Part shown: positions 1 to 64,000 of the stretch, in pieces
Position numbering within the stretch: the first letter of the stretch is position 1
Layout: each line of letters starts with the position of its first letter
NCBI GenBank assembly: GCA_027923505.1
Contig: BROI01000005.1
Location: 1,054,001 to 1,118,000, forward strand
Source: Mayamaea pseudoterrestris
Lineage: Eukaryota
Length of the DNA: 64,000 bases
Direction of reading: 5' to 3'
Position numbers and translations under genes: made by a program
The notes under the pieces: generated by a model
What the model saw: the letters and a program-made list of their open reading frames with translations, nothing else
Databases searched by the model: none
Told to the model about the DNA's origin: nothing

Positions 1-148
1 CATGAAGAATGTCACATCACGACTGAAATATCATTGTCGACTCACCTCTGTTTCGTTCCATCGAATTGACCATCGACCATGATATGTTAGTCCCGTCAGC
101 TCAATACAAGCAACGCCCTCCTACTCTGCTTACTTAAGTAGCTTACAC

Positions 149-835
149 ATGTCAATCGAAGCTGCTCCCAAAGTGGATCGTTTGGTCTCGGACATCGTCA
201 TCAGTGAGCAGGAAACCTTTCAACACCTTGCTGCGTTTCTGTGGATGACTCGCGCCAGTTGTACATCCACCGCTGACGAGTCGCATCATTTAGAAGATCT
301 TTGTGCAATTGCCGAGTCACTAGCGTTTTCTGAAAGGGATAGCCAAGTTGTCCAGCAACTGCTTCGCAGCACAGGTTTGGACACGACGACACCCATTGTT
401 TCGCCCATCAAGTTTGAACATTCTATTTTGTCGCAGACCAACCACTCGGTGCACGCGACAGCAGCTACGCCAGATATTTTACTTTCCACGCAGATACCAC
501 TAAAGAGCAAAGTAGCAGCGATGTCGTCGAGTACTGGAAAGAAAGAATCTCGGTATGAGTTACCAAATGAGATGCAATACTCGCCCGAACAGATCGAGCT
601 TGACGATTCATTTTTGAGAACGCAGTACACGTCGGTATCGAAGGACAAGGATGCATTGGAAAGTCCAAGTCTGGTTGACGCTTCGATGAAAGAAGAGCTG
701 TTAGAAGATTGGATGTCTGCCAAGATTAAGGATGAGGCATCCATCTCGGCTGTCGAACAGTCTTTGTCAGAGGATGCAAAGAGAAAGGCTAGACATGGAG
801 CGAAACAGTCGAGGAAGATGACCAAGAAAAAGTAA
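149..835 (+). CDS. Hypothetical protein (228 aa, basic C-terminus)
   Basis: ATG-initiated 228-aa ORF followed by an AT-rich 3' region; no recognisable motif. Confidence 0.55.
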   Translation: MSIEAAPKVDRLVSDIVISEQETFQHLAAFLWMTRASCTSTADESHHLEDLCAIAESLAFSERDSQVVQQLLRSTGLDTTTPIVSPIKFEHSILSQTNHSVHATAATPDILLSTQIPLKSKVAAMSSSTGKKESRYELPNEMQYSPEQIELDDSFLRTQYTSVSKDKDALESPSLVDASMKEELLEDWMSAKIKDEASISAVEQSLSEDAKRKARHGAKQSRKMTKKK

Positions 836-1515
836 AGGAAGAAGATTAAGAATGTCTTCGATTCGAAGCATTGTATTGCTTTGTAAAATAATGAACATCA
901 TTGGTGGGTAGCTGGTAGCTGGGCAGGACATTCTACCGATACCTGCTTTATTGATTGTACACATCCGCTGGACCAGCTTGCTACTTGATGCCACATTCTC
1001 TACAATTTAATAAAACTACAGTGGAGTACAGTAGGTTCATTAACACAATGCTCCGACTGTTAAGTAAGTAAGTAAGTGACGGCTCTACATGTACTGATAT
1101 GATAGCTATGACCAGCTTGATATGTCGTGTGGCAATGAAGCACCCGGACGGACATGTCGGACGTGCTTGCGTGTGCATATATCCTTTCCAAGGAAGGGCG
1201 TATAGAATGCGGGAGGGCAACGGCCATCAAAGAGGGTATGCTACCTACCAAAGATACGAGAAAACCTAGTTAGGTAAGCCGATCTCGACGCACGTCCGGA
1301 CAAAGCGAGAGAATTAGCCCACCGTTTGATTGGGCAATATCGGAAAGAACATGACCATCTGCTCGATGACGCAAGCTATTTAACAGGATCAACAGAAGCC
1401 CCCAAACCGTTGCGCGAGGCGGATGGAACCCCCTCACATCTTTTTCCAAATTCCAGTTCTCATCGCATCAATCGCAGCTGCACCAAACACTTCGAGAAGT
1501 TTACCTTAACAAAAT

Positions 1516-3778
1516 ATGCTCTTTCGTATATCCGAGTCTTTGTTGCTCTTAAGCTTGTTAGTAAACAAGTCGGCTGGTTTTGTGGCGCTGCCAGTGCAGC
1601 AAGGACGATGCAACGCTGCACAAGCTCGTTCAGATCAGCAGCCATTCGTCACATTCTCAACACAAGTGTTTAATCAGCATTATAATCACGAAGACTCTGA
1701 AGAACAGAATGAGCTAGTCGATGATGCAAGCCAAGATTGGAGAGCATTTCGTGCCAAGCTCATTAACAGCGAACCAGAAATCTACAAGGAAGGTACCAGT
1801 CTCTCAGAGCGAGACACACCCAACCGCGACGCAGAGCAAATCTTTCACGACTGGCGATCATTCCGTGCCAAGCTTGTTCGAAGTGAGCCGCAAATGTACA
1901 AGGAAGATGGCCTTGATGAAGATATATATGATGACTGCGATCCAGCGACGGGTGACTGTGACTTAGATGGCATAGGAGAAGCATTCTTTGAAGATATTGC
2001 GATGAAAGCAGCCCTCCGAAACATGATGGAATCTTCAACGCATGCAGCATCGCCGACTACAGTAGAAACAACACCATTGACTCAATGGGATGCTTCCCAG
2101 TGGGCCTACGAGAGTGGAACAATCATTGAGCAAGGAACAGTTGTGTTGGGAGGTGTCGAACAAGAATTTGGATTTGCACTTCGACAACAATATTTTCACA
2201 AGTAAGCAGCAGCAGTCGGAGATTTCTTTTAATGATTCAATGCGACTCACTTACCTTGTTCTGTTCTTCGCGCGCAGGGCTGCAATTCTCGTCATTGATC
2301 ACCAAGAAACGACATTTACAAAGGGAATTATACTAAATCGACCGACTGATTTTATACTTGAAGACGACTTGAACCCAGGAGCTCGCTGGAAGCTTTGGTT
2401 TGGAGGCGATGTTCAAGGTATCGAGAGCGAAAACCCTGATTTGATATGCCTACACACCCTGACATCCCCACACGCCACCAGAGCTAGCATTCCCATAATG
2501 AACGACATGCAGTGGACGACCTTCGAAAATGCCAAACGACTTGTAAATGCAGGAGTGGCTCAACCTCAAGACTTTCAAGTGTTTTGTGGATATGCTGGAT
2601 GGGGCCCCACTCAGCTTCGAAATGAACTTGATCGCAAGTCTTGGTTCATGGTAGCAACAGACTCGCAAACATTAATCAAGGAACTGTCCTTAAATGCATC
2701 ATCGGATCCCCGCGATGCTGGACTTGAAACTTGGTCGATGCTTATGCGAATGATCGGTCGTGAGACCATGGCAACACAGAAGCAAGATTGCTTTGACGAT
2801 TTGATGCTGAAGGAATGGTCACTTCGACATCTTTTAAGCGTCGATAGTGGCGGAAATGCTGGTCAAAGGATGCGGAATGTTTCACGCGCACGCGCAAGCG
2901 TGCCTCGTTCATCGGACATTTCTATTAGCATCAAAGAAGAGTACCTGCGTAAGGATCCAGTAGAGGAAATGATGGCTCGAGCGTCCGCAGCGGCACAGGG
3001 TCAGGGAGTTATGCCAGGTCATCTTGTTCGAGCATCACCTGTTGGACGATCACCCTTTTTGCTTGACGACCAAGAGTTGCATAAGTCAGTCATTCTTATT
3101 TTGAGCGACGACGAGAAGCTCACAGTTGGCGCTATTCTCAATCGACCTGCTGCCAAAGGCGTCGACATTCAGATTTCGCGGCACAGCAGTGGCCGTGTGG
3201 AAACAATTACTATTCCGTTGCGGTTTGGCGGACAGTACTCGGTCAAGGGCGACGAACCGTTACTATGGGTACACTGCAATGCAAACCTTCGCGCCGCTGG
3301 TGTCGGTGAGCCTGTTGGCTCTGCAGACACTGGTATCTGGAAATGCACGGCCGACGATGTCGCCATTGCCATCCGCCAGGGGCTGGCGCTTGTGGAAGAT
3401 TTTTTTGTTGTCACAGGTGTCAGTGTTTGGACGAAAGAAAATTCTGCAGAACGAAATGGCATGCAAGGTGAGATTGAGTCTGGTCGATTCGAACTCATTC
3501 CTCCCTCCAGAACACGCGCCGTCTGGGACTCTATGTCGCAACAGGAGGTGCTTACTTCATCGAATGTCAAGGACAACCTTGCAGTGGCTGATGAAGCGTG
3601 GTCCCAAGGGATCGTCAACACTTACAACCCCTTGCCCGGTATCCAAGACCTCACTGGAAATGTCAGTCAAGAAGACACATTTGTTTTTAAAAGCAACGTT
3701 AAGGTTTCAAAGCTAGCAGATGATGCGCTCGAGAACTGGGTTGCTACGTTCCTCTTGGGAGTTCCAAGCCTTAATTGA
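1516..3778 (+). CDS. Plastid-targeted DUF179/YqgE(AlgH)-family protein with two DUF179 domains; exons 1516-2201, 2278-3778
   Basis: Signal peptide ending SAG-FVAL; two DWRxFRAKL motifs; QQYFHK|AAIL spliced across intron 2202-2277 (GTAAGC..CGCAG); GIILNRPT, FGGDV and GYAGWGPTQLRNE motifs; second domain with GAILNRP..FGG. Confidence 0.85.
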
Positions 3779-4117
3779 GTTCCCTTACCCGTGAGTCTCG
3801 AATGGCGACCACTATAGTTCACACATCTAGTAAAACTAACAAACACATTACAAGTTTTTCGCGTGAAACTTCGCGGCAAATGCATAGACTCTCGTGCTCG
3901 TAAACTGCCTTTCGTCTGCCATATCTTGCAAGTTACAATGCCCGTCGGCGAATCAGCCCTTGACTCAACGTCGCTTTAGCCATGTACGGGAAATCGCGGT
4001 TGCGTAGGCTGCTGCTTTGTTTTCTAACAATCGCAGTGCGCTTGTTGGCACAGCGCTGCAACAGTGTTGACAAATCTGAAATCGAATGCGGCACTCTCGT
4101 ATGCTCACTGATGCCTC

Positions 4118-4866
4118 TTGCAGCGACCCATCCTGCCATATTTTGTTCAAGCCACCTATTCTGCTTGTATAGAGTTTCTTGATCGAGTTTGTGCGGCTTC
4201 GAACATAGTTCCAAGGTTTGCGCTACGACCGGAAGCGATAATCACGCTTCTGATTTCGCATAGTGATGCTGAAGGTCCCACTCAGCCATTCTTTTCTTAC
4301 AGTGCTTTTCGATCATCCAAGTGACAATCACTGCTCTGCCGACATCGAGAGCTTTATGGCGGTAGCCTCAAACTGGTTCCCGGTCGTATTGTGTTGAACG
4401 GCTGATCGCTCGAAAGCAATTTCTCTTGATATTTAGCATGAAAGACCAAACGGTGTGGCCGATCAGTGGCCGGCTCATGCTTAATGCCGCCTGTACTTCG
4501 GTACTTTGCGTTGCCTTGCACAAGCCTGTCGGCGCTCTCTTATGCGACGCGTCTACTAACATTGATAAGTTCAAGGAAGTTGATTGTCCGGTCTTCATTG
4601 CGCATGGAGAGAGAGGCATCGTTGTTCCATACAAGCGTGAAAGAGGTAATCTTTCTAAAGCACTTCCTCGACCAGAGAAGGCATGTTTCTGCAGCAATTC
4701 TGTTGCGCGCCACAATCAATTTTCTCAATACAAACAAGCTATTAAAAAGCGCTCAGTGGATGCCTTGATAAGCATATTCTTGCGGTTGCTTGGGCATGAA
4801 GGCTCCGAATCACTACAACGCGCCAAAGAGACTTGTCTTTGCGGATGTGTAAATTTCTTTGACTGA
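4118..4866 (+). pseudogene. Decayed ABHD17-like alpha/beta hydrolase
   Basis: Fragments in shifting frames (TLLISHSDAE; HCSADIES; VPGRIVLNG*SLES; NIDKFKEVDCPVFIAHG..VVPY) parallel the intact paralog at 36554-37807 (TLLYSHANAE; DCYADIEA; VPAQNIVLYGRSLGS; NIDLLPMIRSPTILIHG..IVPF). Confidence 0.7.
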
Positions 4867-4957
4867 CGCGTCGAACAAGATATTTTGTCTATCATTGACC
4901 ACAGCATAGGGATAGCTAAATCAATCTTGATAAACGCATCTTGAAGCTCCCAATTGT

Positions 4958-6712
4958 TTAAGCATCCTTGGAGACTCGCTTCTTTTCGACTTTGCGAAAG
5001 TGATTAATCAATGTATTTGCTGGCTTCGACGGCTTAGTAGCCTTTGCTCGCTTCGTCGCACTAGATTTTCTGAGCTTATCGCTCACCGCCGGGATGCGAC
5101 TGATCAGTTGTGATTTGTATGGAGCGGCAGATTCTTTTGCAGCAACTGCAAAGCATGCAGCAATCGATTTCTGTAGCTTGTGGGGCTGGGTTTTGCGCGT
5201 TGCAGCATCAGTCTGCAGAGTTAAATAAGGTGGCAAAATGGAATCATCCACCACTAACGAAACGGCAATATGATCCGAAAATGAAGGCGGCGTGTACACC
5301 ATGCCAGTGTGTGCTTTGCCAAACTGCGTGTCGAATGCATCGCGAGACATCTCCTGAATGCCGCCTCCTTGAAACGAAACTGGTTGGAATCTGCCGTTCG
5401 CGGTGGCAGCTTCTAAAGCTGCATGCTCGGCAATCGGATCATCTAGTGTAACACTTGCATCGCCGCATCGCAGAGATTCGACGTTGCCTTTCCGAATGAA
5501 AGGTAGCATATGCCGGTCAATGATTGTGTAGTCGATTCGTGACCCATCATTCGTGTATCGTCGATTGGTTGATTGATTCCAGCATGTAAATCGTCCTCCG
5601 GCATTTGGATAAAAGTAGCGAAAGGCGTCAACCATATTTCCATCATTCAGTAGAGTGCGCAACCATTGCCGAGGCGGCGAGACATTCGGCACAGTAGCGT
5701 GCGCTGATGCAATCTCGCGCAGGGTTTCATCGCTCCACTGCACGCCTGCTATTCGAGACATCAATTCGGCCAGAACATGCAAGCGCACAACATTTGCTTC
5801 CTGCGCCAATACATATTGCTGAAGTTCATCGTCAAAGTAGTAAGATTCTTCAAAGTTGAACAGGTATTCGCAACACTCCGGTGAACTTTCATGTTTTCCA
5901 AGGTAGACGCGGCGACCATTCACATCAACAGCAAGGCGGTATTTGTCAAACTGATCACCCGTATAAGTATTTGTCGTCTTTGTCGGCACAGCCCGCTTTG
6001 TGTAGAGTGCTGCAACTATCATTTGCCAATGCGTTTGAACGTCTCGCTTCCATTGTGATATCGGTGGTTGACTCAGCTCGTTTGTCGCTATCTCATTTTT
6101 TGACTGCAGTATAGAATCAATGTAGACGACACGATCTTTCCAGTAAACATCTTTACTATCCAAGGCAATATTCAGATCTCCAACGAGTATAACTGGTATT
6201 TTGCGCTCTTGCCGCTGTCGCTCCATTGCTCGCTGTAGAGCGCGAAGGAACTTCATCTTGTAGGCAAGGGGTAGACCGCCCGACGCAGGAACGTATACAT
6301 TAAAAAGTATGAAAGAGCCATGATCAGTCATGATGCATCGTCCTTGAGCGTCAATGTCGGGAGCAAGGGGCGCCGCATTGGCCCGAAGACATAATCCTTT
6401 GCGAACAAAAGTGACCACTCCGAAATTCATGGTCGCCGTCGACTCGGCGGGACAGCAAGCCCAAAAGGATTCGTAATTGTCGAGTGATGAGCACTGCCTT
6501 GGTTCGCTTCTATTCTTTAACTGAGTAAGTGGTACTTTGTGCTCTTGAAGGCAGACGATATCAGCTTGATGACGCTGGAAGAAGGCATCGATGGACGCTT
6601 GAGGACGCTGCTTAGTTTTAGCGCTTGCACAAATGGATGGAAGATCGCTTGACTCGCAAATGCGCTCCAGCGTCTTACTCAAGCCTGCAACGTTCCAGCT
6701 GAGAATGAGCAT
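4958..6712 (-). CDS. ExoIII-family AP endonuclease (APE2-like)
   Basis: ILSWNVAG, CLQEHK, NVYVP, GDLNIA, TCWNQ, GSRIDY and SDHIAV EEP motifs; PIP-box-like QKSIAACF in the C-terminal tail. Confidence 0.88.
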   Translation of the reverse strand: MLILSWNVAGLSKTLERICESSDLPSICASAKTKQRPQASIDAFFQRHQADIVCLQEHKVPLTQLKNRSEPRQCSSLDNYESFWACCPAESTATMNFGVVTFVRKGLCLRANAAPLAPDIDAQGRCIMTDHGSFILFNVYVPASGGLPLAYKMKFLRALQRAMERQRQERKIPVILVGDLNIALDSKDVYWKDRVVYIDSILQSKNEIATNELSQPPISQWKRDVQTHWQMIVAALYTKRAVPTKTTNTYTGDQFDKYRLAVDVNGRRVYLGKHESSPECCEYLFNFEESYYFDDELQQYVLAQEANVVRLHVLAELMSRIAGVQWSDETLREIASAHATVPNVSPPRQWLRTLLNDGNMVDAFRYFYPNAGGRFTCWNQSTNRRYTNDGSRIDYTIIDRHMLPFIRKGNVESLRCGDASVTLDDPIAEHAALEAATANGRFQPVSFQGGGIQEMSRDAFDTQFGKAHTGMVYTPPSFSDHIAVSLVVDDSILPPYLTLQTDAATRKTQPHKLQKSIAACFAVAAKESAAPYKSQLISRIPAVSDKLRKSSATKRAKATKPSKPANTLINHFRKVEKKRVSKDA

Positions 6713-7175
6713 GATTCTATTGTGATTTGTCGATAGGATTGGTGGATCATTATTATTTTATGGAATGCAAGCTTGTTCTCGTCATCAGTTGACGATTTGA
6801 AACGTCGTCGTTTCAGTCCCAATGTCGGACCGTCAATAAAATTCGTCCATTAAGTATTGCTTTTTGAGTAGCGCTCTGTGCAGGATTGAAGCTTTTCACT
6901 TTCTTCGATCAACTCGCACGCCATGTTCAACCGACCCCGCAGAATCTGCAGGACGTACCGCAGCGGTATTTTACGGCTCCTTGCGTTGTTTGATACATGC
7001 TTGTCAAGGAGATTTTGCATCTTGACCTTCAGATCTCATAGTTGTGCGACGATATCGTCGTCTAAAGGAGTTTACTTGCAAAGCAAGAGATTCGATTGAC
7101 AATCGTTTGACGCCTGACGCAGCTGCATCGTGTGATTCAGACAGAACTTTTTCCGGATACAGCAGTGCATCTACC

Positions 7176-9208
7176 ATGTCTCGCCGACGAGGTGAATTCG
7201 AGCATCGTACTTCCATCTTTGAAGGATCATATCGTGCCTGGAGTTTCTTGGGAGGCATCGATCCAGAGCATCTTTTCACCAAAACCTCGGAAGAATTGGA
7301 CCCGCTCTCTAATCCCATTGCCCCTGCGGACGACACTCGCGTCAAGAGCAACGCCACTTCTACCCAAGGACGACCGGAATATCCATACGAACCACTGCCT
7401 CGATCCGGATTGGCGCATCCATTCGTGCAAGCCATTCTCAGTCCATGGCTAGGACCAGACGCCGACCAGGATGCCATTACGCTTGGACTCACGACGCTTC
7501 GGACTTGGTGGCAGCACAGACGCAAGGGAGAATCGGGCAGTGCGATTGCTGCATTGAGCACCGAGAAGATGCAAGGAATTGTCGATGGATATACGCGACA
7601 TTTCTTCACGCTAGCGCACTGCCTCGTGATGAATGACAAGGAGCAACCACCGCGGACGCTGCATACCAAAATGAAAGCGCGTGAGAAGCAGCGACGCAAG
7701 GGCGGTGCAGGCGCAACGAGTGGTATTGCTGCCGCATTGGGTCTTGATAGCATGTCCGAGTCGGAGAGGAGTCGAAATTTGGAATTGTCGGGGTCGCAGT
7801 CACAATTGAACAATACGGAACTCACGCCATTGGAACGTCTTCATGCGGCCCAGCAAAAGCATTACAAGGAGTCGGAACAATTTGGTGAAGCGAGTATCGC
7901 GAGCTCATTTGTCTCTGCAAACATTAACTTGAAAGGGAAGTGCGTTCCCGGAAAAGTCGACTTGGGCAGCATGGTGGATAGTGTCAATCGCCATGCTGCT
8001 CAGCTTGCTCACCGTGGGAATGAGGTGTCATCAAGCGTCAACAGTCGAGGATTTTGCTTGCCGCCGGCGAATGATACTCACAATGCCATTGTGCAGTATG
8101 GAGATCCCCGCATGACGCCGATCGTCCTTTGTAATACGCAAGGCGACTGCCAAATAGCCATGTCGGTGGATGGAATTACATGCAGCCATTGCGTTCGCAT
8201 TGTGGAGACTGTATTAAAAGGTTGTAACGGCAACAGATCTCCAATCTCAGGTTTGCTGGATGCTGCTGCAGATCGCGCCATGAATAGTGTGATTATAAAG
8301 ATAGAGCGACCCGCTGACGCGAAACGAATTGCCTTTCAAGCAGCGAGAAATCTTGCCATGGTTGGCTACACGGCCAAGGCCCTGGAAGTCAAAATATCAG
8401 ACGAGAACGACCAACCTTTTGCGCAAGAAGCAATTTGCCAAGCCTTTCAAGCAGCTGCCAAGGGTGATGCCCCCGCAGTTTTTGACTGGGGAAGTTGCTG
8501 CAGCTGCCCTGATAATGGCGTCGAGCGACGAGACTGTCCCAGGTATGCCGTACGACGATGAATGCTCATTTGTGGCGAAAGGCACTTTAAGGTGTTTGAT
8601 GTTGCCCCAGTGGCATTGTCCCAAGCTTACCTCACAGCACGTTTTGCGTTATGATTTTTTTACACAGACACTCGCAGATGGAACCGACAATGTTAAATGC
8701 TTTTGTCGACCGGGGATTGCAAGTTGCTGCTTTTTTGAAAATGCCTGCAACCGCCAGGTCTATTGAGATATTCAAGGACCCGCTGTTACGTGTTCACGAC
8801 AAGCAAGCGACTACTGGTACTGTCCAGCCCATGAGTGGAGTAGGTTTGAGTCACATGGAAACTTTGGCGGTTGCTGCGGCTGGATCAGCCCACATGCCAT
8901 CATATGTCTCAGTTCCATCCGATCGCGAGGCGCTTCTTCGCCAATCATTTCCCAGAGCATCTTATTCTCGCCGCAATAGTCGGAACCCTTCCATTATGTC
9001 GTTTGGAAATGGATTTCATCAGGCTCCAATGGCGTCGGAAACAACGTTTGGTCGCGCCATGTCGGGTTTATCTGCATTATCAATTGATTGGGAAAACCTG
9101 GACGATTTTGATTTAGAAGTCGACCACAGTGCGCACATCAACAACCAAGGGCGAGCAAATGGAGGTGATGGGCAGAACGACAATGCAGCGCATGCCGTTG
9201 GAGTTTAG
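7176..9208 (+). CDS. Heavy-metal-associated (HMA) domain protein; exons 7176-8542, 8668-9208
   Basis: MSVDGITCSHCV HMA motif; Cys cluster CCSCPD..DCPRH; intron 8543-8667 (GTATGC..ACACAG) joins the two ORFs in frame. Confidence 0.75.
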
Positions 9209-9522
9209 GGTGTGTGTATTCCTCCTCCTCGAACTCTTGCAATGAGAGGATACAATTGATTTGACTATCACTGCCATTCTTGAATAGTTACTGTACTATA
9301 CTAATACAAACACTTCCGCGATTTGCTATGTCACAACTGCAAACCTTTAACCAGAGGTTGTTACACGCAGGTCACCCGGTGCGGTCAATCGTTTCAAAGT
9401 ACATAACGCTTAAGCTACCTATCTACAGGTAGTCAAACTCCTAGTATGACATAGTGCCATAATAGCCACACTAATTAAGCAATCTATTAATGTGAGGCAC
9501 AGGCATTCATGTGAGATCTCGA

Positions 9523-10491
9523 CTAATTTTGGAAGTTAATGATGCGTCCGAACTTGGTGGCATCCAGCGATGCTCCTCCCACCAAGCATCCATCAATATC
9601 TGGCTGTGACATGAGTTCGTCCACCGACTCTGGAGTGACGCTCCCCCCGTATAAAATGCGCACGCCATCGGCCGTCTCTTGATCGTACATTTCCGCCAAA
9701 ATGGCGCGGCAAGAGGCATGCACCTTTTGTGCCGTCTCCTTTGTCGCTACTTTGCCTGTACCAATCGCCCAGACTGGTTCATATGCAATCGCCACCCGAC
9801 TCATGTCCTGCTTCGAAATGCCGGAGAGCCCCTTTTTTAGTTGAATCGTGCAAACAGCGTTGGCCAAGTCAGCCTCGTACTCCGCTTCAGATTCGCCAAT
9901 GCAAAGCATGACAGACATGCCCTTTTCAATCAGCTGTAGGCATTGTGCGTTAATAACTTCATTCGATTCACCAAAGATGGTACGTCGTTCAGAATGACCT
10001 GCCAAGCACCATTGCACGCCGATGGATTTGAGCATGTTAGCCGAGACGCCGCCGGTAAATGCGCCCTTTTCTTCCGCAAAGCAAGCCTAGATTGAATGCG
10101 AAAACGAAGAATGAGCGACGATATGATTTTCGTAAACATAGCACTCGCAGATTGTAACAGCACAAAACCTCTGCCCTGTGTGTCGTACCTCTGCCCCAAC
10201 AAGAATGTTAGAACCCGCCGCGGCCATGGTCGCTTCGATGAAAGGATAGGGCACAAAGAGTGCAACTTCGGCTTCTGGGCTAGACGGCGTAACGGAGGAA
10301 CTAATATCAGTTGCTAGCTGAACAGCTTCGGCTTTGGTAGACGGGTTGAGTTTCCAGTTTCCGGAGATGAAAGGCGTTCGGGCCATTTGCAAGCTACTGC
10401 AGGAAGCAAGGGACTTGGTGTTGCTAAAGGCAGGGGCAAAAGCGGCTGCCGATCCGAAGCAGACAGACAACGTGATTGCGGAGAGCTTCAT
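9523..10491 (-). CDS. TPI: Plastid triosephosphate isomerase; exons 10491-10189, 10086-9523
   Basis: GNWK, GAFTG, GHSERR, AYEPVWAIGTGK, YGGSV and LVGGASL motifs; presequence ..GSAAA-FAP; intron 10087-10188. Confidence 0.96.
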
Positions 10492-10854
10492 TATTGATTG
10501 CTTTTTCTAGCTGTTGCTTGCAATATCAATATAAATACAGTATAGGATACACACGTAAATAGAAAGCAATTGTGAAGCTGACTGTGTTTGTCGGCAGTCA
10601 TGCAATCGATGGCTCCTCTGAAGCTTCACAAGATGAAACATCGGACGGTGCCGCCGCGCCGACGCGCCACTGCCAGTGACGTACGACCATCCGACGCTAT
10701 CGTACCGGTACTCACAGGATTTGGCTCGGATTGTGATGACTGGAAAATGACCACGGCAAGCGGCGTCAACGACTGCGCGCGAATAGTGTGTACGTATTCA
10801 TACAAGTACATAAACACGACGAACCGCAGACCTGCTTCTGCTTCATCCATAGCG

Positions 10855-12923
10855 ATGTCAGATTACGAGGATGACAAAGTCGCGAGGGAACGCCGCAAAA
10901 AACGAGTCTCGTCTAGGGCAAAAGGCCGTTCTAATGGTGGCTTCTTTTGTCCGACTTCAATTGTTCTTTCCCCGACGGAAGCGATCACACAACCAGGAGC
11001 GATCGAATTAGGTTTATTATTGATGTTCTTGGTTGGTCTTCTCTATTTTTATGGTTGTTATGAAGCCATTGAAAGTCTACCTAATACTCCACGTCAGCCC
11101 GATTGGAGAGCACACTTGGGCGAAAACCTCAATCTCGCCTTGAACGAATTTGACTCTACATTGACCAAGACAGGCAAGAATCCACGCGCTAAACAACAAG
11201 GAGCAGAAATTGCTACTGACGGTGCTGTAGCCTACAAAATTACAACTGCAGATGACGTAAACGTGCCAGAATGTAAATGGCCTGTGCGACTGCGTGATGA
11301 ACTGGACCAGTACGAAACGATCATTCATCCTGGCGACTTGGTCACAAAAATGAAGATTCCTCCATTCTGGAGCCCACCAATCCACAAAAATGGACTCATG
11401 TCGCGCGAATTAGCTATGAAAGTTGGAAGTTGCGCTGAACCTGACGCAAATGGAAACTATGCGCGCGGAGATGCTTGCCCAATCTTTAAGCGAACCATTT
11501 TCGTGCAGATTGCCAGCTTTCGCGATTTTGAATGTCGCGGGACGGTTGAAGACATATTTTTGCGATCGACTTACCCGGACCGAATTCGTGTTGCCGTAGT
11601 GGACCAGATCAAGAGTGGAGAAGACCCTCGGTGCGACGAGCCACCCGAGCCATGCGACGTCAAACCGGAGCAGGCACTCTGCAAGTACAAGGATCGAATT
11701 GATGTTTACGAAATGGACGCTGACCTATCGATCGGGCCAGTTTTTGCCCGACACATTGGATATAGAATGTATCGAGGAGAGTACTATGCAACTCAGTCAG
11801 ATGCCCACGTTAGCTATATAAATGGATGGGATGTGAGCATTGTTCAGCAATTGGAAGCCACAAATGACGAAATGGGTGTTTTGTCGACTTACTTGACTGA
11901 CGTTCAAGGATCAATTGACAAAAATGGGCACTCGTTGGTGAAAACGCGCCCCATCATGTGCAATACCATCTGGGAAGGTGGTCCGCAAGGCATGCACCTC
12001 CGGCACGCGTCGCAGCCTGAAAAGTTTCCAGTCATTCACGGCATGCCTCAACTGGCCCCATGGTGGGCGGCAGGCTACTCGTTTTCTCGTGGTCACTTCG
12101 TTGTTAATGTTCCGTACGATTGGTTGAGTCCAATGATTTTTCAAGGGGAAGAAATGAGTATCGGCATTCGTAAGTCAAGCGCAATTTCTTCCATTGTCTT
12201 TGTCTGCTTAGTATCTCACACCGCATCTTTTTCTTTGCAACTGCCGATTGTTGCTGTTGAATGTTTTGCTAATCATGAAATTGTTATATAGGCGGTTTCA
12301 GCATAGGCTATGATTACTACAGTCCGGAGCGAAGCGTTTGCTTCCACCATTACGCAGTCGGCAAAAATAAAAAGATACGCAATCGTGTAAAACATTTTTG
12401 GGATAGTGCGACAAAGTATGAAGGAACGGGCCGAAAGGCCATGCAGCGACTTCTTGGTATTGTTCACATGAACCCAGAAGTCGACGCGAAGAACTGGGAC
12501 CACCGAGACGAAGAGATATACGGCATCGGAGGTGTACGTGAGGTACAGAAATTTTACGAAGTATTCGGCATTGACGTTAAAAAGAAGACTATCGAACGAA
12601 ACATGTGCAGCTTTGTGGATGGTAAGGCGGAGACCAGCATGCACAGCATTTTCCATCCTCACTTGCGAAAAGATGGCATGGGCGTCGATTACAATCGCAT
12701 ACACTACAAATTTGTGGACCCCCAAAAGGCGCGAATGGGCAGTGAAAAAGAACAAGTCAGTGGGGGCATCGCGAAGGCTGTCAGCACGGATGACGGAGAA
12801 GGCGAGGAGTCTGCTGCAGATGACACAGACGAGGTAGCGGCCGAAGAAGAGGGAATTGTAAAAGAGGAGGCACCAGAGGCAGGAAACGATGACAATGAAG
12901 AGGCGGAAGAGGTGACTGAGTAA
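10855..12923 (+). CDS. GT60 / Skp1-hydroxyproline GlcNAc-transferase-like type II membrane glycosyltransferase; exons 10855-12169, 12292-12923
   Basis: N-terminal TM; IFVQIASFRD, GPVFAR, QSDAH, WAAGYSF, PYD..IFQGEE and CFHHY motifs; intron 12170-12291 restores IGIR-GFSIGYD. Start codon uncertain. Confidence 0.85.
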
Positions 12924-12972
12924 CTTTGGTCCAAGTACGAATTAAAAAACCATGACATTACTTCACATTTTT

Positions 12973-14406
12973 CTACAAGACTGCGCTCAACTCGACAGTC
13001 ACATTAGGAGCAGGAGCATCATTGGACTCAAAATCATAGTTTATCAAATGCTTCCACGTTTCAGCGGATGAAAACTCGCGTATGAAAGCATGGATCGCTT
13101 GCTTCTCCTCCAGCGTATAGTAGCTGCGATAGACCTTGCCGTCGTGAAACTTGACACCATTAGCCACTCGTGGCAGCTCCAGCCAGTTTAACAAATTGTC
13201 GCGAGTCGCTTCAAAATCCTTTGAGTAGTTATCATAGTGGAGAATCATCGTGGGCAGGTTCAAATCGTGCGAGACGGAGAAGGCAAGATTGTGCCACTGG
13301 ATATACCGGTAAAAGTCGTTGAAGCAGGGAATAGCCGCCATCACTTGACGCAGGCGCTTGTCAATGAGACGATGAGCCAGCAGACTGCGATTAGTATCTT
13401 CCAGGCGGCACCAGCGTTTAAATCCATTTTCATCTTTAGTAAATGCGTCGGTAAACGCAGTGTTGCCGCGCGCACGTTGGACATTGTATTCGAGGTGAAA
13501 GCGCGCCACTATATTATCCAGTGGATGCCGAAAAATGTGAATTGCCTTGCCCACAAGCTTGGCATCGTACGTAATCTCAACCTTCTCAAGCCCACGATTG
13601 GTTTCAATTGCTCGCGTTCCCGACAAGCAACCTATGGCAAAGGAGCGCACCGTTTGAATCGTCTTGTCAGCTCCGCACACTCGGCCAGAGCAAAAACCCT
13701 TGCAGTGAGTCTTGGTCAATATGTATCGCGGCGGAATGCTCATCTCGCGGTTCGAAATGAGCTCAAGCCAAGGACCTTGACTGCCAATTGATCCTTTGTA
13801 CACGGGAACACTAGGCTTATTCCGAATATCGCCTTCAAGTGCGTAGTTAGTAGCAGTTGTCGTATTGGAAGCCTCTCGCGTCATGTGAATTGTGAATGAT
13901 GTACCACTATTGGGAAAAGACATGAGTAGTGCAATCATTGGCCATCCATGCGAAGTGACAGTGCTATTGGCAAATGAATCGTTGTTCATGAATGTCTTTC
14001 CAGTTGCTGCAAGCTCCAGCGTGGTCTTAGTATAGGCGGCCAATGTTAAGTTTAAGAGACTGCTCGACGTGCCATGCGTATTCATAAGAAGCGATCGGGT
14101 CGACAAAGCATAATCAAAATCGTAAAGCGTGTCGGAAAAGAGTACCGAGGACAATGCCGTGGCGACTATGACAGCAACTGATGCACAGAGTGCTGCGAGA
14201 GCCAAAGCTTGCCCGACTGACAGACTCGCTCTTGCTGTAGCTCGTTCTCCCACTTTCATCGGCGAAGGAGGAAGAGAAGATATTCCTGGCCACTGCAAGA
14301 GACGCAAAGGCGATGAAAATGAAACTGGTGACCGCGGACAAGCCTTGATGGGCGACTGCAGCGATGAGCAAGATCGGAAGCGAGCGGGTGACAATGGATT
14401 GTTCAT
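12973..14406 (-). CDS. Membrane-anchored sulfotransferase-like protein
   Basis: TM segment, then LMSFPNSGTS (5'-PSB-like), LTKTH and HIFRHPLDNIVARF (3'-PB-like). Start codon uncertain. Confidence 0.7.
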   Translation of the reverse strand: MNNPLSPARFRSCSSLQSPIKACPRSPVSFSSPLRLLQWPGISSLPPSPMKVGERATARASLSVGQALALAALCASVAVIVATALSSVLFSDTLYDFDYALSTRSLLMNTHGTSSSLLNLTLAAYTKTTLELAATGKTFMNNDSFANSTVTSHGWPMIALLMSFPNSGTSFTIHMTREASNTTTATNYALEGDIRNKPSVPVYKGSIGSQGPWLELISNREMSIPPRYILTKTHCKGFCSGRVCGADKTIQTVRSFAIGCLSGTRAIETNRGLEKVEITYDAKLVGKAIHIFRHPLDNIVARFHLEYNVQRARGNTAFTDAFTKDENGFKRWCRLEDTNRSLLAHRLIDKRLRQVMAAIPCFNDFYRYIQWHNLAFSVSHDLNLPTMILHYDNYSKDFEATRDNLLNWLELPRVANGVKFHDGKVYRSYYTLEEKQAIHAFIREFSSAETWKHLINYDFESNDAPAPNVTVELSAVL

Positions 14407-15017
14407 GTCGGTTGTGTGAAAGGTTTTTGCTATCAACAAGACAGAGTAAAGAGTTTGTAGCAGCAAAGCGAAGGGACCGCGTGCTCTGGCATTGTCAGCG
14501 CTGGTTATAGTCCGTTTCAATCGGTCGAAAATGGCTGCGACCATCACTCATCCATCTATCACACGAGCTAAGTCGTGCCGTGCCATGATGATGGTATTCT
14601 CCATTGTCCACGCCGTGTATTTCCAATGATGGTTTTCGATCGTCAAACCTTCGCAGCGTGAGTTCAAAGGTGTACCGTAGGTTCCGAGGCATTCCATACC
14701 CATGTATATGCACGCTAAAACCAAAAGGCACAGCGAAAGCGGAAAAAGCGTAAGCTATTACATACATCGCTATATGTCATCTCGACGAGGGCCTTTCGTT
14801 GCGACGAATCTTGGAAAAAATGAAGCGATTTTGACAATGAGTACTGGTACGACTCAAAGCGGTACTGACAAAAGCCTGAAGGATGTGGACGGACAACGCC
14901 ATCATCATCAACCCGACTTTGTGTGATTTGCATAGATCGTCGTACATTCGCATCGAACATTCCGTCAGTCGGATCATCGTATTTGAAGTGTCGGCATCTT
15001 TATTACAGATCAATGCC

Positions 15018-16301
15018 ATGAGCAGTCCGAGTGGCAAAAGTCCCGGAAAGGGAGGGAAGAGTTTGGATCAATTGCGAAAGGCTCAGACAACGAGCGGCGA
15101 GGGTTCTTCCAATCAACCTACAGTTGATAGCCAGCCTAACTCGACTTCCGACAATGATTCATCCCAACTTCACCCTTCTCCTCTTGCGTCATCCCGTCCC
15201 AAGGGCAAGGACTTTGCGTCTCTCAGCGCGAGACAGCCACCACTACCACCACAAGCACAGCAGGAGTTGCCGGCGATTACTACTCCTGCACCTACCATTG
15301 TTCCGCACATGCAGCAAGGACCTACTGGAGGCAAACCTAAAGGAAAAGATTTTTCGCAAATGGCTTCTCGCATGGGACCACCTCCTGTGTTGCAGCAGCC
15401 ACCACAGCTGCAGTCTCTACAAGCCCAGCAGCAGCCGCAGCAGCAGCTCCATTATCAGCCACCGCCGATGCCTCCTCAACAGCAACACTACGAAAGATCC
15501 GCTTCAGATTCCAGTCAGTACGCTGCTCGCGCTGCACACATGCAAGCTGCTGCTCGTGCTGCTGCTGGAATGCCACCCTTGGATCGCCCATCACAAGTGC
15601 CGCAACAAGAAATGGCCCAACCGATTCAAGCGCCGCAGCAAAATTATACGCAACCGCAACAGCAACAACGTATGCACGTCCAGCAACAAGCTCCTTCGCA
15701 AGCTCGACCGAGCCCGCCTATGCCGCAGCAGCAGCAGCAGCACCAACGAAAGTCGAGCGTAGGGTCAATTTCTGCAACTGCACCTGCTCCCGATCCATTA
15801 GCAGTCCCTGTTAAGAAAACTCGCGACAATTCTAATCCAACAGCGGCTCCCACTGTCCAGGAGAACCGCGTGGCGGCGATGGGTGCGCACAAGGCTCCAC
15901 TTGTTGGCCCACGTATTCAGCAGCTTGTTGCCGAGATTGATCCCAACTACTCGTTGGATGCACAGGCCGAGGAACAATTATTGCGCATGGCAGACGACTT
16001 TCTGGACAAGGTGTGTGCATCAAGTTTAACGCTGGCGCAGCATCGGGGCAGCAAGGTTTTGGATGTCCAAGATGTTCAAATGGTTCTCCAGAAGCAGTGG
16101 AAAATTAGCATTCCTGGCCTGCCGCCATTGCCGTCTGCTGTACAAGTGGCAGCATCGGGAATAGCGGGAGCTACAGCACCAACGAGCGGTAATTCTGCTT
16201 CTCATAGTACTGCAGGGGGAGCGCGTCGAAAAACGACTGCAAGCGGATCGTCTTCAAAAACTAACAAGACGACGGCTGGTGATGTCAAGAGTCAGATTTA
16301 A
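15018..16301 (+). CDS. TAF12: TFIID subunit TAF12-like (Q/P-rich N-terminus plus histone fold)
   Basis: IQQLVAEIDP..LD..AEEQLLRMADDFLDKV..LAQHRGS..LDVQDVQ..QWKISIPG. Confidence 0.88.
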   Translation: MSSPSGKSPGKGGKSLDQLRKAQTTSGEGSSNQPTVDSQPNSTSDNDSSQLHPSPLASSRPKGKDFASLSARQPPLPPQAQQELPAITTPAPTIVPHMQQGPTGGKPKGKDFSQMASRMGPPPVLQQPPQLQSLQAQQQPQQQLHYQPPPMPPQQQHYERSASDSSQYAARAAHMQAAARAAAGMPPLDRPSQVPQQEMAQPIQAPQQNYTQPQQQQRMHVQQQAPSQARPSPPMPQQQQQHQRKSSVGSISATAPAPDPLAVPVKKTRDNSNPTAAPTVQENRVAAMGAHKAPLVGPRIQQLVAEIDPNYSLDAQAEEQLLRMADDFLDKVCASSLTLAQHRGSKVLDVQDVQMVLQKQWKISIPGLPPLPSAVQVAASGIAGATAPTSGNSASHSTAGGARRKTTASGSSSKTNKTTAGDVKSQI

Positions 16302-16505
16302 GATGACATAAATATCTAACAATGAGCCGCTTGGCAATAAACATGCTTATAATACTTTATTTACATAAAAAGTGTCGAAAAGACTGACAAAAGCGAACAG
16401 CGCGAATCAGCAACGACGTCATGTGCTACGGTAGATTTGCGAAAGGTGGGAAGAGGCATTGCATCCGAAAATGGACCGCCATGTATTCATTCGTTCGCCG
16501 CATCA

Positions 16506-17284
16506 CTAAACAAACTTGCCCTTCTTCCCTTTGTTGGCCTTGTTCACCAAGGATTTATGAATATGGGGAATCACTCCACCTCCAGCAATGGTGGCCTTGA
16601 TGAGGGCGTCAAGCTCCTCGTCTCCACGAATGGCCAATTGCAAATGGCGAGGCGTAATGCGCTTTACCTTGAGGTCCTTGCAAGCGTTGCCAGCCAGCTC
16701 CAAGACTTCAGCCGTCAAGTATTCGAGAATAGCCGACGTATAGACTGCCGCCGTCGCACCGACACGTTGCGCATGATGAACTGATTTCTTGAGGAACCGA
16801 TGAACTCGTCCAACTGGAAATTGAAGGCCAGCCTTGGATGAGCGAGACTGAGGGGTCTTTTTGCTCGTGGCCGCCTTGCCTCCCTTTCCGCCCTTACCTC
16901 CTTTACCACTTTTTCCAGACTTTCAAAAGTAAAGGAAGTAAAATGTGAGCAAGCTCGGGAAACAAATAATATAGGGTTGCAAATGATAGAATGAAACGAA
17001 TAGAATGCAGCGCGGTTGGACGCGCAAACCTATATGGATGATTACAACGAAAAGAATTGCTTCCATCAGGGCGTCAGGAGTGCAAGGATCGGCCAAAGCT
17101 CGACGAGTCGCGTCGTTCGCTAGTGCGGTGCAGCGAAATTGTGCATGTAGTATCTCAACAACCCATGGTTTAATCGCAGTAATTCCAGCGGTGTTCGATC
17201 AATCACTACAAGCGCGACGATTCCATACACTTGAAACAATTATTCATCCCCGGAGTACAAAAATGTCGCGTTGGTGCGTACCAT
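16506..17284 (-). CDS. H2A.Z: Histone H2A.Z; exons 17284-17282 (ATG only), 16919-16506
   Basis: [66 protein letters not shown]; upstream CACC-ATG|GTACGC donor and TTTTGAAAG acceptor define a predicted 362-nt intron (16920-17281). Confidence 0.93.
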
Positions 17285-17589
17285 GGTGACGAATCGTTCG
17301 TGCGTGTGAAGTGTGGCGGATCGCGTTTCGCTTCCGTTGCTGGGAAAAAGACCCGGATGTCGAGCTGGACGAGCCAATGACTCTTGGTGCGCGCCAGCCC
17401 AGCTTAGTCGTGCTACGACATTTGAAATGTGACGGAGGCTCGCCAGCTGCTTGCTCGACGAGATCTTTCTCGCTTTGCTTCCGACCATTCGAATCTTCCC
17501 AACATCGCGAACCGCATTTTATCGGTTGGCGTCTCTTCAGCCAACATTGTAGAGTATCGTTAAGTCTTCGAGCGGCAGAAGAGCCAACA

Positions 17590-20500
17590 ATGTCGAACGG
17601 GTCGTCATCTTATCAGCACTTTGACGGACCGACTGGCAGCACGTACCAAGACATTGACACTGGCGCTCCCCGTCGCAAATTCCTCTCCAAGCCAGTCTTG
17701 GCCATTGGTGCATTGGCAGCAGTCGGCTTGGCACTATACTACAGCATGTCGACTCATCACGGAGATGCGCAGCGATCCGTCGACAAGCAAATATCCACAA
17801 ATTCCAACGTCAAACTAAAATCGGATGGCAAGCTTCGCCTTTTTGATGAACTCGGTAAGTGCGTCAAGTATCAACGCACCACCACTTGATGTCGCAGCTG
17901 TCGAATGTATGCTTGCAGATGAATGTTCAGAGTGATTGCGTCTGTCACGGTCATGATTGATTGATCGATACCACAACAACTCTCACACTCACTTTCCTAT
18001 TTACATTCCATGCCAAGATCGCTACGTATTGGAAGATTACGACGCCAAATCAACCTTTAGCTCTTTTCTTCCTGGCGTTGCTGGTTACTTTGGAAAGCCA
18101 ACTTGGGCTTTCTACATCAATAGAGGTCAGTGCATGGCGACCTTCGGAACAGAGTCTAAGGACTACCCAATTCTCGAATTCAACTCTGCCAACAAGGCCT
18201 ACCAGTTGACGACCTTCACCGGCTTTAGAACCTTTATTCGCGGAACACGTGCACCAGGAACCAAGGGAGGCGCTAAGGGCATGCTTGGAACGTCTTTCAA
18301 TATTGAACCCTTTTCACCCCGTGGTGCCCGCAGCTTGTCCGACACAAAAGCCGATGCTGACAAACCTAAGCGTATTCTTTACGTTGGAACCAACGAACTA
18401 GAGCTCTCCGAGATTGATGGACATCATGGGATTAACACGAATATTCAGTACTTCATCATGCCGGAAGAGGACTTTGCTTCACTCGTGCGCCGCACCACCT
18501 TTACGAACACGGGCGACACGGATCTAACGTTGGATGTTTTGGATGGCTTGGCAAAGATTGAACCCTTTGGTGGAATGCTGGATGGCATGCTAAAAAACAT
18601 GGGACGAACTCTGGAAGGATGGATGGGTGTTTACCATGCGGATGATGGATTGACCATGCCTTTTTACAAGCTATCGACGGAGCCGAGCGATTCCGCTTCG
18701 GTCAAGGTTGAAAAGGCTGGTCACTACTGCCTTGCCTTTATCGAAAGCTGCAAAGAGAAGGCTAAGCTTCTTCCAGTCGTCTACGATTCGACCAAAGTTT
18801 TTGGAAAAGACACCTCCTTGCAGTCGCCGGCTGCACTTGACGCCTCGAGTGTCGGAGAAATATTAAAAAAGCAGCAATACGGATGGGCCATGACTTCATC
18901 GGCGTTTCCTGCGTTGAATCAAATTACGTTAAAGCCAGGCGAGAATATAACAATCGCGTCCATTTACGGCAAGGCCGAAACAGTCGAACACTTGCCGGTG
19001 ATTGCTGATCTTGTCACCAAGCCTGGTTATATAGCCAAGAAAGCCACGCGTGCCCGTCAATTGATTAATGAGCTGACAGCCGGCGTCGAGACGAAGACTG
19101 TATATCCTTTATTCGACGGCACTGTCAAACAAAACTTTCTTGACAATAGCTTGCGAGGAGGAATTCCAACTATTCTCGGCAAGGTTGACGGCGTGGCAAA
19201 CTACGACGAAGACCCCGGCGTGAAGGTTTACCACGCCTTTTCCCGCATCCACGGCGACATGGAACGCGATTACAATGCTTTTAAGATTGATGCTACTTAC
19301 TTCTCGCAGGGTCCAGGAAATTACCGCGACGTTGCTCAGAATAGGCGCAACGACGTGACCTTTTTCCCGCGCATGGCGTCCTTTGACGTGCAGCAATTTC
19401 TGAGCTTCATTCAGTCTGATGGTTATGAGCCATTGACTGTCGAAGGCATCGTTTTTCGTTTTCCTTCTGATAAAGACGCAGAACTTATTGCAGAAAAGGT
19501 GACGAAGGACGCCAAGAGTGCTAAAATGCTTGGCGACATCTTCAAGGGTGGTCCGTTTCGTCCAGGCCAGATCTTTGACCTCACGGAGCAGTTACACATC
19601 AATCTGACCGAATCCATGACCAATGCGGAGATTATAAACACGATTCTTGCATCGGCTGAGGATCTTAACATGGCTCAATTTGGAACCGGCTATTGGGGTG
19701 ACCATTGGGACTATTACATGGTAGGGCGAGCAAAGAATTACTTATTTCGCGCGTCTCTGTATAAACTTACATTACCATTGTTTCGCAGGATCTCATTGAC
19801 GCATACCTAGCAATCTTTCCGGACGGAGAGGAGGCGCTCATGTACGACAAGCGCCTGCGTTACTTTTTTTCTACTGCTACCGTCAAGCCGCGAAGTCAAA
19901 AGTACGTTCTGGAGCTCACGTTCGACGGAAAGAGTCATCACGTGCTCCAGCTAGATGCAACTTACTTTGACGATGAGAAGGTAAAAGAACAAGAAGCATT
20001 TCGTGACCAAAACACTGGCTTGATTAGCATTGAAGCAAACTGGCAAAGAACCACCAAAGGTCGAGCGTACATGAGTGCTCCATTAACAAAGCTGTTTCTG
20101 CTGGGTGCCGTAAAGTATGCCACGCGTGACGCTTGGGGTATGGGTATAGAATACGAAGGCGGTCGCCCCGGCTGGCTCGATAGCATGAATGGTTTGCCTG
20201 GCATGGTGGGCAGCGGTATGCCTGAGACATACGAGCTGAAGCTACTTTTACAGTATGTGAAACGCGTGGTGGACAAATATAATAGGGATATTGTAATCCC
20301 TACTGAGCTATACACGATGATCAAGACGGTCAACAAAGCTCTTCGGTTTCTCGTGGAAAAAAGTGGGTTTGAAGAACCGGAAGATCCTACTTTAGCCGTA
20401 CCAGACACCTTGTTTGAGTACTGGGACCTTGTTGCTGCAGCTCGCGAAAGCTACAGAAATGATGTTCAGTATTATTTTTCTGGCAACGAAACGATTTTGT

Positions 20501-21528
20501 CTGCGAAGGAGGTGTCGCACATGGTAGGCGATTGGCTTGAGCAGATTGACCTTGGTATTGCGCGCGCATTTAAATTTGCCACGGAAGGGTACGGCGACGA
20601 CGGCACAAGTGGTATTCCAGCGTCTTTCTTCGCTTACGATGTGACTGACTGGGAACTTAACAATGAAAGAAACGCGAAGGGCCAACCTTGCGTGAACGCG
20701 AAGGCGATGAAGCTAAAAAAGTTTCCATTGTTTCTCGAGGGACCTGTGCGATACATGAAAACTATTCAAGACAACCCAAAACAGATGAAAGACATGTACG
20801 AGCGCATTCTAACATCTGGACTGCGCGACGAAAAGCTTAAGATGTACTACCTTTCCGCTAGTTTGCAGGGGCAGAGCTACGATATGGGAAGGCAGATGGC
20901 ATTTGCTCCTGGTTGGCTTGAAAATCAATCCATTTGGATGCACATGAGCTACAAGTACTACCTGCAATTACTGCGAGGTAAGCTTTACGACGAGCTGTTT
21001 TCCGAGATGAAAGGTGGTGGTATGCTGCCATTCATGGATGCCGACAGATATGGTCGTTCGTTAATGGAATGCTCCTCCTTTATTGCGTCTTCGGCCTTTC
21101 CGGATCCTTCCATTGTCGGCCAAGGTTTCCTCGCCCGGCTCTCGGGTTCGACGGCAGAATTTTTGGATATTTGGAAGCTTATGTTCATCGGACCTAAACC
21201 GTTCACCATGAACAAGTCTGGAGACGTGGAAATGCAGTTGACTCCCGCTCTGCCTTCCTGGCTCTTCGAGGACAATGACCCAGACAGCAGCGACCCTACA
21301 TTTGACGAGGACGGCAGTCACGTAGTCAGCTATAAGCTGTTTGCGAGCATCATAGTTACGTATCACAACCCCGGCGGCAAGACGCTTTACGGAACGCATC
21401 CGAAATTGTATAGGGTTACCTATACCAATGGTGACACTGATCGCATCGACGGCAAGACAATCCCGACAAAGACGGCCATTGCGATTCGTCAAATCTCGAC
21501 GGTGAAAAGCATCGATGCTTACTTTTAA
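17590..21528 (+). CDS. GH161-like beta-1,3-glucan phosphorylase with N-terminal TM; exons 17590-17854, 18018-19720, 19789-21528
   Basis: FSRIHGDMERDYNAF, GPGNYRDVAQNRR, YWGDHWDY, EGGRPGWLDSMNGLPG, GWLENQSIWMHMSYKY and RLSGSTAEF motifs; both GT-AG introns join the ORFs in frame. Confidence 0.82.
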
Positions 21529-21565
21529 GGCTTATTCGCATGTTTAATTATGACTACACCAGCGT

Positions 21566-22837
21566 TTAATCCCCCATAGCTTCTTCGTCTAACGACTCCA
21601 GCCGCTTTTCCACCTCCTCCATCTTCCCGGTAATCTCGTCCAACTGGCACGTCACCGAATCAACCTGTTGTTGCAATTGGTCACTATCTCCTTCCTCCAC
21701 ATCTACCAACTCCTCTTCAAGCGATTCAAGAATACTTGCAAGCATATGATTTGCTCGCTCGTAAAAGTGTAGCGCCTGAGCATCTTGCTGCAGCAAAGTA
21801 TATGCTTCACCAAGCAGGAAGCAAACTTCGACCACCTCGTCGTTTTCAGCCAAGAGACTTCCAAGCACGTTGACAGCAGCTTCTGCACACTCCTCTGTTT
21901 GCTTCTCCTGCTTCTGCACCCTCTTACGCAGTGCGTTGCTGCATTCTATCAGCAACTTGGCCGTCTGCACTCTAAACTCAAACTCTGGCAACCCGAGCGC
22001 TTCATCACTATCCGACAGTTCCCGCGCAAAATGTTTCGTGTCCTCTTGTGATCCATTTGCGTCAACGACAATCCCCGTTAGTCTCGACACTTGTTCACAA
22101 CCAAGTCTCATCTTCTCGTACATTCTTAGAGCATAGTTGACTGCATCCAGACTTCGATTTTGCGACAGGCGTTGACTAGTGGCTGTTTGGAGGGCATCGA
22201 CACTTGGTTCGCCGCTGGCGTCCAAAGTTTGTAGCGCCAAACTGACATACATTTCGCATTCCTCTTCAGCGTTCTCTTCGTAGCAAAGGTCTGTCAGAAA
22301 CAAATCTGCAGCAGCACAATAAGCAGAAGAGAGCTGTCGTTTGGATTCATGGAGCAATAATACTGGATCGTCGTCATCATCATCGTTGGAAGGCATTTTA
22401 ATGTCGGCATGTTCCTGTCGCAATTTGACAGCCGTAAGCAGCTTTTCAATACCATCTTTAAAGTGTTTAAGCGCCTCTTGTCCATCCAGAAGTTGTCCGA
22501 TGTAGAGATTCAGACCAGCGATTTGCTCCAAATGCGATGGATTCAATGCATCGGCTGACTTCATAGCGGCCATCAATGCTTCTTGATAATCCTCTCTTGC
22601 TCCGTCCTGATCAGCCATACTGAGCTTTGCATGAGCCGATTGCTCGAGAATAAAAGCCAGCTGGATTGAATTAGACTCAGCCGCGGCAATCGACGCTGCC
22701 TGTAGATAAATGTCAATCGCCGTTTCCGGTACCTGCGAGAGCATGGCAGTTTCGGCCGCCTTGATTAGTTCATTGATGGATCGTTCTCTCGACGCTTTCT
22801 TCAGCTTTCCCTTCAATTTCTTCTTCTTTGTCGGCAT
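21566..22837 (-). CDS. TPR-like Acl4 (assembly chaperone of Rpl4)-like protein
   Basis: Helical-repeat composition; LYIGQL, AYCAAADLFLTDLCYEENAEEECE, LPEFEFRVQTAKLLIE and ENDEVVEV motifs; acidic tail. Confidence 0.7.
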   Translation of the reverse strand: MPTKKKKLKGKLKKASRERSINELIKAAETAMLSQVPETAIDIYLQAASIAAAESNSIQLAFILEQSAHAKLSMADQDGAREDYQEALMAAMKSADALNPSHLEQIAGLNLYIGQLLDGQEALKHFKDGIEKLLTAVKLRQEHADIKMPSNDDDDDDPVLLLHESKRQLSSAYCAAADLFLTDLCYEENAEEECEMYVSLALQTLDASGEPSVDALQTATSQRLSQNRSLDAVNYALRMYEKMRLGCEQVSRLTGIVVDANGSQEDTKHFARELSDSDEALGLPEFEFRVQTAKLLIECSNALRKRVQKQEKQTEECAEAAVNVLGSLLAENDEVVEVCFLLGEAYTLLQQDAQALHFYERANHMLASILESLEEELVDVEEGDSDQLQQQVDSVTCQLDEITGKMEEVEKRLESLDEEAMGD

Positions 22838-23652
22838 AGTTTGCGTATCTAGCTTTGGCGTCAAAAAGGAAACCTTGCGAATGTCTCGCTATCCAAGTCA
22901 CTTTGGATGGACGCAGTAGAGTAAACGCGAAAATCCCGAAAACGTGAGTGCCGATACGATTTTTGCTACCTAAGAAACAACGACTACCGGTATGCAGCAC
23001 TACGGCAGAGCCCTCCATATTTGAAGCTATACTGGTATGACCGGGTAGAAAATATGTCAATCATTACTACTTATAAAGGTTCCTCATTGAATGTAGCCAT
23101 GGTCGCATAGCGTGGAGCATGTAGGGATGCCGCAAGCGCACTAATGCACGAGCATACGTCGACACAAAATAAATATCGTACCACAAATTGCGCCGTACTC
23201 TAAGGATGGGACATCACAGGTAAGCAAGGCGACGGGGTACGTCCGAGAGCGACTGATAACTATATCCCGATGATATCAATAATCGACCTGATGACTTTCA
23301 TGGCTTTGCCGGTAGAACCTTCAAAGCGGATATGACTGTGGTCTTGAGGCAGTGTCGCTATTTTACCGCAGAATCGATCTAATGCACGCTAGCATATGCT
23401 ACTACTGCACCTAATTGCATATTTGATGGTCATTGCGAGCCCACAGAGTGTGATGCGAGTTTGTGTAGCGCTGTTGCAGGAAAGTCATAAACGGCTTTTT
23501 ATTGCTGTCCCGGACCCTTTCGCAATACGCACGCTATGAATCTGTTAACGTACGCACACTCACTTTGGTAGTTCTATCATTCTTATCATCCTCTGGGGGA
23601 ATTCGTCGGTCATTGCGCGCTTAAAGCCGATCTGTCAGCTACTCGTAGTCCA

Positions 23653-23921
23653 TGTTGATACTCCACTTCTGGGTTCCTTATCCGGTATCCAAGGAAGCTG
23701 CACTGGCTCGGCTTCCACCTAAGTGAAGCCTCCACCGTTGCCCAGCACATGTGTTTTAGTTATGCCTCAGCGACAGGCGGTTAGATCAGCGAGCCAACCG
23801 AGGTTCCCACCGGTCACAAGTAGCAATAGAACTCGGCAGGCAGTGCGACAATTGCCGCTCATAATAAATTCACGTCAATCGTTTTGATCATTCCTAGTGT
23901 CTCCCCATAGAGGCATCAACA
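23653..23921 (+). repeat. 5' LTR (269 bp)
   Basis: TGTTGAT...ATCAACA; 4 mismatches against the 3' LTR. Confidence 0.97.
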
Positions 23922-24109
23922 GACGTGAATTAAACGATAATATCCGGCAAGTAACATCATTGACTCTTTCATTTAACAATCTAAAGAGCACTCACGTTAC
24001 CACCTTCGTCTTTTGCGTCCAGCGACTGAACGAATCGAGCCACCGCAGCTCTTCCCTCCGAGTGTGATCCTCCGCTCTTCCATCGCCTCCGTCGTCCCCT
24101 CAAGACACC

Positions 24110-25228
24110 ATGACGGAATCAAGCAGCACCAAGATCGTTTTTCCGCTAAAGACACTCTCTGTTCTTGGCTCTACCGGCACCATTACCTTCGATGAAGCGA
24201 TCCAGTTCGACAAGGAGCTCCTCCAAAATGCGCGCTCCGTCACCAGTCAATACGGCAACGGCGGCGTCGGCCACGTTCACTTGGTAGTCACACCAGCTGA
24301 GTACGCTCTACGCTCTGCGCAAGTTTATGCTCCTGTGGCCTTCCCGGTGCTCGACATTGCCGCAGGAGCTACTGGCGCCCAGATCGCCGAGGCCAACCGC
24401 GCGTTCAACGCCGCCCTCAGCGCTTTCAACAAGAACAACTTGGTCACCACGGCTCTGATTGCGCAAGTCGTCAAGGCGATTCCTTCCATCTATCTTCAGT
24501 CTTTGGAGGACCCCGCCACGGGAATGGAGGAAGTCACCATCCTTCAGCTTCGCCAGCACATCAAAGCTGAGTACGGCACCGCCACGCCGCAGCAAGTCGC
24601 GGCAAACTACGCCATGGCGAGCGACCCGTTCAACCTCAGCGAGCCAGTCGAAACGTACACTGGCAAGATGGAGCGCATTCGTCGCCTTGCAGCAGCAACC
24701 ACCAATCCGATGTCGGACGCCGCCTCCATCCGTTTCGACGTGGCCGCCATGGCTGCAACCGGCCAGTTCAAAGCCGACTTGCACGCGCGCGCCATTGAGC
24801 AACAGATCCCAGGACAAGCTGATGAAACGTGGCCAGCCTTCGTCTCTTGGCTCAAGCGTGTAGACAAAGCTCACCACCAGGAGAAGACTGTTGCAGATGC
24901 TGGATACTTGGCGCAGGCAAACTTTGCGTCCGCTGTCGCAGCTGCTGTCCGAGAGCAAATCGCTGCGACACACCGTGCGCCGGCAAATCCGCCGCCACCG
25001 CTGCCCAACAACAACAATCAGGGCAACAACGGCAACAACAACAACGGCAACAACGCTCCTCGCGTCAAGAAGTACTGTCATTCTCATGGCTACTGTGGAC
25101 ATACAAGCATGCAGTGCAACCGTCGCAGTCCAGGCCACCAAGAGGCAGCAACTAGTGCCAACAAGATGGGCGGCAACGAAACCAACTTCGTCTACCGCAA
25201 CCAACGCAGTCGCGCGCAAGGAGAATAG
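24110..25228 (+). CDS. gag: Retrotransposon Gag
   Basis: GGVGHVHLV motif; non-canonical zinc knuckle YCHSHGYCGHTSMQC; ends in TAG in frame with pol. Confidence 0.9.
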   Translation: MTESSSTKIVFPLKTLSVLGSTGTITFDEAIQFDKELLQNARSVTSQYGNGGVGHVHLVVTPAEYALRSAQVYAPVAFPVLDIAAGATGAQIAEANRAFNAALSAFNKNNLVTTALIAQVVKAIPSIYLQSLEDPATGMEEVTILQLRQHIKAEYGTATPQQVAANYAMASDPFNLSEPVETYTGKMERIRRLAAATTNPMSDAASIRFDVAAMAATGQFKADLHARAIEQQIPGQADETWPAFVSWLKRVDKAHHQEKTVADAGYLAQANFASAVAAAVREQIAATHRAPANPPPPLPNNNNQGNNGNNNNGNNAPRVKKYCHSHGYCGHTSMQCNRRSPGHQEAATSANKMGGNETNFVYRNQRSRAQGE

Positions 25229-28200
25229 GCCGGAGGGACGGCATCTACAAGTAGTTCATTTAATAAGCTTGAGTTAAATGAACTTGATGTCTCCTCCCCG
25301 CCTATATCTCTAGCCATAGCCGACACTGGATGTACTGGACACTACATCTCGTGCCAGTTGCCGTTCACCAACCGGCAACCCGCCAATCCCAGTCTTACCG
25401 TCCACGTTCCTAACGGAACAACAATGCATTCCACTCATACTGTTCAACTAGACCTTCCCGGTTGCTCCTAGGAGGCTTGCAAGGCGCACGTTTTCCCCGA
25501 AATGATGCAGTCACTAATCTCCATCCGCCAACTTTGTGACGACGGCTGCTCCACGCTATTTACCGACACTGCAGTCACTGTTACCAAAGGAGATAAAGTG
25601 ATCCTTGCAGGGACTCCCAGTACTGACACCAAGCTTTGGACCGTCAACATGCAGCGTCCTACTGGCAGCCCAGCAGCCAGCGTCAATTACGCACTCAACA
25701 TGTACCAACCGCTCAACACAGTGGCCGACCGCGTCGCCTACGTTAGCGCTTGTCTGGGTTACCCTACAGTCTCTACGCTTTGCAAGGCTTTGGACGCCGG
25801 GCGGCTTACTACTTTTCCTGCCATCACATCGGCCCAAGTCAAAGCTTTTCCGCCCCGCACTACCGCAACAGCAAAGGGTCACCTCGACCAGACGCGCAAG
25901 AACCACCGCAGCACCAAGCAAGCCAACTCAGTTACAGTCACCGCGGATGAGCTCGCCATTGATATGAACCCGCCGCCAAATGATCCGCCAACTCTTCGTT
26001 CCATGCGAGTTTACGCCAATTATACCAAAGCGACAGGCAAGATCCATTCCGATTTAACAGGACGATTCATGTTACCCTCCAGCTCTGGCAACACAGTCAT
26101 GCTTGTTGTCTATGATGAAGATAGCAACGCCATCCTAGTCGAACCAATGAAGAACAAGAGCGGCGCCAGCATCCTGGCGGCGTATACCAGGATCCACAAG
26201 TTGCTCTGCGCTCGTGGCCTTAAACCACAGCTCCAGCGCCTCGACAACGAAGCATCTAAAGCTCTTAAAGACTACATGGTCTCTGAATCAGTTGATTACC
26301 AACTTGCACCGCCTCATATACACCGTCGCAACGCTGCGGAGCGAGCCATTCGCACGTTCATCAACCATTTTACGGCGACTCTTTGCGGCACTGATCCCAA
26401 GTTTCCATTACACCTTTGGGACAAGCTGCTCCCACAATGCGTCTTATCTCTTAATCTGTTAAGAGGATCCAGAATCAATCCAAAGCTCTCGGCTCATGCT
26501 CAATTACATGGCACGTTTGATTTCAACAAGACGCCGCTCGCACCCGCTGGCACTCGAGTCATCATCCATGAAAAGCCAAGCATTCGCGCCTCACATACAC
26601 CTCATGGTGTAGATGGTTATTACCTTGGACCAGCGCTTGAACATTACCGCTGCTATTGCGTGTATGCAACCGACACAAATGCCGAACGCATTGCTGACAC
26701 CCTTGCCTGGTTTCCTACTCAGACAATCATGCCCGTCGCCTCCAACCAAGACCTTCTCATTGCAGCCATTAAAGACATGACAAGCGCTCTTCGCAATTGG
26801 ACCACCACAAGTGGTCCCGTCCCTGCCAGTGACGCTGGTCACATGGAGGAGTTACGGCGTGTTGCCGCGGCACTAGCCACTCAGGTTGGTGCACCTGCGC
26901 CTGCAACCGCCGACTCCGCCCCGCCTGCGCTCCAGGCTGACCCACCAAGCATCCCTGCAGATGTGGCCCCGTCGCCATTGCCTACTCAACCCGCTCCAGC
27001 TACAGAAGCGCCCACTGCACCAGCTCCCAGGGTGGCCAATGAGAACGCGAACGCGAGTGCGACAGCTCCCAGGGTGCCGGATGCGAACGCGAACGCACCT
27101 ACTGCGACCACCGATGCGACACCTCCCAGGGTGGCCGCGGCCGATCCTGTTGTCGACTCCACCATGGCGCCCACCGCCGCTCGCGTACGTTTTAACTTGG
27201 AAACTACATCAGAGGAGCCCTGGACGTGTGTCAGTCGCACGAAGAACCCTGCGCAGCGGCGCAGCCTGCAGAAGAAGGAGCAGGCCGCCCGCCTGGCCAA
27301 GCTCACGGCCAACGAAGGATCCAACTTCCGTCGTGCCAGCCCTTACAAGAGCACCAAAGCAACGACTTACCTCCCAGTGGGCATCACACAGGCTGCCTAC
27401 ACGGAAGCCAAGCGCGGCACCCGCAGCGCCCATGGCATCAGTCGCCCTTCCGCCAAAAAGCTTCAAGCCAACACGGTTACCGACCCAGTCACAGGCGCCG
27501 CGCTTGAATATCGCCATCTCATTGCAGGCCCAGATTCTGCCCAATGGGAACGCAGCATGGCCATGGAAATCGGTAGACTTGCTTAAGGGTGTGCCAAGCA
27601 TGACACTAAAGACACCAACACGATGCGACTCATCAGCCCCAATGATGTGCCGGCTGGCCGCAAAGTCACCTATCCTCGCGTCGTTGTTGCCATTAAACCT
27701 GACAAAGCTGAAAAGCAAAGAGTACGCATCATGGCAGGAGGTGACAAGCTTGACTACAATGATATCACCGCGGCCCCTTGCGCCGACATTCCCCTTGTTA
27801 AGCTCCTGTTGAACAGCGTGCTCTCCACCCCAGGAGCAAAATTCATGGCCGCTGACATTAGCAACTTTTACCTCGGTACACCAATGCCTGCAAAGGAGTA
27901 CATGAACATCCCCGTTCGCCTTCTTCCCAATTGCATTAAAGCAGAATACAACATTGCACAAATCGAACGCAAAGGCAACGTCGTAGCGGAACTCAGCAAC
28001 ACGATTTACGGACTCAAACAAGCTGGTTACCTTTCCTACTTGCGTCTCCGCAAACTGCTGTGCTCGAATGGCTACAATGACTCTGAGCATGTACCAGGAC
28101 TCTTTATACACAAGACCCGCCCAGTGGCATTTGCTCTAGTGGTGGACGATTTTGGCATCCGCTATGTGGGCGACGAGCACGGCGAGCACTTGCTCAATGT

Positions 28201-29266
28201 CCTCCGCTCGCAGTACACTATTACAGTTGATAAAACAGGTATCACACTTAAATGGGACTATGACAAACGGATTTTGGAAATGAGCATTCCCAACTACGTC
28301 GCCAACGCGCTCAACCGATTCCAGCACCCGTATCCGTCCAAACAACAAGATGCTCCTCATCCTTGGACGGCCCCCGTTTATGGCGCCAAACAACAGTTTG
28401 TTGATGAAGACTGCACTGATCCCCTTCCTCCAGAAGGCTGCGTTCGCGTTCAACAAGTTTGCGGCGTTTTCCTCTTCTATGGGCGAGCCATTGACAACAC
28501 CATGCTCACGCCCGTCAATGAACTCGGCGCTGCCCAGGCCAAAGGCACAAAGAAGACTGAAGCTGCAATGGTTCAATTCCTTGATTACGCCGCTTGTCAT
28601 CCAGACGTGATCCTCGTCTTCCATGCCAGTGATATGGTCCTTCATTGCCACACAGACGCCTCCTACTTGACGGCCGCCAAAGCACGCTCCCGCATCGCTG
28701 CTTTCCATTTCCTCAGCTCCATGCCCACGGACCCCTTGAAAGCACCATCGCCTGATGCTCCTCCTCCTCCTGAAAATGGAGCAATCCACGTTGGATGCGA
28801 GCTATTGAAATGCGTCGTCTCCTCCGCCGCCAAGGCGGAGCTAGGCGGCGCCTTCCATTGCGCCAAAGACGCCACCGTTTTCCGCACAGCACTTGAAGAG
28901 CTCGGCCATCCTCAACCGCCAACGCTCATTCAAACAGATAACAGCTGCGTGGCAGGCATCGCCAATGGCACCGTCAAACACAAGCGCTCGAAAGCAATGG
29001 ACATGCGTTTCTACTGGATCAAGGATCGCATTGCTCAGGGCCAATTCATTCTCCATTGGCGCCGCGGTTGCGACAATTTAGCGGATTACTTTACCAAGCA
29101 CCATCCTGCAGTTCACCACCGCAAGATGCGCTCCCATTACGTAAAGGATCCTCCCAAGGCAACAGTCTCTCCCGAGACACCTTCCTTGCCAGGGTGTGTT
29201 GATACTCCACTTCCGGGTTCCTTATCCGGTATCCAAGGAAGCTGCACTGGCTCGGCTTCCACCTAA
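25229..29266 (+). pseudogene. pol: Retrotransposon Pol (PR-IN-RT-RNase H), one reading frame with two internal stops
   Basis: PR IADTGCT; IN HSDLTG..RLDNE..NAAERAI; RT ADISNFY, YGLKQAG, LVVDDF; RH HTDAS, QTDN, NLADYFTK; in-frame TAG 25469-25471 and TAA 27584-27586. Confidence 0.9.
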
Positions 29267-29465
29267 GTGAAGCCTCCACCGTTGCCCCGCACATGTGTTT
29301 TAGTTATGCCTCAGCGACAGGCGGTTAGATCAGCGAGCCAACCGAGGTTCCCACCGGTCACAAGTAGCGATAGAACTCGGCAGGCAGTGCGACAATTGCC
29401 GCTCATAATAAATTCACGTCAATCGTTTTGATCATTCCTAGTGTCTCCCCATAGAGGCATCGACA
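29197..29465 (+). repeat. 3' LTR (269 bp)
   Basis: TGTTGAT...ATCGACA followed by TSD GTCCA; the pol stop codon lies inside it. Confidence 0.97.
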
Positions 29466-29794
29466 GTCCATCCTGCTGAACTGCTGAAGGGTGGCTGAGG
29501 CTAAGCATAATCGGCCGAAATTTTGGAGTGGACCTGTTAGCGACGTCGGGTGCAGATATTTGCACAACGCATTCTCTTTACAGAATGTACTTGTATCCGA
29601 TTTGCCTGCCTTTAGCTGATAGGACGGTAAACAATTGTGCTACGGCGAGAATAAGATGAGTCATGCAAAACCGATGCGACACAATACCGCATCTGGTCAT
29701 CAACATCAACTGCTCGACGATCTTTTATTCTCTCACATTGATTCGTCGTTCGAAACTCTATTCTCCTGCGCTAAAGGCATTGTTCGCGTTCACA

Positions 29795-30565
29795 ATGCAG
29801 TTGTATTTGTTCAAGTTTGTCTCGCTTCTGCTCTATATTTTGACGGCGGCATCGGGAATGATGGACAAGGCGACAGGAATTACTTTTCGGAAGGAAGTTG
29901 ATGGTCTCGCGTTGTTTGGCGTTGGTGTGCGAAAGGTGCGTATATACTTACCATTCGGTTTGAGACGATTAAAGTATTTCTGTATTTTTGTTGTAAAAAT
30001 GACATCTCTTTGTTTCACTTCGCAACAGAAAGGACCGATCAAGGTGTATTCCATAGCAGCATACTCCAAGCCTACCTTGAAGGAACAAATGCAGGGACTG
30101 GATGAGAAGCAGGCGATCGACTGCCTCAAGGAAGGTCCTACAACATTTTGCATCGAAATGGCATTTAAAGTAGGAGCCGAGAAGATGGCCGCTGCAATCG
30201 CGGAAGCAGGTAGGAAAAATGCATCAGGAATGCTTCATTTGTGGTCTGTATGGAAGCGCATCACTCATTGCCTTGCCGTTGATCCTACTTTCTCATTAGT
30301 AAAAGGTGATGCGTCGGATGTGAATGATCTGAAGGAGAAAATATTGCATGGACTCCAGAAGAAAGGTGCGGCGACCAAGGGTACGACCTTGCAGTTTACT
30401 TGCGATGGTGCTGGTGTGGATATTGCCGTTGATGGGAAGTCTCAAGGCAAGGTTGCATCGGCTTCTCTCAGCAAAGCATTCTGTGATGTTTATCTCGGAG
30501 ACAAGGCCGTTTCGCCGGCACTGCGAAGCAGCATCTTGGAACACTGTGCCAATACGACAAAGTAG
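29795..30565 (+). CDS. Chalcone-isomerase-fold (fatty-acid-binding FAP-like) protein; predicted exons 29795-29935, 30029-30209, 30300-30565
   Basis: DKATGITF, LFGVGVRK|KGPIKVYS and LSKAFCDVYLGDKAVSPALR motifs; N-terminal signal peptide; two in-frame GT-AG introns. Confidence 0.8.
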   Translation: MQLYLFKFVSLLLYILTAASGMMDKATGITFRKEVDGLALFGVGVRKVRIYLPFGLRRLKYFCIFVVKMTSLCFTSQQKGPIKVYSIAAYSKPTLKEQMQGLDEKQAIDCLKEGPTTFCIEMAFKVGAEKMAAAIAEAGRKNASGMLHLWSVWKRITHCLAVDPTFSLVKGDASDVNDLKEKILHGLQKKGAATKGTTLQFTCDGAGVDIAVDGKSQGKVASASLSKAFCDVYLGDKAVSPALRSSILEHCANTTK

Positions 30566-31068
30566 AGGCTGATATATTTAGTTTTTGCAAAGCTGTCGCC
30601 CATTAAACATCGCTAATTGATTCTGTAGAGTTCTGCTCTGTCAGTCACCGATTAGTGTATCAGAGCATGATTAAACCACCACTACGGAAACCATGACGCC
30701 ATGCAGAGACAAGCTGCGGAAAATTGGGGACTTCATCTCAGCTGCAAGGGAAACGGGCACACCATGGCTTAATGTTGATGTACTAAACTATTTGCGAATT
30801 GTCGAGGTAGACATAAGAGTAACTTCTGGTGCGCTAGGCTGAATTTTCTTGGACGAGCACACCTCCCGGTACGGTACAAGTATCAAGTAAACTATTGTAT
30901 ACGAGTAGTAGCTGGACAGTGCACCGTGTCGCAACGTTATCTAATACGTCCCTGCGCATCGTCGGTCGACGATGGGAGAAGATTTTTGCGGCCATAATTC
31001 CATTGATAACGGTGCATACATCTATTTCCAACGATATTCCTTTTTGCCTGCAAATAAGAGTCAACGTC

Positions 31069-33965
31069 ATGGCGCCCAAGGACAAGAACGTTGCAATAAT
31101 CATGTCCGATTCGACCAAGAAGGAAGACGCTAGCACCAACGCCAAGAAAAAGGCCGAAAGCCTTCAGCCTGACCTTGATACCATGAGCGACGAGGACAAG
31201 ATACTCAAGGAGCGTTTGGAGACCTGCGTATCGACCCTTATTAATGAAAACCAAGAAGCAGCAGTGACGATTCCTATTCGCCTCAAGGCGCTCGAGGTGA
31301 TTGTCACGGAGCTTCGCACATCTACCAGCAGCATGACATCGGTCCCCAAGCCGCTCAAGTTTCTGCGGCCGCATTTCGGTGTTCTCAAGACTCTTTACAC
31401 CGAGTTCGAAGGTGGCTCCGATGCTCTAGACATTGATGGATTGGAGCTTCGCGCAAGGCTAGCTGATGTACTCGCTGTCCTGGCCTTGACTATGGGCACG
31501 CCGGAGGAACGAGAAAGTCTTTCGTTTAAGCTTAAGAGCGCCAAGGATCACAAGGCGCTGCTGGACCGTGGAGCCGAATCCAAGTATCTGGATGACAGTC
31601 TTGGATCATGGGGCCACGAGTTTGTTCGCACATTGGCTGGAGAGATTGGGCAAGAGTACGCTGCGCGCGTAGTAGATGGAGCCGACCCAGACGACGATGT
31701 TGCCTTTGAGGACTTGTTTCAAATGGTGGACGACATTGTTCCATTTCACCTAACGCATAATGCAGAAGCGGAAGCTGTCGATTTGCTTATTGAGGTTCAG
31801 CGTCTTACGAAGCTGCTCGAATTGGATGCTGTCGATGAAAAGAATTTTAATCGCATATGTCTCTACCTCACCAAGACTGCTGCATACATTTCTGATCCAG
31901 ACGATGTTGAGGTAAGCAATTTCAAATGCTAATAATTGAAAAGTGGTTTCGACGTATCGTTTGGCCAACTTCTCGTAAACGTTTTATACAGGAAATGTTG
32001 GAGACGGCGTATGAGATTTTTCGCAAACAAGGACATTACTTTGACGCTCTTCGCGTCACTTTGAAAATGGGCCGAACGGGTAATATAACCGGCCTTTTAA
32101 AGGATTGCGAGGACGCTTTGGTGCGCAAGCAAATGTGCATGCTTCTCGGTCGTCACCGCGTCAATTATGAGGTCGACGAGAGCGAAATTGAAGCGGATGA
32201 TGTTGCAGTCTTAAACGAATTGATCGGCAACGAAAAACTTAGCGAACACTTTATCAAACTCGCGCAAGATCTCGATGTCATGGATCCTAAGACGCCAGAG
32301 GATATATACAAATCTCATTTGGCCGAGACTGCGGGTTTCTCGCGTCGTCGTGAGACCGGGGCCCAAGTCGATTCCGCTCGAGCAAATCTTGCGAGTACCT
32401 TTGTCAACGCTTTTGTTAACGCGGGGTTTGGACAAGACAAGCTCATGACTCCCAACAATGAGTGGCTGTACAAGAACAAAGACCATGGCATGCTTTCGGC
32501 AGCTGCATCACTCGGAATGATTCTCCTTTGGAATGTTGAGGAAGGGTTGACGCAAGTTGATAAATTTCTGTACTCGTCGGAAGAGTATGTCAAAGCAGGA
32601 GCGGCATTGGCTGTTGGTATTCTTTCTAGTGGAGTCAGGAACGATGCTGATCCAGCCCTGGCGCTTTTAACGGAACATGTTGAGAGTGATGTGCACATTA
32701 TGAAGTGCGCTGCCAGTAGTGGTCTTGGCATTGCCTACGCGGGCATGGCACGAGATGATGTCATGGAGGTTCTTTTGCCTGTCGTTGAGCAAACTGGTGG
32801 CGGTCCATCTGGTATGATGCAGGTTTGCCAGGCTGGTTTAGCTCTTGGCATGATTTTTGTTGGTACATGTGATGACAATGTCGGTGGATCGATTGTTCAG
32901 CGTCTTATGGAGGCGTCAGAGGAAGAACTGAGTCATTCGCACGCTCGTTTCTTATGTTTGGGTCTTGCTCTTTTGTTCCTCGGACAAGAGGAAAAGGCGG
33001 AAGCGATGATTGAAGCGCTTCGTACGATTGACCACACGCTTTCAAAGTATGCAGTGGTCATGTTGGAAACGTGCGCATACACTGGAAGTGGAAACGTTCT
33101 CAAGGTGCAGGAGATGTTGCATCAGTGCTCTGAGCACTTGTCAGACAATGCGGAGCATCAAATGGCTGCCGTCATGGGTATTGGACTTATCACCATGGGC
33201 GAAGAAGTCGGCACCGAGATGGCACTTAGGACGTTCGATCACTTGCTGCATTACTGCGAATTGCCCATCAAGCGCGCAGTTCCGTTGGCACTCGGAGCGT
33301 TGCATATTTCAAACCCCGACTTCGCAGTTGTTGATCAACTATCTAGGCTGTCCCATGATCCAGATTCGGAGCTTTCCCAGAATGCAATCCTAGCCCTCGG
33401 ACTTGCCAGCGCGGGCACGAATAATTCAAGGGTCGCTGGCCTTTTGCGACAGCTTAGTGAATTTTATAGCAAAGAAGCGGGCCATGTTTTTTGCGTCCGT
33501 ATTTCGCAGGGTCTTTTGCACATGGGCAAAGGGTTGATGACGTTGAATCCATTCCATTCGGATAAGGTGCTCTTAAACGGAGCAGCTATGGGAGGGGTGC
33601 TTGTATTGCTGCATTCATGTCTAGACTTGAAGAATACAATTCTCGACAAGACGCACTATCTCTTATATTACCTAACGGGCGCAATGAACCCACGCATGCT
33701 CATTACTGTCGACGAGGAATTAAAATGGAAATCTGTCACTGTACGAGTCGGCCAGGCCGTCGAGACGGTTGGTCAAGCAGGTAAGCCGAAGCGAATTACT
33801 GGCTTCCAGACGCACAGCACTCCTGTATTGCTTGCGCAGCCAGAACGAGCGGAGCTTGGAACGGAGGAAGTTATTGCCGTCAGTAGCGTCCTCGAAGGAA
33901 TCGTTATTGTCAAGGATAACCCTGAATTTGAAGCGGAAGAAAAGGACGACAAGAAGAAAAAGTAA
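31069..33965 (+). CDS. RPN1: 26S proteasome regulatory subunit Rpn1; exons 31069-31911, 31992-33965
   Basis: TSSMTSVPKPLKFLRPH, WGHEFVR, DSARANLASTFVNAFVNAGFG and VRVGQAVETVGQAGKPKRITGFQTH motifs. Confidence 0.97.
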
Positions 33966-34119
33966 ATAAACTAAGTATATCTATTCTGCAGAGTAAAGAC
34001 TGGAGTGCATACGTAGTTTAGTGTGGCCTAGGTTCGTACTGTATATCATACAACCTCATCAACCTATGGATGATTGCAACAACTACCCGAGCGAGACATT
34101 TAAGACACCAGGCATCTCG

Positions 34120-35763
34120 TTATGACTCAATTGCATCATAGATCTCATCAATTTTACGTGCTTGTCGGAACCGAGACATGGCCTGGCTGAGTTCGCCAAG
34201 GAAAATATCTACATCCACCAAGGCTGCTCCCGCAGATAATTCACCCGACTCTCCACATAGCCGTTCACTCACATCTGGTGTCTCATCATAAGCTCTGACC
34301 TCATGCGCTGCAGGCAATGCTTGCAAGTATTGCTTCAGTTCGCTTAGCAGGGAACTTGCATGTGCAGAATCAACACGGCTGCGGAATGTCTGAGCCGTCG
34401 CTGTCAATTGTCGTGTATTGGTTTTCTCAATTTGTCGACAAGGGCTTATCTCCCCTTTTCCAGCATAAACCATTGTCCGAGACTCCGCCATTGCAATTAG
34501 CAAATCATCTTTTGTCTGTGAAGCGCTTTCTTGCGCGACGTATTCTACAGGGCCGGCAGTAGCAGCCGATGCGTAAGTAGTCAAAAGCGGGTCGGCGGTT
34601 ATTTGCTTTAATCCTTGTCTACTCCCTTCGCTTCGAGCCAGTTTTGAATAGAAGGCAGGTGTCATTTTCTGGAATAGCATTTTCAGTTCTTCCATCCTCC
34701 GCACCACTTCGGCCCAACATTCAGTTCCTTCCACTTGACTACCGCGATCGACGATAATCTTGTGCTCAAACAAGGTGATCTGCAAATCCTTGACTTTAGA
34801 CTGCAGCAACTCGATTGCTCGCTTTTCTGGCGAAAGAGTTCGTATATACATCGTTGTCGTTGGTATTTGATATGACAAAGCTCCTTCAAGAAACGCGGCG
34901 TGTTTCCTTGCTGTTTGCAGTAATGTTTCCATCAGACGACGTCTGTGTTCCACAACAACTTTCGCTCGCAATCCACCTTGCGTATCAAAGAGGTCAGCCG
35001 CTAAGGTGGCCACGCCAGTGGCAAGTTGATTTCGAGCCATTCGAATCCAGGAAAGCGTGATTACAGTCGGTTGCTCCACATCATCCCTTACATCCAGTAA
35101 TTGGTTTAACGTTAATCGGTGTGCCAACAAGATACCAGCCAAAGCTCTTCGGATTGATGCCAGCGAAACATTCGGTTTGCTTGATTCTGTCGACAACTCT
35201 AAAGCAACTCTCTCTATCCGATCGATGTTCGGGCAGCATGTTCCCAAGTGATATTGCAATGAAGTGGCTGACCGCAAATGTAGCAGTGCCGAATCAATCC
35301 TTCCTATCAGCGATACATGCGCTTGCAGCGTCTCTTCCAAAAGATCTAATTCTTGACTTGTGGCAATATTGTTGTCCGATTTAACTTCGATTGGCGAGAG
35401 AGACGGCAGATCAAATTCGCCAATGGATCCGAGCAACCTGTAAATCCGCATTCGAGTTTCTTGATTGCGAAAGCTCATCCGTTGATCCATCAATCGAGTG
35501 TTGAAGCAGATAAACAGATGAATTATATATAGAGCCGCAAGAAACACCGCAACATGTTGTAGAACTAGCTGTAAGGAAGGGGTGCCGGTAGCAGCAGCAA
35601 CGACGACGAGCAAGAGCTGCGCTATAAAAATCGGTACCGCTGCGCTAGTCCGTCGCCAATCACTGATTATTATTGGTGATTCTTTCTCTGCACACACCGA
35701 TGGCTGTCCTTCATTATCGTCTCCATCTTCGCTCAAGTATTTGTCTAATGTAGGATGCAGCAT
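34120..35763 (-). CDS. Hypothetical protein with two N-terminal TM segments
   Basis: 547-aa ORF; two hydrophobic stretches followed by helical regions; no family recognised. Confidence 0.65.
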   Translation of the reverse strand: MLHPTLDKYLSEDGDDNEGQPSVCAEKESPIIISDWRRTSAAVPIFIAQLLLVVVAAATGTPSLQLVLQHVAVFLAALYIIHLFICFNTRLMDQRMSFRNQETRMRIYRLLGSIGEFDLPSLSPIEVKSDNNIATSQELDLLEETLQAHVSLIGRIDSALLHLRSATSLQYHLGTCCPNIDRIERVALELSTESSKPNVSLASIRRALAGILLAHRLTLNQLLDVRDDVEQPTVITLSWIRMARNQLATGVATLAADLFDTQGGLRAKVVVEHRRRLMETLLQTARKHAAFLEGALSYQIPTTTMYIRTLSPEKRAIELLQSKVKDLQITLFEHKIIVDRGSQVEGTECWAEVVRRMEELKMLFQKMTPAFYSKLARSEGSRQGLKQITADPLLTTYASAATAGPVEYVAQESASQTKDDLLIAMAESRTMVYAGKGEISPCRQIEKTNTRQLTATAQTFRSRVDSAHASSLLSELKQYLQALPAAHEVRAYDETPDVSERLCGESGELSAGAALVDVDIFLGELSQAMSRFRQARKIDEIYDAIES

Positions 35764-36553
35764 CGATCACTACGTGGGAAGGTGAATGAGGCAAAGAAAA
35801 AAAAGGCACGATAAATAAATCATGAAATTGAGTGCCGGTAGGATGCTGCTCGGATGACGCGACGGCAGCTATCACCGGTCTGAACAAAAGTCGCGCGACA
35901 ACTTTCATCATCCATATTATGTCGAAAGCTGACCTTAATCATCATTTCTTCTTGTTGCCATTTAGTCTGCGCCAAGTGTTTCAGGTTGTCGACGCTCCCT
36001 TTCTACCTAGATTGTGTTGGTCATTTGAGTGCGAGCCTTTACACACATTTGTGTACATCATCAGTATATGTTTTACACAGACCAGCCTGCCGGGAGAGTC
36101 GCGTGAATCAAAAACGCAATATATGCATAGGCGAGCAGCGATTACAAAGTAGTAAACTACCAATACCTTCGCCGCCGCATTCCATGGATAGCTTCCTGGG
36201 ACTTTGAATCACGAACGAAAATGTCAACGGAGTGGTTTGAACGAAAAAGATGTTTCCTTGCCCGACTGGCGCGCCCAATAATTGCAAACAATGACTTCCA
36301 ACGGCCGTTCAGCCGTTGATATTCGACGGGCGAGACATTCACGGCACCGCAGCACAATGGGAGCCTTACCACTTGCTTCATCCTGTTTTCGATTTCGCCT
36401 TGGCGCTCCATTTGCTGTTTAAGTGGTTGATAACACACGACAAGAACTCTATTAATTGGACACTTTGTAGACGTGCTTGCGGCCCAGATTTAGTTTCTTG
36501 GAACAATCGACACAGGTCAGAGTCATCCTTTGTCGGTGCGAGAGACTGCCAAG

Positions 36554-37807
36554 ATGGGAGACACGATATCAACACTGCTCTTTCAGCCGCCGAATCCTTC
36601 TAAATTAAAGGAACACAAGATTGTCTGGCTCAAGACTCGAAGGAATAAACGAGTCCCTGGCTTTTATATTTCGTATCGAAGGCAAGGAGGTGTCGAAAGC
36701 TGTCGAAGCTTGACTGCCGATGAAATACGCGACAGTCGACCCGAGGAGGGGATAACGCTTCTATATTCACACGCAAACGCAGAAGATCTTGGTTCAATAT
36801 ATCCTTGGTGCAAATTCTTGAGCAAGATGCTGCAAGTAAATCTATTTGCATATGATTATGCGGGATACGGTAAGCTCATTGATGAGTTGTTCTTTCGTAG
36901 CGACCATAATGCTTGGCTATTGCTGTGACACTCCAATTGCGCCAATGGTGATAAAACTTCGCTAACACGGCAATCTATCTCTTCCTGCTGTCAGGCATGG
37001 CTGCGGACGAAGGTAATTTTTGGCAATCGAGCACAACGTGGCCAAGGTTTCGATGCGAGACAACTAGTATCAGCCAGTACTCACGCATGCTCATTTCCTA
37101 CTTGTTTGACAGGTCCTCCATCAGAAGAAGACTGCTATGCTGACATTGAAGCTGCCTATGATTATCTCCGTCATTCTCTGCGAGTACCTGCACAAAATAT
37201 TGTTCTGTATGGCCGATCGCTAGGTTCAGGGCCCTCATGCTACCTTGCTACCAAGACGGCGCTTGAATCTCAGTCAAAGCCCGTCAAAGCACATGATGAC
37301 GAAGCACATGAACCTGTGGGTGGTCTCATTCTGCATGCTCCGTTTCTGTCGGTATATCGCGTCGTTATCGACCCTGGTTGTACACTGCCAGGCGACAAAT
37401 TTGTAAATATTGACCTTCTCCCCATGATTCGATCGCCTACGATTTTAATACATGGGACGAGTGACCAGATTGTTCCTTTTTATCACTCGGAACGATTGTT
37501 TGAAGCTATCCCCAAAGACTATCAGGCGCGACCATTGTACATTGAAGGAATGAGTCACAATAACGTTCATGCTCAAGTGCGTCCCATGTTTGTCGACAGA
37601 TTGACCGACTTTTTGCGCGATCACGTGTGGCCGCATGTTGTGATTCGCCGGCGTCACGTTGTCTCTTCGTCGATGGTACGAAAACGATTCTTCAAGGCTG
37701 TCGAAACTGGTCAAGTTGGAAATGATGAAGTTCCTGAGTGCGAGGAAGTGTCGGACTTTGATGAGGAATCAGTCGAAGAGAATCGCGTGGCACTTGTGCA
37801 ACAGTGA
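36554..37807 (+). CDS. ABHD17-like alpha/beta hydrolase; exons 36554-36869, 36995-37012, 37113-37807
   Basis: LLFQPP, YSHANAEDLG, YDYAGYG, YGRSLGSGP, IHGTSDQIVP and GMSHNN motifs; an 18-nt middle exon gives YG-MAADEG-PPSEE. Confidence 0.9.
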
Positions 37808-38325
37808 TACGAGCCTTGCTCGTAGGAAGAAATTATTGAGGTCAAGAAGCCTGTTAGCTCTTATCATAATCCTCTAGAGTACTGCATTCTATCAGACTAC
37901 CGGTAGCAGGCGCCTTACTAAGAAAATAAATCTATGACGATCATTCTTCCTTCACACATCTGTTGCCTCCAGCATTGGTAGCCATAGTTGGTATTGTAAT
38001 GCAACTAGAATGTCTTTCAACAACTCTGTCCTACCAGCCTTCCACCGTACTTAGCCAGCAAGCACCTACCGTATATCGTATACTGTTTGGCAGAAGGTGG
38101 CATGTCCGGTGGCGACAATCACGGGAAGGCAATGCCAATAAACAAGCGGGAATGAAATGAATGATGAAATGCCCCTGACTATCAGTGCGACAGATTTGAG
38201 GCACGAATTGCCATGGAAACGAGCCATCAACGAAAAGCAAAACACTGCTTCCAAATCCTTGGTCGTTGCATGTTACTTTACGATCATTCTTTCCAAGGAT
38301 TCTTTGAGCAGCCGACGTTATCGAT

Positions 38326-40454
38326 ATGAAGTTTGGCTTATCAGCAGACCAAGCATGGGCGATTTTATGCAGACATTCCAAGGAAGAAATCGAACCGCTC
38401 CGACTGCAGGAACTTTTGCGCGACAAAGATCGCGTCTCCGCCTTGGTGGCCGTCTACAACACATCGTTTGAACCTTCCAGTAGAAACGATGAAGACGACG
38501 ACGATGATGATGCGAATCAACCAAAAGAAGAGCATCGAATGCTAGTGGTAGACTTGTCGAGGCAGCGCATGACGATCGACACGATCAGCCACCTACTAAG
38601 ATTTGCCATGGCCAAGAAGTTGAAACAGTACATTCTACAGCTCGCATGGGGACGAAATAATCGCAAGTCTTCTATTCGGACAGACGAGATACATCAGCAG
38701 GCACAACATGAACGACCTCGACAGTTTAGTCATGAAGATTACATTGGCAGATCCGAAAAGATTTCTTCCGCCAACGTTTCATCCATTTACGCCGAAGCTG
38801 CTCCATCCCTTCCGTCCATGCATTTGGCGCTGCGCGTGCCACATGGCGGCGTCATGCTACTGGAGGACGGTACCAATGCATTGGCGGCGATACACCGAGA
38901 ATGGGATCGGCTGGAACGATTATCAGACTCGATGCGGCGAGGTCAACTTCGGGGCGCCACTGGAAGCATGATTCGAGACGTTATATTGATCGGTAGAGGC
39001 ACATCACAAACCGCATTGCAGTTTGTCTACACGGCCTTGCTCAAGGACGAACGCGCCGTTTCAGCGACGCGCTTTGGACTTGTGGAACCCACCGCCGTTA
39101 GAATTCGAAGAAATCTGACCGGAGCACCGAACCCAATAACTATACAGGGGCGAACACTGCGATTCCTGACGACGATTGATCCCATTGCTTCTGCAGCATT
39201 GGTGGCAGACTTGGATCCGGCATCGACGCTTGTTATAAGTCTAGCGCTCAACGGAAACGAGGAAACAGGCTTGGCGACCAAAACAATCAAAACTTGGCTT
39301 CTGCAGTCTCTGGGAAGTATGCGTAGGGCGGATCAGATATTGTCTAAACACATGTTATTGGTGACCGGAAATGACCGCATTGTTTCGGTCATTAATAAGC
39401 CGGAGCGAATACACATTGTACCGGAGCATTCGAGATGTGAAGCATTTACAACATTCTCGCCGGCTGGACTATTGGTGGGTCTCGATGTCATTTTGGGTGT
39501 TATTTTGGTGTGCGTAAAGCATCCTTTAGTATATCTCACCACTCTTTTCTTGGGCAGCCTTTGTCCATTGTTTTTGGCTGGCCTTTGGTCAAAGAATTTG
39601 TACAGGGAGCCCATAATATGGACAAGCATTTCATCGAAACGAATCCGCGACACAATCTACCTGTCTTGCTAGCGTTGACGGATATCTGGAATGAAATCTT
39701 GCTCGGTGCTTCGGCTCGCGTCATTGCTCCACTTACTGAGGCGTTCGCTAGTTATCCAAAGTTTGTGGCAGCATTGGAGAGCCAAACTTGTTGTCGTCAG
39801 GTTGAGCGACGCAGCGACCAGCCCCTTTGCTCTTCTGTCATTATAGATGCAGCACTAGATGGATCATTGGATCGGACTTTGTATCAGTCATCCGCGAGAA
39901 TGAACACGGAAATCGTCATGGCGCTGGATAGTCAACTATTGTTTAATACAGGTCGCATTTTAGGACACAACCAGAAGGAAGACATTCAGTCGGTGCATGA
40001 CAAGTTCGTATGCTCCTGGTTTGCCCACGCCGATGAACTCGCACTTGGAAGTCAACGCCCTGGACAGTCCGACACTGGAAACCTTGCAGAATCACCGGGC
40101 CCTAATACAGCCTCGTCCACTGGTGATGTCGGGGAAGGGAACCGACCGAATTTGCTTCTCATGACTGGAAAGCTTGACGCCTTTGCCTGCGGCCAGCTAG
40201 TGGTCCTGGCTGAACATCGTGCCCTTGTAAAGGCATTTCTTCTCGGATTAGATCCCTTCGTTCAAGAACCAGGCTCATCACTTCGCATGTACCGCACCGA
40301 TCTCGTGAAGGAGGAACTTCAAGAGCTATACATGTTTGATGCTGACAGCAATGGTGATGGGGACGGTGAAAAGGGGGATGAGAGGCTAAACATATCATCC
40401 ATGACGCTACTACGACACTATGCGACGCTGACGAGACACCGCGCCTCGGAATAA
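38326..40454 (+). CDS. Divergent glucose-6-phosphate isomerase-like protein; exons 38326-39474, 39558-40454
   Basis: VDLSRQR, MHLALR, GATGSMIRDVILIG, GAHNMDKHF..NLPVLLAL, GNRP and GQLVVLAEH landmarks of the PGI fold; catalytic motifs degenerate. The 5' end is uncertain. Confidence 0.78.
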
Positions 40455-40498
40455 GTAAGAATTCTCACAGTTCAGTAAAGCTATCATAACATTATAAA

Positions 40499-42682
40499 TC
40501 ACAATCGTATTTCACATCGTAAGTGATCATCAGTGGTGCCTCGCATTTCCCACTCAGGATCAAAATATCCCTCCACGCCCACCCGAAAATCCATCGATAC
40601 ACGGGTAAATATTGTCTCATTTGGATTCACATAATGACGACAGGAACTACCATGAAAAGCAACCACCTTGCCAAGCGTGGCTGCTAACGGATGGAAGTTT
40701 CCAATGTTGGGTTCTGATTCAGCCCAAAGATCAACTTTAGTCAAAGCTCTGTCAGTGAACGGTATCCAGAAGTTGAGCTCGCCATTTTGATGACCGTACT
40801 CAGCGTCGTTGTGAGCTTGCACCTGTGACCAGGCGGGGCCCGGCTGCAAGCGAATCGTCGGCGGCCGCTGATAGAAAAATGCAACACTACCTTCCATTTC
40901 AGTCGCAACTTCCAGAGCCACAAGGCGTCGCTTCACATATGGCAAAATATCGTCGACGACAAGCTTGTCAAATGCTTTGAGAAATAGTTCGTCATTGTGT
41001 AAAACCTCAGATAGATAGCGCTGAGCCTCCTCGCATTGTCCCCCATTCGCCGTTCGCCAGGTCGATGACGGAGGAACAACAAAATCTTCCAGGCGGTCGC
41101 TATCGTTTCGAAAGGCTCCTACAATCTGCGGATCGCATTGACGCAACATACATCGAACCGATGCAATTAATGCTTCCAAATTCTCCGCCGACTCCAATGC
41201 AAACACCGCTTCCTTTACTAATTCCTGTGGTAGCCATGGCGTGCCAGTTTCCGATCCCTCTCTGTTGCGAGGAAGAGGGTCATGTTTTCGATCACGCTTG
41301 TGACATTTGACGCGATGGGCAGACGACCGCAGCGTCGGTATTCCAGACAAATACGGCCAGTCAATTTGTTTGGCTGCTTCTCGTCGGCTTACATAATGCT
41401 TCAAATGACCGTTACCGACATCGTCGTCAGTGACAAAAGAAGAAGGTTCGATCCTCAGTATGGCTTTATGGTTGTTCGGTACACAGTAAATGGCACCGTT
41501 TGGTGCGACGGTCCCACCTTCCCATTTCGCCAAGCCCTTGTGAGGCGCAGGCAACTGCCAGGTGGTTATAATCGGCGGATCTGTTCGATAATCAATCTGT
41601 AAAACGCTCTCGGCTGCAAGTGGAATGGCGAACACAAGGCGTTCATTCGTAAGCGACACTCCATTCTGCCACTTGTTTTGGCAGAGGCGCTCTAGTCGTT
41701 GCTCATACACATTAGGACCAACTTGTCGAACCGTTCTGGCAACTGGATCAATCTGCAGTACCCGTTCGCTTCCACTAGGAAAGCAATAGACCATACCGTC
41801 CGATCCAGCCGATGCACCTAAAAATTTGTATCGCTTGTCGCGCCGATGTCTTCCTGTGACGATAACATTTGAGTCTCCCAACTGAAAGAGCTCAGGCTCT
41901 GGATATCCTGGCCGAATAACGAGCACACTGTCGGCATTGGCCGGTACCGATACTATGTCCCCATTTGAGGCTCCTGATGCACCATGCCACTTATGACCGC
42001 CACTGCCGAAGTTACCATGTAGAGTAACACCAGTATCTGGATGAATGCGCAATACGTGCGCACTATCGTGGGGAATACCGTAAATAGCATTATCAGGAGG
42101 TCGGCCCACGACTCCGCCATACCATTTCCAGCGTCCCTCCAACGCGGACCCAAATAAATGAAGTGAATCCGTCGCAGGATCAATGCAGAGTACATGGAGA
42201 GCCGACTGGGGGATCGTGTAAATCTTGCCGTCCGCTGGACAAACGGAACCGCCATGATACTTCCACTCAAGTTTTCGTTGCTGCTCCGCAAGCTGAAGGT
42301 CATTCTTGTATAATACTTCGTAAGGAATGGGAATGGTTGTGACTTGGTTTGTCTTTGTATCGATTCGAAGGACTGAATCGGCGTGACACGGTAAACCGTA
42401 AATGATGTCATTGACAACAATTCCTCGCAGCCATTTGAACTTCCCGGGCCATTTCGGACCGATTCTCTTGACTTTGTTTGTATCAATGTCGCATACCATT
42501 ACTCGAGGCGCATGTCCAGGAATGCAGTAAAAGCTGCGATCCACAACTTCACCTCCAAGATACAATGTCTGGCCCTGCAGAGGTTCATCGCCATCGTCGG
42601 ACTCGCTCTCGCACCACAAATACTGCAGTTTTGGACCTTTTTCGTAATCGATGCAATCACGAGGGAGTGCGTTGTTGTCCAT
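40499..42682 (-). CDS. Beta-propeller-like repeat protein fused to a StrG-like 2OG-Fe(II) dioxygenase domain
   Basis: About six KWxGG..G.IY.IP..A..VL.ID repeats; C-terminal YQRPPTIRLQPG..HNDAEYGH..ELNFWIP..RHY..N..TRVSMDFRV. Confidence 0.7.
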   Translation of the reverse strand: MDNNALPRDCIDYEKGPKLQYLWCESESDDGDEPLQGQTLYLGGEVVDRSFYCIPGHAPRVMVCDIDTNKVKRIGPKWPGKFKWLRGIVVNDIIYGLPCHADSVLRIDTKTNQVTTIPIPYEVLYKNDLQLAEQQRKLEWKYHGGSVCPADGKIYTIPQSALHVLCIDPATDSLHLFGSALEGRWKWYGGVVGRPPDNAIYGIPHDSAHVLRIHPDTGVTLHGNFGSGGHKWHGASGASNGDIVSVPANADSVLVIRPGYPEPELFQLGDSNVIVTGRHRRDKRYKFLGASAGSDGMVYCFPSGSERVLQIDPVARTVRQVGPNVYEQRLERLCQNKWQNGVSLTNERLVFAIPLAAESVLQIDYRTDPPIITTWQLPAPHKGLAKWEGGTVAPNGAIYCVPNNHKAILRIEPSSFVTDDDVGNGHLKHYVSRREAAKQIDWPYLSGIPTLRSSAHRVKCHKRDRKHDPLPRNREGSETGTPWLPQELVKEAVFALESAENLEALIASVRCMLRQCDPQIVGAFRNDSDRLEDFVVPPSSTWRTANGGQCEEAQRYLSEVLHNDELFLKAFDKLVVDDILPYVKRRLVALEVATEMEGSVAFFYQRPPTIRLQPGPAWSQVQAHNDAEYGHQNGELNFWIPFTDRALTKVDLWAESEPNIGNFHPLAATLGKVVAFHGSSCRHYVNPNETIFTRVSMDFRVGVEGYFDPEWEMRGTTDDHLRCEIRL

Positions 42683-43152
42683 ATTAAACAGGATAACTCA
42701 GAATAACTGGCTTAAGAAAGTGCCACTGTATGCATAGTCAGAATGGTCTGCTCTTCATGTTGTCGCCAAGCGAGAAAATTTCGTGGCGGAGCCTGAATAC
42801 CGGAGCGAGTTAATTCTCTCGAAGTTCATAGCTATGTCACACGATGTTTGTCCCTGCTAAATTTAAAGTTTGTGATAGTCTCATGCCGAAATGAAGTGTA
42901 CGGTACTTTGTATAATATAATTCATAACATGCAATTGACAGCTACAAGGAACTGAGATATCGATCGGTATGTTTCTACTGAGCGACTTGGTGATGTAATT
43001 AATCTTTTTGCACATGCATCTTTACAGCTTAGCTCGTCAAGTTTCGCGAACATTCATCCTTGACAGCTACCGGTAGATGACGATTATAGTAGTACTGTTA
43101 GCATAATAATTACGTAAAACGACTTGTTGAACGTATCAGATAATGTGCATAT

Positions 43153-44910
43153 CTACATTTCACATTTGCACCGAAAACCGCGCATGAAGGCTCCGGGAAC
43201 CAAGAGCTCCACTTCGGTCAACGGAGCACATCGACAGGACGACGGCTTGGGCCCTTCAATCTTACCAAGCTCATGCAGGTACAATCCCAGCGTCTTGATT
43301 CCATTCATAAGATTCTTGACGTTATACTTTTCGTTCTGTGAGTGAGCCATGTCGTCGCATGCCCCAATTGGTAGAAGCAAGACATTCATACCCGTTGCAT
43401 CCTCGAGAGCGGATGTAATCGGTATGCTGCCACCTTCACGCGTGTATTCTGGTTCGCATCCATAAACACGTTTTATAGCTGCGGCGGCCGCCTTATAGTT
43501 GGGATGATTCGGCGATGATAGCCACGACTTTGCGCCATGAATCATTCTGCACGAAAACGTGTTGGGCGATTCGGTCTGCATCATAATGAGATTATTAGTG
43601 TGAGCACAACAATGCACGAACTTAACATAGCGCAACCCGAAACGCACCAGGACCATTTGCTCAGCAACATGAGCTTTGACTAACTCCTCAATCTTGCTGA
43701 CGTCTTGGTCCGGGACAAGCCGAAGCGAGAACTTGCCAATCACTTTCGCTGGAATGACAGGCACCAATTCCACTAAACGCACCCTGTATTCCATGTATGG
43801 ACAATGTTGGAAATCTCCATCTGGACATGAGCAGCGTTTTTTTGTCGTCGTGCAAAAGTTTTCCGGACGTAATTCTGTTCTCTGCAGCGTACTCATCGAG
43901 GTTGAAGTCAATTGAATCGTAAAAAGCTTCCTCTTCAGGTGTGACATGCTTGACTTCGTCCATAATACCTTTTACAAGAATATTACCGTGTGAATCAACA
44001 AGTGTGCTCATCACTTTGACTAGATCCGTCATTGCTTCGTGCACAGTTCCACCAAGAACACCCTGTGCGAGGATTAATTGTGAGCGTCCTACAATCCCTT
44101 TCTCACTTGCATGTCACCCATGACCCGCAACTCACCGAGTGCAAGTCCTGCTCGCATCCCTGAACGGCCAACTCGAAGTACGCCATGCCACGAAGACCGT
44201 ATGTTAGACACGGTTTGTGCTTGCCGATCCAGTAATTATCCGAGATGCAAAAGAAGTCAACGTCACACAAGAAGCCGTCATTTTTCGCTTCCTCGTGAAT
44301 TGTTTCAAATAGGCCGTCGCTCCCAAACTCTTCCATTCCTTCAAATAATAGCTTGATGTTCACCGGCAAGTCAATTCCAAGTTCTTGGTGCGCCTCTATA
44401 ACCCAGAGCCATGAAAGTGCTGGACCCTTGTCATCTGTCGAGCCACGACCGTACAATTTCCCGTTCTTCTCAGTCAATACAAACGGATCCGTTTCCCACC
44501 CGTCTTCCTTGTCGGCTGGCTGGACGTCCAAATGCCCGTATACACAAAGAGTCTTTTTATTAGGATTTTTCGCCCACTCTGCCATGAGAATGGGCGGCAG
44601 TGAGCGCTTGTCAGTGGCTGCTGGGTTCGGCTGAAGCTTGACGAATCCTCCGAGTTTCCGAATCTCAGCAGTCGTCCATTCCATCATACGAACAATATCA
44701 TTTAAATGTCCCGGATCCGCTGATATGGAAGGGATGCTGTGGAGACGAAGGTACAACAAAAGATGTTTAGCCAGTGATATATTTGTTCTCAGCCACCGGA
44801 ATATGACGGAGCCAATCTTACGCCACCGCTTCTGCAAGTCGATCAATGTACAGCTGCCTGCGCTGATCGACATGATCGAAAAATCTGGATTGAACGTCAG
44901 CGTCGGTCAT
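43153..44910 (-). CDS. Cytosolic non-specific dipeptidase (M20A, CNDP2/Dug1-like); introns 44737-44821, 44063-44135, 43576-43647; frameshift at ~43759
   Basis: YGHLDVQPA, YGRGSTDDKGP, EGMEE, ISDNYW, DLHSG, PTLSIHGI, REGGSIP and AHSQNEK motifs; apparent 5-nt loss in GA[KT]VIPAKV. Confidence 0.9.
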
Positions 44911-45348
44911 GATTGTGTCCCTATCAAAGTTCTTCTAAAGTGTGGACCACCGCGAGAAAGTTGATGATTTGACGTGGGATGCACGTGGATGATGGAAATC
45001 GGACTCGTCGTCCGCGATATCCTTGTACCTCTGCGTTCTGTGCTATGCATCGCTCCGGTTTTCGCTGCGACAGAGATGTAGTTTTCCTTCATCAACGACA
45101 GTTTAGGTATGGTGCAACCAGTTCCAAAGACCGCCGCGACAAGTTTGCGCAACGAGGCTTGATAGCATTTCTGTCGCAGTTACTTGAAAGGCTCGTCTCC
45201 CTGACACAGTGCAAACGATTGAAGCTATGGTGCATTACTACCTGCAGTCATACTATACGTGCTTTACTACTATCTATTTTGAATTTTTGACTGCCACTAG
45301 CACTACCACAGTATTATTCACGACCGACCAAAGTACAAACAAACAGTA

Positions 45349-47334
45349 CTACTCGGAGCTTTGTCGAACTAGCAGCGGATTCGACTCCTCATCGTTGCTA
45401 GTTTCTAGACCCTTCATCAGAGCTCCAGCCATGATTGGCTTACCTCCGTTATTACTCATTAACACACCGACTCCCGGCACCACCGGTGCGCTCCTGTACA
45501 AACTAGAAATAGTGCTTCGCTTCATTCTTGCCTCGGATTTCTTCTTCGGTCCAAACACTGACGAGCCACCAGCTCGCATCGAGCCAGACTTGTACAAGAC
45601 CGGACCAGTTCCGTACTTCAAGTATGCCGTATGACGCTTGGCGCGTATCAAAGGAGATTCATCACCCGCGCGACGTGGAGGCCGCTGCGGCGTCTTAGGC
45701 GACTTGAGCATGTCAACTGCCTGCTCCTCTATGCTTTCGACAAAACGCCTAACCGGCGGCAACATGTTTACCATCACACCGATGATCGAGATGGCAAACA
45801 AAACCCAAAAATAGGAACCAACATGCGCTGTCGCGTAATGATCCAATCGACCAATATTGGGAGTTCCATTGGAACTATTGAAACATCCTTTAAACAGTTG
45901 GTACAATGCAATACAAATCACATTCGGCAACCCACCTATGCAGAAAAGGTTTAACGCACTCGCGAGCACCTTGTTTTCCGGCGGCGCTGCCGTAAATGCC
46001 ACCTCGTAGGCAGCACTGACTGCGAAAATTTCGCCGGCTCCGATCAGGCAGTACGATAAGCATTGCCACAAGACAGAAATTGACTTTCCTGTCGAGTGGT
46101 ACACATGATGGATCCGCGCCTCGACGAATAATGCCCACAGTATTGCCATTGCGCCCAATAAAGATCCCAGGGCAAACTTATACGTTGTGGGCATCTTGAT
46201 GTTTCGTGCCGCAAGCGCAGGATAGAAAAAGTGCCCAATCAAGTACCCAAATAGTAAGACAGCTATGGCATCCGTGTTGTTCATGGTGGATGCATCAATG
46301 TAGTGAAACGCCTTGCGCATAACATTGCCCTGGATGATGAATGTCGTCGCCATTTGCGAGTAAGCAATGTTGAAGGGAATCACCAAAAGAGAGATTCGAA
46401 AAATGGCTAACAGTCCCATATTCGCGGAACCTGGCGGCCCTGGTGCAGGCGTCGACTTCTTTGTCTTCTTCTCAGGTGCGCATTTCACATAGCGGGAACT
46501 TCCACTCAAAAACACAAGGATTCCGACAGTCATGGCCACCACCGGAGTAAAGTACGCATATGTCACATTGGTTTGAGCCATGACTGGAACGACAATTCCA
46601 CCAATCAATGCTCCAATGTTGATGCACATGTAGAAGGAAACATAATAGCTTTCGATTAGAGACGACTGCAACAATGGGTGGAATTGCCGGGCACCAAAGA
46701 CGTTGACCATGCTTTTGAGAATCCCAGTTCCCATGGGCCACAATAAAAGTAATCCAAAGCGTAGAGCCATCGTGTTGAACTCTTTGCCAAGAAAGCCTGG
46801 AATGGTTGTCGCGGCAATCAAAACAAGCCCAGGCAAGTAAAAGCATAACGACCCGCAAAGAATGCTCCAGTAATCTCCGAGTACCGAGTCTGAAAGATAC
46901 GCGCCTATAAAGGGCATTGAATAGGCGACTGCGACAGAAATGGAAACGTAAGTCGATGCATCAACCGCATGCATCCCTGCGTTCCAATTTTTATCATAGG
47001 TTCCAGTCAAGTACGACGTCTGCGTCATATTTATTGCGTAGAATGAAAACCTTTCAATGAGCTCCACAATCAAGATGTACAAGACAGAATAAGTCATTGG
47101 ATTCAGTGCATGGCGAGTGTCCGTTCCAAACTCCGTGACATGGCGAAGCGGACGTCCCTTATCGCCACTGAGGCACTCGTCAGGAAGAAGAGACAGCTGC
47201 TCCGGTTGAGAAACATTGTTTGGGAGATCGTCCGAGTCGTCTGAGAGTGTTGGTGATGGAGGCATGGACGCTTGACGCGAGGTGCCGCCGAGGAGACTGG
47301 ACCCCTCATCAGGTCGATCGGCATTCGTCGCCAT
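45349..47334 (-). CDS. POT/PTR (NPF) proton-coupled oligopeptide/nitrate transporter
   Basis: ELIERFSFY (ExxER motif), GAYLSDSVLG, FYMCINIGALIG, YSQM and GAGEIF motifs; multiple TM helices. Confidence 0.92.
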   Translation of the reverse strand: MATNADRPDEGSSLLGGTSRQASMPPSPTLSDDSDDLPNNVSQPEQLSLLPDECLSGDKGRPLRHVTEFGTDTRHALNPMTYSVLYILIVELIERFSFYAINMTQTSYLTGTYDKNWNAGMHAVDASTYVSISVAVAYSMPFIGAYLSDSVLGDYWSILCGSLCFYLPGLVLIAATTIPGFLGKEFNTMALRFGLLLLWPMGTGILKSMVNVFGARQFHPLLQSSLIESYYVSFYMCINIGALIGGIVVPVMAQTNVTYAYFTPVVAMTVGILVFLSGSSRYVKCAPEKKTKKSTPAPGPPGSANMGLLAIFRISLLVIPFNIAYSQMATTFIIQGNVMRKAFHYIDASTMNNTDAIAVLLFGYLIGHFFYPALAARNIKMPTTYKFALGSLLGAMAILWALFVEARIHHVYHSTGKSISVLWQCLSYCLIGAGEIFAVSAAYEVAFTAAPPENKVLASALNLFCIGGLPNVICIALYQLFKGCFNSSNGTPNIGRLDHYATAHVGSYFWVLFAISIIGVMVNMLPPVRRFVESIEEQAVDMLKSPKTPQRPPRRAGDESPLIRAKRHTAYLKYGTGPVLYKSGSMRAGGSSVFGPKKKSEARMKRSTISSLYRSAPVVPGVGVLMSNNGGKPIMAGALMKGLETSNDEESNPLLVRQSSE

Positions 47335-48002
47335 GGACAAACGCTAATATCGCGATCAAGAACAAGACCTACAATTAACAGTAGATTGTTTTCCCTCGGA
47401 GAGCTATGAGTGTGTGCTATGGCCCGTCAGTACGGAAGTGCCGAAGGGGGAAGAAGAAGTGAGAAGAAGGCCGGCGAGTCGATGGACATGAACATGCGAT
47501 CGGCAGCAGGCGCGGCCGATCGAGTCATGCACGACCAGGTCATTATGAAAAGCTGTCGTATGAGAACGTAGAACGCCACTTTTCAATATTCTTTAACCGG
47601 ATGTGATTGACTGTGAGTTGCGCTGTGCCTCGACTCTAACAAACCATTCCGACTCCAGAACACATTCGCGGGGTGGGGAGGTGGCAGGATCAATGGTTTC
47701 ACAGAGCCTGCGAAGACTTTTACGCGCTCCGCGCACACAAAGACTGCCAAACAGTGGTGCCAACAATTTTAGTCTATGTGGAACAGAAGGAGAGGCTAGA
47801 GATTGCAGTAATTGAGTGGTAATTGATGGCTCTCTGAGAGCATACTCCTAAAGTATAGCAATGTGTTTGGGATAGCTAACACGTTTATTATTAGACATCA
47901 TTGCATGCACCACAACCATGACATCATCTAGGTCACAGCTGCAGTATTCCATGTAATGTCGTGAGACATGTCCGGATATATCCTTCTGCAACCAACTCCA
48001 TT

Positions 48003-48137
48003 GTGCTACAGTGTGTGGCCTTCAATGACTCCCCCAATAGTCTTGTTCCATGAATTCTGTTCTGGCTATCCTTGGAGACACATATTTGGTGAGATTGGTG
48101 CATTACAGTCACTCCCAGCCCACGTGTAGCATCAGTT
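48003..48137. repeat. Partial copy of satellite B (176-bp family)
   Basis: GTGCTACAGTGTGTGGCCTTCAATGACT..CACGTGTAGCATCAGTT matches monomers at 55950-56527. Confidence 0.85.
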
Positions 48138-48251
48138 TGCTATATGGAATAATACAAGTCCTCCAAGATATTTGCTAAAGAGATGATCTAAGGGCAAAGG
48201 GACATCACACATGAGGCATATGCAGCAAGTGCTGCTATTTCCGGCAACCCC

Positions 48252-51200
48252 TGGTGAGAAGTTCTCACCAGTCTCAGCCCGCAGATGCCATGACATTCAG
48301 ACACACCTACAGCAAGCCCGATAGGTGCCCAAATTACACCAGAATGGTGCCACCATCATTATTCAAGCTGCGCTACAAGATGGTAGGCTTGGCTGGTGTC
48401 TCAGGGGATGGCAATGTATTTGGCTATAACTTGTCACCAGTCTCAGCCCGCAGATGCCATGACATTCAGACACACCTACAGCAGGCCCAGTAGGTGCCCA
48501 AATTACAGCAGAATGATGCCAACGTCATTATTCAGGCCGCGCTACAAGATGGTTTGCCTGGCTGGTGTCTCAGGGGATGGCAATGTATTTGGTGACAACT
48601 TGACACCAGTCTCAGCCTGCAGATGCCATGACATTCAAACACACCTACAGCAGGCCCTGTAGGTGCCCAAACTACACCAGAATGGTGCCAACATCACAAT
48701 TCAAACTGCGCTACAAGATGGTAGGCTTGGCTGGTGTCTCAGGGGATGGCAATGTATTTGGTGACAACTTGTCACCAGTCTCAGCCTGCAGATGCCATGA
48801 CATTCAGACACACCTACAGCATGCCCGGTAGGTGCCCAAACTACACCAGAATGGTGCCAACATCCTTATTAAGGCTGCGCTACAAGATGGTATGTCGCGC
48901 TGGTGTCTCAGGGGATGGCAATGTATTTGGTGACAACTTGTCACCAGTCTCAGCCCGCAGATGCCATGACATTCAAACGCCCCTACAGCAAGCCCTGTAG
49001 GTGCCCAAACTACACCAGAATGGTGCCAACATCATTATTCAGGCCGCGCTACAAGATGGTATGCCTGGCTGGTGTCTCAGGGGATGGCAATGTATTTGGT
49101 GACAACTTGTCACCAGTCTCAGCCTGCAGATGCCATGACATTCAGACACACCTACAGCATGCCCTGTAGGTGCCCAAATTACACCAGAATGTTGACAACA
49201 TCCTTATTCAGGCTGCGCTACAAGATGGTTGACTTGGCTGGTGTCTCAGGGGATGGCAATGTATTTGGTGACAACTTGTCACCAGTCTCAGCCTGCAGAT
49301 GCCATGACATTCAGACACACCTGCAGCAGGCCCGGCAGGTGCCCAAATTACACCAGAATGATGTCAACATCATTACTCAGGCTGCGCTACAAGATGGTAG
49401 GCTTGGCTGGTGTCTCAGGGGATGGCAATGTATTTGGTGACAACTTGTCACCAGTCTCAGCCTGCAGATGCCGTGACATTCAAACACACCTACAGCAAGC
49501 CCTGTAGGTGCCCAAAATACACCAGAACGGTGCCAACATTATTATTAAGGCTGCGCTATAAGATGGTAGGCTTGGCTGGTGTCTCAGGGGATGGTAATGT
49601 ATTTGGTGACAACTTGTCACTAGTCTCAGCCTGCAGATGCCGTGACATTCAAACGCCCCTACAACAAGCCCTGTAGGTGCCCAAACTACACCAGAATGGT
49701 GCCAACATCATAATTCAAACTGCGCTAGAAGATGGTAGGCTTGGCTTGTGTCTTAGGGGATGGCACTGTATTTGGTGACAACTTGTCACCAGTCTCAGCC
49801 TGCAGATGCCATGACATTCAGACACACCTACAGCATGCCCGGTAGGTGCCCAAATTACACCAGAATGTTGCCAACATCCTTATTCAGGCTGCGCTACAAG
49901 ATGGTTGACTTGGCTGATGTCTCAGGGGATGGCAATGTATTTGGTGACAACTTGTCACCAGTCTCAGCCTGCAGATGCCATGACATTCAGACACACCTGC
50001 AGCAGGCCCGGCAGGTGCCCAAATTACACCAGAATGATGCCAACATAATTACTCAGGCTGCGCTACAAGATGGTAGGCTTGGCTGGTGTCTCAGGGGATG
50101 GCAATGTATTTGGTGACAACTTGTCACCAGTCTCAGCCTGCAGATGCCGTGACATTCAAACACACCTTCAGCAGGCCCGGCAGGTGCCCAGATTACACCA
50201 GAATGGTGCCAACATCATAATTCAAACTGCGCTAGAAGATGGTAGGCTTGGCTTGTGTCTTAGGGGATGGCAATGTATTTGGTGACAACTTGTCACCAGT
50301 CTCAGCCTGCAGATGCCATGACACTCAGACACACCTACAGCAAGCCCTGTAGGTGCCCAAAAACACCAGATCGGTGCCAACATCCTTATTCAGGCTGCGC
50401 TACAAGTCGGTAGGCTTGGCTGGTGTCTCAGGAGATGGTAATGTATTTGGTGACAACTTGTCACTAGTCTCAGCCTGCAGATGCCCTGACATTCAAACGC
50501 CCCTACAGCAAGCCCTGTAGGTGCCCAAACTACACCAGAATGGTGCCAACATCCTTATTCAGGCTGCGCTACAAGATGGTTGACTTGGCTGGTGTTGTAT
50601 TTGGTGACAACTTGTCACCAGCTGCAGATGCCATAACATTCAAACACACCTACAGCAAGCCCTGTAGGTGCCCAAAATACACCAGAATGATGCCAACATC
50701 ATTATGCAGGCTGCGCTACAAGATGGTAGGCTTGACTGGTGTCTCAGGGGATGGCAATGTATTTGGTGACAACTTGTCACCAGTCTCAGCCCGCAGATGC
50801 CATGACATTCAGACACACCTACAGCAAGCCCTGTAGGTACCCAAATTACACCAGAATGGTGCCAACATTATTATTAAGGCTGCGCTATAAGATGGTAGGC
50901 TTGGCTGGTGTCTCAGGGGATAGTAATGTATTTGGTGACAACTTGTCACTAGTCTCAGCCTGCAGATGCTGTGACATTCAAACGCCCCTACAACAAGCCC
51001 TGTAGGTGCCCAAACTACACCAGAATGGTGCCAACATCATAATTCAAACTGCGCTAGAAGATGGTAGGCTTGGCTTGTGTCTTAGGGGATGGCAATGTAT
51101 TTGGTGACAACTTGTCACCAGTCTCAGCCTGCAGATGCCATGACATTCAGACACACCTACAGCATGCCCGGTAGGTGCCCAAATTACACCAGAATGGTGC

Positions 51201-54200
51201 CAACATCCTTATTCAGGCTGCGCTACAAGATGGTTGACTTGGCTGGTGTCTCAGGGGATGGCAATGTATTTGGTGACAACTTGTCACCAGTCTCAGCCTG
51301 CAGATGCCGTGACATTCAAACACACCTACAGCAAGCCCTGTAGGTGCCCAAAAACACCAGATCGGTGCCAACATTATAACTTAGGCTGCGCTACAAGATG
51401 GTAGGCTTGGCTGGTGTCTCAGGGGATGGCAATGTATTTGGTGACAACTTGTCACCAGTCTCAACCCGCAGATGCCATGACATTCAGACACACCTACAGC
51501 AGGCCCTGTAGGTGCCCAAATTACACCAGAATGGTGCCAACATCCTTATTCAGGCTGCGCTACAAGATGGTTGACTTGGCTGGTGTCTCAGGGGATGGCA
51601 ATGTATTTGGTGACAACTTGTCACCAGTCTCAGCCCGCAGATGCCATGACATTCAGACACACCTACAGCAGGCCCTGTAGGTGCCCAAATTATGGTGAGA
51701 AGTTCTCACCAGTCTCAGCCCGCAGATGCCATGACATTCAGACACACCTACAGCAAGCCCGATAGGTGCCCAAATTACACCAGAATGGTGCCACCATCAT
51801 TATTCAAGCTGCGCTACAAGATGGTAGGCTTGGCTGGTGTCTCAGGGGATGGCAATGTATTTGGCTATAACTTGTCACCAGTCTCAGCCCGCAGATGCCA
51901 TGACATTCAGACACACCTACAGCAGGCCCAGTAGGTGCCCAAATTACAGCAGAATGATGCCAACGTCATTATTCAGGCCGCGCTACAAGATGGTTTGCCT
52001 GGCTGGTGTCTCAGGGGATGGCAATGTATTTGGTGACAACTTGACACCAGTCTCAGCCTGCAGATGCCATGACATTCAAACACACCTACAGCAGGCCCTG
52101 TAGGTGCCCAAACTACACCAGAATGGTGCCAACATCACAATTCAAACTGCGCTACAAGATGGTAGGCTTGGCTGGTGTCTCAGGGGATGGCAATGTATTT
52201 GGTGACAACTTGTCACCAGTCTCAGCCTGCAGATGCCATGACATTCAGACACACCTACAGCATGCCCGGTAGGTGCCCAAACTACACCAGAATGGTGCCA
52301 ACATCCTTATTAAGGCTGCGCTACAAGATGGTATGTCGCGCTGGTGTCTCAGGGGATGGCAATGTATTTGGTGACAACTTGTCACCAGTCTCAGCCCGCA
52401 GATGCCATGACATTCAAACGCCCCTACAGCAAGCCCTGTAGGTGCCCAAACTACACCAGAATGGTGCCAACATCATTATTCAGGCCGCGCTACAAGATGG
52501 TATGCCTGGCTGGTGTCTCAGGGGATGGCAATGTATTTGGTGACAACTTGTCACCAGTCTCAGCCTGCAGATGCCATGACATTCAGACACACCTACAGCA
52601 TGCCCTGTAGGTGCCCAAATTACACCAGAATGTTGACAACATCCTTATTCAGGCTGCGCTACAAGATGGTTGACTTGGCTGGTGTCTCAGGGGATGGCAA
52701 TGTATTTGGTGACAACTTGTCACCAGTCTCAGCCTGCAGATGCCATGACATTCAGACACACCTGCAGCAGGCCCGGCAGGTGCCCAAATTACACCAGAAT
52801 GATGTCAACATCATTACTCAGGCTGCGCTACAAGATGGTAGGCTTGGCTGGTGTCTCAGGGGATGGCAATGTATTTGGTGACAACTTGTCACCAGTCTCA
52901 GCCTGCAGATGCCGTGACATTCAAACACACCTACAGCAAGCCCTGTAGGTGCCCAAAATACACCAGAACGGTGCCAACATTATTATTAAGGCTGCGCTAT
53001 AAGATGGTAGGCTTGGCTGGTGTCTCAGGGGATGGTAATGTATTTGGTGACAACTTGTCACTAGTCTCAGCCTGCAGATGCCGTGACATTCAAACGCCCC
53101 TACAACAAGCCCTGTAGGTGCCCAAACTACACCAGAATGGTGCCAACATCATAATTCAAACTGCGCTAGAAGATGGTAGGCTTGGCTTGTGTCTTAGGGG
53201 ATGGCACTGTATTTGGTGACAACTTGTCACCAGTCTCAGCCTGCAGATGCCATGACATTCAGACACACCTACAGCATGCCCGGTAGGTGCCCAAATTACA
53301 CCAGAATGTTGCCAACATCCTTATTCAGGCTGCGCTACAAGATGGTTGACTTGGCTGATGTCTCAGGGGATGGCAATGTATTTGGTGACAACTTGTCACC
53401 AGTCTCAGCCTGCAGATGCCATGACATTCAGACACACCTGCAGCAGGCCCGGCAGGTGCCCAAATTACACCAGAATGATGCCAACATAATTACTCAGGCT
53501 GCGCTACAAGATGGTAGGCTTGGCTGGTGTCTCAGGGGATGGCAATGTATTTGGTGACAACTTGTCACCAGTCTCAGCCTGCAGATGCCGTGACATTCAA
53601 ACACACCTTCAGCAGGCCCGGCAGGTGCCCAGATTACACCAGAATGGTGCCAACATCATAATTCAAACTGCGCTAGAAGATGGTAGGCTTGGCTTGTGTC
53701 TTAGGGGATGGCAATGTATTTGGTGACAACTTGTCACCAGTCTCAGCCTGCAGATGCCATGACACTCAGACACACCTACAGCAAGCCCTGTAGGTGCCCA
53801 AAAACACCAGATCGGTGCCAACATCCTTATTCAGGCTGCGCTACAAGTCGGTAGGCTTGGCTGGTGTCTCAGGAGATGGTAATGTATTTGGTGACAACTT
53901 GTCACTAGTCTCAGCCTGCAGATGCCCTGACATTCAAACGCCCCTACAGCAAGCCCTGTAGGTGCCCAAACTACACCAGAATGGTGCCAACATCCTTATT
54001 CAGGCTGCGCTACAAGATGGTTGACTTGGCTGGTGTTGTATTTGGTGACAACTTGTCACCAGCTGCAGATGCCATAACATTCAAACACACCTACAGCAAG
54101 CCCTGTAGGTGCCCAAAATACACCAGAATGATGCCAACATCATTATGCAGGCTGCGCTACAAGATGGTAGGCTTGACTGGTGTCTCAGGGGATGGCAATG

Positions 54201-55133
54201 TATTTGGTGACAACTTGTCACCAGTCTCAGCCCGCAGATGCCATGACATTCAGACACACCTACAGCAAGCCCTGTAGGTACCCAAATTACACCAGAATGG
54301 TGCCAACATTATTATTAAGGCTGCGCTATAAGATGGTAGGCTTGGCTGGTGTCTCAGGGGATAGTAATGTATTTGGTGACAACTTGTCACTAGTCTCAGC
54401 CTGCAGATGCTGTGACATTCAAACGCCCCTACAACAAGCCCTGTAGGTGCCCAAACTACACCAGAATGGTGCCAACATCATAATTCAAACTGCGCTAGAA
54501 GATGGTAGGCTTGGCTTGTGTCTTAGGGGATGGCAATGTATTTGGTGACAACTTGTCACCAGTCTCAGCCTGCAGATGCCATGACATTCAGACACACCTA
54601 CAGCATGCCCGGTAGGTGCCCAAATTACACCAGAATGGTGCCAACATCCTTATTCAGGCTGCGCTACAAGATGGTTGACTTGGCTGGTGTCTCAGGGGAT
54701 GGCAATGTATTTGGTGACAACTTGTCACCAGTCTCAGCCTGCAGATGCCGTGACATTCAAACACACCTACAGCAAGCCCTGTAGGTGCCCAAAAACACCA
54801 GATCGGTGCCAACATTATAACTTAGGCTGCGCTACAAGATGGTAGGCTTGGCTGGTGTCTCAGGGGATGGCAATGTATTTGGTGACAACTTGTCACCAGT
54901 CTCAACCCGCAGATGCCATGACATTCAGACACACCTACAGCAGGCCCTGTAGGTGCCCAAATTACACCAGAATGGTGCCAACATCCTTATTCAGGCTGCG
55001 CTACAAGATGGTTGACTTGGCTGGTGTCTCAGGGGATGGCAATGTATTTGGTGACAACTTGTCACCAGTCTCAGCCCGCAGATGCCATGACATTCAGACA
55101 CACCTACAGCAGGCCCTGTAGGTGCCCAAATTA
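48252..55133. repeat. Satellite A: 169-bp tandem monomers arranged as two 3441-bp higher-order units (48252-51692, 51693-55133)
   Basis: Consensus TGGTGACAACTTGTCACCAGTCTCAGCCTGCAG..GGCAATGTATT is 169 nt; identical ORF translations recur at +3441 (48396/51837, 50540/53981, 51414/54855). Confidence 0.97.
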
Positions 55134-56527
55134 TTTGGCAGGGCAGAGGTCCACATAGTAACCAGCTACACAGTGCTACAGTGTGTGGACTTCAAAGACT
55201 ACCCCTGATTGTCGTGTTCCATGAATTCTGTCCTGGCTTTGCATGGGGACACATATGCGGTGAGATTGAAGCATAACAATTATTCCCGGCTCATATGTAG
55301 CATTGGTTGTTTGGCAGAGCAGAGGTCCACACAGTAACCAGCTAGACGGTGCTACATGTGTATGTATTTGGTGACAACTTGTCACCAGTTCAGCCTGCAG
55401 ATGCCATGACATTCAGACACACCTACAGCAAGCCCAATAGGGACCCAAACTACACCAGAACGGTGCCAACATCCTTATTCAGGCAGCGCTACAAGATAGT
55501 ATGCCTGGCTGGTGTCTCAGGTGTTGGCAATGTGACTGGTGAGAAGTTCTCACCAGTCTTGGCCTGCAGATGCCATGACATTCAAACGCCCCTACAGCAA
55601 GCCCTGTAGGTGCCCAACTTATTTGGCAGGGCAGAGGTCCACATAGTAACCAGCTACACAGTGCTACAGTGTGTGGACTTCAAAGACTACCCCCGATTGT
55701 CGTGTTCCATGAATTCTGTCCTGGCTATGAATTGGGACACATATGCGGTGAGATTGATGCATAACAATTATTCCCAGCTCACTTGTAGCATTGGTTGTTT
55801 GGCAGAGCAGAGGTCCACACCAGCTAGACGGTGCTACATGTGTGGCCTTTAACGACTACCCTCAATGGTCTTGTTCCATAATTTCTGTTCTTGCTATCCT
55901 TGGGGACACATATGCTGTGAGCAAAGATTTACACAGTAACCGCCACACGGTGCTACAGTGTGTGGCCTTCAATGACTAACCACAATGGTCTTGTTCCGTG
56001 AATTCTGTTTTGGCTGCTCTTGGGGACATGTATGTGGTGAGATAGGTGCATAACAACCACTACCAGCTCACGTGTAGCATCAGTTGTTTGGGAGGGCAAA
56101 GATCCACGCAGTAACCAGCTACATGGTGCTACATGTGTGGCCTTCAAAAAATTTCCCCATTCTGTTCTGGCTATCCTTGGATACATGTATGCGGTGTGAT
56201 CGGTGCATAACAATCACTCCCAGCTCACGTGTAGCATCTGTTATTTGGGAGGACAAAGATCCACACTGTAACTAGCTACAAGGTGCTACAGTGTGTGGCC
56301 TTCAATGACTACACCCAATAGTCTTGTTCCATGTATTCTGTTCTGGCTATATTTGGGGACACGTATGCTGTGAGATTGGTGCATAACAGTCACTCCCAGC
56401 TAACGTGTAGTATCCGTTATTTGGGAGGGCAAAGATCCACACAGTAACTAGCTACAAGGTGCTACAGTGTATGGCCTTCAACGACTACCCCCAATAGTCC
56501 TGTTCCATGAATTCTGTTCTGGCTATG
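55134..56527. repeat. Satellite B (176-bp monomers, some with deletions) interrupted by ~1.5 satellite A monomers (~55361-55620)
   Basis: GTGCTACA anchors at 55173, 55349, 55661, 55831, 55950, 56126, 56283 and 56459; intact spacing is 176. Confidence 0.9.
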
Positions 56528-56844
56528 GAAAATATGCATGCAGAATAATTTATGGGAAACTCCTCCGCAAAGTACGACTACCGGTAGGGTACTCGTTCTC
56601 CTATTGGTGTGAATTGTTTATTCCTTCCCCATGCATATTTCAGAAACAGCTGCAAAAGGTGTGCATTGCAATGTAGCTGCGTGCGACGGCCGAGCGGAAC
56701 AATCGCTAGCGTCGTTGTCACATAGCAATACCACTGACAACAAATTTCATTTGTTCGGGCAGACAGTCCAAAGCTAGAATTATGATGCTTGTTGAAGTTT
56801 GTAGGGTTCAAATGCAGAAAATGGCTTTATAGACACATCAAGGG

Positions 56845-57777
56845 TCATCTTTTTCGCTTCTTTTTCTTCTTCCGACTGCGCTCCACTCCGACCAGAATCG
56901 CAGCTTCCTCCTCCACTCGCCTACGAGTTAGCATCTCACTTCGGCGTCTCAGTTTAGCCTCGCGCTCGTAAACAACTTGCATCAACCGTGTAGCCCCTTC
57001 AGTCAATCTCTGCTCAAAAAGCTTCAAACAATCTCGTCGCGTGCTTTCGTCAAGCTCTATCCGCAGCGCTCCTTGCCCATTCTCATTGTAGTAGTGCTCG
57101 AGAATAATGCAAGCCGCCTCCGCGTCCAACGTTCCGTACAACGACCGACCAGGATGATCAGCATGCGCTCGAGCGGCCGCTTCTTTAGAGGTGTATCGCT
57201 CGTCCCAAAGAATCACAGGCAAATTCGCACCCAAAGAAGCCACAACGTAGCGCATCAGCTCGGCAGCAAAGACGAGTGTTATGTTGGTTTGCTCTGCAAG
57301 CGTTCCATTTTTGTGAAGGGGCAAGCCGACAACGATCTGTGACGCTTGTTCGCTTCGTGCGTACTGGACAATCCGTTCGCAGAGTTGCGTACTGTTTAAA
57401 TCAGTCAAAATAGCCAAGGGTGTGGGCTGATAGCCAACAGACGTTGCAATTCCTGTGCGAACAAGTCCAAAATCGACGCCAATTGTCCTTATTCCAATGA
57501 GTGTGCAAGAGTTCTGCGTCGAAGCAGCTGCCGCGTCAATGACGGCTTGATACTGGCCGAGTCTTGTCGTGTTGTTCACTCTCATCGAAAGGAGAGAGAC
57601 CGCTGCAGAAACCGTACTGTCAACTGCCAGCAATGAAGATTCTCGCTTGTGTTTGACATTAAGTCGTCGCGTTGCACGTTTCCACGGATTGGATGAAGTC
57701 CTAGGAGGCACAAGCAACCAAGCTCGGGCAAATTGGACCGAAAGCAGACACAAAACTGAATTGTAAATTGCTTTCAT
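56845..57777 (-). CDS. YqgF/RuvX RNase H-fold nuclease, probably plastid-targeted
   Basis: IGVDFGLVRTGIA, IVVGLPL, LWDERYTSKEA and LDAEAACIILE motifs; signal peptide ending ARA-WLL. Confidence 0.88.
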   Translation of the reverse strand: MKAIYNSVLCLLSVQFARAWLLVPPRTSSNPWKRATRRLNVKHKRESSLLAVDSTVSAAVSLLSMRVNNTTRLGQYQAVIDAAAASTQNSCTLIGIRTIGVDFGLVRTGIATSVGYQPTPLAILTDLNSTQLCERIVQYARSEQASQIVVGLPLHKNGTLAEQTNITLVFAAELMRYVVASLGANLPVILWDERYTSKEAAARAHADHPGRSLYGTLDAEAACIILEHYYNENGQGALRIELDESTRRDCLKLFEQRLTEGATRLMQVVYEREAKLRRRSEMLTRRRVEEEAAILVGVERSRKKKKKRKR

Positions 57778-58090
57778 CTATAATATCCGGCGCATGTACT
57801 GCTTGCTGAAGTATAGTAGCGCTTATATGCGGCGATGATGCGGGGATCCGCCAATATGTTTGTAGATAACAACTTTCAAAGCAACAGCATACTCTGATGT
57901 TTTTGAGCCCTTTTCGTGGAGGTGATGCTGTCGTCGCACTGGCACTAGGCTATTCGTGCTACTCGTGTGCGATACGATATAGTACACGCAACAGCAATTC
58001 TATTCAATCTATAACCTCATGGTAATACCCGTAGGTATAATAGAAGTACAAGCCCATCCACCAATGCAGCACATACATATTTTACATCTA

Positions 58091-61000
58091 TTAAGACATA
58101 GTAGCTCTTTGCAATTCAAACAAGGCGATGCTGCCGTCCGCGCCTCCAGTGCAGCAGAGGCATTTTCTTGGATCCGCGACCCCAACATTAACGACGCTCA
58201 TGGAGGTTATTCCAGGCGCAGTCTTGTTGTTCACCTTGGTCCACAACGTTGGCCTTGAATCAAAGTGCGCTCCATCACGAAGTCCAATGAGTCGCAAACC
58301 TCCATCAGAGCAGCCAAGTAGCACCACCCTTTGATCTGAACAATACGCCAAGGAAGAAACGGCAACGCCAACGGATACAGCGCTGTCCCGTTTGAGACGT
58401 TCCCCTGCCATGGAATAACTCGCTACTTTTCCAGTTGAAAAGGCTACTAGCAAGTGAAGAGCACCATTTACAGTAATCCACCTGACTACCGAACAAGGAC
58501 CAGATCCGTGAAGCTTCGTAGTCTCGTTATGAATGGCGACTTGCATCCCGTCACCGTGGACGAACCATGCACAGAAGCTTGAGTCGACGCAGCCTGCGGC
58601 AATGACAATGCATCCGTTCGAGTAAGCTACGCCCGCGGCCGAAACACAGACCACTGAAGATTGTGCGTCAAACAATTCAGCGAGCGGTTCGCGATCTATT
58701 GACACTGCTTCCGATTTTGTAACGTTGACACTCCACACCTTCACCGCTGCATCCCATGACCCTGATATCAAAATATGTGTAGAGTCTTTCCGCCAGAGGG
58801 CGCTCTCTAAATCAAGTGGAGTGCGACAAATAAGATCCAAGCCTGTGACTGCATCGCGATGGGAATAGACTGTGGCGACAGCACAAGCTGATGTAACCCC
58901 ATAAGCCAGCACCACATCGTCATGGCCCCCAGCAAAAGCGATCATCCCGCCGCCTCCGTCATTGGCAAGCGCTAGAGACGCGAGAGGGTCTCGACTCGTG
59001 TGGGAACGGAATTCGCTCAACTTGGATTGGATAATAATCCTGCTTGCAACTTTTCCACGGTTCAGAATCGCACTGTAGGAAAATCGGCCAAAGGCGGGCG
59101 GAAGCACCATACGCTCACCATCGTCTTCACTTTCATCACTTACGGTAATCTGATGTACCTTGAGACCGCCATCATGGCTCGAGGTTACAAGAATCGATCC
59201 AACTGAGTTATTTAGTTCGAGTACACAGCCTGACACAGAATCGTTGTGCATATGTTTGCGCTCAATCATATGCATGTTCCATTCATTAGCCGTAGTGTTG
59301 GATAGTTGATCAAATGTTGAAGAGACTTGGGATGACCCACCGGGCGCGACAGACATCACGGCACCCGGCAACAATGACTGTTCGCCTATGCCCTGACTAA
59401 TTTGGGAAATAGTTGCAGCTGGGCTTATAGTAGCGCCTTGCATATACTTCGTCTCGGCCTCCATATTGTTGTGCGACGCTTGCTCGTCGATGAATGCGTT
59501 GCCAATGCCTCGTACGTCGAGTAACTCCCAAGCTTCTCGTCCCTTGTCGTCCTCTTTACTAGACGCCCGTCCGATGTCACTAGAGATAAAATTTAACTCG
59601 CTGGTATCATCTTTTCTTTGCGGATGCGTATTCACAAAAAGCTGGTCTGGGCAGCATCCGAACTCGCAAGCTTGCAGCTCGGCTGAATGGCGCTCTTCTT
59701 CAGACTTCATAGCTGCTAGTTCAGTCGGTCCAAAGTAGCTGATCGGATGGAAAAGATTGTCTGCTTTTGCGGCAGCGTCGCCACGTGAATTACTCCCGAA
59801 TATCAGATCGATCCAATGTGGTAACTTTGTCGTACATAAATCAGACTCTAGAGCTAGACGATTCTTTTTCAAAAAATCCTTTGCCGACTTGGCCCATGTT
59901 GGCAACCTCACATCATCGACGCGCTGGCCTTTCTGCGTTGCTCCCAGATGCAGACCTCTCGCGTTTATAAGAAAATCGATATTATTCCCATAAAACTCAG
60001 GTATAAGCTCTTTTACATCCGCATGGTTTGAGAGCACACAATTGAACGTGTTTTCAACGTCAAAAAACATTCTGTCCGCCGCATCAAATTTGCCGTTCTG
60101 TAGACAAAGCATGTGCTCTGGCATGCTGCGGACCAAGTAATAGAGTACATAAGCAGGAGCCGAGTAGTGCGTTCCGTACAAGAATTTGCCTCCCATGTCA
60201 TGCATGTTCTTCATGCGCGTCTTAAAGTAATCAAGGCGTTCCTGATTTAATGCTCCAACGGGTTTCGACAAGTCCCGATATGTACCTGCACATTGCAAAT
60301 TTAGCTTTTTTGTGCTGCATCCATAGTCCTGGATCACCCATGGAAAGACAGGATACCGACCAAGGTCATGAAAGGTCCGGCCTGCTGCCGAATTCAGCGC
60401 CAACAAGTATTGATAATTAGTGAGCGTTCCTTTCTGCCATTCCGCAAATGCACGTTCTACAAAAATTCTGTCCGTGAAGCACACAACATTCGGTAGTGCT
60501 AGCAAAACTTGCTCTCGGTCATGGCGGCGTTCAAGGGCGATCAAAATCGACGACCCAGATTGGAAGTAAATTTGAATGGCCGAATCACGAAGCCCGTTAT
60601 AGCGTCTCGCTGTGGCAATCACGTCCCGAAGCAGCCAATTGTTAGCGGGAGGAGGATTGGTTTTTTGCTCAACAAGAGTCGATCCCTGGGTCGGCTGTAA
60701 GTACAATCTCTCCGCGGTTAGTGCCAGGACAACCGGTTGACTCAAAAGTGGTGTCTTGATGGACGCCTTTATGTTTGTCAGCGCTACAGACTCGCGCATG
60801 TCGACAAGATTTTCAGCGTAAAAAAATGCCTCGGACCCCCTCGCCACCATTATGGTCGTGTCGTCTCGCTGCGCATCATACACCACCTCCTCGACCATAG
60901 TGCAAAACGTATCCGGCGAAGAATGTTGAAAGACAAACTTGAAGGCGCCAGCGTGCTTCACTAACGCAGTAGGAGCAATAACGTTATTTTCTTTCATGAT

Positions 61001-61540
61001 GAAGTGACGTTGCGAGATACATTGCACAGCAGCCTCCGCCGAATCAATAATACTGGGAGGTGCATCCATGTTAGCAAAGGGAAGTCGCACAATTGCTCGG
61101 GTGACTTCGTTAGGTTCAAAGACAAGAGACTTCGAACACAGGTGGAGGCGGCCATGGATTCCTGACATGTTAAAAAATGAAAATGATTCTTTTTGTTTTG
61201 TGTCGGAAGTTGTCGGGTTTGGATGCAGATCACTTAAGTGGGACGTCGTTGATTGTGTTTGCTGCGCCCACTGAATGTTTGGATCCTTACTGGCTGCACG
61301 AGCGGTACTTTGCTCATTTAGACTACTATTCATAAGCACCGCACTAGAAAACCCAAGTACTGCCCAGTCTTGAAGTATGCACTCGCCATGCTCCAGAAGA
61401 AGTTGGGAGAATCGATTGGTAGCCGCTTGCCGAGGTGGCGGTTCGAGTGCTTGCAGAATTTCCTTCGTAAACGAAAACGCTTTGTTAGCGTTTCCTTCTC
61501 TCGCAGAGGAGATCCCAAGCCACTCACTGACTCTCGTCAT
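58091..61540 (-). CDS. BEACH-domain protein (FAN/NSMAF-like: GRAM/PH-BEACH-WD40)
   Basis: RFSQLLLEHGE, GRLHLCSKSLVFEP, WQKG..NYQYL..LN..GRTFHDL..YPVFPW, YGTHYS, DVKELIPEFY, LPHWIDLIFG and SGSWDAAVKVW motifs. Confidence 0.92.
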   Translation of the reverse strand: MTRVSEWLGISSAREGNANKAFSFTKEILQALEPPPRQAATNRFSQLLLEHGECILQDWAVLGFSSAVLMNSSLNEQSTARAASKDPNIQWAQQTQSTTSHLSDLHPNPTTSDTKQKESFSFFNMSGIHGRLHLCSKSLVFEPNEVTRAIVRLPFANMDAPPSIIDSAEAAVQCISQRHFIMKENNVIAPTALVKHAGAFKFVFQHSSPDTFCTMVEEVVYDAQRDDTTIMVARGSEAFFYAENLVDMRESVALTNIKASIKTPLLSQPVVLALTAERLYLQPTQGSTLVEQKTNPPPANNWLLRDVIATARRYNGLRDSAIQIYFQSGSSILIALERRHDREQVLLALPNVVCFTDRIFVERAFAEWQKGTLTNYQYLLALNSAAGRTFHDLGRYPVFPWVIQDYGCSTKKLNLQCAGTYRDLSKPVGALNQERLDYFKTRMKNMHDMGGKFLYGTHYSAPAYVLYYLVRSMPEHMLCLQNGKFDAADRMFFDVENTFNCVLSNHADVKELIPEFYGNNIDFLINARGLHLGATQKGQRVDDVRLPTWAKSAKDFLKKNRLALESDLCTTKLPHWIDLIFGSNSRGDAAAKADNLFHPISYFGPTELAAMKSEEERHSAELQACEFGCCPDQLFVNTHPQRKDDTSELNFISSDIGRASSKEDDKGREAWELLDVRGIGNAFIDEQASHNNMEAETKYMQGATISPAATISQISQGIGEQSLLPGAVMSVAPGGSSQVSSTFDQLSNTTANEWNMHMIERKHMHNDSVSGCVLELNNSVGSILVTSSHDGGLKVHQITVSDESEDDGERMVLPPAFGRFSYSAILNRGKVASRIIIQSKLSEFRSHTSRDPLASLALANDGGGGMIAFAGGHDDVVLAYGVTSACAVATVYSHRDAVTGLDLICRTPLDLESALWRKDSTHILISGSWDAAVKVWSVNVTKSEAVSIDREPLAELFDAQSSVVCVSAAGVAYSNGCIVIAAGCVDSSFCAWFVHGDGMQVAIHNETTKLHGSGPCSVVRWITVNGALHLLVAFSTGKVASYSMAGERLKRDSAVSVGVAVSSLAYCSDQRVVLLGCSDGGLRLIGLRDGAHFDSRPTLWTKVNNKTAPGITSMSVVNVGVADPRKCLCCTGGADGSIALFELQRATMS

Positions 61541-61814
61541 ATTATATTCTGGTAGTTTACTCTTTTACTTAATCAATGCCTTCCATTCGCAGCATGTTGC
61601 CATCGTTGAAATCGCTGCTTTTTCGACGCGCTGCCGTTTCCACTTTCATGTCGTACCGTGTTCACTGCCTCGAATGGTAAAGTGCTTCTTCCTCTTCTAC
61701 CGGTAGCATCTACTAACGACACCAGAAACCGTGCAGAGTCTATACAAGTTTGAAGCAGTAAGTCGATAATAAAAGATCACTGAGTGGGCCTGCACACACA
61801 TTCAGTTTTACATA

Positions 61815-62417
61815 CTACAGCTCAAACAGGGGAGCATTATAAAACGATCGCCCACTCTCTGCAGCAGCCTTGTGCGTCTGATAACTCAGCTCTCCATGAT
61901 CCAGTCGTAGAACCTTCTTCCATCGCTCTCCTATAGCAATGCAAGCCTCCTTGTCGGTACCACTCGTCCAAAGAGCGATCCGATGCTGGCTCTTCCGCAG
62001 CGAAACAACTGCTCCGTTGATGTCACTCCCAGTTTCGTCCATTGTTTCTCCAATGATCGCCAATAAAGTGAATAGCCAGTACTCGTCAATCTTGTCAGAG
62101 CGATTATCTTTTTTAGGTAGCGTCAAGACAAACTTTCCACCGTCAATGTTGCTAGCGTCCTCCCAAGCGGGGCAAATGTCGCGCCGGAAGACACTGTAAT
62201 TGGAGCCAGGCCCAATGTCTGACGCAGGTTTTACATTGTTATAAACTCTCCAAAAGCTCTCAATGGAATCAAACGTCGCTAGATCCTTCAGCGTGTCCTT
62301 CCAATCGTCCGACTCAGTTGGAGCAAGCTTTGGATTGTCGATCCAGAGAGTCCATGCTGAATGCAAGCGCGCATTTGTATCAATTTCTTGTTGATGGTCA
62401 ATTACACCGCTGGTCAT
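61815..62417 (-). CDS. eIF4E: Translation initiation factor eIF4E-family protein
   Basis: LHSAWTLW, ESFWRVYN, PAWED..N..GGK, LLAIIGE and GAVVSLRK..RIALW motifs. Confidence 0.93.
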   Translation of the reverse strand: MTSGVIDHQQEIDTNARLHSAWTLWIDNPKLAPTESDDWKDTLKDLATFDSIESFWRVYNNVKPASDIGPGSNYSVFRRDICPAWEDASNIDGGKFVLTLPKKDNRSDKIDEYWLFTLLAIIGETMDETGSDINGAVVSLRKSQHRIALWTSGTDKEACIAIGERWKKVLRLDHGELSYQTHKAAAESGRSFYNAPLFEL

Positions 62418-62710
62418 GCTAGAAGGTGTACAATCAATGAAGAGGAAAGCTGTGCTTCTTTAGTGAGCTCGAGGAGAAGTGGAAATGGCAGTCGTTGTGG
62501 CGCGCGCAAAGAGCGGCGACGGATGATGTCGCTTCGCTTCTCATTGTGTGCAGATAACCTGATCGTGGTCGCGGCGGCCCTTCATCATTCGTTCTTTTGC
62601 TCGGCTCATGCAATTCATGCAAACGACACTGCATGCCTCCTACTCCTCCAGGGCAGTAGCTATCGGCCATCCCACCCACTCTCGTGACAAAGAGATATAG
62701 CTATAAAAGT

Positions 62711-63856
62711 ATGAGTGATTTTGAAATGAAGCAGCGCCATAAGCAGGTTAACAGTAAATCCAGTTTAGCAACACATCAAGCCTCGATTTGCAAGAATGGA
62801 CGCTTGTCGTCCACCAAAAACTCGACCAAGTTTGCAAAGCCCAAGCATCTCAAGCGCAAGCTTGAGACAATGTCTCCCGATGATCCTCGTCATAATGAGG
62901 TGCTTGGGCAGTTGCAAGACTTCGAGGAAAAGAAGCAATTGTTTTCTGGAAAAGGAATGACGAAAACGCCGAGGCTCCCACGGCGACCTACCCAAGACGA
63001 GGAGCAACTCTCGCACACACCGAAAGCAGCAACTCCACCTACCGGTATTGGAAAGGACGCTAGTAACTATGCCCACAAGGACGACAAACCGACCCGACAG
63101 CGTGGTCAGCGGCGTCGTGGACGAAAGGATACAACGTCTGTGTCTTTGGTCGTCGCGGTCGGACAGGCCGAGATGCCTATTGTATCGGAAGCATCGGAAG
63201 CGTCCCTACCTATGGCTGCCATGAAACCACCTTTGACAGAATTAGATAAATCGTCAATTGTGCGAGAACCGAAGAGGAGGTCCATTCAGAGACTTGGCGA
63301 CCCACGATATTGCGTCGGCCGCAAACCAGTGTCAGACTTTGAAATCGGTTCAAAACACTCCGGCAAGGTCGTTTACGTCAAACCTTTTGGTGTGTTTTTC
63401 GACATTGGCTGTCACAGCGATGCCTTTTGTCATGTCAGTCGACTGTCGGATGATTTTGTGGAGAATCCAGAAACAGTGTTTCGTCCAGGCGATGACGTGG
63501 AGAATATTCGCATTGTAGAGACAGATCGCCAAAAGAAGAGAATTACGGTGAGTTTACAGTCCGACATGAAAATTAAAGCCGAAAAGCTGTCGCTAGAGTC
63601 AAGGTTGGAACGTATGAAGAAGCGGAAACCAAACGGACGATCCAATGTAGCGATGTTAAAAGGGTCAAAGTCGTCTACTGGTACGGTTGCGCACGAGAAG
63701 GAGGCCAATTCGGTAGAATTGGCTAAACTTGCTGATTCTGAACCATTATTTGGGGGAAGTATCAATGCTGATACTTATTCCTCGGCGAGGGAGTTGAAAC
63801 GTCGCCAGAAACTTCAACGCCGTGCGGCGCGTCGGGAACAACATGTATTGCAATAA
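62711..63856 (+). CDS. S1 RNA-binding domain protein
   Basis: GKVVYVKPFGVFFDIG..DAFCHVSRLSDDFVE..GD.V..RITVSL; basic low-complexity flanks. Confidence 0.85.
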   Translation: MSDFEMKQRHKQVNSKSSLATHQASICKNGRLSSTKNSTKFAKPKHLKRKLETMSPDDPRHNEVLGQLQDFEEKKQLFSGKGMTKTPRLPRRPTQDEEQLSHTPKAATPPTGIGKDASNYAHKDDKPTRQRGQRRRGRKDTTSVSLVVAVGQAEMPIVSEASEASLPMAAMKPPLTELDKSSIVREPKRRSIQRLGDPRYCVGRKPVSDFEIGSKHSGKVVYVKPFGVFFDIGCHSDAFCHVSRLSDDFVENPETVFRPGDDVENIRIVETDRQKKRITVSLQSDMKIKAEKLSLESRLERMKKRKPNGRSNVAMLKGSKSSTGTVAHEKEANSVELAKLADSEPLFGGSINADTYSSARELKRRQKLQRRAARREQHVLQ

Positions 63857-64000
63857 ACATATGACTTTTAAATTGTAACTACACAAAGATGCGCGTCTCA
63901 TTTGCTGACCGGAGTGCTAGCAATACGTAGTTACTTTATACCAGACGGGCTATTGACGCGACTATCAGCTCGTACAACGACACTCGACTACCATTCGTTT

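Follow-up and report, generated by a model that had tools for sequence, protein, structure and literature searches.

The window, by which we mean the whole analysed stretch of 64,000 nucleotides, contains a single full-length LTR retrotransposon, located on the + strand at positions 23653-29465. The element is bounded by two 269-bp direct repeats, the 5′ LTR (23653-23921, TGTTGA...TCAACA) and the 3′ LTR (29197-29465), which have TG..CA ends and differ from each other at 4 positions per 269 bp (98.5% identity). A five-base target-site duplication, GTCCA, flanks the element on the left (23648-23652) and on the right (29466-29470). In four public runs, all from one study, there are contigs whose loose ends fall exactly at 23653 and 23922, consistent with these LTR limits. 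Those that are loose at 23653 read on into the sequence preceding the 3′ LTR, which shows that several copies of the element's family are present in the organism of the sequenced runs.

The conserved AGGGTG that adjoins the 3′ LTR (29191-29196, + strand) is the plus-strand primer site, and RGGGTG followed directly by TGTTGA is kept in 69 related LTR starts. This site is accompanied by a stem: CTTCCTTG (29181-29188), just 5′ of the conserved AGGGTG-TGTTGA, pairs with CAAGGAAG (29234-29241), 45 nt downstream and inside the LTR. A comparable stem of at least 7 bp was found in 23 of the 69 related LTR starts, as compared with 3/69 in a control moved 30 nt upstream, and the stem sequences vary from locus to locus.

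The coding region, also on the + strand, begins with a gag ORF of 372 a.a. (24110-25228), which has a Cys/His knuckle near its end and was matched to the gag regions of relatives by tblastn. It is followed in the same frame by the part of pol with a DTG protease motif and a presumed integrase (25229-27586), and then by a copia-type reverse transcriptase (RT) and RNase H (27587-29266), whose ORF enters the 3′ LTR. The gag-pol frame contains stops at 25226-25228 (the end of gag), 25469-25471 and 27584-27586. The last of these, at the integrase/RT junction, is a sense codon in 25/25 relatives and falls inside a conserved EIGRLAQG-like stretch. Since in-frame stops interrupt pol, the window copy is probably no longer autonomous; judging from the 98.5% identity of its LTRs, it is young, yet probably defective.

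Several observations point to a Ty1/copia-type element. The window RT scored 31.2 bits against the Pfam family RVT_2, just below the cut-off (gathering score) of 31.6, and it has more than 2,000 metagenome homologues at about 45-55% identity, many of which carry PF07727. The nearest ESM Atlas clusters are named as Ty1/copia-type RT and are eukaryotic, and their commonest phylum is Bacillariophyta, with the phylum known for only 3-4 members of each cluster. The order of domains (gag, DTG protease motif, middle ORF, RT/RNase H) ends without anything after RNase H, so the layout is copia-like and not gypsy-like. In the window copy, Pfam gave no match to the middle ORF, and the middle ORFs of relatives gave weak, sub-threshold signals for SH3_retrovirus (E 1.5e-5), rve and DDE_3. 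A profile of the middle ORF found no meaningful relative among solved structures, and the AlphaFold model was poor (pLDDT 46); the order of strands and helices at residues 177-345 and a beta-rich segment at 362-409 are only suggestive of an integrase. In the presumed integrase (25472-27583) and the homologous ORFs of relatives, the final ~250 residues are proline/alanine-rich and predicted to be disordered.

We then turn to the junction between the 5′ LTR and the site where reverse transcription would be primed. As the sequence-only reading had claimed, the ten bases that begin at base 1 after the LTR (GACGTGAATT, 23922-23931, + strand) do not start with TGG but are the exact reverse complement of a stretch within the LTR (AATTCACGTC, 23867-23876, + strand), and both sets of coordinates proved exact. 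The 10-mer is present only three times in the 64-kb window, once in each LTR and once, in reverse orientation, at the primer site. G23922, the neighbour of the LTR's last A, is the partner of C23876, which agrees with the earlier placement of C23876 opposite the base adjoining the LTR end. Since A23877 faces A23921, the helix ends at the LTR end. The predicted fold of the RNA from 23861 to 23945 includes this helix, which closes a 45-nt loop (−19.3 kcal/mol, z = −4.18, matched by 0/200 shuffles). Of the 5,243 interior positions of the element, only 3 carry a 10-mer whose complement lies in the 269 nt before it. Among the 40 listed of 75 differences in the run contigs, none falls in either arm.

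The sequence-only reading had also pointed to a second complement of 7 nt, AAACGAT (23932-23938, + strand), which matches ATCGTTT (23878-23884). The match is present in the window but finds no support as a conserved structure, because a second match of more than 5 nt occurs in 1/43 related junctions, that of the window alone. In addition, the segments follow one another in the crossing order A-B...A′-B′ with no spacer on one side, so the 7-nt complement cannot stack on the 10-bp helix, and the two helices formed together would be a pseudoknot. We therefore treat it as a chance match or as private to the family of the window element.

ARAGORN found no tRNA in the window and none in 80 related loci (described below). 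Rfam reported nothing at the gathering score in the window, and two chance-level matches (E 2.4 and 4.8) in 23600-24150.

To obtain relatives, the RT was aligned with 23 homologues and metagenome contigs were scanned, which yielded 80 loci with RTs about 41-60% identical. Every region of at most 400 nt upstream of a gag match was taken, 37 in all; after removal of one that was too short and one indexing artefact, 35 regions remained, including the window. When these 35 unbiased regions were searched for exact inverted repeats with loops of 20-90 nt, the longest one (9-15 nt) was the LTR/primer-site junction in 28: the 3′ arm begins at base 1 after the conserved LTR end (TCAACA, TCAATA and the like), and the 5′ arm lies 21-61 nt upstream, within the LTR. 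Loss of the complementarity in relatives had been named beforehand as evidence against self-priming; instead, it was kept exactly in these 28 and imperfectly in six more (L004, L009, L020, L024, L047 and L062), which have 1-2 mismatches at the junction as judged by eye. In L051, the upstream region stops short of the primer site, and the junction is seen after its 3′-side LTR. That the LTR ends where the arm starts was established by comparison of the 5′ and 3′ LTRs in the window and in L028, in which the repeat 1-126 equals 5314-5439, the arm starts from 127 and the 3′ copy continues into unrelated sequence. L041 agrees with this position after a 5-nt BLAST overrun is discounted.

These counts bear on the alternative of a chance inverted repeat or a local rearrangement without function. 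A complement of at least 10 nt from base 1 after the LTR arose in 8 of 20,000 dinucleotide shuffles of the LTR, and a lone 10-mer match such as that in the window is thus to be expected by chance at roughly 4 in 10,000. Against this explanation, the repeat recurs at the same junction with differing sequences in 28/35 unbiased regions, and inverted repeats of at least 11 nt occurred in 23/35 regions as compared with 0/266 coding control windows (400 nt, from the same loci) and 1/145 shuffles. We consider it extremely improbable.

Two further observations were made on these contigs. Many metagenome contigs of ~5.4-5.9 kb begin and end with the same 64-127 nt and show the order RT, one LTR, gag (for example L008, L011, L013, L016, L020, L030, L040, L042 and L061); such contigs are either one-LTR circles or assemblies in which the two LTRs of an element have collapsed into one. 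L069 carries a second repeat-flanked unit of 5.9 kb beside its copia-type RT, with 209-bp repeats at 2988-3196 and 8718-8926. These repeats have no TG start and no CA end, and the self-complementary junction is absent.

Covariation between the primer-binding site (PBS) and the LTR had been suggested as a check on the self-priming idea, and the relatives do covary, as seen consistently in counts of individual pairs and in an RNAalifold analysis. Across all of the loci and the window, 39 exact junctions were found, with 33 distinct 9-mers that differ on average at 4.9 of the 9 positions. Their duplexes measure 9-15 bp, most commonly 12 (20 of the 39; 10 in the window), and their loops 21-61 nt. 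Pairs 1-9 are paired owing to the selection of the junctions, so that any percentage of pairing is inflated there and the unbiased figure is the 28/35 given above. At the unselected pairs 10, 11 and 12, Watson-Crick pairs occur in 35, 35 and 31 of the 39 (79-90%), falling to 11/39 at pair 13 and to 10-28% over pairs 13-18. For RNAalifold, 42 junctions were aligned with MAFFT, including four imperfect ones and leaving out L067 and L009 (near-duplicates) and L020. The program returned the same 12-bp helix alone, with compensatory double changes at 12/12 pairs. In this alignment 89.2% of the cells were paired (subject to the selection at pairs 1-9), as compared with 56.9% in shuffles, 0/500 of which reached the observed value, and 31-36% when the partner was slid by 1-3 columns. 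The covariation score was 0.721; shuffles gave 0.151, and the slid partner no more than 0.128. A covariance model built from this alignment and run over 400,618 bases gave 46 full-length matches (E at most 0.0014), every one on the sense strand; eight of them lay outside the training set and had 10-11 of the 12 pairs, and the sole match in the window was 23855-23939.

The first base of the primer site is G in 36/39 relatives and the remainder is variable. That the primer site varies and tracks the LTR of its own element speaks against a tRNA primer common to all and agrees with self-priming of the type known from Tf1, and the reading of a tRNA-independent, self-priming copia element is supported by the comparative test on relatives. 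A tRNA fragment that matches the window element alone is argued against indirectly, through the variable, LTR-tracking sites of its relatives. G:U pairs fill only 6/500 cells of the 42-junction alignment, and their near absence suggests that the complementarity is kept by copying and not solely by selection on RNA shape.

The same data speak to the explanation that the hairpin is a signal for packaging, dimerisation, translation control or nuclear export, while another cellular RNA, such as an internal tRNA fragment, acts as the primer. Such a primer has precedents, since copia-type elements that use half tRNAs and have primer sites without a TGG start are known (PMC6317226). A cellular primer, however, would hold the primer sites constant, and they differ from locus to locus, with 33 distinct 9-mers among 39 junctions, each matching its own LTR. 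Moreover, the helix starts exactly at base 1 after the LTR in 38 of the 39 junctions, and the G:U pairs that are usual in RNA stems under selection are nearly missing. We regard this explanation as very unlikely.

The helix is also bounded on its inner side. The LTR ends in A in 39/39 junctions, and the position following the 5′ arm holds A in 30 of them, C in 7 and G in 1. These two bases cannot pair in 38/39, where the helix stops at the LTR boundary. Upstream of the 5′ arm stands a conserved CTCATAA (23858-23864, + strand), a candidate initiator that may form the 5′ edge of the self-primer. Among the 42 junctions, C23860, A23861, T23862 and A23864 are at least 90% conserved, and in 39/43 junctions the arm's 3′ end follows the A of the motif at a distance of 15-18 nt (mode 16). 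No conserved motif was found among related junctions in the 50 nt upstream of CTCATAA. Given this lack of upstream conservation, CTCATAA fits an initiator-type start in a TATA-less promoter; alternatively, it could be a TATA-like box. No contig has a poly(A) end, and none starts at the CTCATAA motif. As a separate matter, AATAAA (23863-23868) was considered as a poly(A) signal of the family and rejected as private to the window copy, because other copies in two runs (X1 and X2) lack one A at 23866 and the relatives carry CTCATAAT(T/A) at the same place.

Drosophila copia and Ty5 are primed by half tRNAs, and half-tRNA-primed copia elements use the anticodon-loop region of methionine tRNA. CTCATAA appears to be identical in its seven letters to the anticodon loop of that tRNA, and its flanks in the 42 related junctions and the window do not resemble an anticodon stem. 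The likeness may be fortuitous, or may go back to a half-tRNA primer used in the past.

Taken together, we propose that the element is of the Ty1/copia type and, like Tf1, uses a segment of its own RNA and not a tRNA to prime reverse transcription, a reading to which we assign a probability of about 0.78. Transcription would start in the 5′ LTR at or just past CTCATAA, between about 23861 (the A of the motif) and 23867, as suggested by the spacing of the conserved sequences. The 5′ end of the RNA would then fold back over the 45-nt loop, such that 23867-23876 pairs with 23922-23931. By analogy with Tf1 and from the geometry of the helix, the RNase H of the element would cut after C23876, because the first templated base must be the last A of the LTR (23921), and this cut would free a priming 3′-OH. 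RT would extend the 3′-OH through 23921 to 23877, yielding a very short minus-strand strong-stop DNA, which would subsequently jump to the 3′ R. In retroviruses, plus-strand strong-stop synthesis copies the end of the tRNA. Here, the corresponding step may copy the RNA primer, and each cycle would thereby restore the primer site from the LTR arm, which would explain both the joint changes of the two arms and the strict Watson-Crick pairing.

The short space left for R and U5 is a weak point of the self-priming reading. With the arm at the 5′ end of the RNA, only 21-61 nt are left for the rest of R and U5 (45 nt in the window, 23877-23921, the presumed template of the minus-strand strong-stop DNA), and the R available for the first jump would be very short. 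Tf1 requires a U5-IR stem-loop between primer and primer site. The minimum-energy fold of the window RNA has two small hairpins within the 45-nt loop, and RNAalifold found no consensus for a U5-IR-like stem in the loop with either 42 or 18 sequences.

The length of R and U5 is also one of the points in favour of a different arrangement, in which the arm belongs to U3, CTCATAA is TATA-like and transcription starts downstream. The arm would then exist near the 3′ end of the RNA alone, and the complementarity would mediate a 3′-5′ or intermolecular contact (circularising or dimerising) or provide a primer from a second RNA. CTCATAA is A/T-rich with no other conserved promoter motif upstream, a start 25-30 nt past it would land in the loop, and R and U5 would otherwise be very short. 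On the other hand, cutting the 3′ copy would leave the template without R and without its poly(A) tail, and the distance of 21-61 nt from the arm to the primer site is ideal for a local fold-back. We judge the arrangement with the arm in U3 to be rather unlikely.

Among known systems, self-priming has been demonstrated by experiment for Tf1, whose superfamily is so far the only one in which it has been shown, and the Tf1/sushi group is predicted to use it. In Tf1, according to PMC7175516, the RNA's initial 11 bases pair with the primer site, and RNase H makes its cut between bases 11 and 12. Like Tf1/Tf2 of Schizosaccharomyces pombe, the window element has no tRNA-type primer site, and the bases after its LTR pair with a stretch of the LTR. 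The complementary stretch of Tf1 is the start of the RNA, whereas here the position of the RNA start is predicted from the sequence. The duplex has 11 bp in Tf1, as compared with a mode of 12 in the relatives and 10 in the window. In both Tf1 and the window element the priming 3′ end lies opposite the base adjoining the LTR end, with the cleavage that would create it being a predicted one here. Window-type elements further differ from Tf1 in the 21-61 nt loop, in the CTCATAA before the arm and in the lack of a consensus U5-IR-like stem. Phylogenetically, Tf1/sushi elements are Ty3/gypsy chromoviruses, whereas the window element has a copia-type RT (RVT_2) with the presumed integrase upstream of it. 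The gypsy order, with integrase after RT/RNase H, is not seen, as RT/RNase H is the last part of pol in the window and runs into the 3′ LTR.

Within Ty1/copia, PMC6317226 describes predicted self-priming for the plant TAR lineage, including Houba and Osr-1, as well as for the plant Tcn1 chromoviruses. TAR thus shares with the window element a Ty1/copia-type organisation without a tRNA primer site, its self-priming likewise being an in silico prediction (PMC6317226). TAR is a plant lineage, whereas the nearest Atlas clusters of the window clade lean to diatoms. The half-tRNA-primed plant copia elements Osser, Bryco and Bianca, as given in the same source (PMC6317226), also have a primer site without a TGG start. 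Their site is complementary to the interior of a conserved tRNA and hence constant within a lineage, whereas the site here is variable and follows its own LTR, which indirectly makes half-tRNA priming of the window element unlikely.

Fungal GalEa copia elements share a major copia branch with the diatom CoDi-like elements and have no primer site but a "Conserved Hairpin Site" in its place (PMC5445492). The GalEa site is a 9-bp palindrome that includes the last A of the LTR, followed by a downstream hairpin, and the authors of PMC5445492 found no complement in the LTR. The window site falls outside this definition, being non-palindromic with its partner inside the LTR.

In the open-access full texts searched, we found no report of primer sites or of self-priming in diatom CoDi elements. 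The paper that named CoDi (PMC2774666) contains neither "PBS" nor "primer binding" and does not discuss the start of reverse transcription. In PMC2806351, "PBS" occurs as the name of a buffer only and the start of reverse transcription is likewise not discussed. Self-priming in copia elements is not new as an idea, having already been predicted for the TAR lineage (PMC6317226). What appears to be new here is a further, diatom-type copia clade as a predicted self-primer, with unusually clear covariation.

Beyond the window element, we lean towards the view that self-priming is normal throughout the diatom-type copia clade commonly met in environmental DNA. Its origin there would be independent of Tf1/sushi and TAR, with ~12 paired bases in the first ~16 of the RNA, CTCATAA as the initiator, and a primer site rewritten in each cycle. 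If the self-priming reading is true, elements of this type would not depend on host tRNA, and control by tRNA fragments directed at primer sites would not reach them. The reading would also predict a fixed transcription start and supply an annotation rule for the 5′ end, in which the LTR end is followed by the complement of those bases that lie about 16 nt past CTCATAA. The known or predicted self-primers would gain a third lineage, phylogenetically distant from the others, which bears on the idea, put forward in PMC3601003, that hairpin priming is ancestral for LTR elements. Copia-type elements are reported to be the main, stress-activated transposons of diatom genomes (PMC2806351), and the covarying arms offer a ready compensatory-mutation test in a transformable diatom.

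Elsewhere in the window, a satellite at 48252-55133 consists of about 41 copies of 169-bp units with about 90% matches. Its block 48252-51692 is repeated at 51693-55133, and the identical TRF scores of both blocks point to a higher-order duplication of about 3.4 kb.

Follow-up and report, generated by a model that had tools for sequence, protein, structure and literature searches.

A small block of two interleaved, CpG-poor satellite families in gene-rich DNA of a diatom

Primate alpha satellite consists of AT-rich monomers of about 170 bp that are arranged in higher-order repeats, and Kasinathan and Henikoff are said to have described satellites with short dyad symmetries or non-B DNA at centromeres. 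Model diatoms are repeat-poor and satellite DNA has hardly been described in diatoms; none of the matches listed from a full-text literature search, whose match sets were large, dealt with a diatom satellite, which is weak evidence of absence. The centromeres of Phaeodactylum tricornutum are reported to be low in GC (100-bp windows at or below 32%) and without repeats (10.1101/096016), and the predicted centromeres of Fistulifera solaris to have 36–42% GC and to lack highly repeated elements (10.1101/2021.11.10.468027). In Tribolium castaneum, tandem repeats of a satellite-like kind, in families with a length of about 170 bp, are reported from the euchromatic chromosome arms (PMC4675708).

The locus described below lies in a 64,000-nucleotide stretch of DNA (the window). 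It is a repeat block of about 8.5 kb (47986–56526) in which two satellite families are interleaved, one with a period of 169 bp (family A) and the other of about 176 bp (family B). Its nearest known counterpart is ordinary satellite DNA whose short arrays are dispersed in gene-rich regions, as reported for Tribolium (PMC4675708): in both cases short arrays of satellite-typical monomers lie among genes, and their families are abundant in other parts of the genome as well, but here the organism is a diatom and two families are interlocked. With the centromeres of P. tricornutum and F. solaris described above, the block shares the broad lineage and a size of a few kilobases; unlike them, it has a GC content of 48–50% and is purely repetitive. 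The reading we prefer, with a probability of about 0.7, is that the block is a small dispersed satellite or heterochromatin island within the nuclear DNA of a pennate diatom, made of two unrelated non-coding families and growing by segmental duplication.

An earlier note on this DNA had placed the repeats in a gene-dense region, and the open reading frames that flank the block, all on the reverse strand, agree with that description. An ORF of the PTR2/POT transporter family (45349–47340; Pfam PF00854, E 2.1e-41) has its 5′ end 646 bp from the repeat block. On the other side, a RuvX/YqgF-like ORF (56845–57777; Pfam PF03652, E 2.5e-25) has its 3′ end 319 bp from the block and is followed by a BEACH-domain ORF (58091–61540). 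The RuvX-like protein was found on one contig only (1,239,468 bases), and the best other relative among the matches listed is 65% identical. Its named relatives among the 120 matches listed are all from the pennate diatoms Cylindrotheca, Nitzschia, Amphora, Fistulifera and Fragilaria, with 45–53% identity. Taken with the repeat load and the small number of sequencing runs that contain the stretch, these affinities suggest that the DNA is unlikely to come from Phaeodactylum, the diatom to which the earlier note had compared it.

Tandem Repeats Finder detected a period of 169 bp across 48252–55133, the same interval in which the earlier note had recognized a 169-bp satellite. Direct comparison of 48252–51692 with 51693–55133 gave no mismatches in 3441 bases, as the note had also claimed. 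Both unit copies lie on the forward strand, and each is made of monomers m1 to m20 plus an 85-bp partial monomer (m21p). Beyond the unit, identity between the copies runs 0 bases leftward and 1 base rightward, which fixes the limits of the unit to within 1 bp. The family A array thus contains 40 full monomers and 2 partial ones, head to tail. When monomers were delimited by splitting at the conserved monomer start, 16 monomers per unit measured 169 bp, two (m13 and m19) 168 bp, one (m14) 154 bp owing to a 15-nt deletion, and one (m15) 162 bp owing to a 7-nt deletion. The m14 and m15 deletions are about 30 bp apart and therefore fall in a single monomer if another register is chosen. The composition given in the note (20 monomers per unit, one of them lacking 15 and 7 nt, two lacking 1 nt, plus an 85-bp partial) is accordingly correct, with a placing of the deletions that depends on the register. 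An origin of the family A monomer from a duplicated half-monomer was considered and rejected, as positions 1–85 and 86–169 share only a 10-base match.

The 20 full monomers are on average 91.2% identical to one another, with pairwise values from 84.0 to 98.8%. Two local segmental copies stand out. One is a copy of three monomers at lag 8, in which m8 (start at 49435) recurs as m16 (start at 50764), m9 as m17 and m10 as m18, with identities of 96%, 99% and 99%; this is the nested duplication at +1329, about eight monomers away, that the note had reported, and its pairs are well above the mean of all monomers. The other is a copy of two monomers at lag 4 (m6/m10, 98%; m7/m11, 99%). Apart from these two copies, mean identity is flat at 90.3–92.6% over lags 1–12, and in the comparison of monomer pairs within the 3441-bp unit, identity did not increase periodically with lag. 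In the alignment, monomer m12 resembles a mosaic whose first half is of the m7/m11 type and whose second half is of the m9/m17 type.

These observations bear on the proposal, also made in the note, that the array has an alpha-satellite-like higher-order organization. The likeness lies in a monomer of about 170 bp and in the fact that units (100% identical) are far more alike than monomers (mean 91%), and this part of the proposal stands. The remainder does not: the unit occurs in two copies, comprises 20.5 monomers, is repeated out of register and has no internal periodic identity. In-register, many-fold repetition of a unit of whole monomers was not found, since each of the two unit copies consists of 20 monomers and a further 85 bp. 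The GC content of 50% is a further difference from alpha satellite, with which no sequence kinship is claimed. Hence, the array is not a regular alpha-like higher-order repeat, and the label holds only loosely.

Family B occurs on both sides of the family A array, always on the forward strand. On the left, two partial copies (47986–48137; B positions 108–175 followed by 1–84) were detected by blastn of a B unit against the window, with identities of 88% and 87%. A spacer of 114 bp (48138–48251) separates B position 84 from the first base of family A; it is single-copy in the window, where it matches only itself, and lies inside the CpG-poor domain described below. On the right, the array ends in an A monomer truncated at position 85, which is linked to B position 83, and the family B units that begin there (55131–55361) comprise B positions 83–175 and then 1–138. 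They are followed by 1.5 extra family A monomers on the same strand (55369–55621; positions 1–166 and 1–85; blastn identities of 92% and 89%) and by a family B array of about five units, some of them truncated (55619–56526), so that the right side of the block shows A-B-A-B interleaving. The A85–B83 joint recurs with identical letters at 55621/55622, and a segment of about 315 bp containing this joint is duplicated at about 93% identity. The flanking family B, the 1.5 extra A monomers and the very high copy of family A genome-wide are features that go beyond the earlier note. A relationship between the two families was rejected, their best local alignment being 11–14 bases long.

Seven public sequencing runs from two studies contain part of the stretch, and none of them is on record as RNA. 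In four of these runs, contigs were placed on 47900–51800 at an identity of at least 90%; three runs (X1, X4 and X5) belong to one study and the fourth (X2) to the other. The numbers of contigs placed, which like word depth give neither copy number nor array sizes, were 65,987 of 555,133 in X1, 30,623 of 560,787 in X2, 622 of 812,177 in X4 and 336 of 9,369,044 in X5. The low counts in X4 and X5 may represent relatives or carry-over within the study of X1. Many of the placed contigs have joints or loose ends that differ from this locus, and family A is present in high copy at more than one locus, as judged from contig counts. In X2, contigs without mismatches to the left flank (48075–48280) have a depth of 5.9–9.9, and summed word depth, which is not a copy number, is between 548 and 562,320 in bins of the array and between 439 and 1,216 in bins containing family B. 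Because of these depths, we regard family A as very high-copy and family B as moderately repeated. Among all contigs of the four runs, no listed contig spans the stretch; one X2 contig crosses the left edge of the array with 29 letters on the array side, below the 31-letter rule applied for bridging. Exact-match scans of metagenome contigs with conserved monomer motifs of 26 and 28 nt gave 0 loci each, a kind of search that relatives could escape.

The block also differs from its surroundings in dinucleotide composition. The observed/expected ratio of CpG is 0.23 in family A and 0.30 in family B, compared with 1.05 in positions 1–47000 of the window, 1.04–1.18 in the three flanking ORFs and 0.93 in the left intergenic DNA. 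For TpG+CpA, the respective values are 1.73, 1.60, 1.19, 1.14–1.20 and 1.24. In 300-bp bins, the CpG ratio falls from 1.02 to 0.22 at 47.8 kb and rises from 0.37 to 0.91 at 56.5 kb. Of 63 variable columns in the monomer alignment, 15 involve CpG in some copies, and CpG alternates with TpG or CpA at monomer positions 29, 39, 52, 69, 94 and 118, among others. We infer from this composition a long-standing cytosine methylation confined to the block, the depletion in the two repeat families representing no more than two independent sequences. The block has probably been methylated and silent for a long time, because its CpGs have decayed to TpG or CpA while genes a few hundred bases away keep theirs; it has the look of silenced DNA more than that of a proven centromere. 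The heterochromatin island or structural array that the earlier note had listed among its interpretations of the satellite fits the tandem non-coding array, its high abundance and the sharply bounded domain of CpG depletion.

No coding or known RNA feature was detected in the array. The period of 169 is not a multiple of 3, in keeping with a non-coding family A. Pfam searches of five array ORFs gave sub-threshold zinc-finger noise and no family above the cut-off, and a coding repeat was rejected on this result and on the lack of frame conservation. An Rfam search over 47500–52000 at E ≤ 1 gave 0 hits. A near-consensus monomer folds no better than shuffled sequences (z = −0.17), and a structured monomer was thus rejected. 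The window contains no telomere repeats.

The duplicated 3441-bp segment is exactly the entire A array, beginning with the first A base and ending at the A85/B83 joint; as the unit runs from the first A base to the cut at A85, the duplication copies precisely the whole A segment. The joint between the copies (51692/51693) links family A position 85 to position 1, out of register and with 1 bp of microhomology. A duplication with such a joint would not result from unequal crossing-over in register. Rather, the duplication looks like either a single non-homologous tandem event or a product of assembly. A unit equal to the entire A array is not predicted by random tandem duplication, and this coincidence could denote an assembly problem or a mechanism outside those considered.

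The alternative that deserves most weight, although we consider it unlikely, is that the array is real but its exact 2 × 3441-bp structure is an assembly product, so that the true locus would contain one unit or more than two, the copies having been made identical by collapse or polishing. The absence of differences in 3441 bases, although older internal copies differ by 1–4%, is what such an artifact would look like, and so is the match between the limits of the unit and those of the family A array; besides, family A is so abundant that recruitment of the wrong reads is plausible. However, long reads easily cover a 3.4-kb array that has unique sequence on either side, an assembler needs reads bearing the odd A85-to-A1 joint in order to write that joint, and the whole window is free of N.

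If the preferred reading of a dispersed satellite island is followed, family B would be the frame within which family A sits, and the block would have been kept for long as methylated, silent chromatin. Its growth and reshuffling might have followed the usual satellite mechanisms, with local segmental duplications, mosaics of the gene-conversion type and illegitimate joins. Most recently, the whole 3441-bp A segment would have been duplicated in tandem, the joint being non-homologous and out of register. Both the order and the mechanism of these duplications are proposed from the present arrangement of the copies.

The family A consensus harbors two perfect dyads with 9-bp arms. Dyad P1 occupies monomer positions 1–19 and has a 1-nt loop (49097–49115 in m6, given as an example); dyad P2 occupies positions 53–76 and has a 6-nt loop (49149–49172 in the same monomer). 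The expected number of 9-bp-arm dyads in the consensus is 0.10, and at least two occur in 0.5% of 2000 shuffles. Among 21 distinct monomer halves, 98.4% of cells are paired in P1 and 89.4% in P2 (93.9% overall). Each dyad shows one compensatory change: in one, C-G has become G-C (m1 and the copy at 55537), and in the other, A-T has become G-C (m7/m11). This compensatory evidence is thin, as it involves 3 cells in 2 pairs, and as many such pairs are attained in 49 of 500 shuffles. The presence of two strong dyads in each monomer recalls the dyad-bearing centromeric satellites mentioned at the outset; the family A monomer as a whole is not unusually foldable, and a link with the centromere is only a candidate one.

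Could the block be the centromere of its chromosome, or part of it, with family A as a centromeric satellite whose dyad boxes aid loading of CENH3 or the kinetochore? A nucleosome-sized monomer with a pair of dyads where 0.10 would be expected, the compensatory change found in each of them, and the abundance of family A are compatible with such a role. So is the base composition of the window, in which the lowest 500-bp GC value is 40.6%, at 42.7 kb: no low-GC tract of the Phaeodactylum type is present, and therefore no competing centromere candidate is seen in these 64 kb. Against this role, the block is small, and family A occurs on tens of thousands of different contigs. Moreover, the diatom centromeres characterized or predicted to date are reported as short, low in GC and non-repetitive (10.1101/096016; 10.1101/2021.11.10.468027), while the array is repetitive and has a GC content of 0.50; a low-GC, repeat-free tract like that of Phaeodactylum is not what is found here. 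The scarcity of compensated pairs noted above weighs on the same side. Altogether, a centromeric role appears less likely on the sequence features at hand, and we hold it to be improbable. A more specific version, slightly less probable still, would make family A the satellite of this diatom's centromeres and the block a small regional centromere of its contig of about 1.24 Mb, with dyads kept by compensatory change as a loading signal. If family A were centromeric, diatom centromeres would not all be low-GC and repeat-free.

That the array might be carried as cargo by a mobile element (of the Helitron, MITE or LTR type) or be an internal repeat of one, or might encode a structured RNA or a repeat protein, is barely credible: a copia-type element does lie 19 kb away (an RVT_2 match just under the cut-off), and satellite-like arrays in gene-rich DNA of other organisms have often been spread by transposons, but outside the arrays (47300–48260 and 55130–57000) there are no terminal inverted or direct repeats other than a 16-nt pair at 56530/56625, the sequence bordering the array is B satellite and not transposon ends, and the Rfam, Pfam, frame and folding results given above speak against an RNA or a protein. 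With element ends absent around the block, transposon cargo was rejected.

A single 169-bp family accounts for 5–12% of all assembled contigs of a run (X2 and X1, respectively), a share that contrasts with the repeat-poor genomes of model diatoms. The locus raises questions about heterochromatin, about the boundaries of DNA methylation beside genes and about the type of centromere in this lineage. As it is compact, can be spanned and has unique flanks, it would be a convenient place to measure the spreading of methylation, changes in copy number and the effect on the adjacent transporter gene. Its usefulness may reside less in the locus by itself than in its value as a compact test site at which the boundaries of methylation and the turnover of satellites could be followed in a diatom rich in such repeats.

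Two copies of a composite segment, A85-B93-B137, in which monomer parts of the 169-bp satellite (family A) and of the unrelated satellite of about 176 bp (family B) are joined, are found at 55049-55361 and 55537-55850. The copies share about 93% identity and are spaced 488 bp apart. This duplication indicates that A and B together also make up a mixed repeat unit.

Within the A array, the twelfth monomer of the 3441-bp unit (m12, 50111-50279) has a mosaic appearance: its first half resembles the m7/m11 type and its second half the m9/m17 type, both of them variants from neighbouring monomers. Such a pattern would be expected from gene conversion or from exchange within the array.

The GC minimum of the window lies at 42600-43200 (40.6% in 500 bp), a value far higher than the 32% GC of windows in Phaeodactylum centromeres. 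The retrotransposon-like region at 24000-29300 is GC-rich (0.53-0.59), with strongly negative GC skew and long ORFs on the + strand. One of these ORFs (27623-29266, +) matches copia-type RVT_2 slightly below threshold (31.2 bits vs a cut-off of 31.6), and the region also contains a short CAACAA/CGG microsatellite at 25009-25055.

Family B and the A array are separated on the left by a 114-bp spacer (48138-48251), which is single-copy in the window and lies within the CpG-poor domain. A contig of 224 letters and depth 286 from the public sequencing run X1 matches this spacer at 93% and terminates exactly at the edge of the A array. Hence, the organism behind that run may, judging from this match, carry a diverged copy of the spacer with an identical array boundary.
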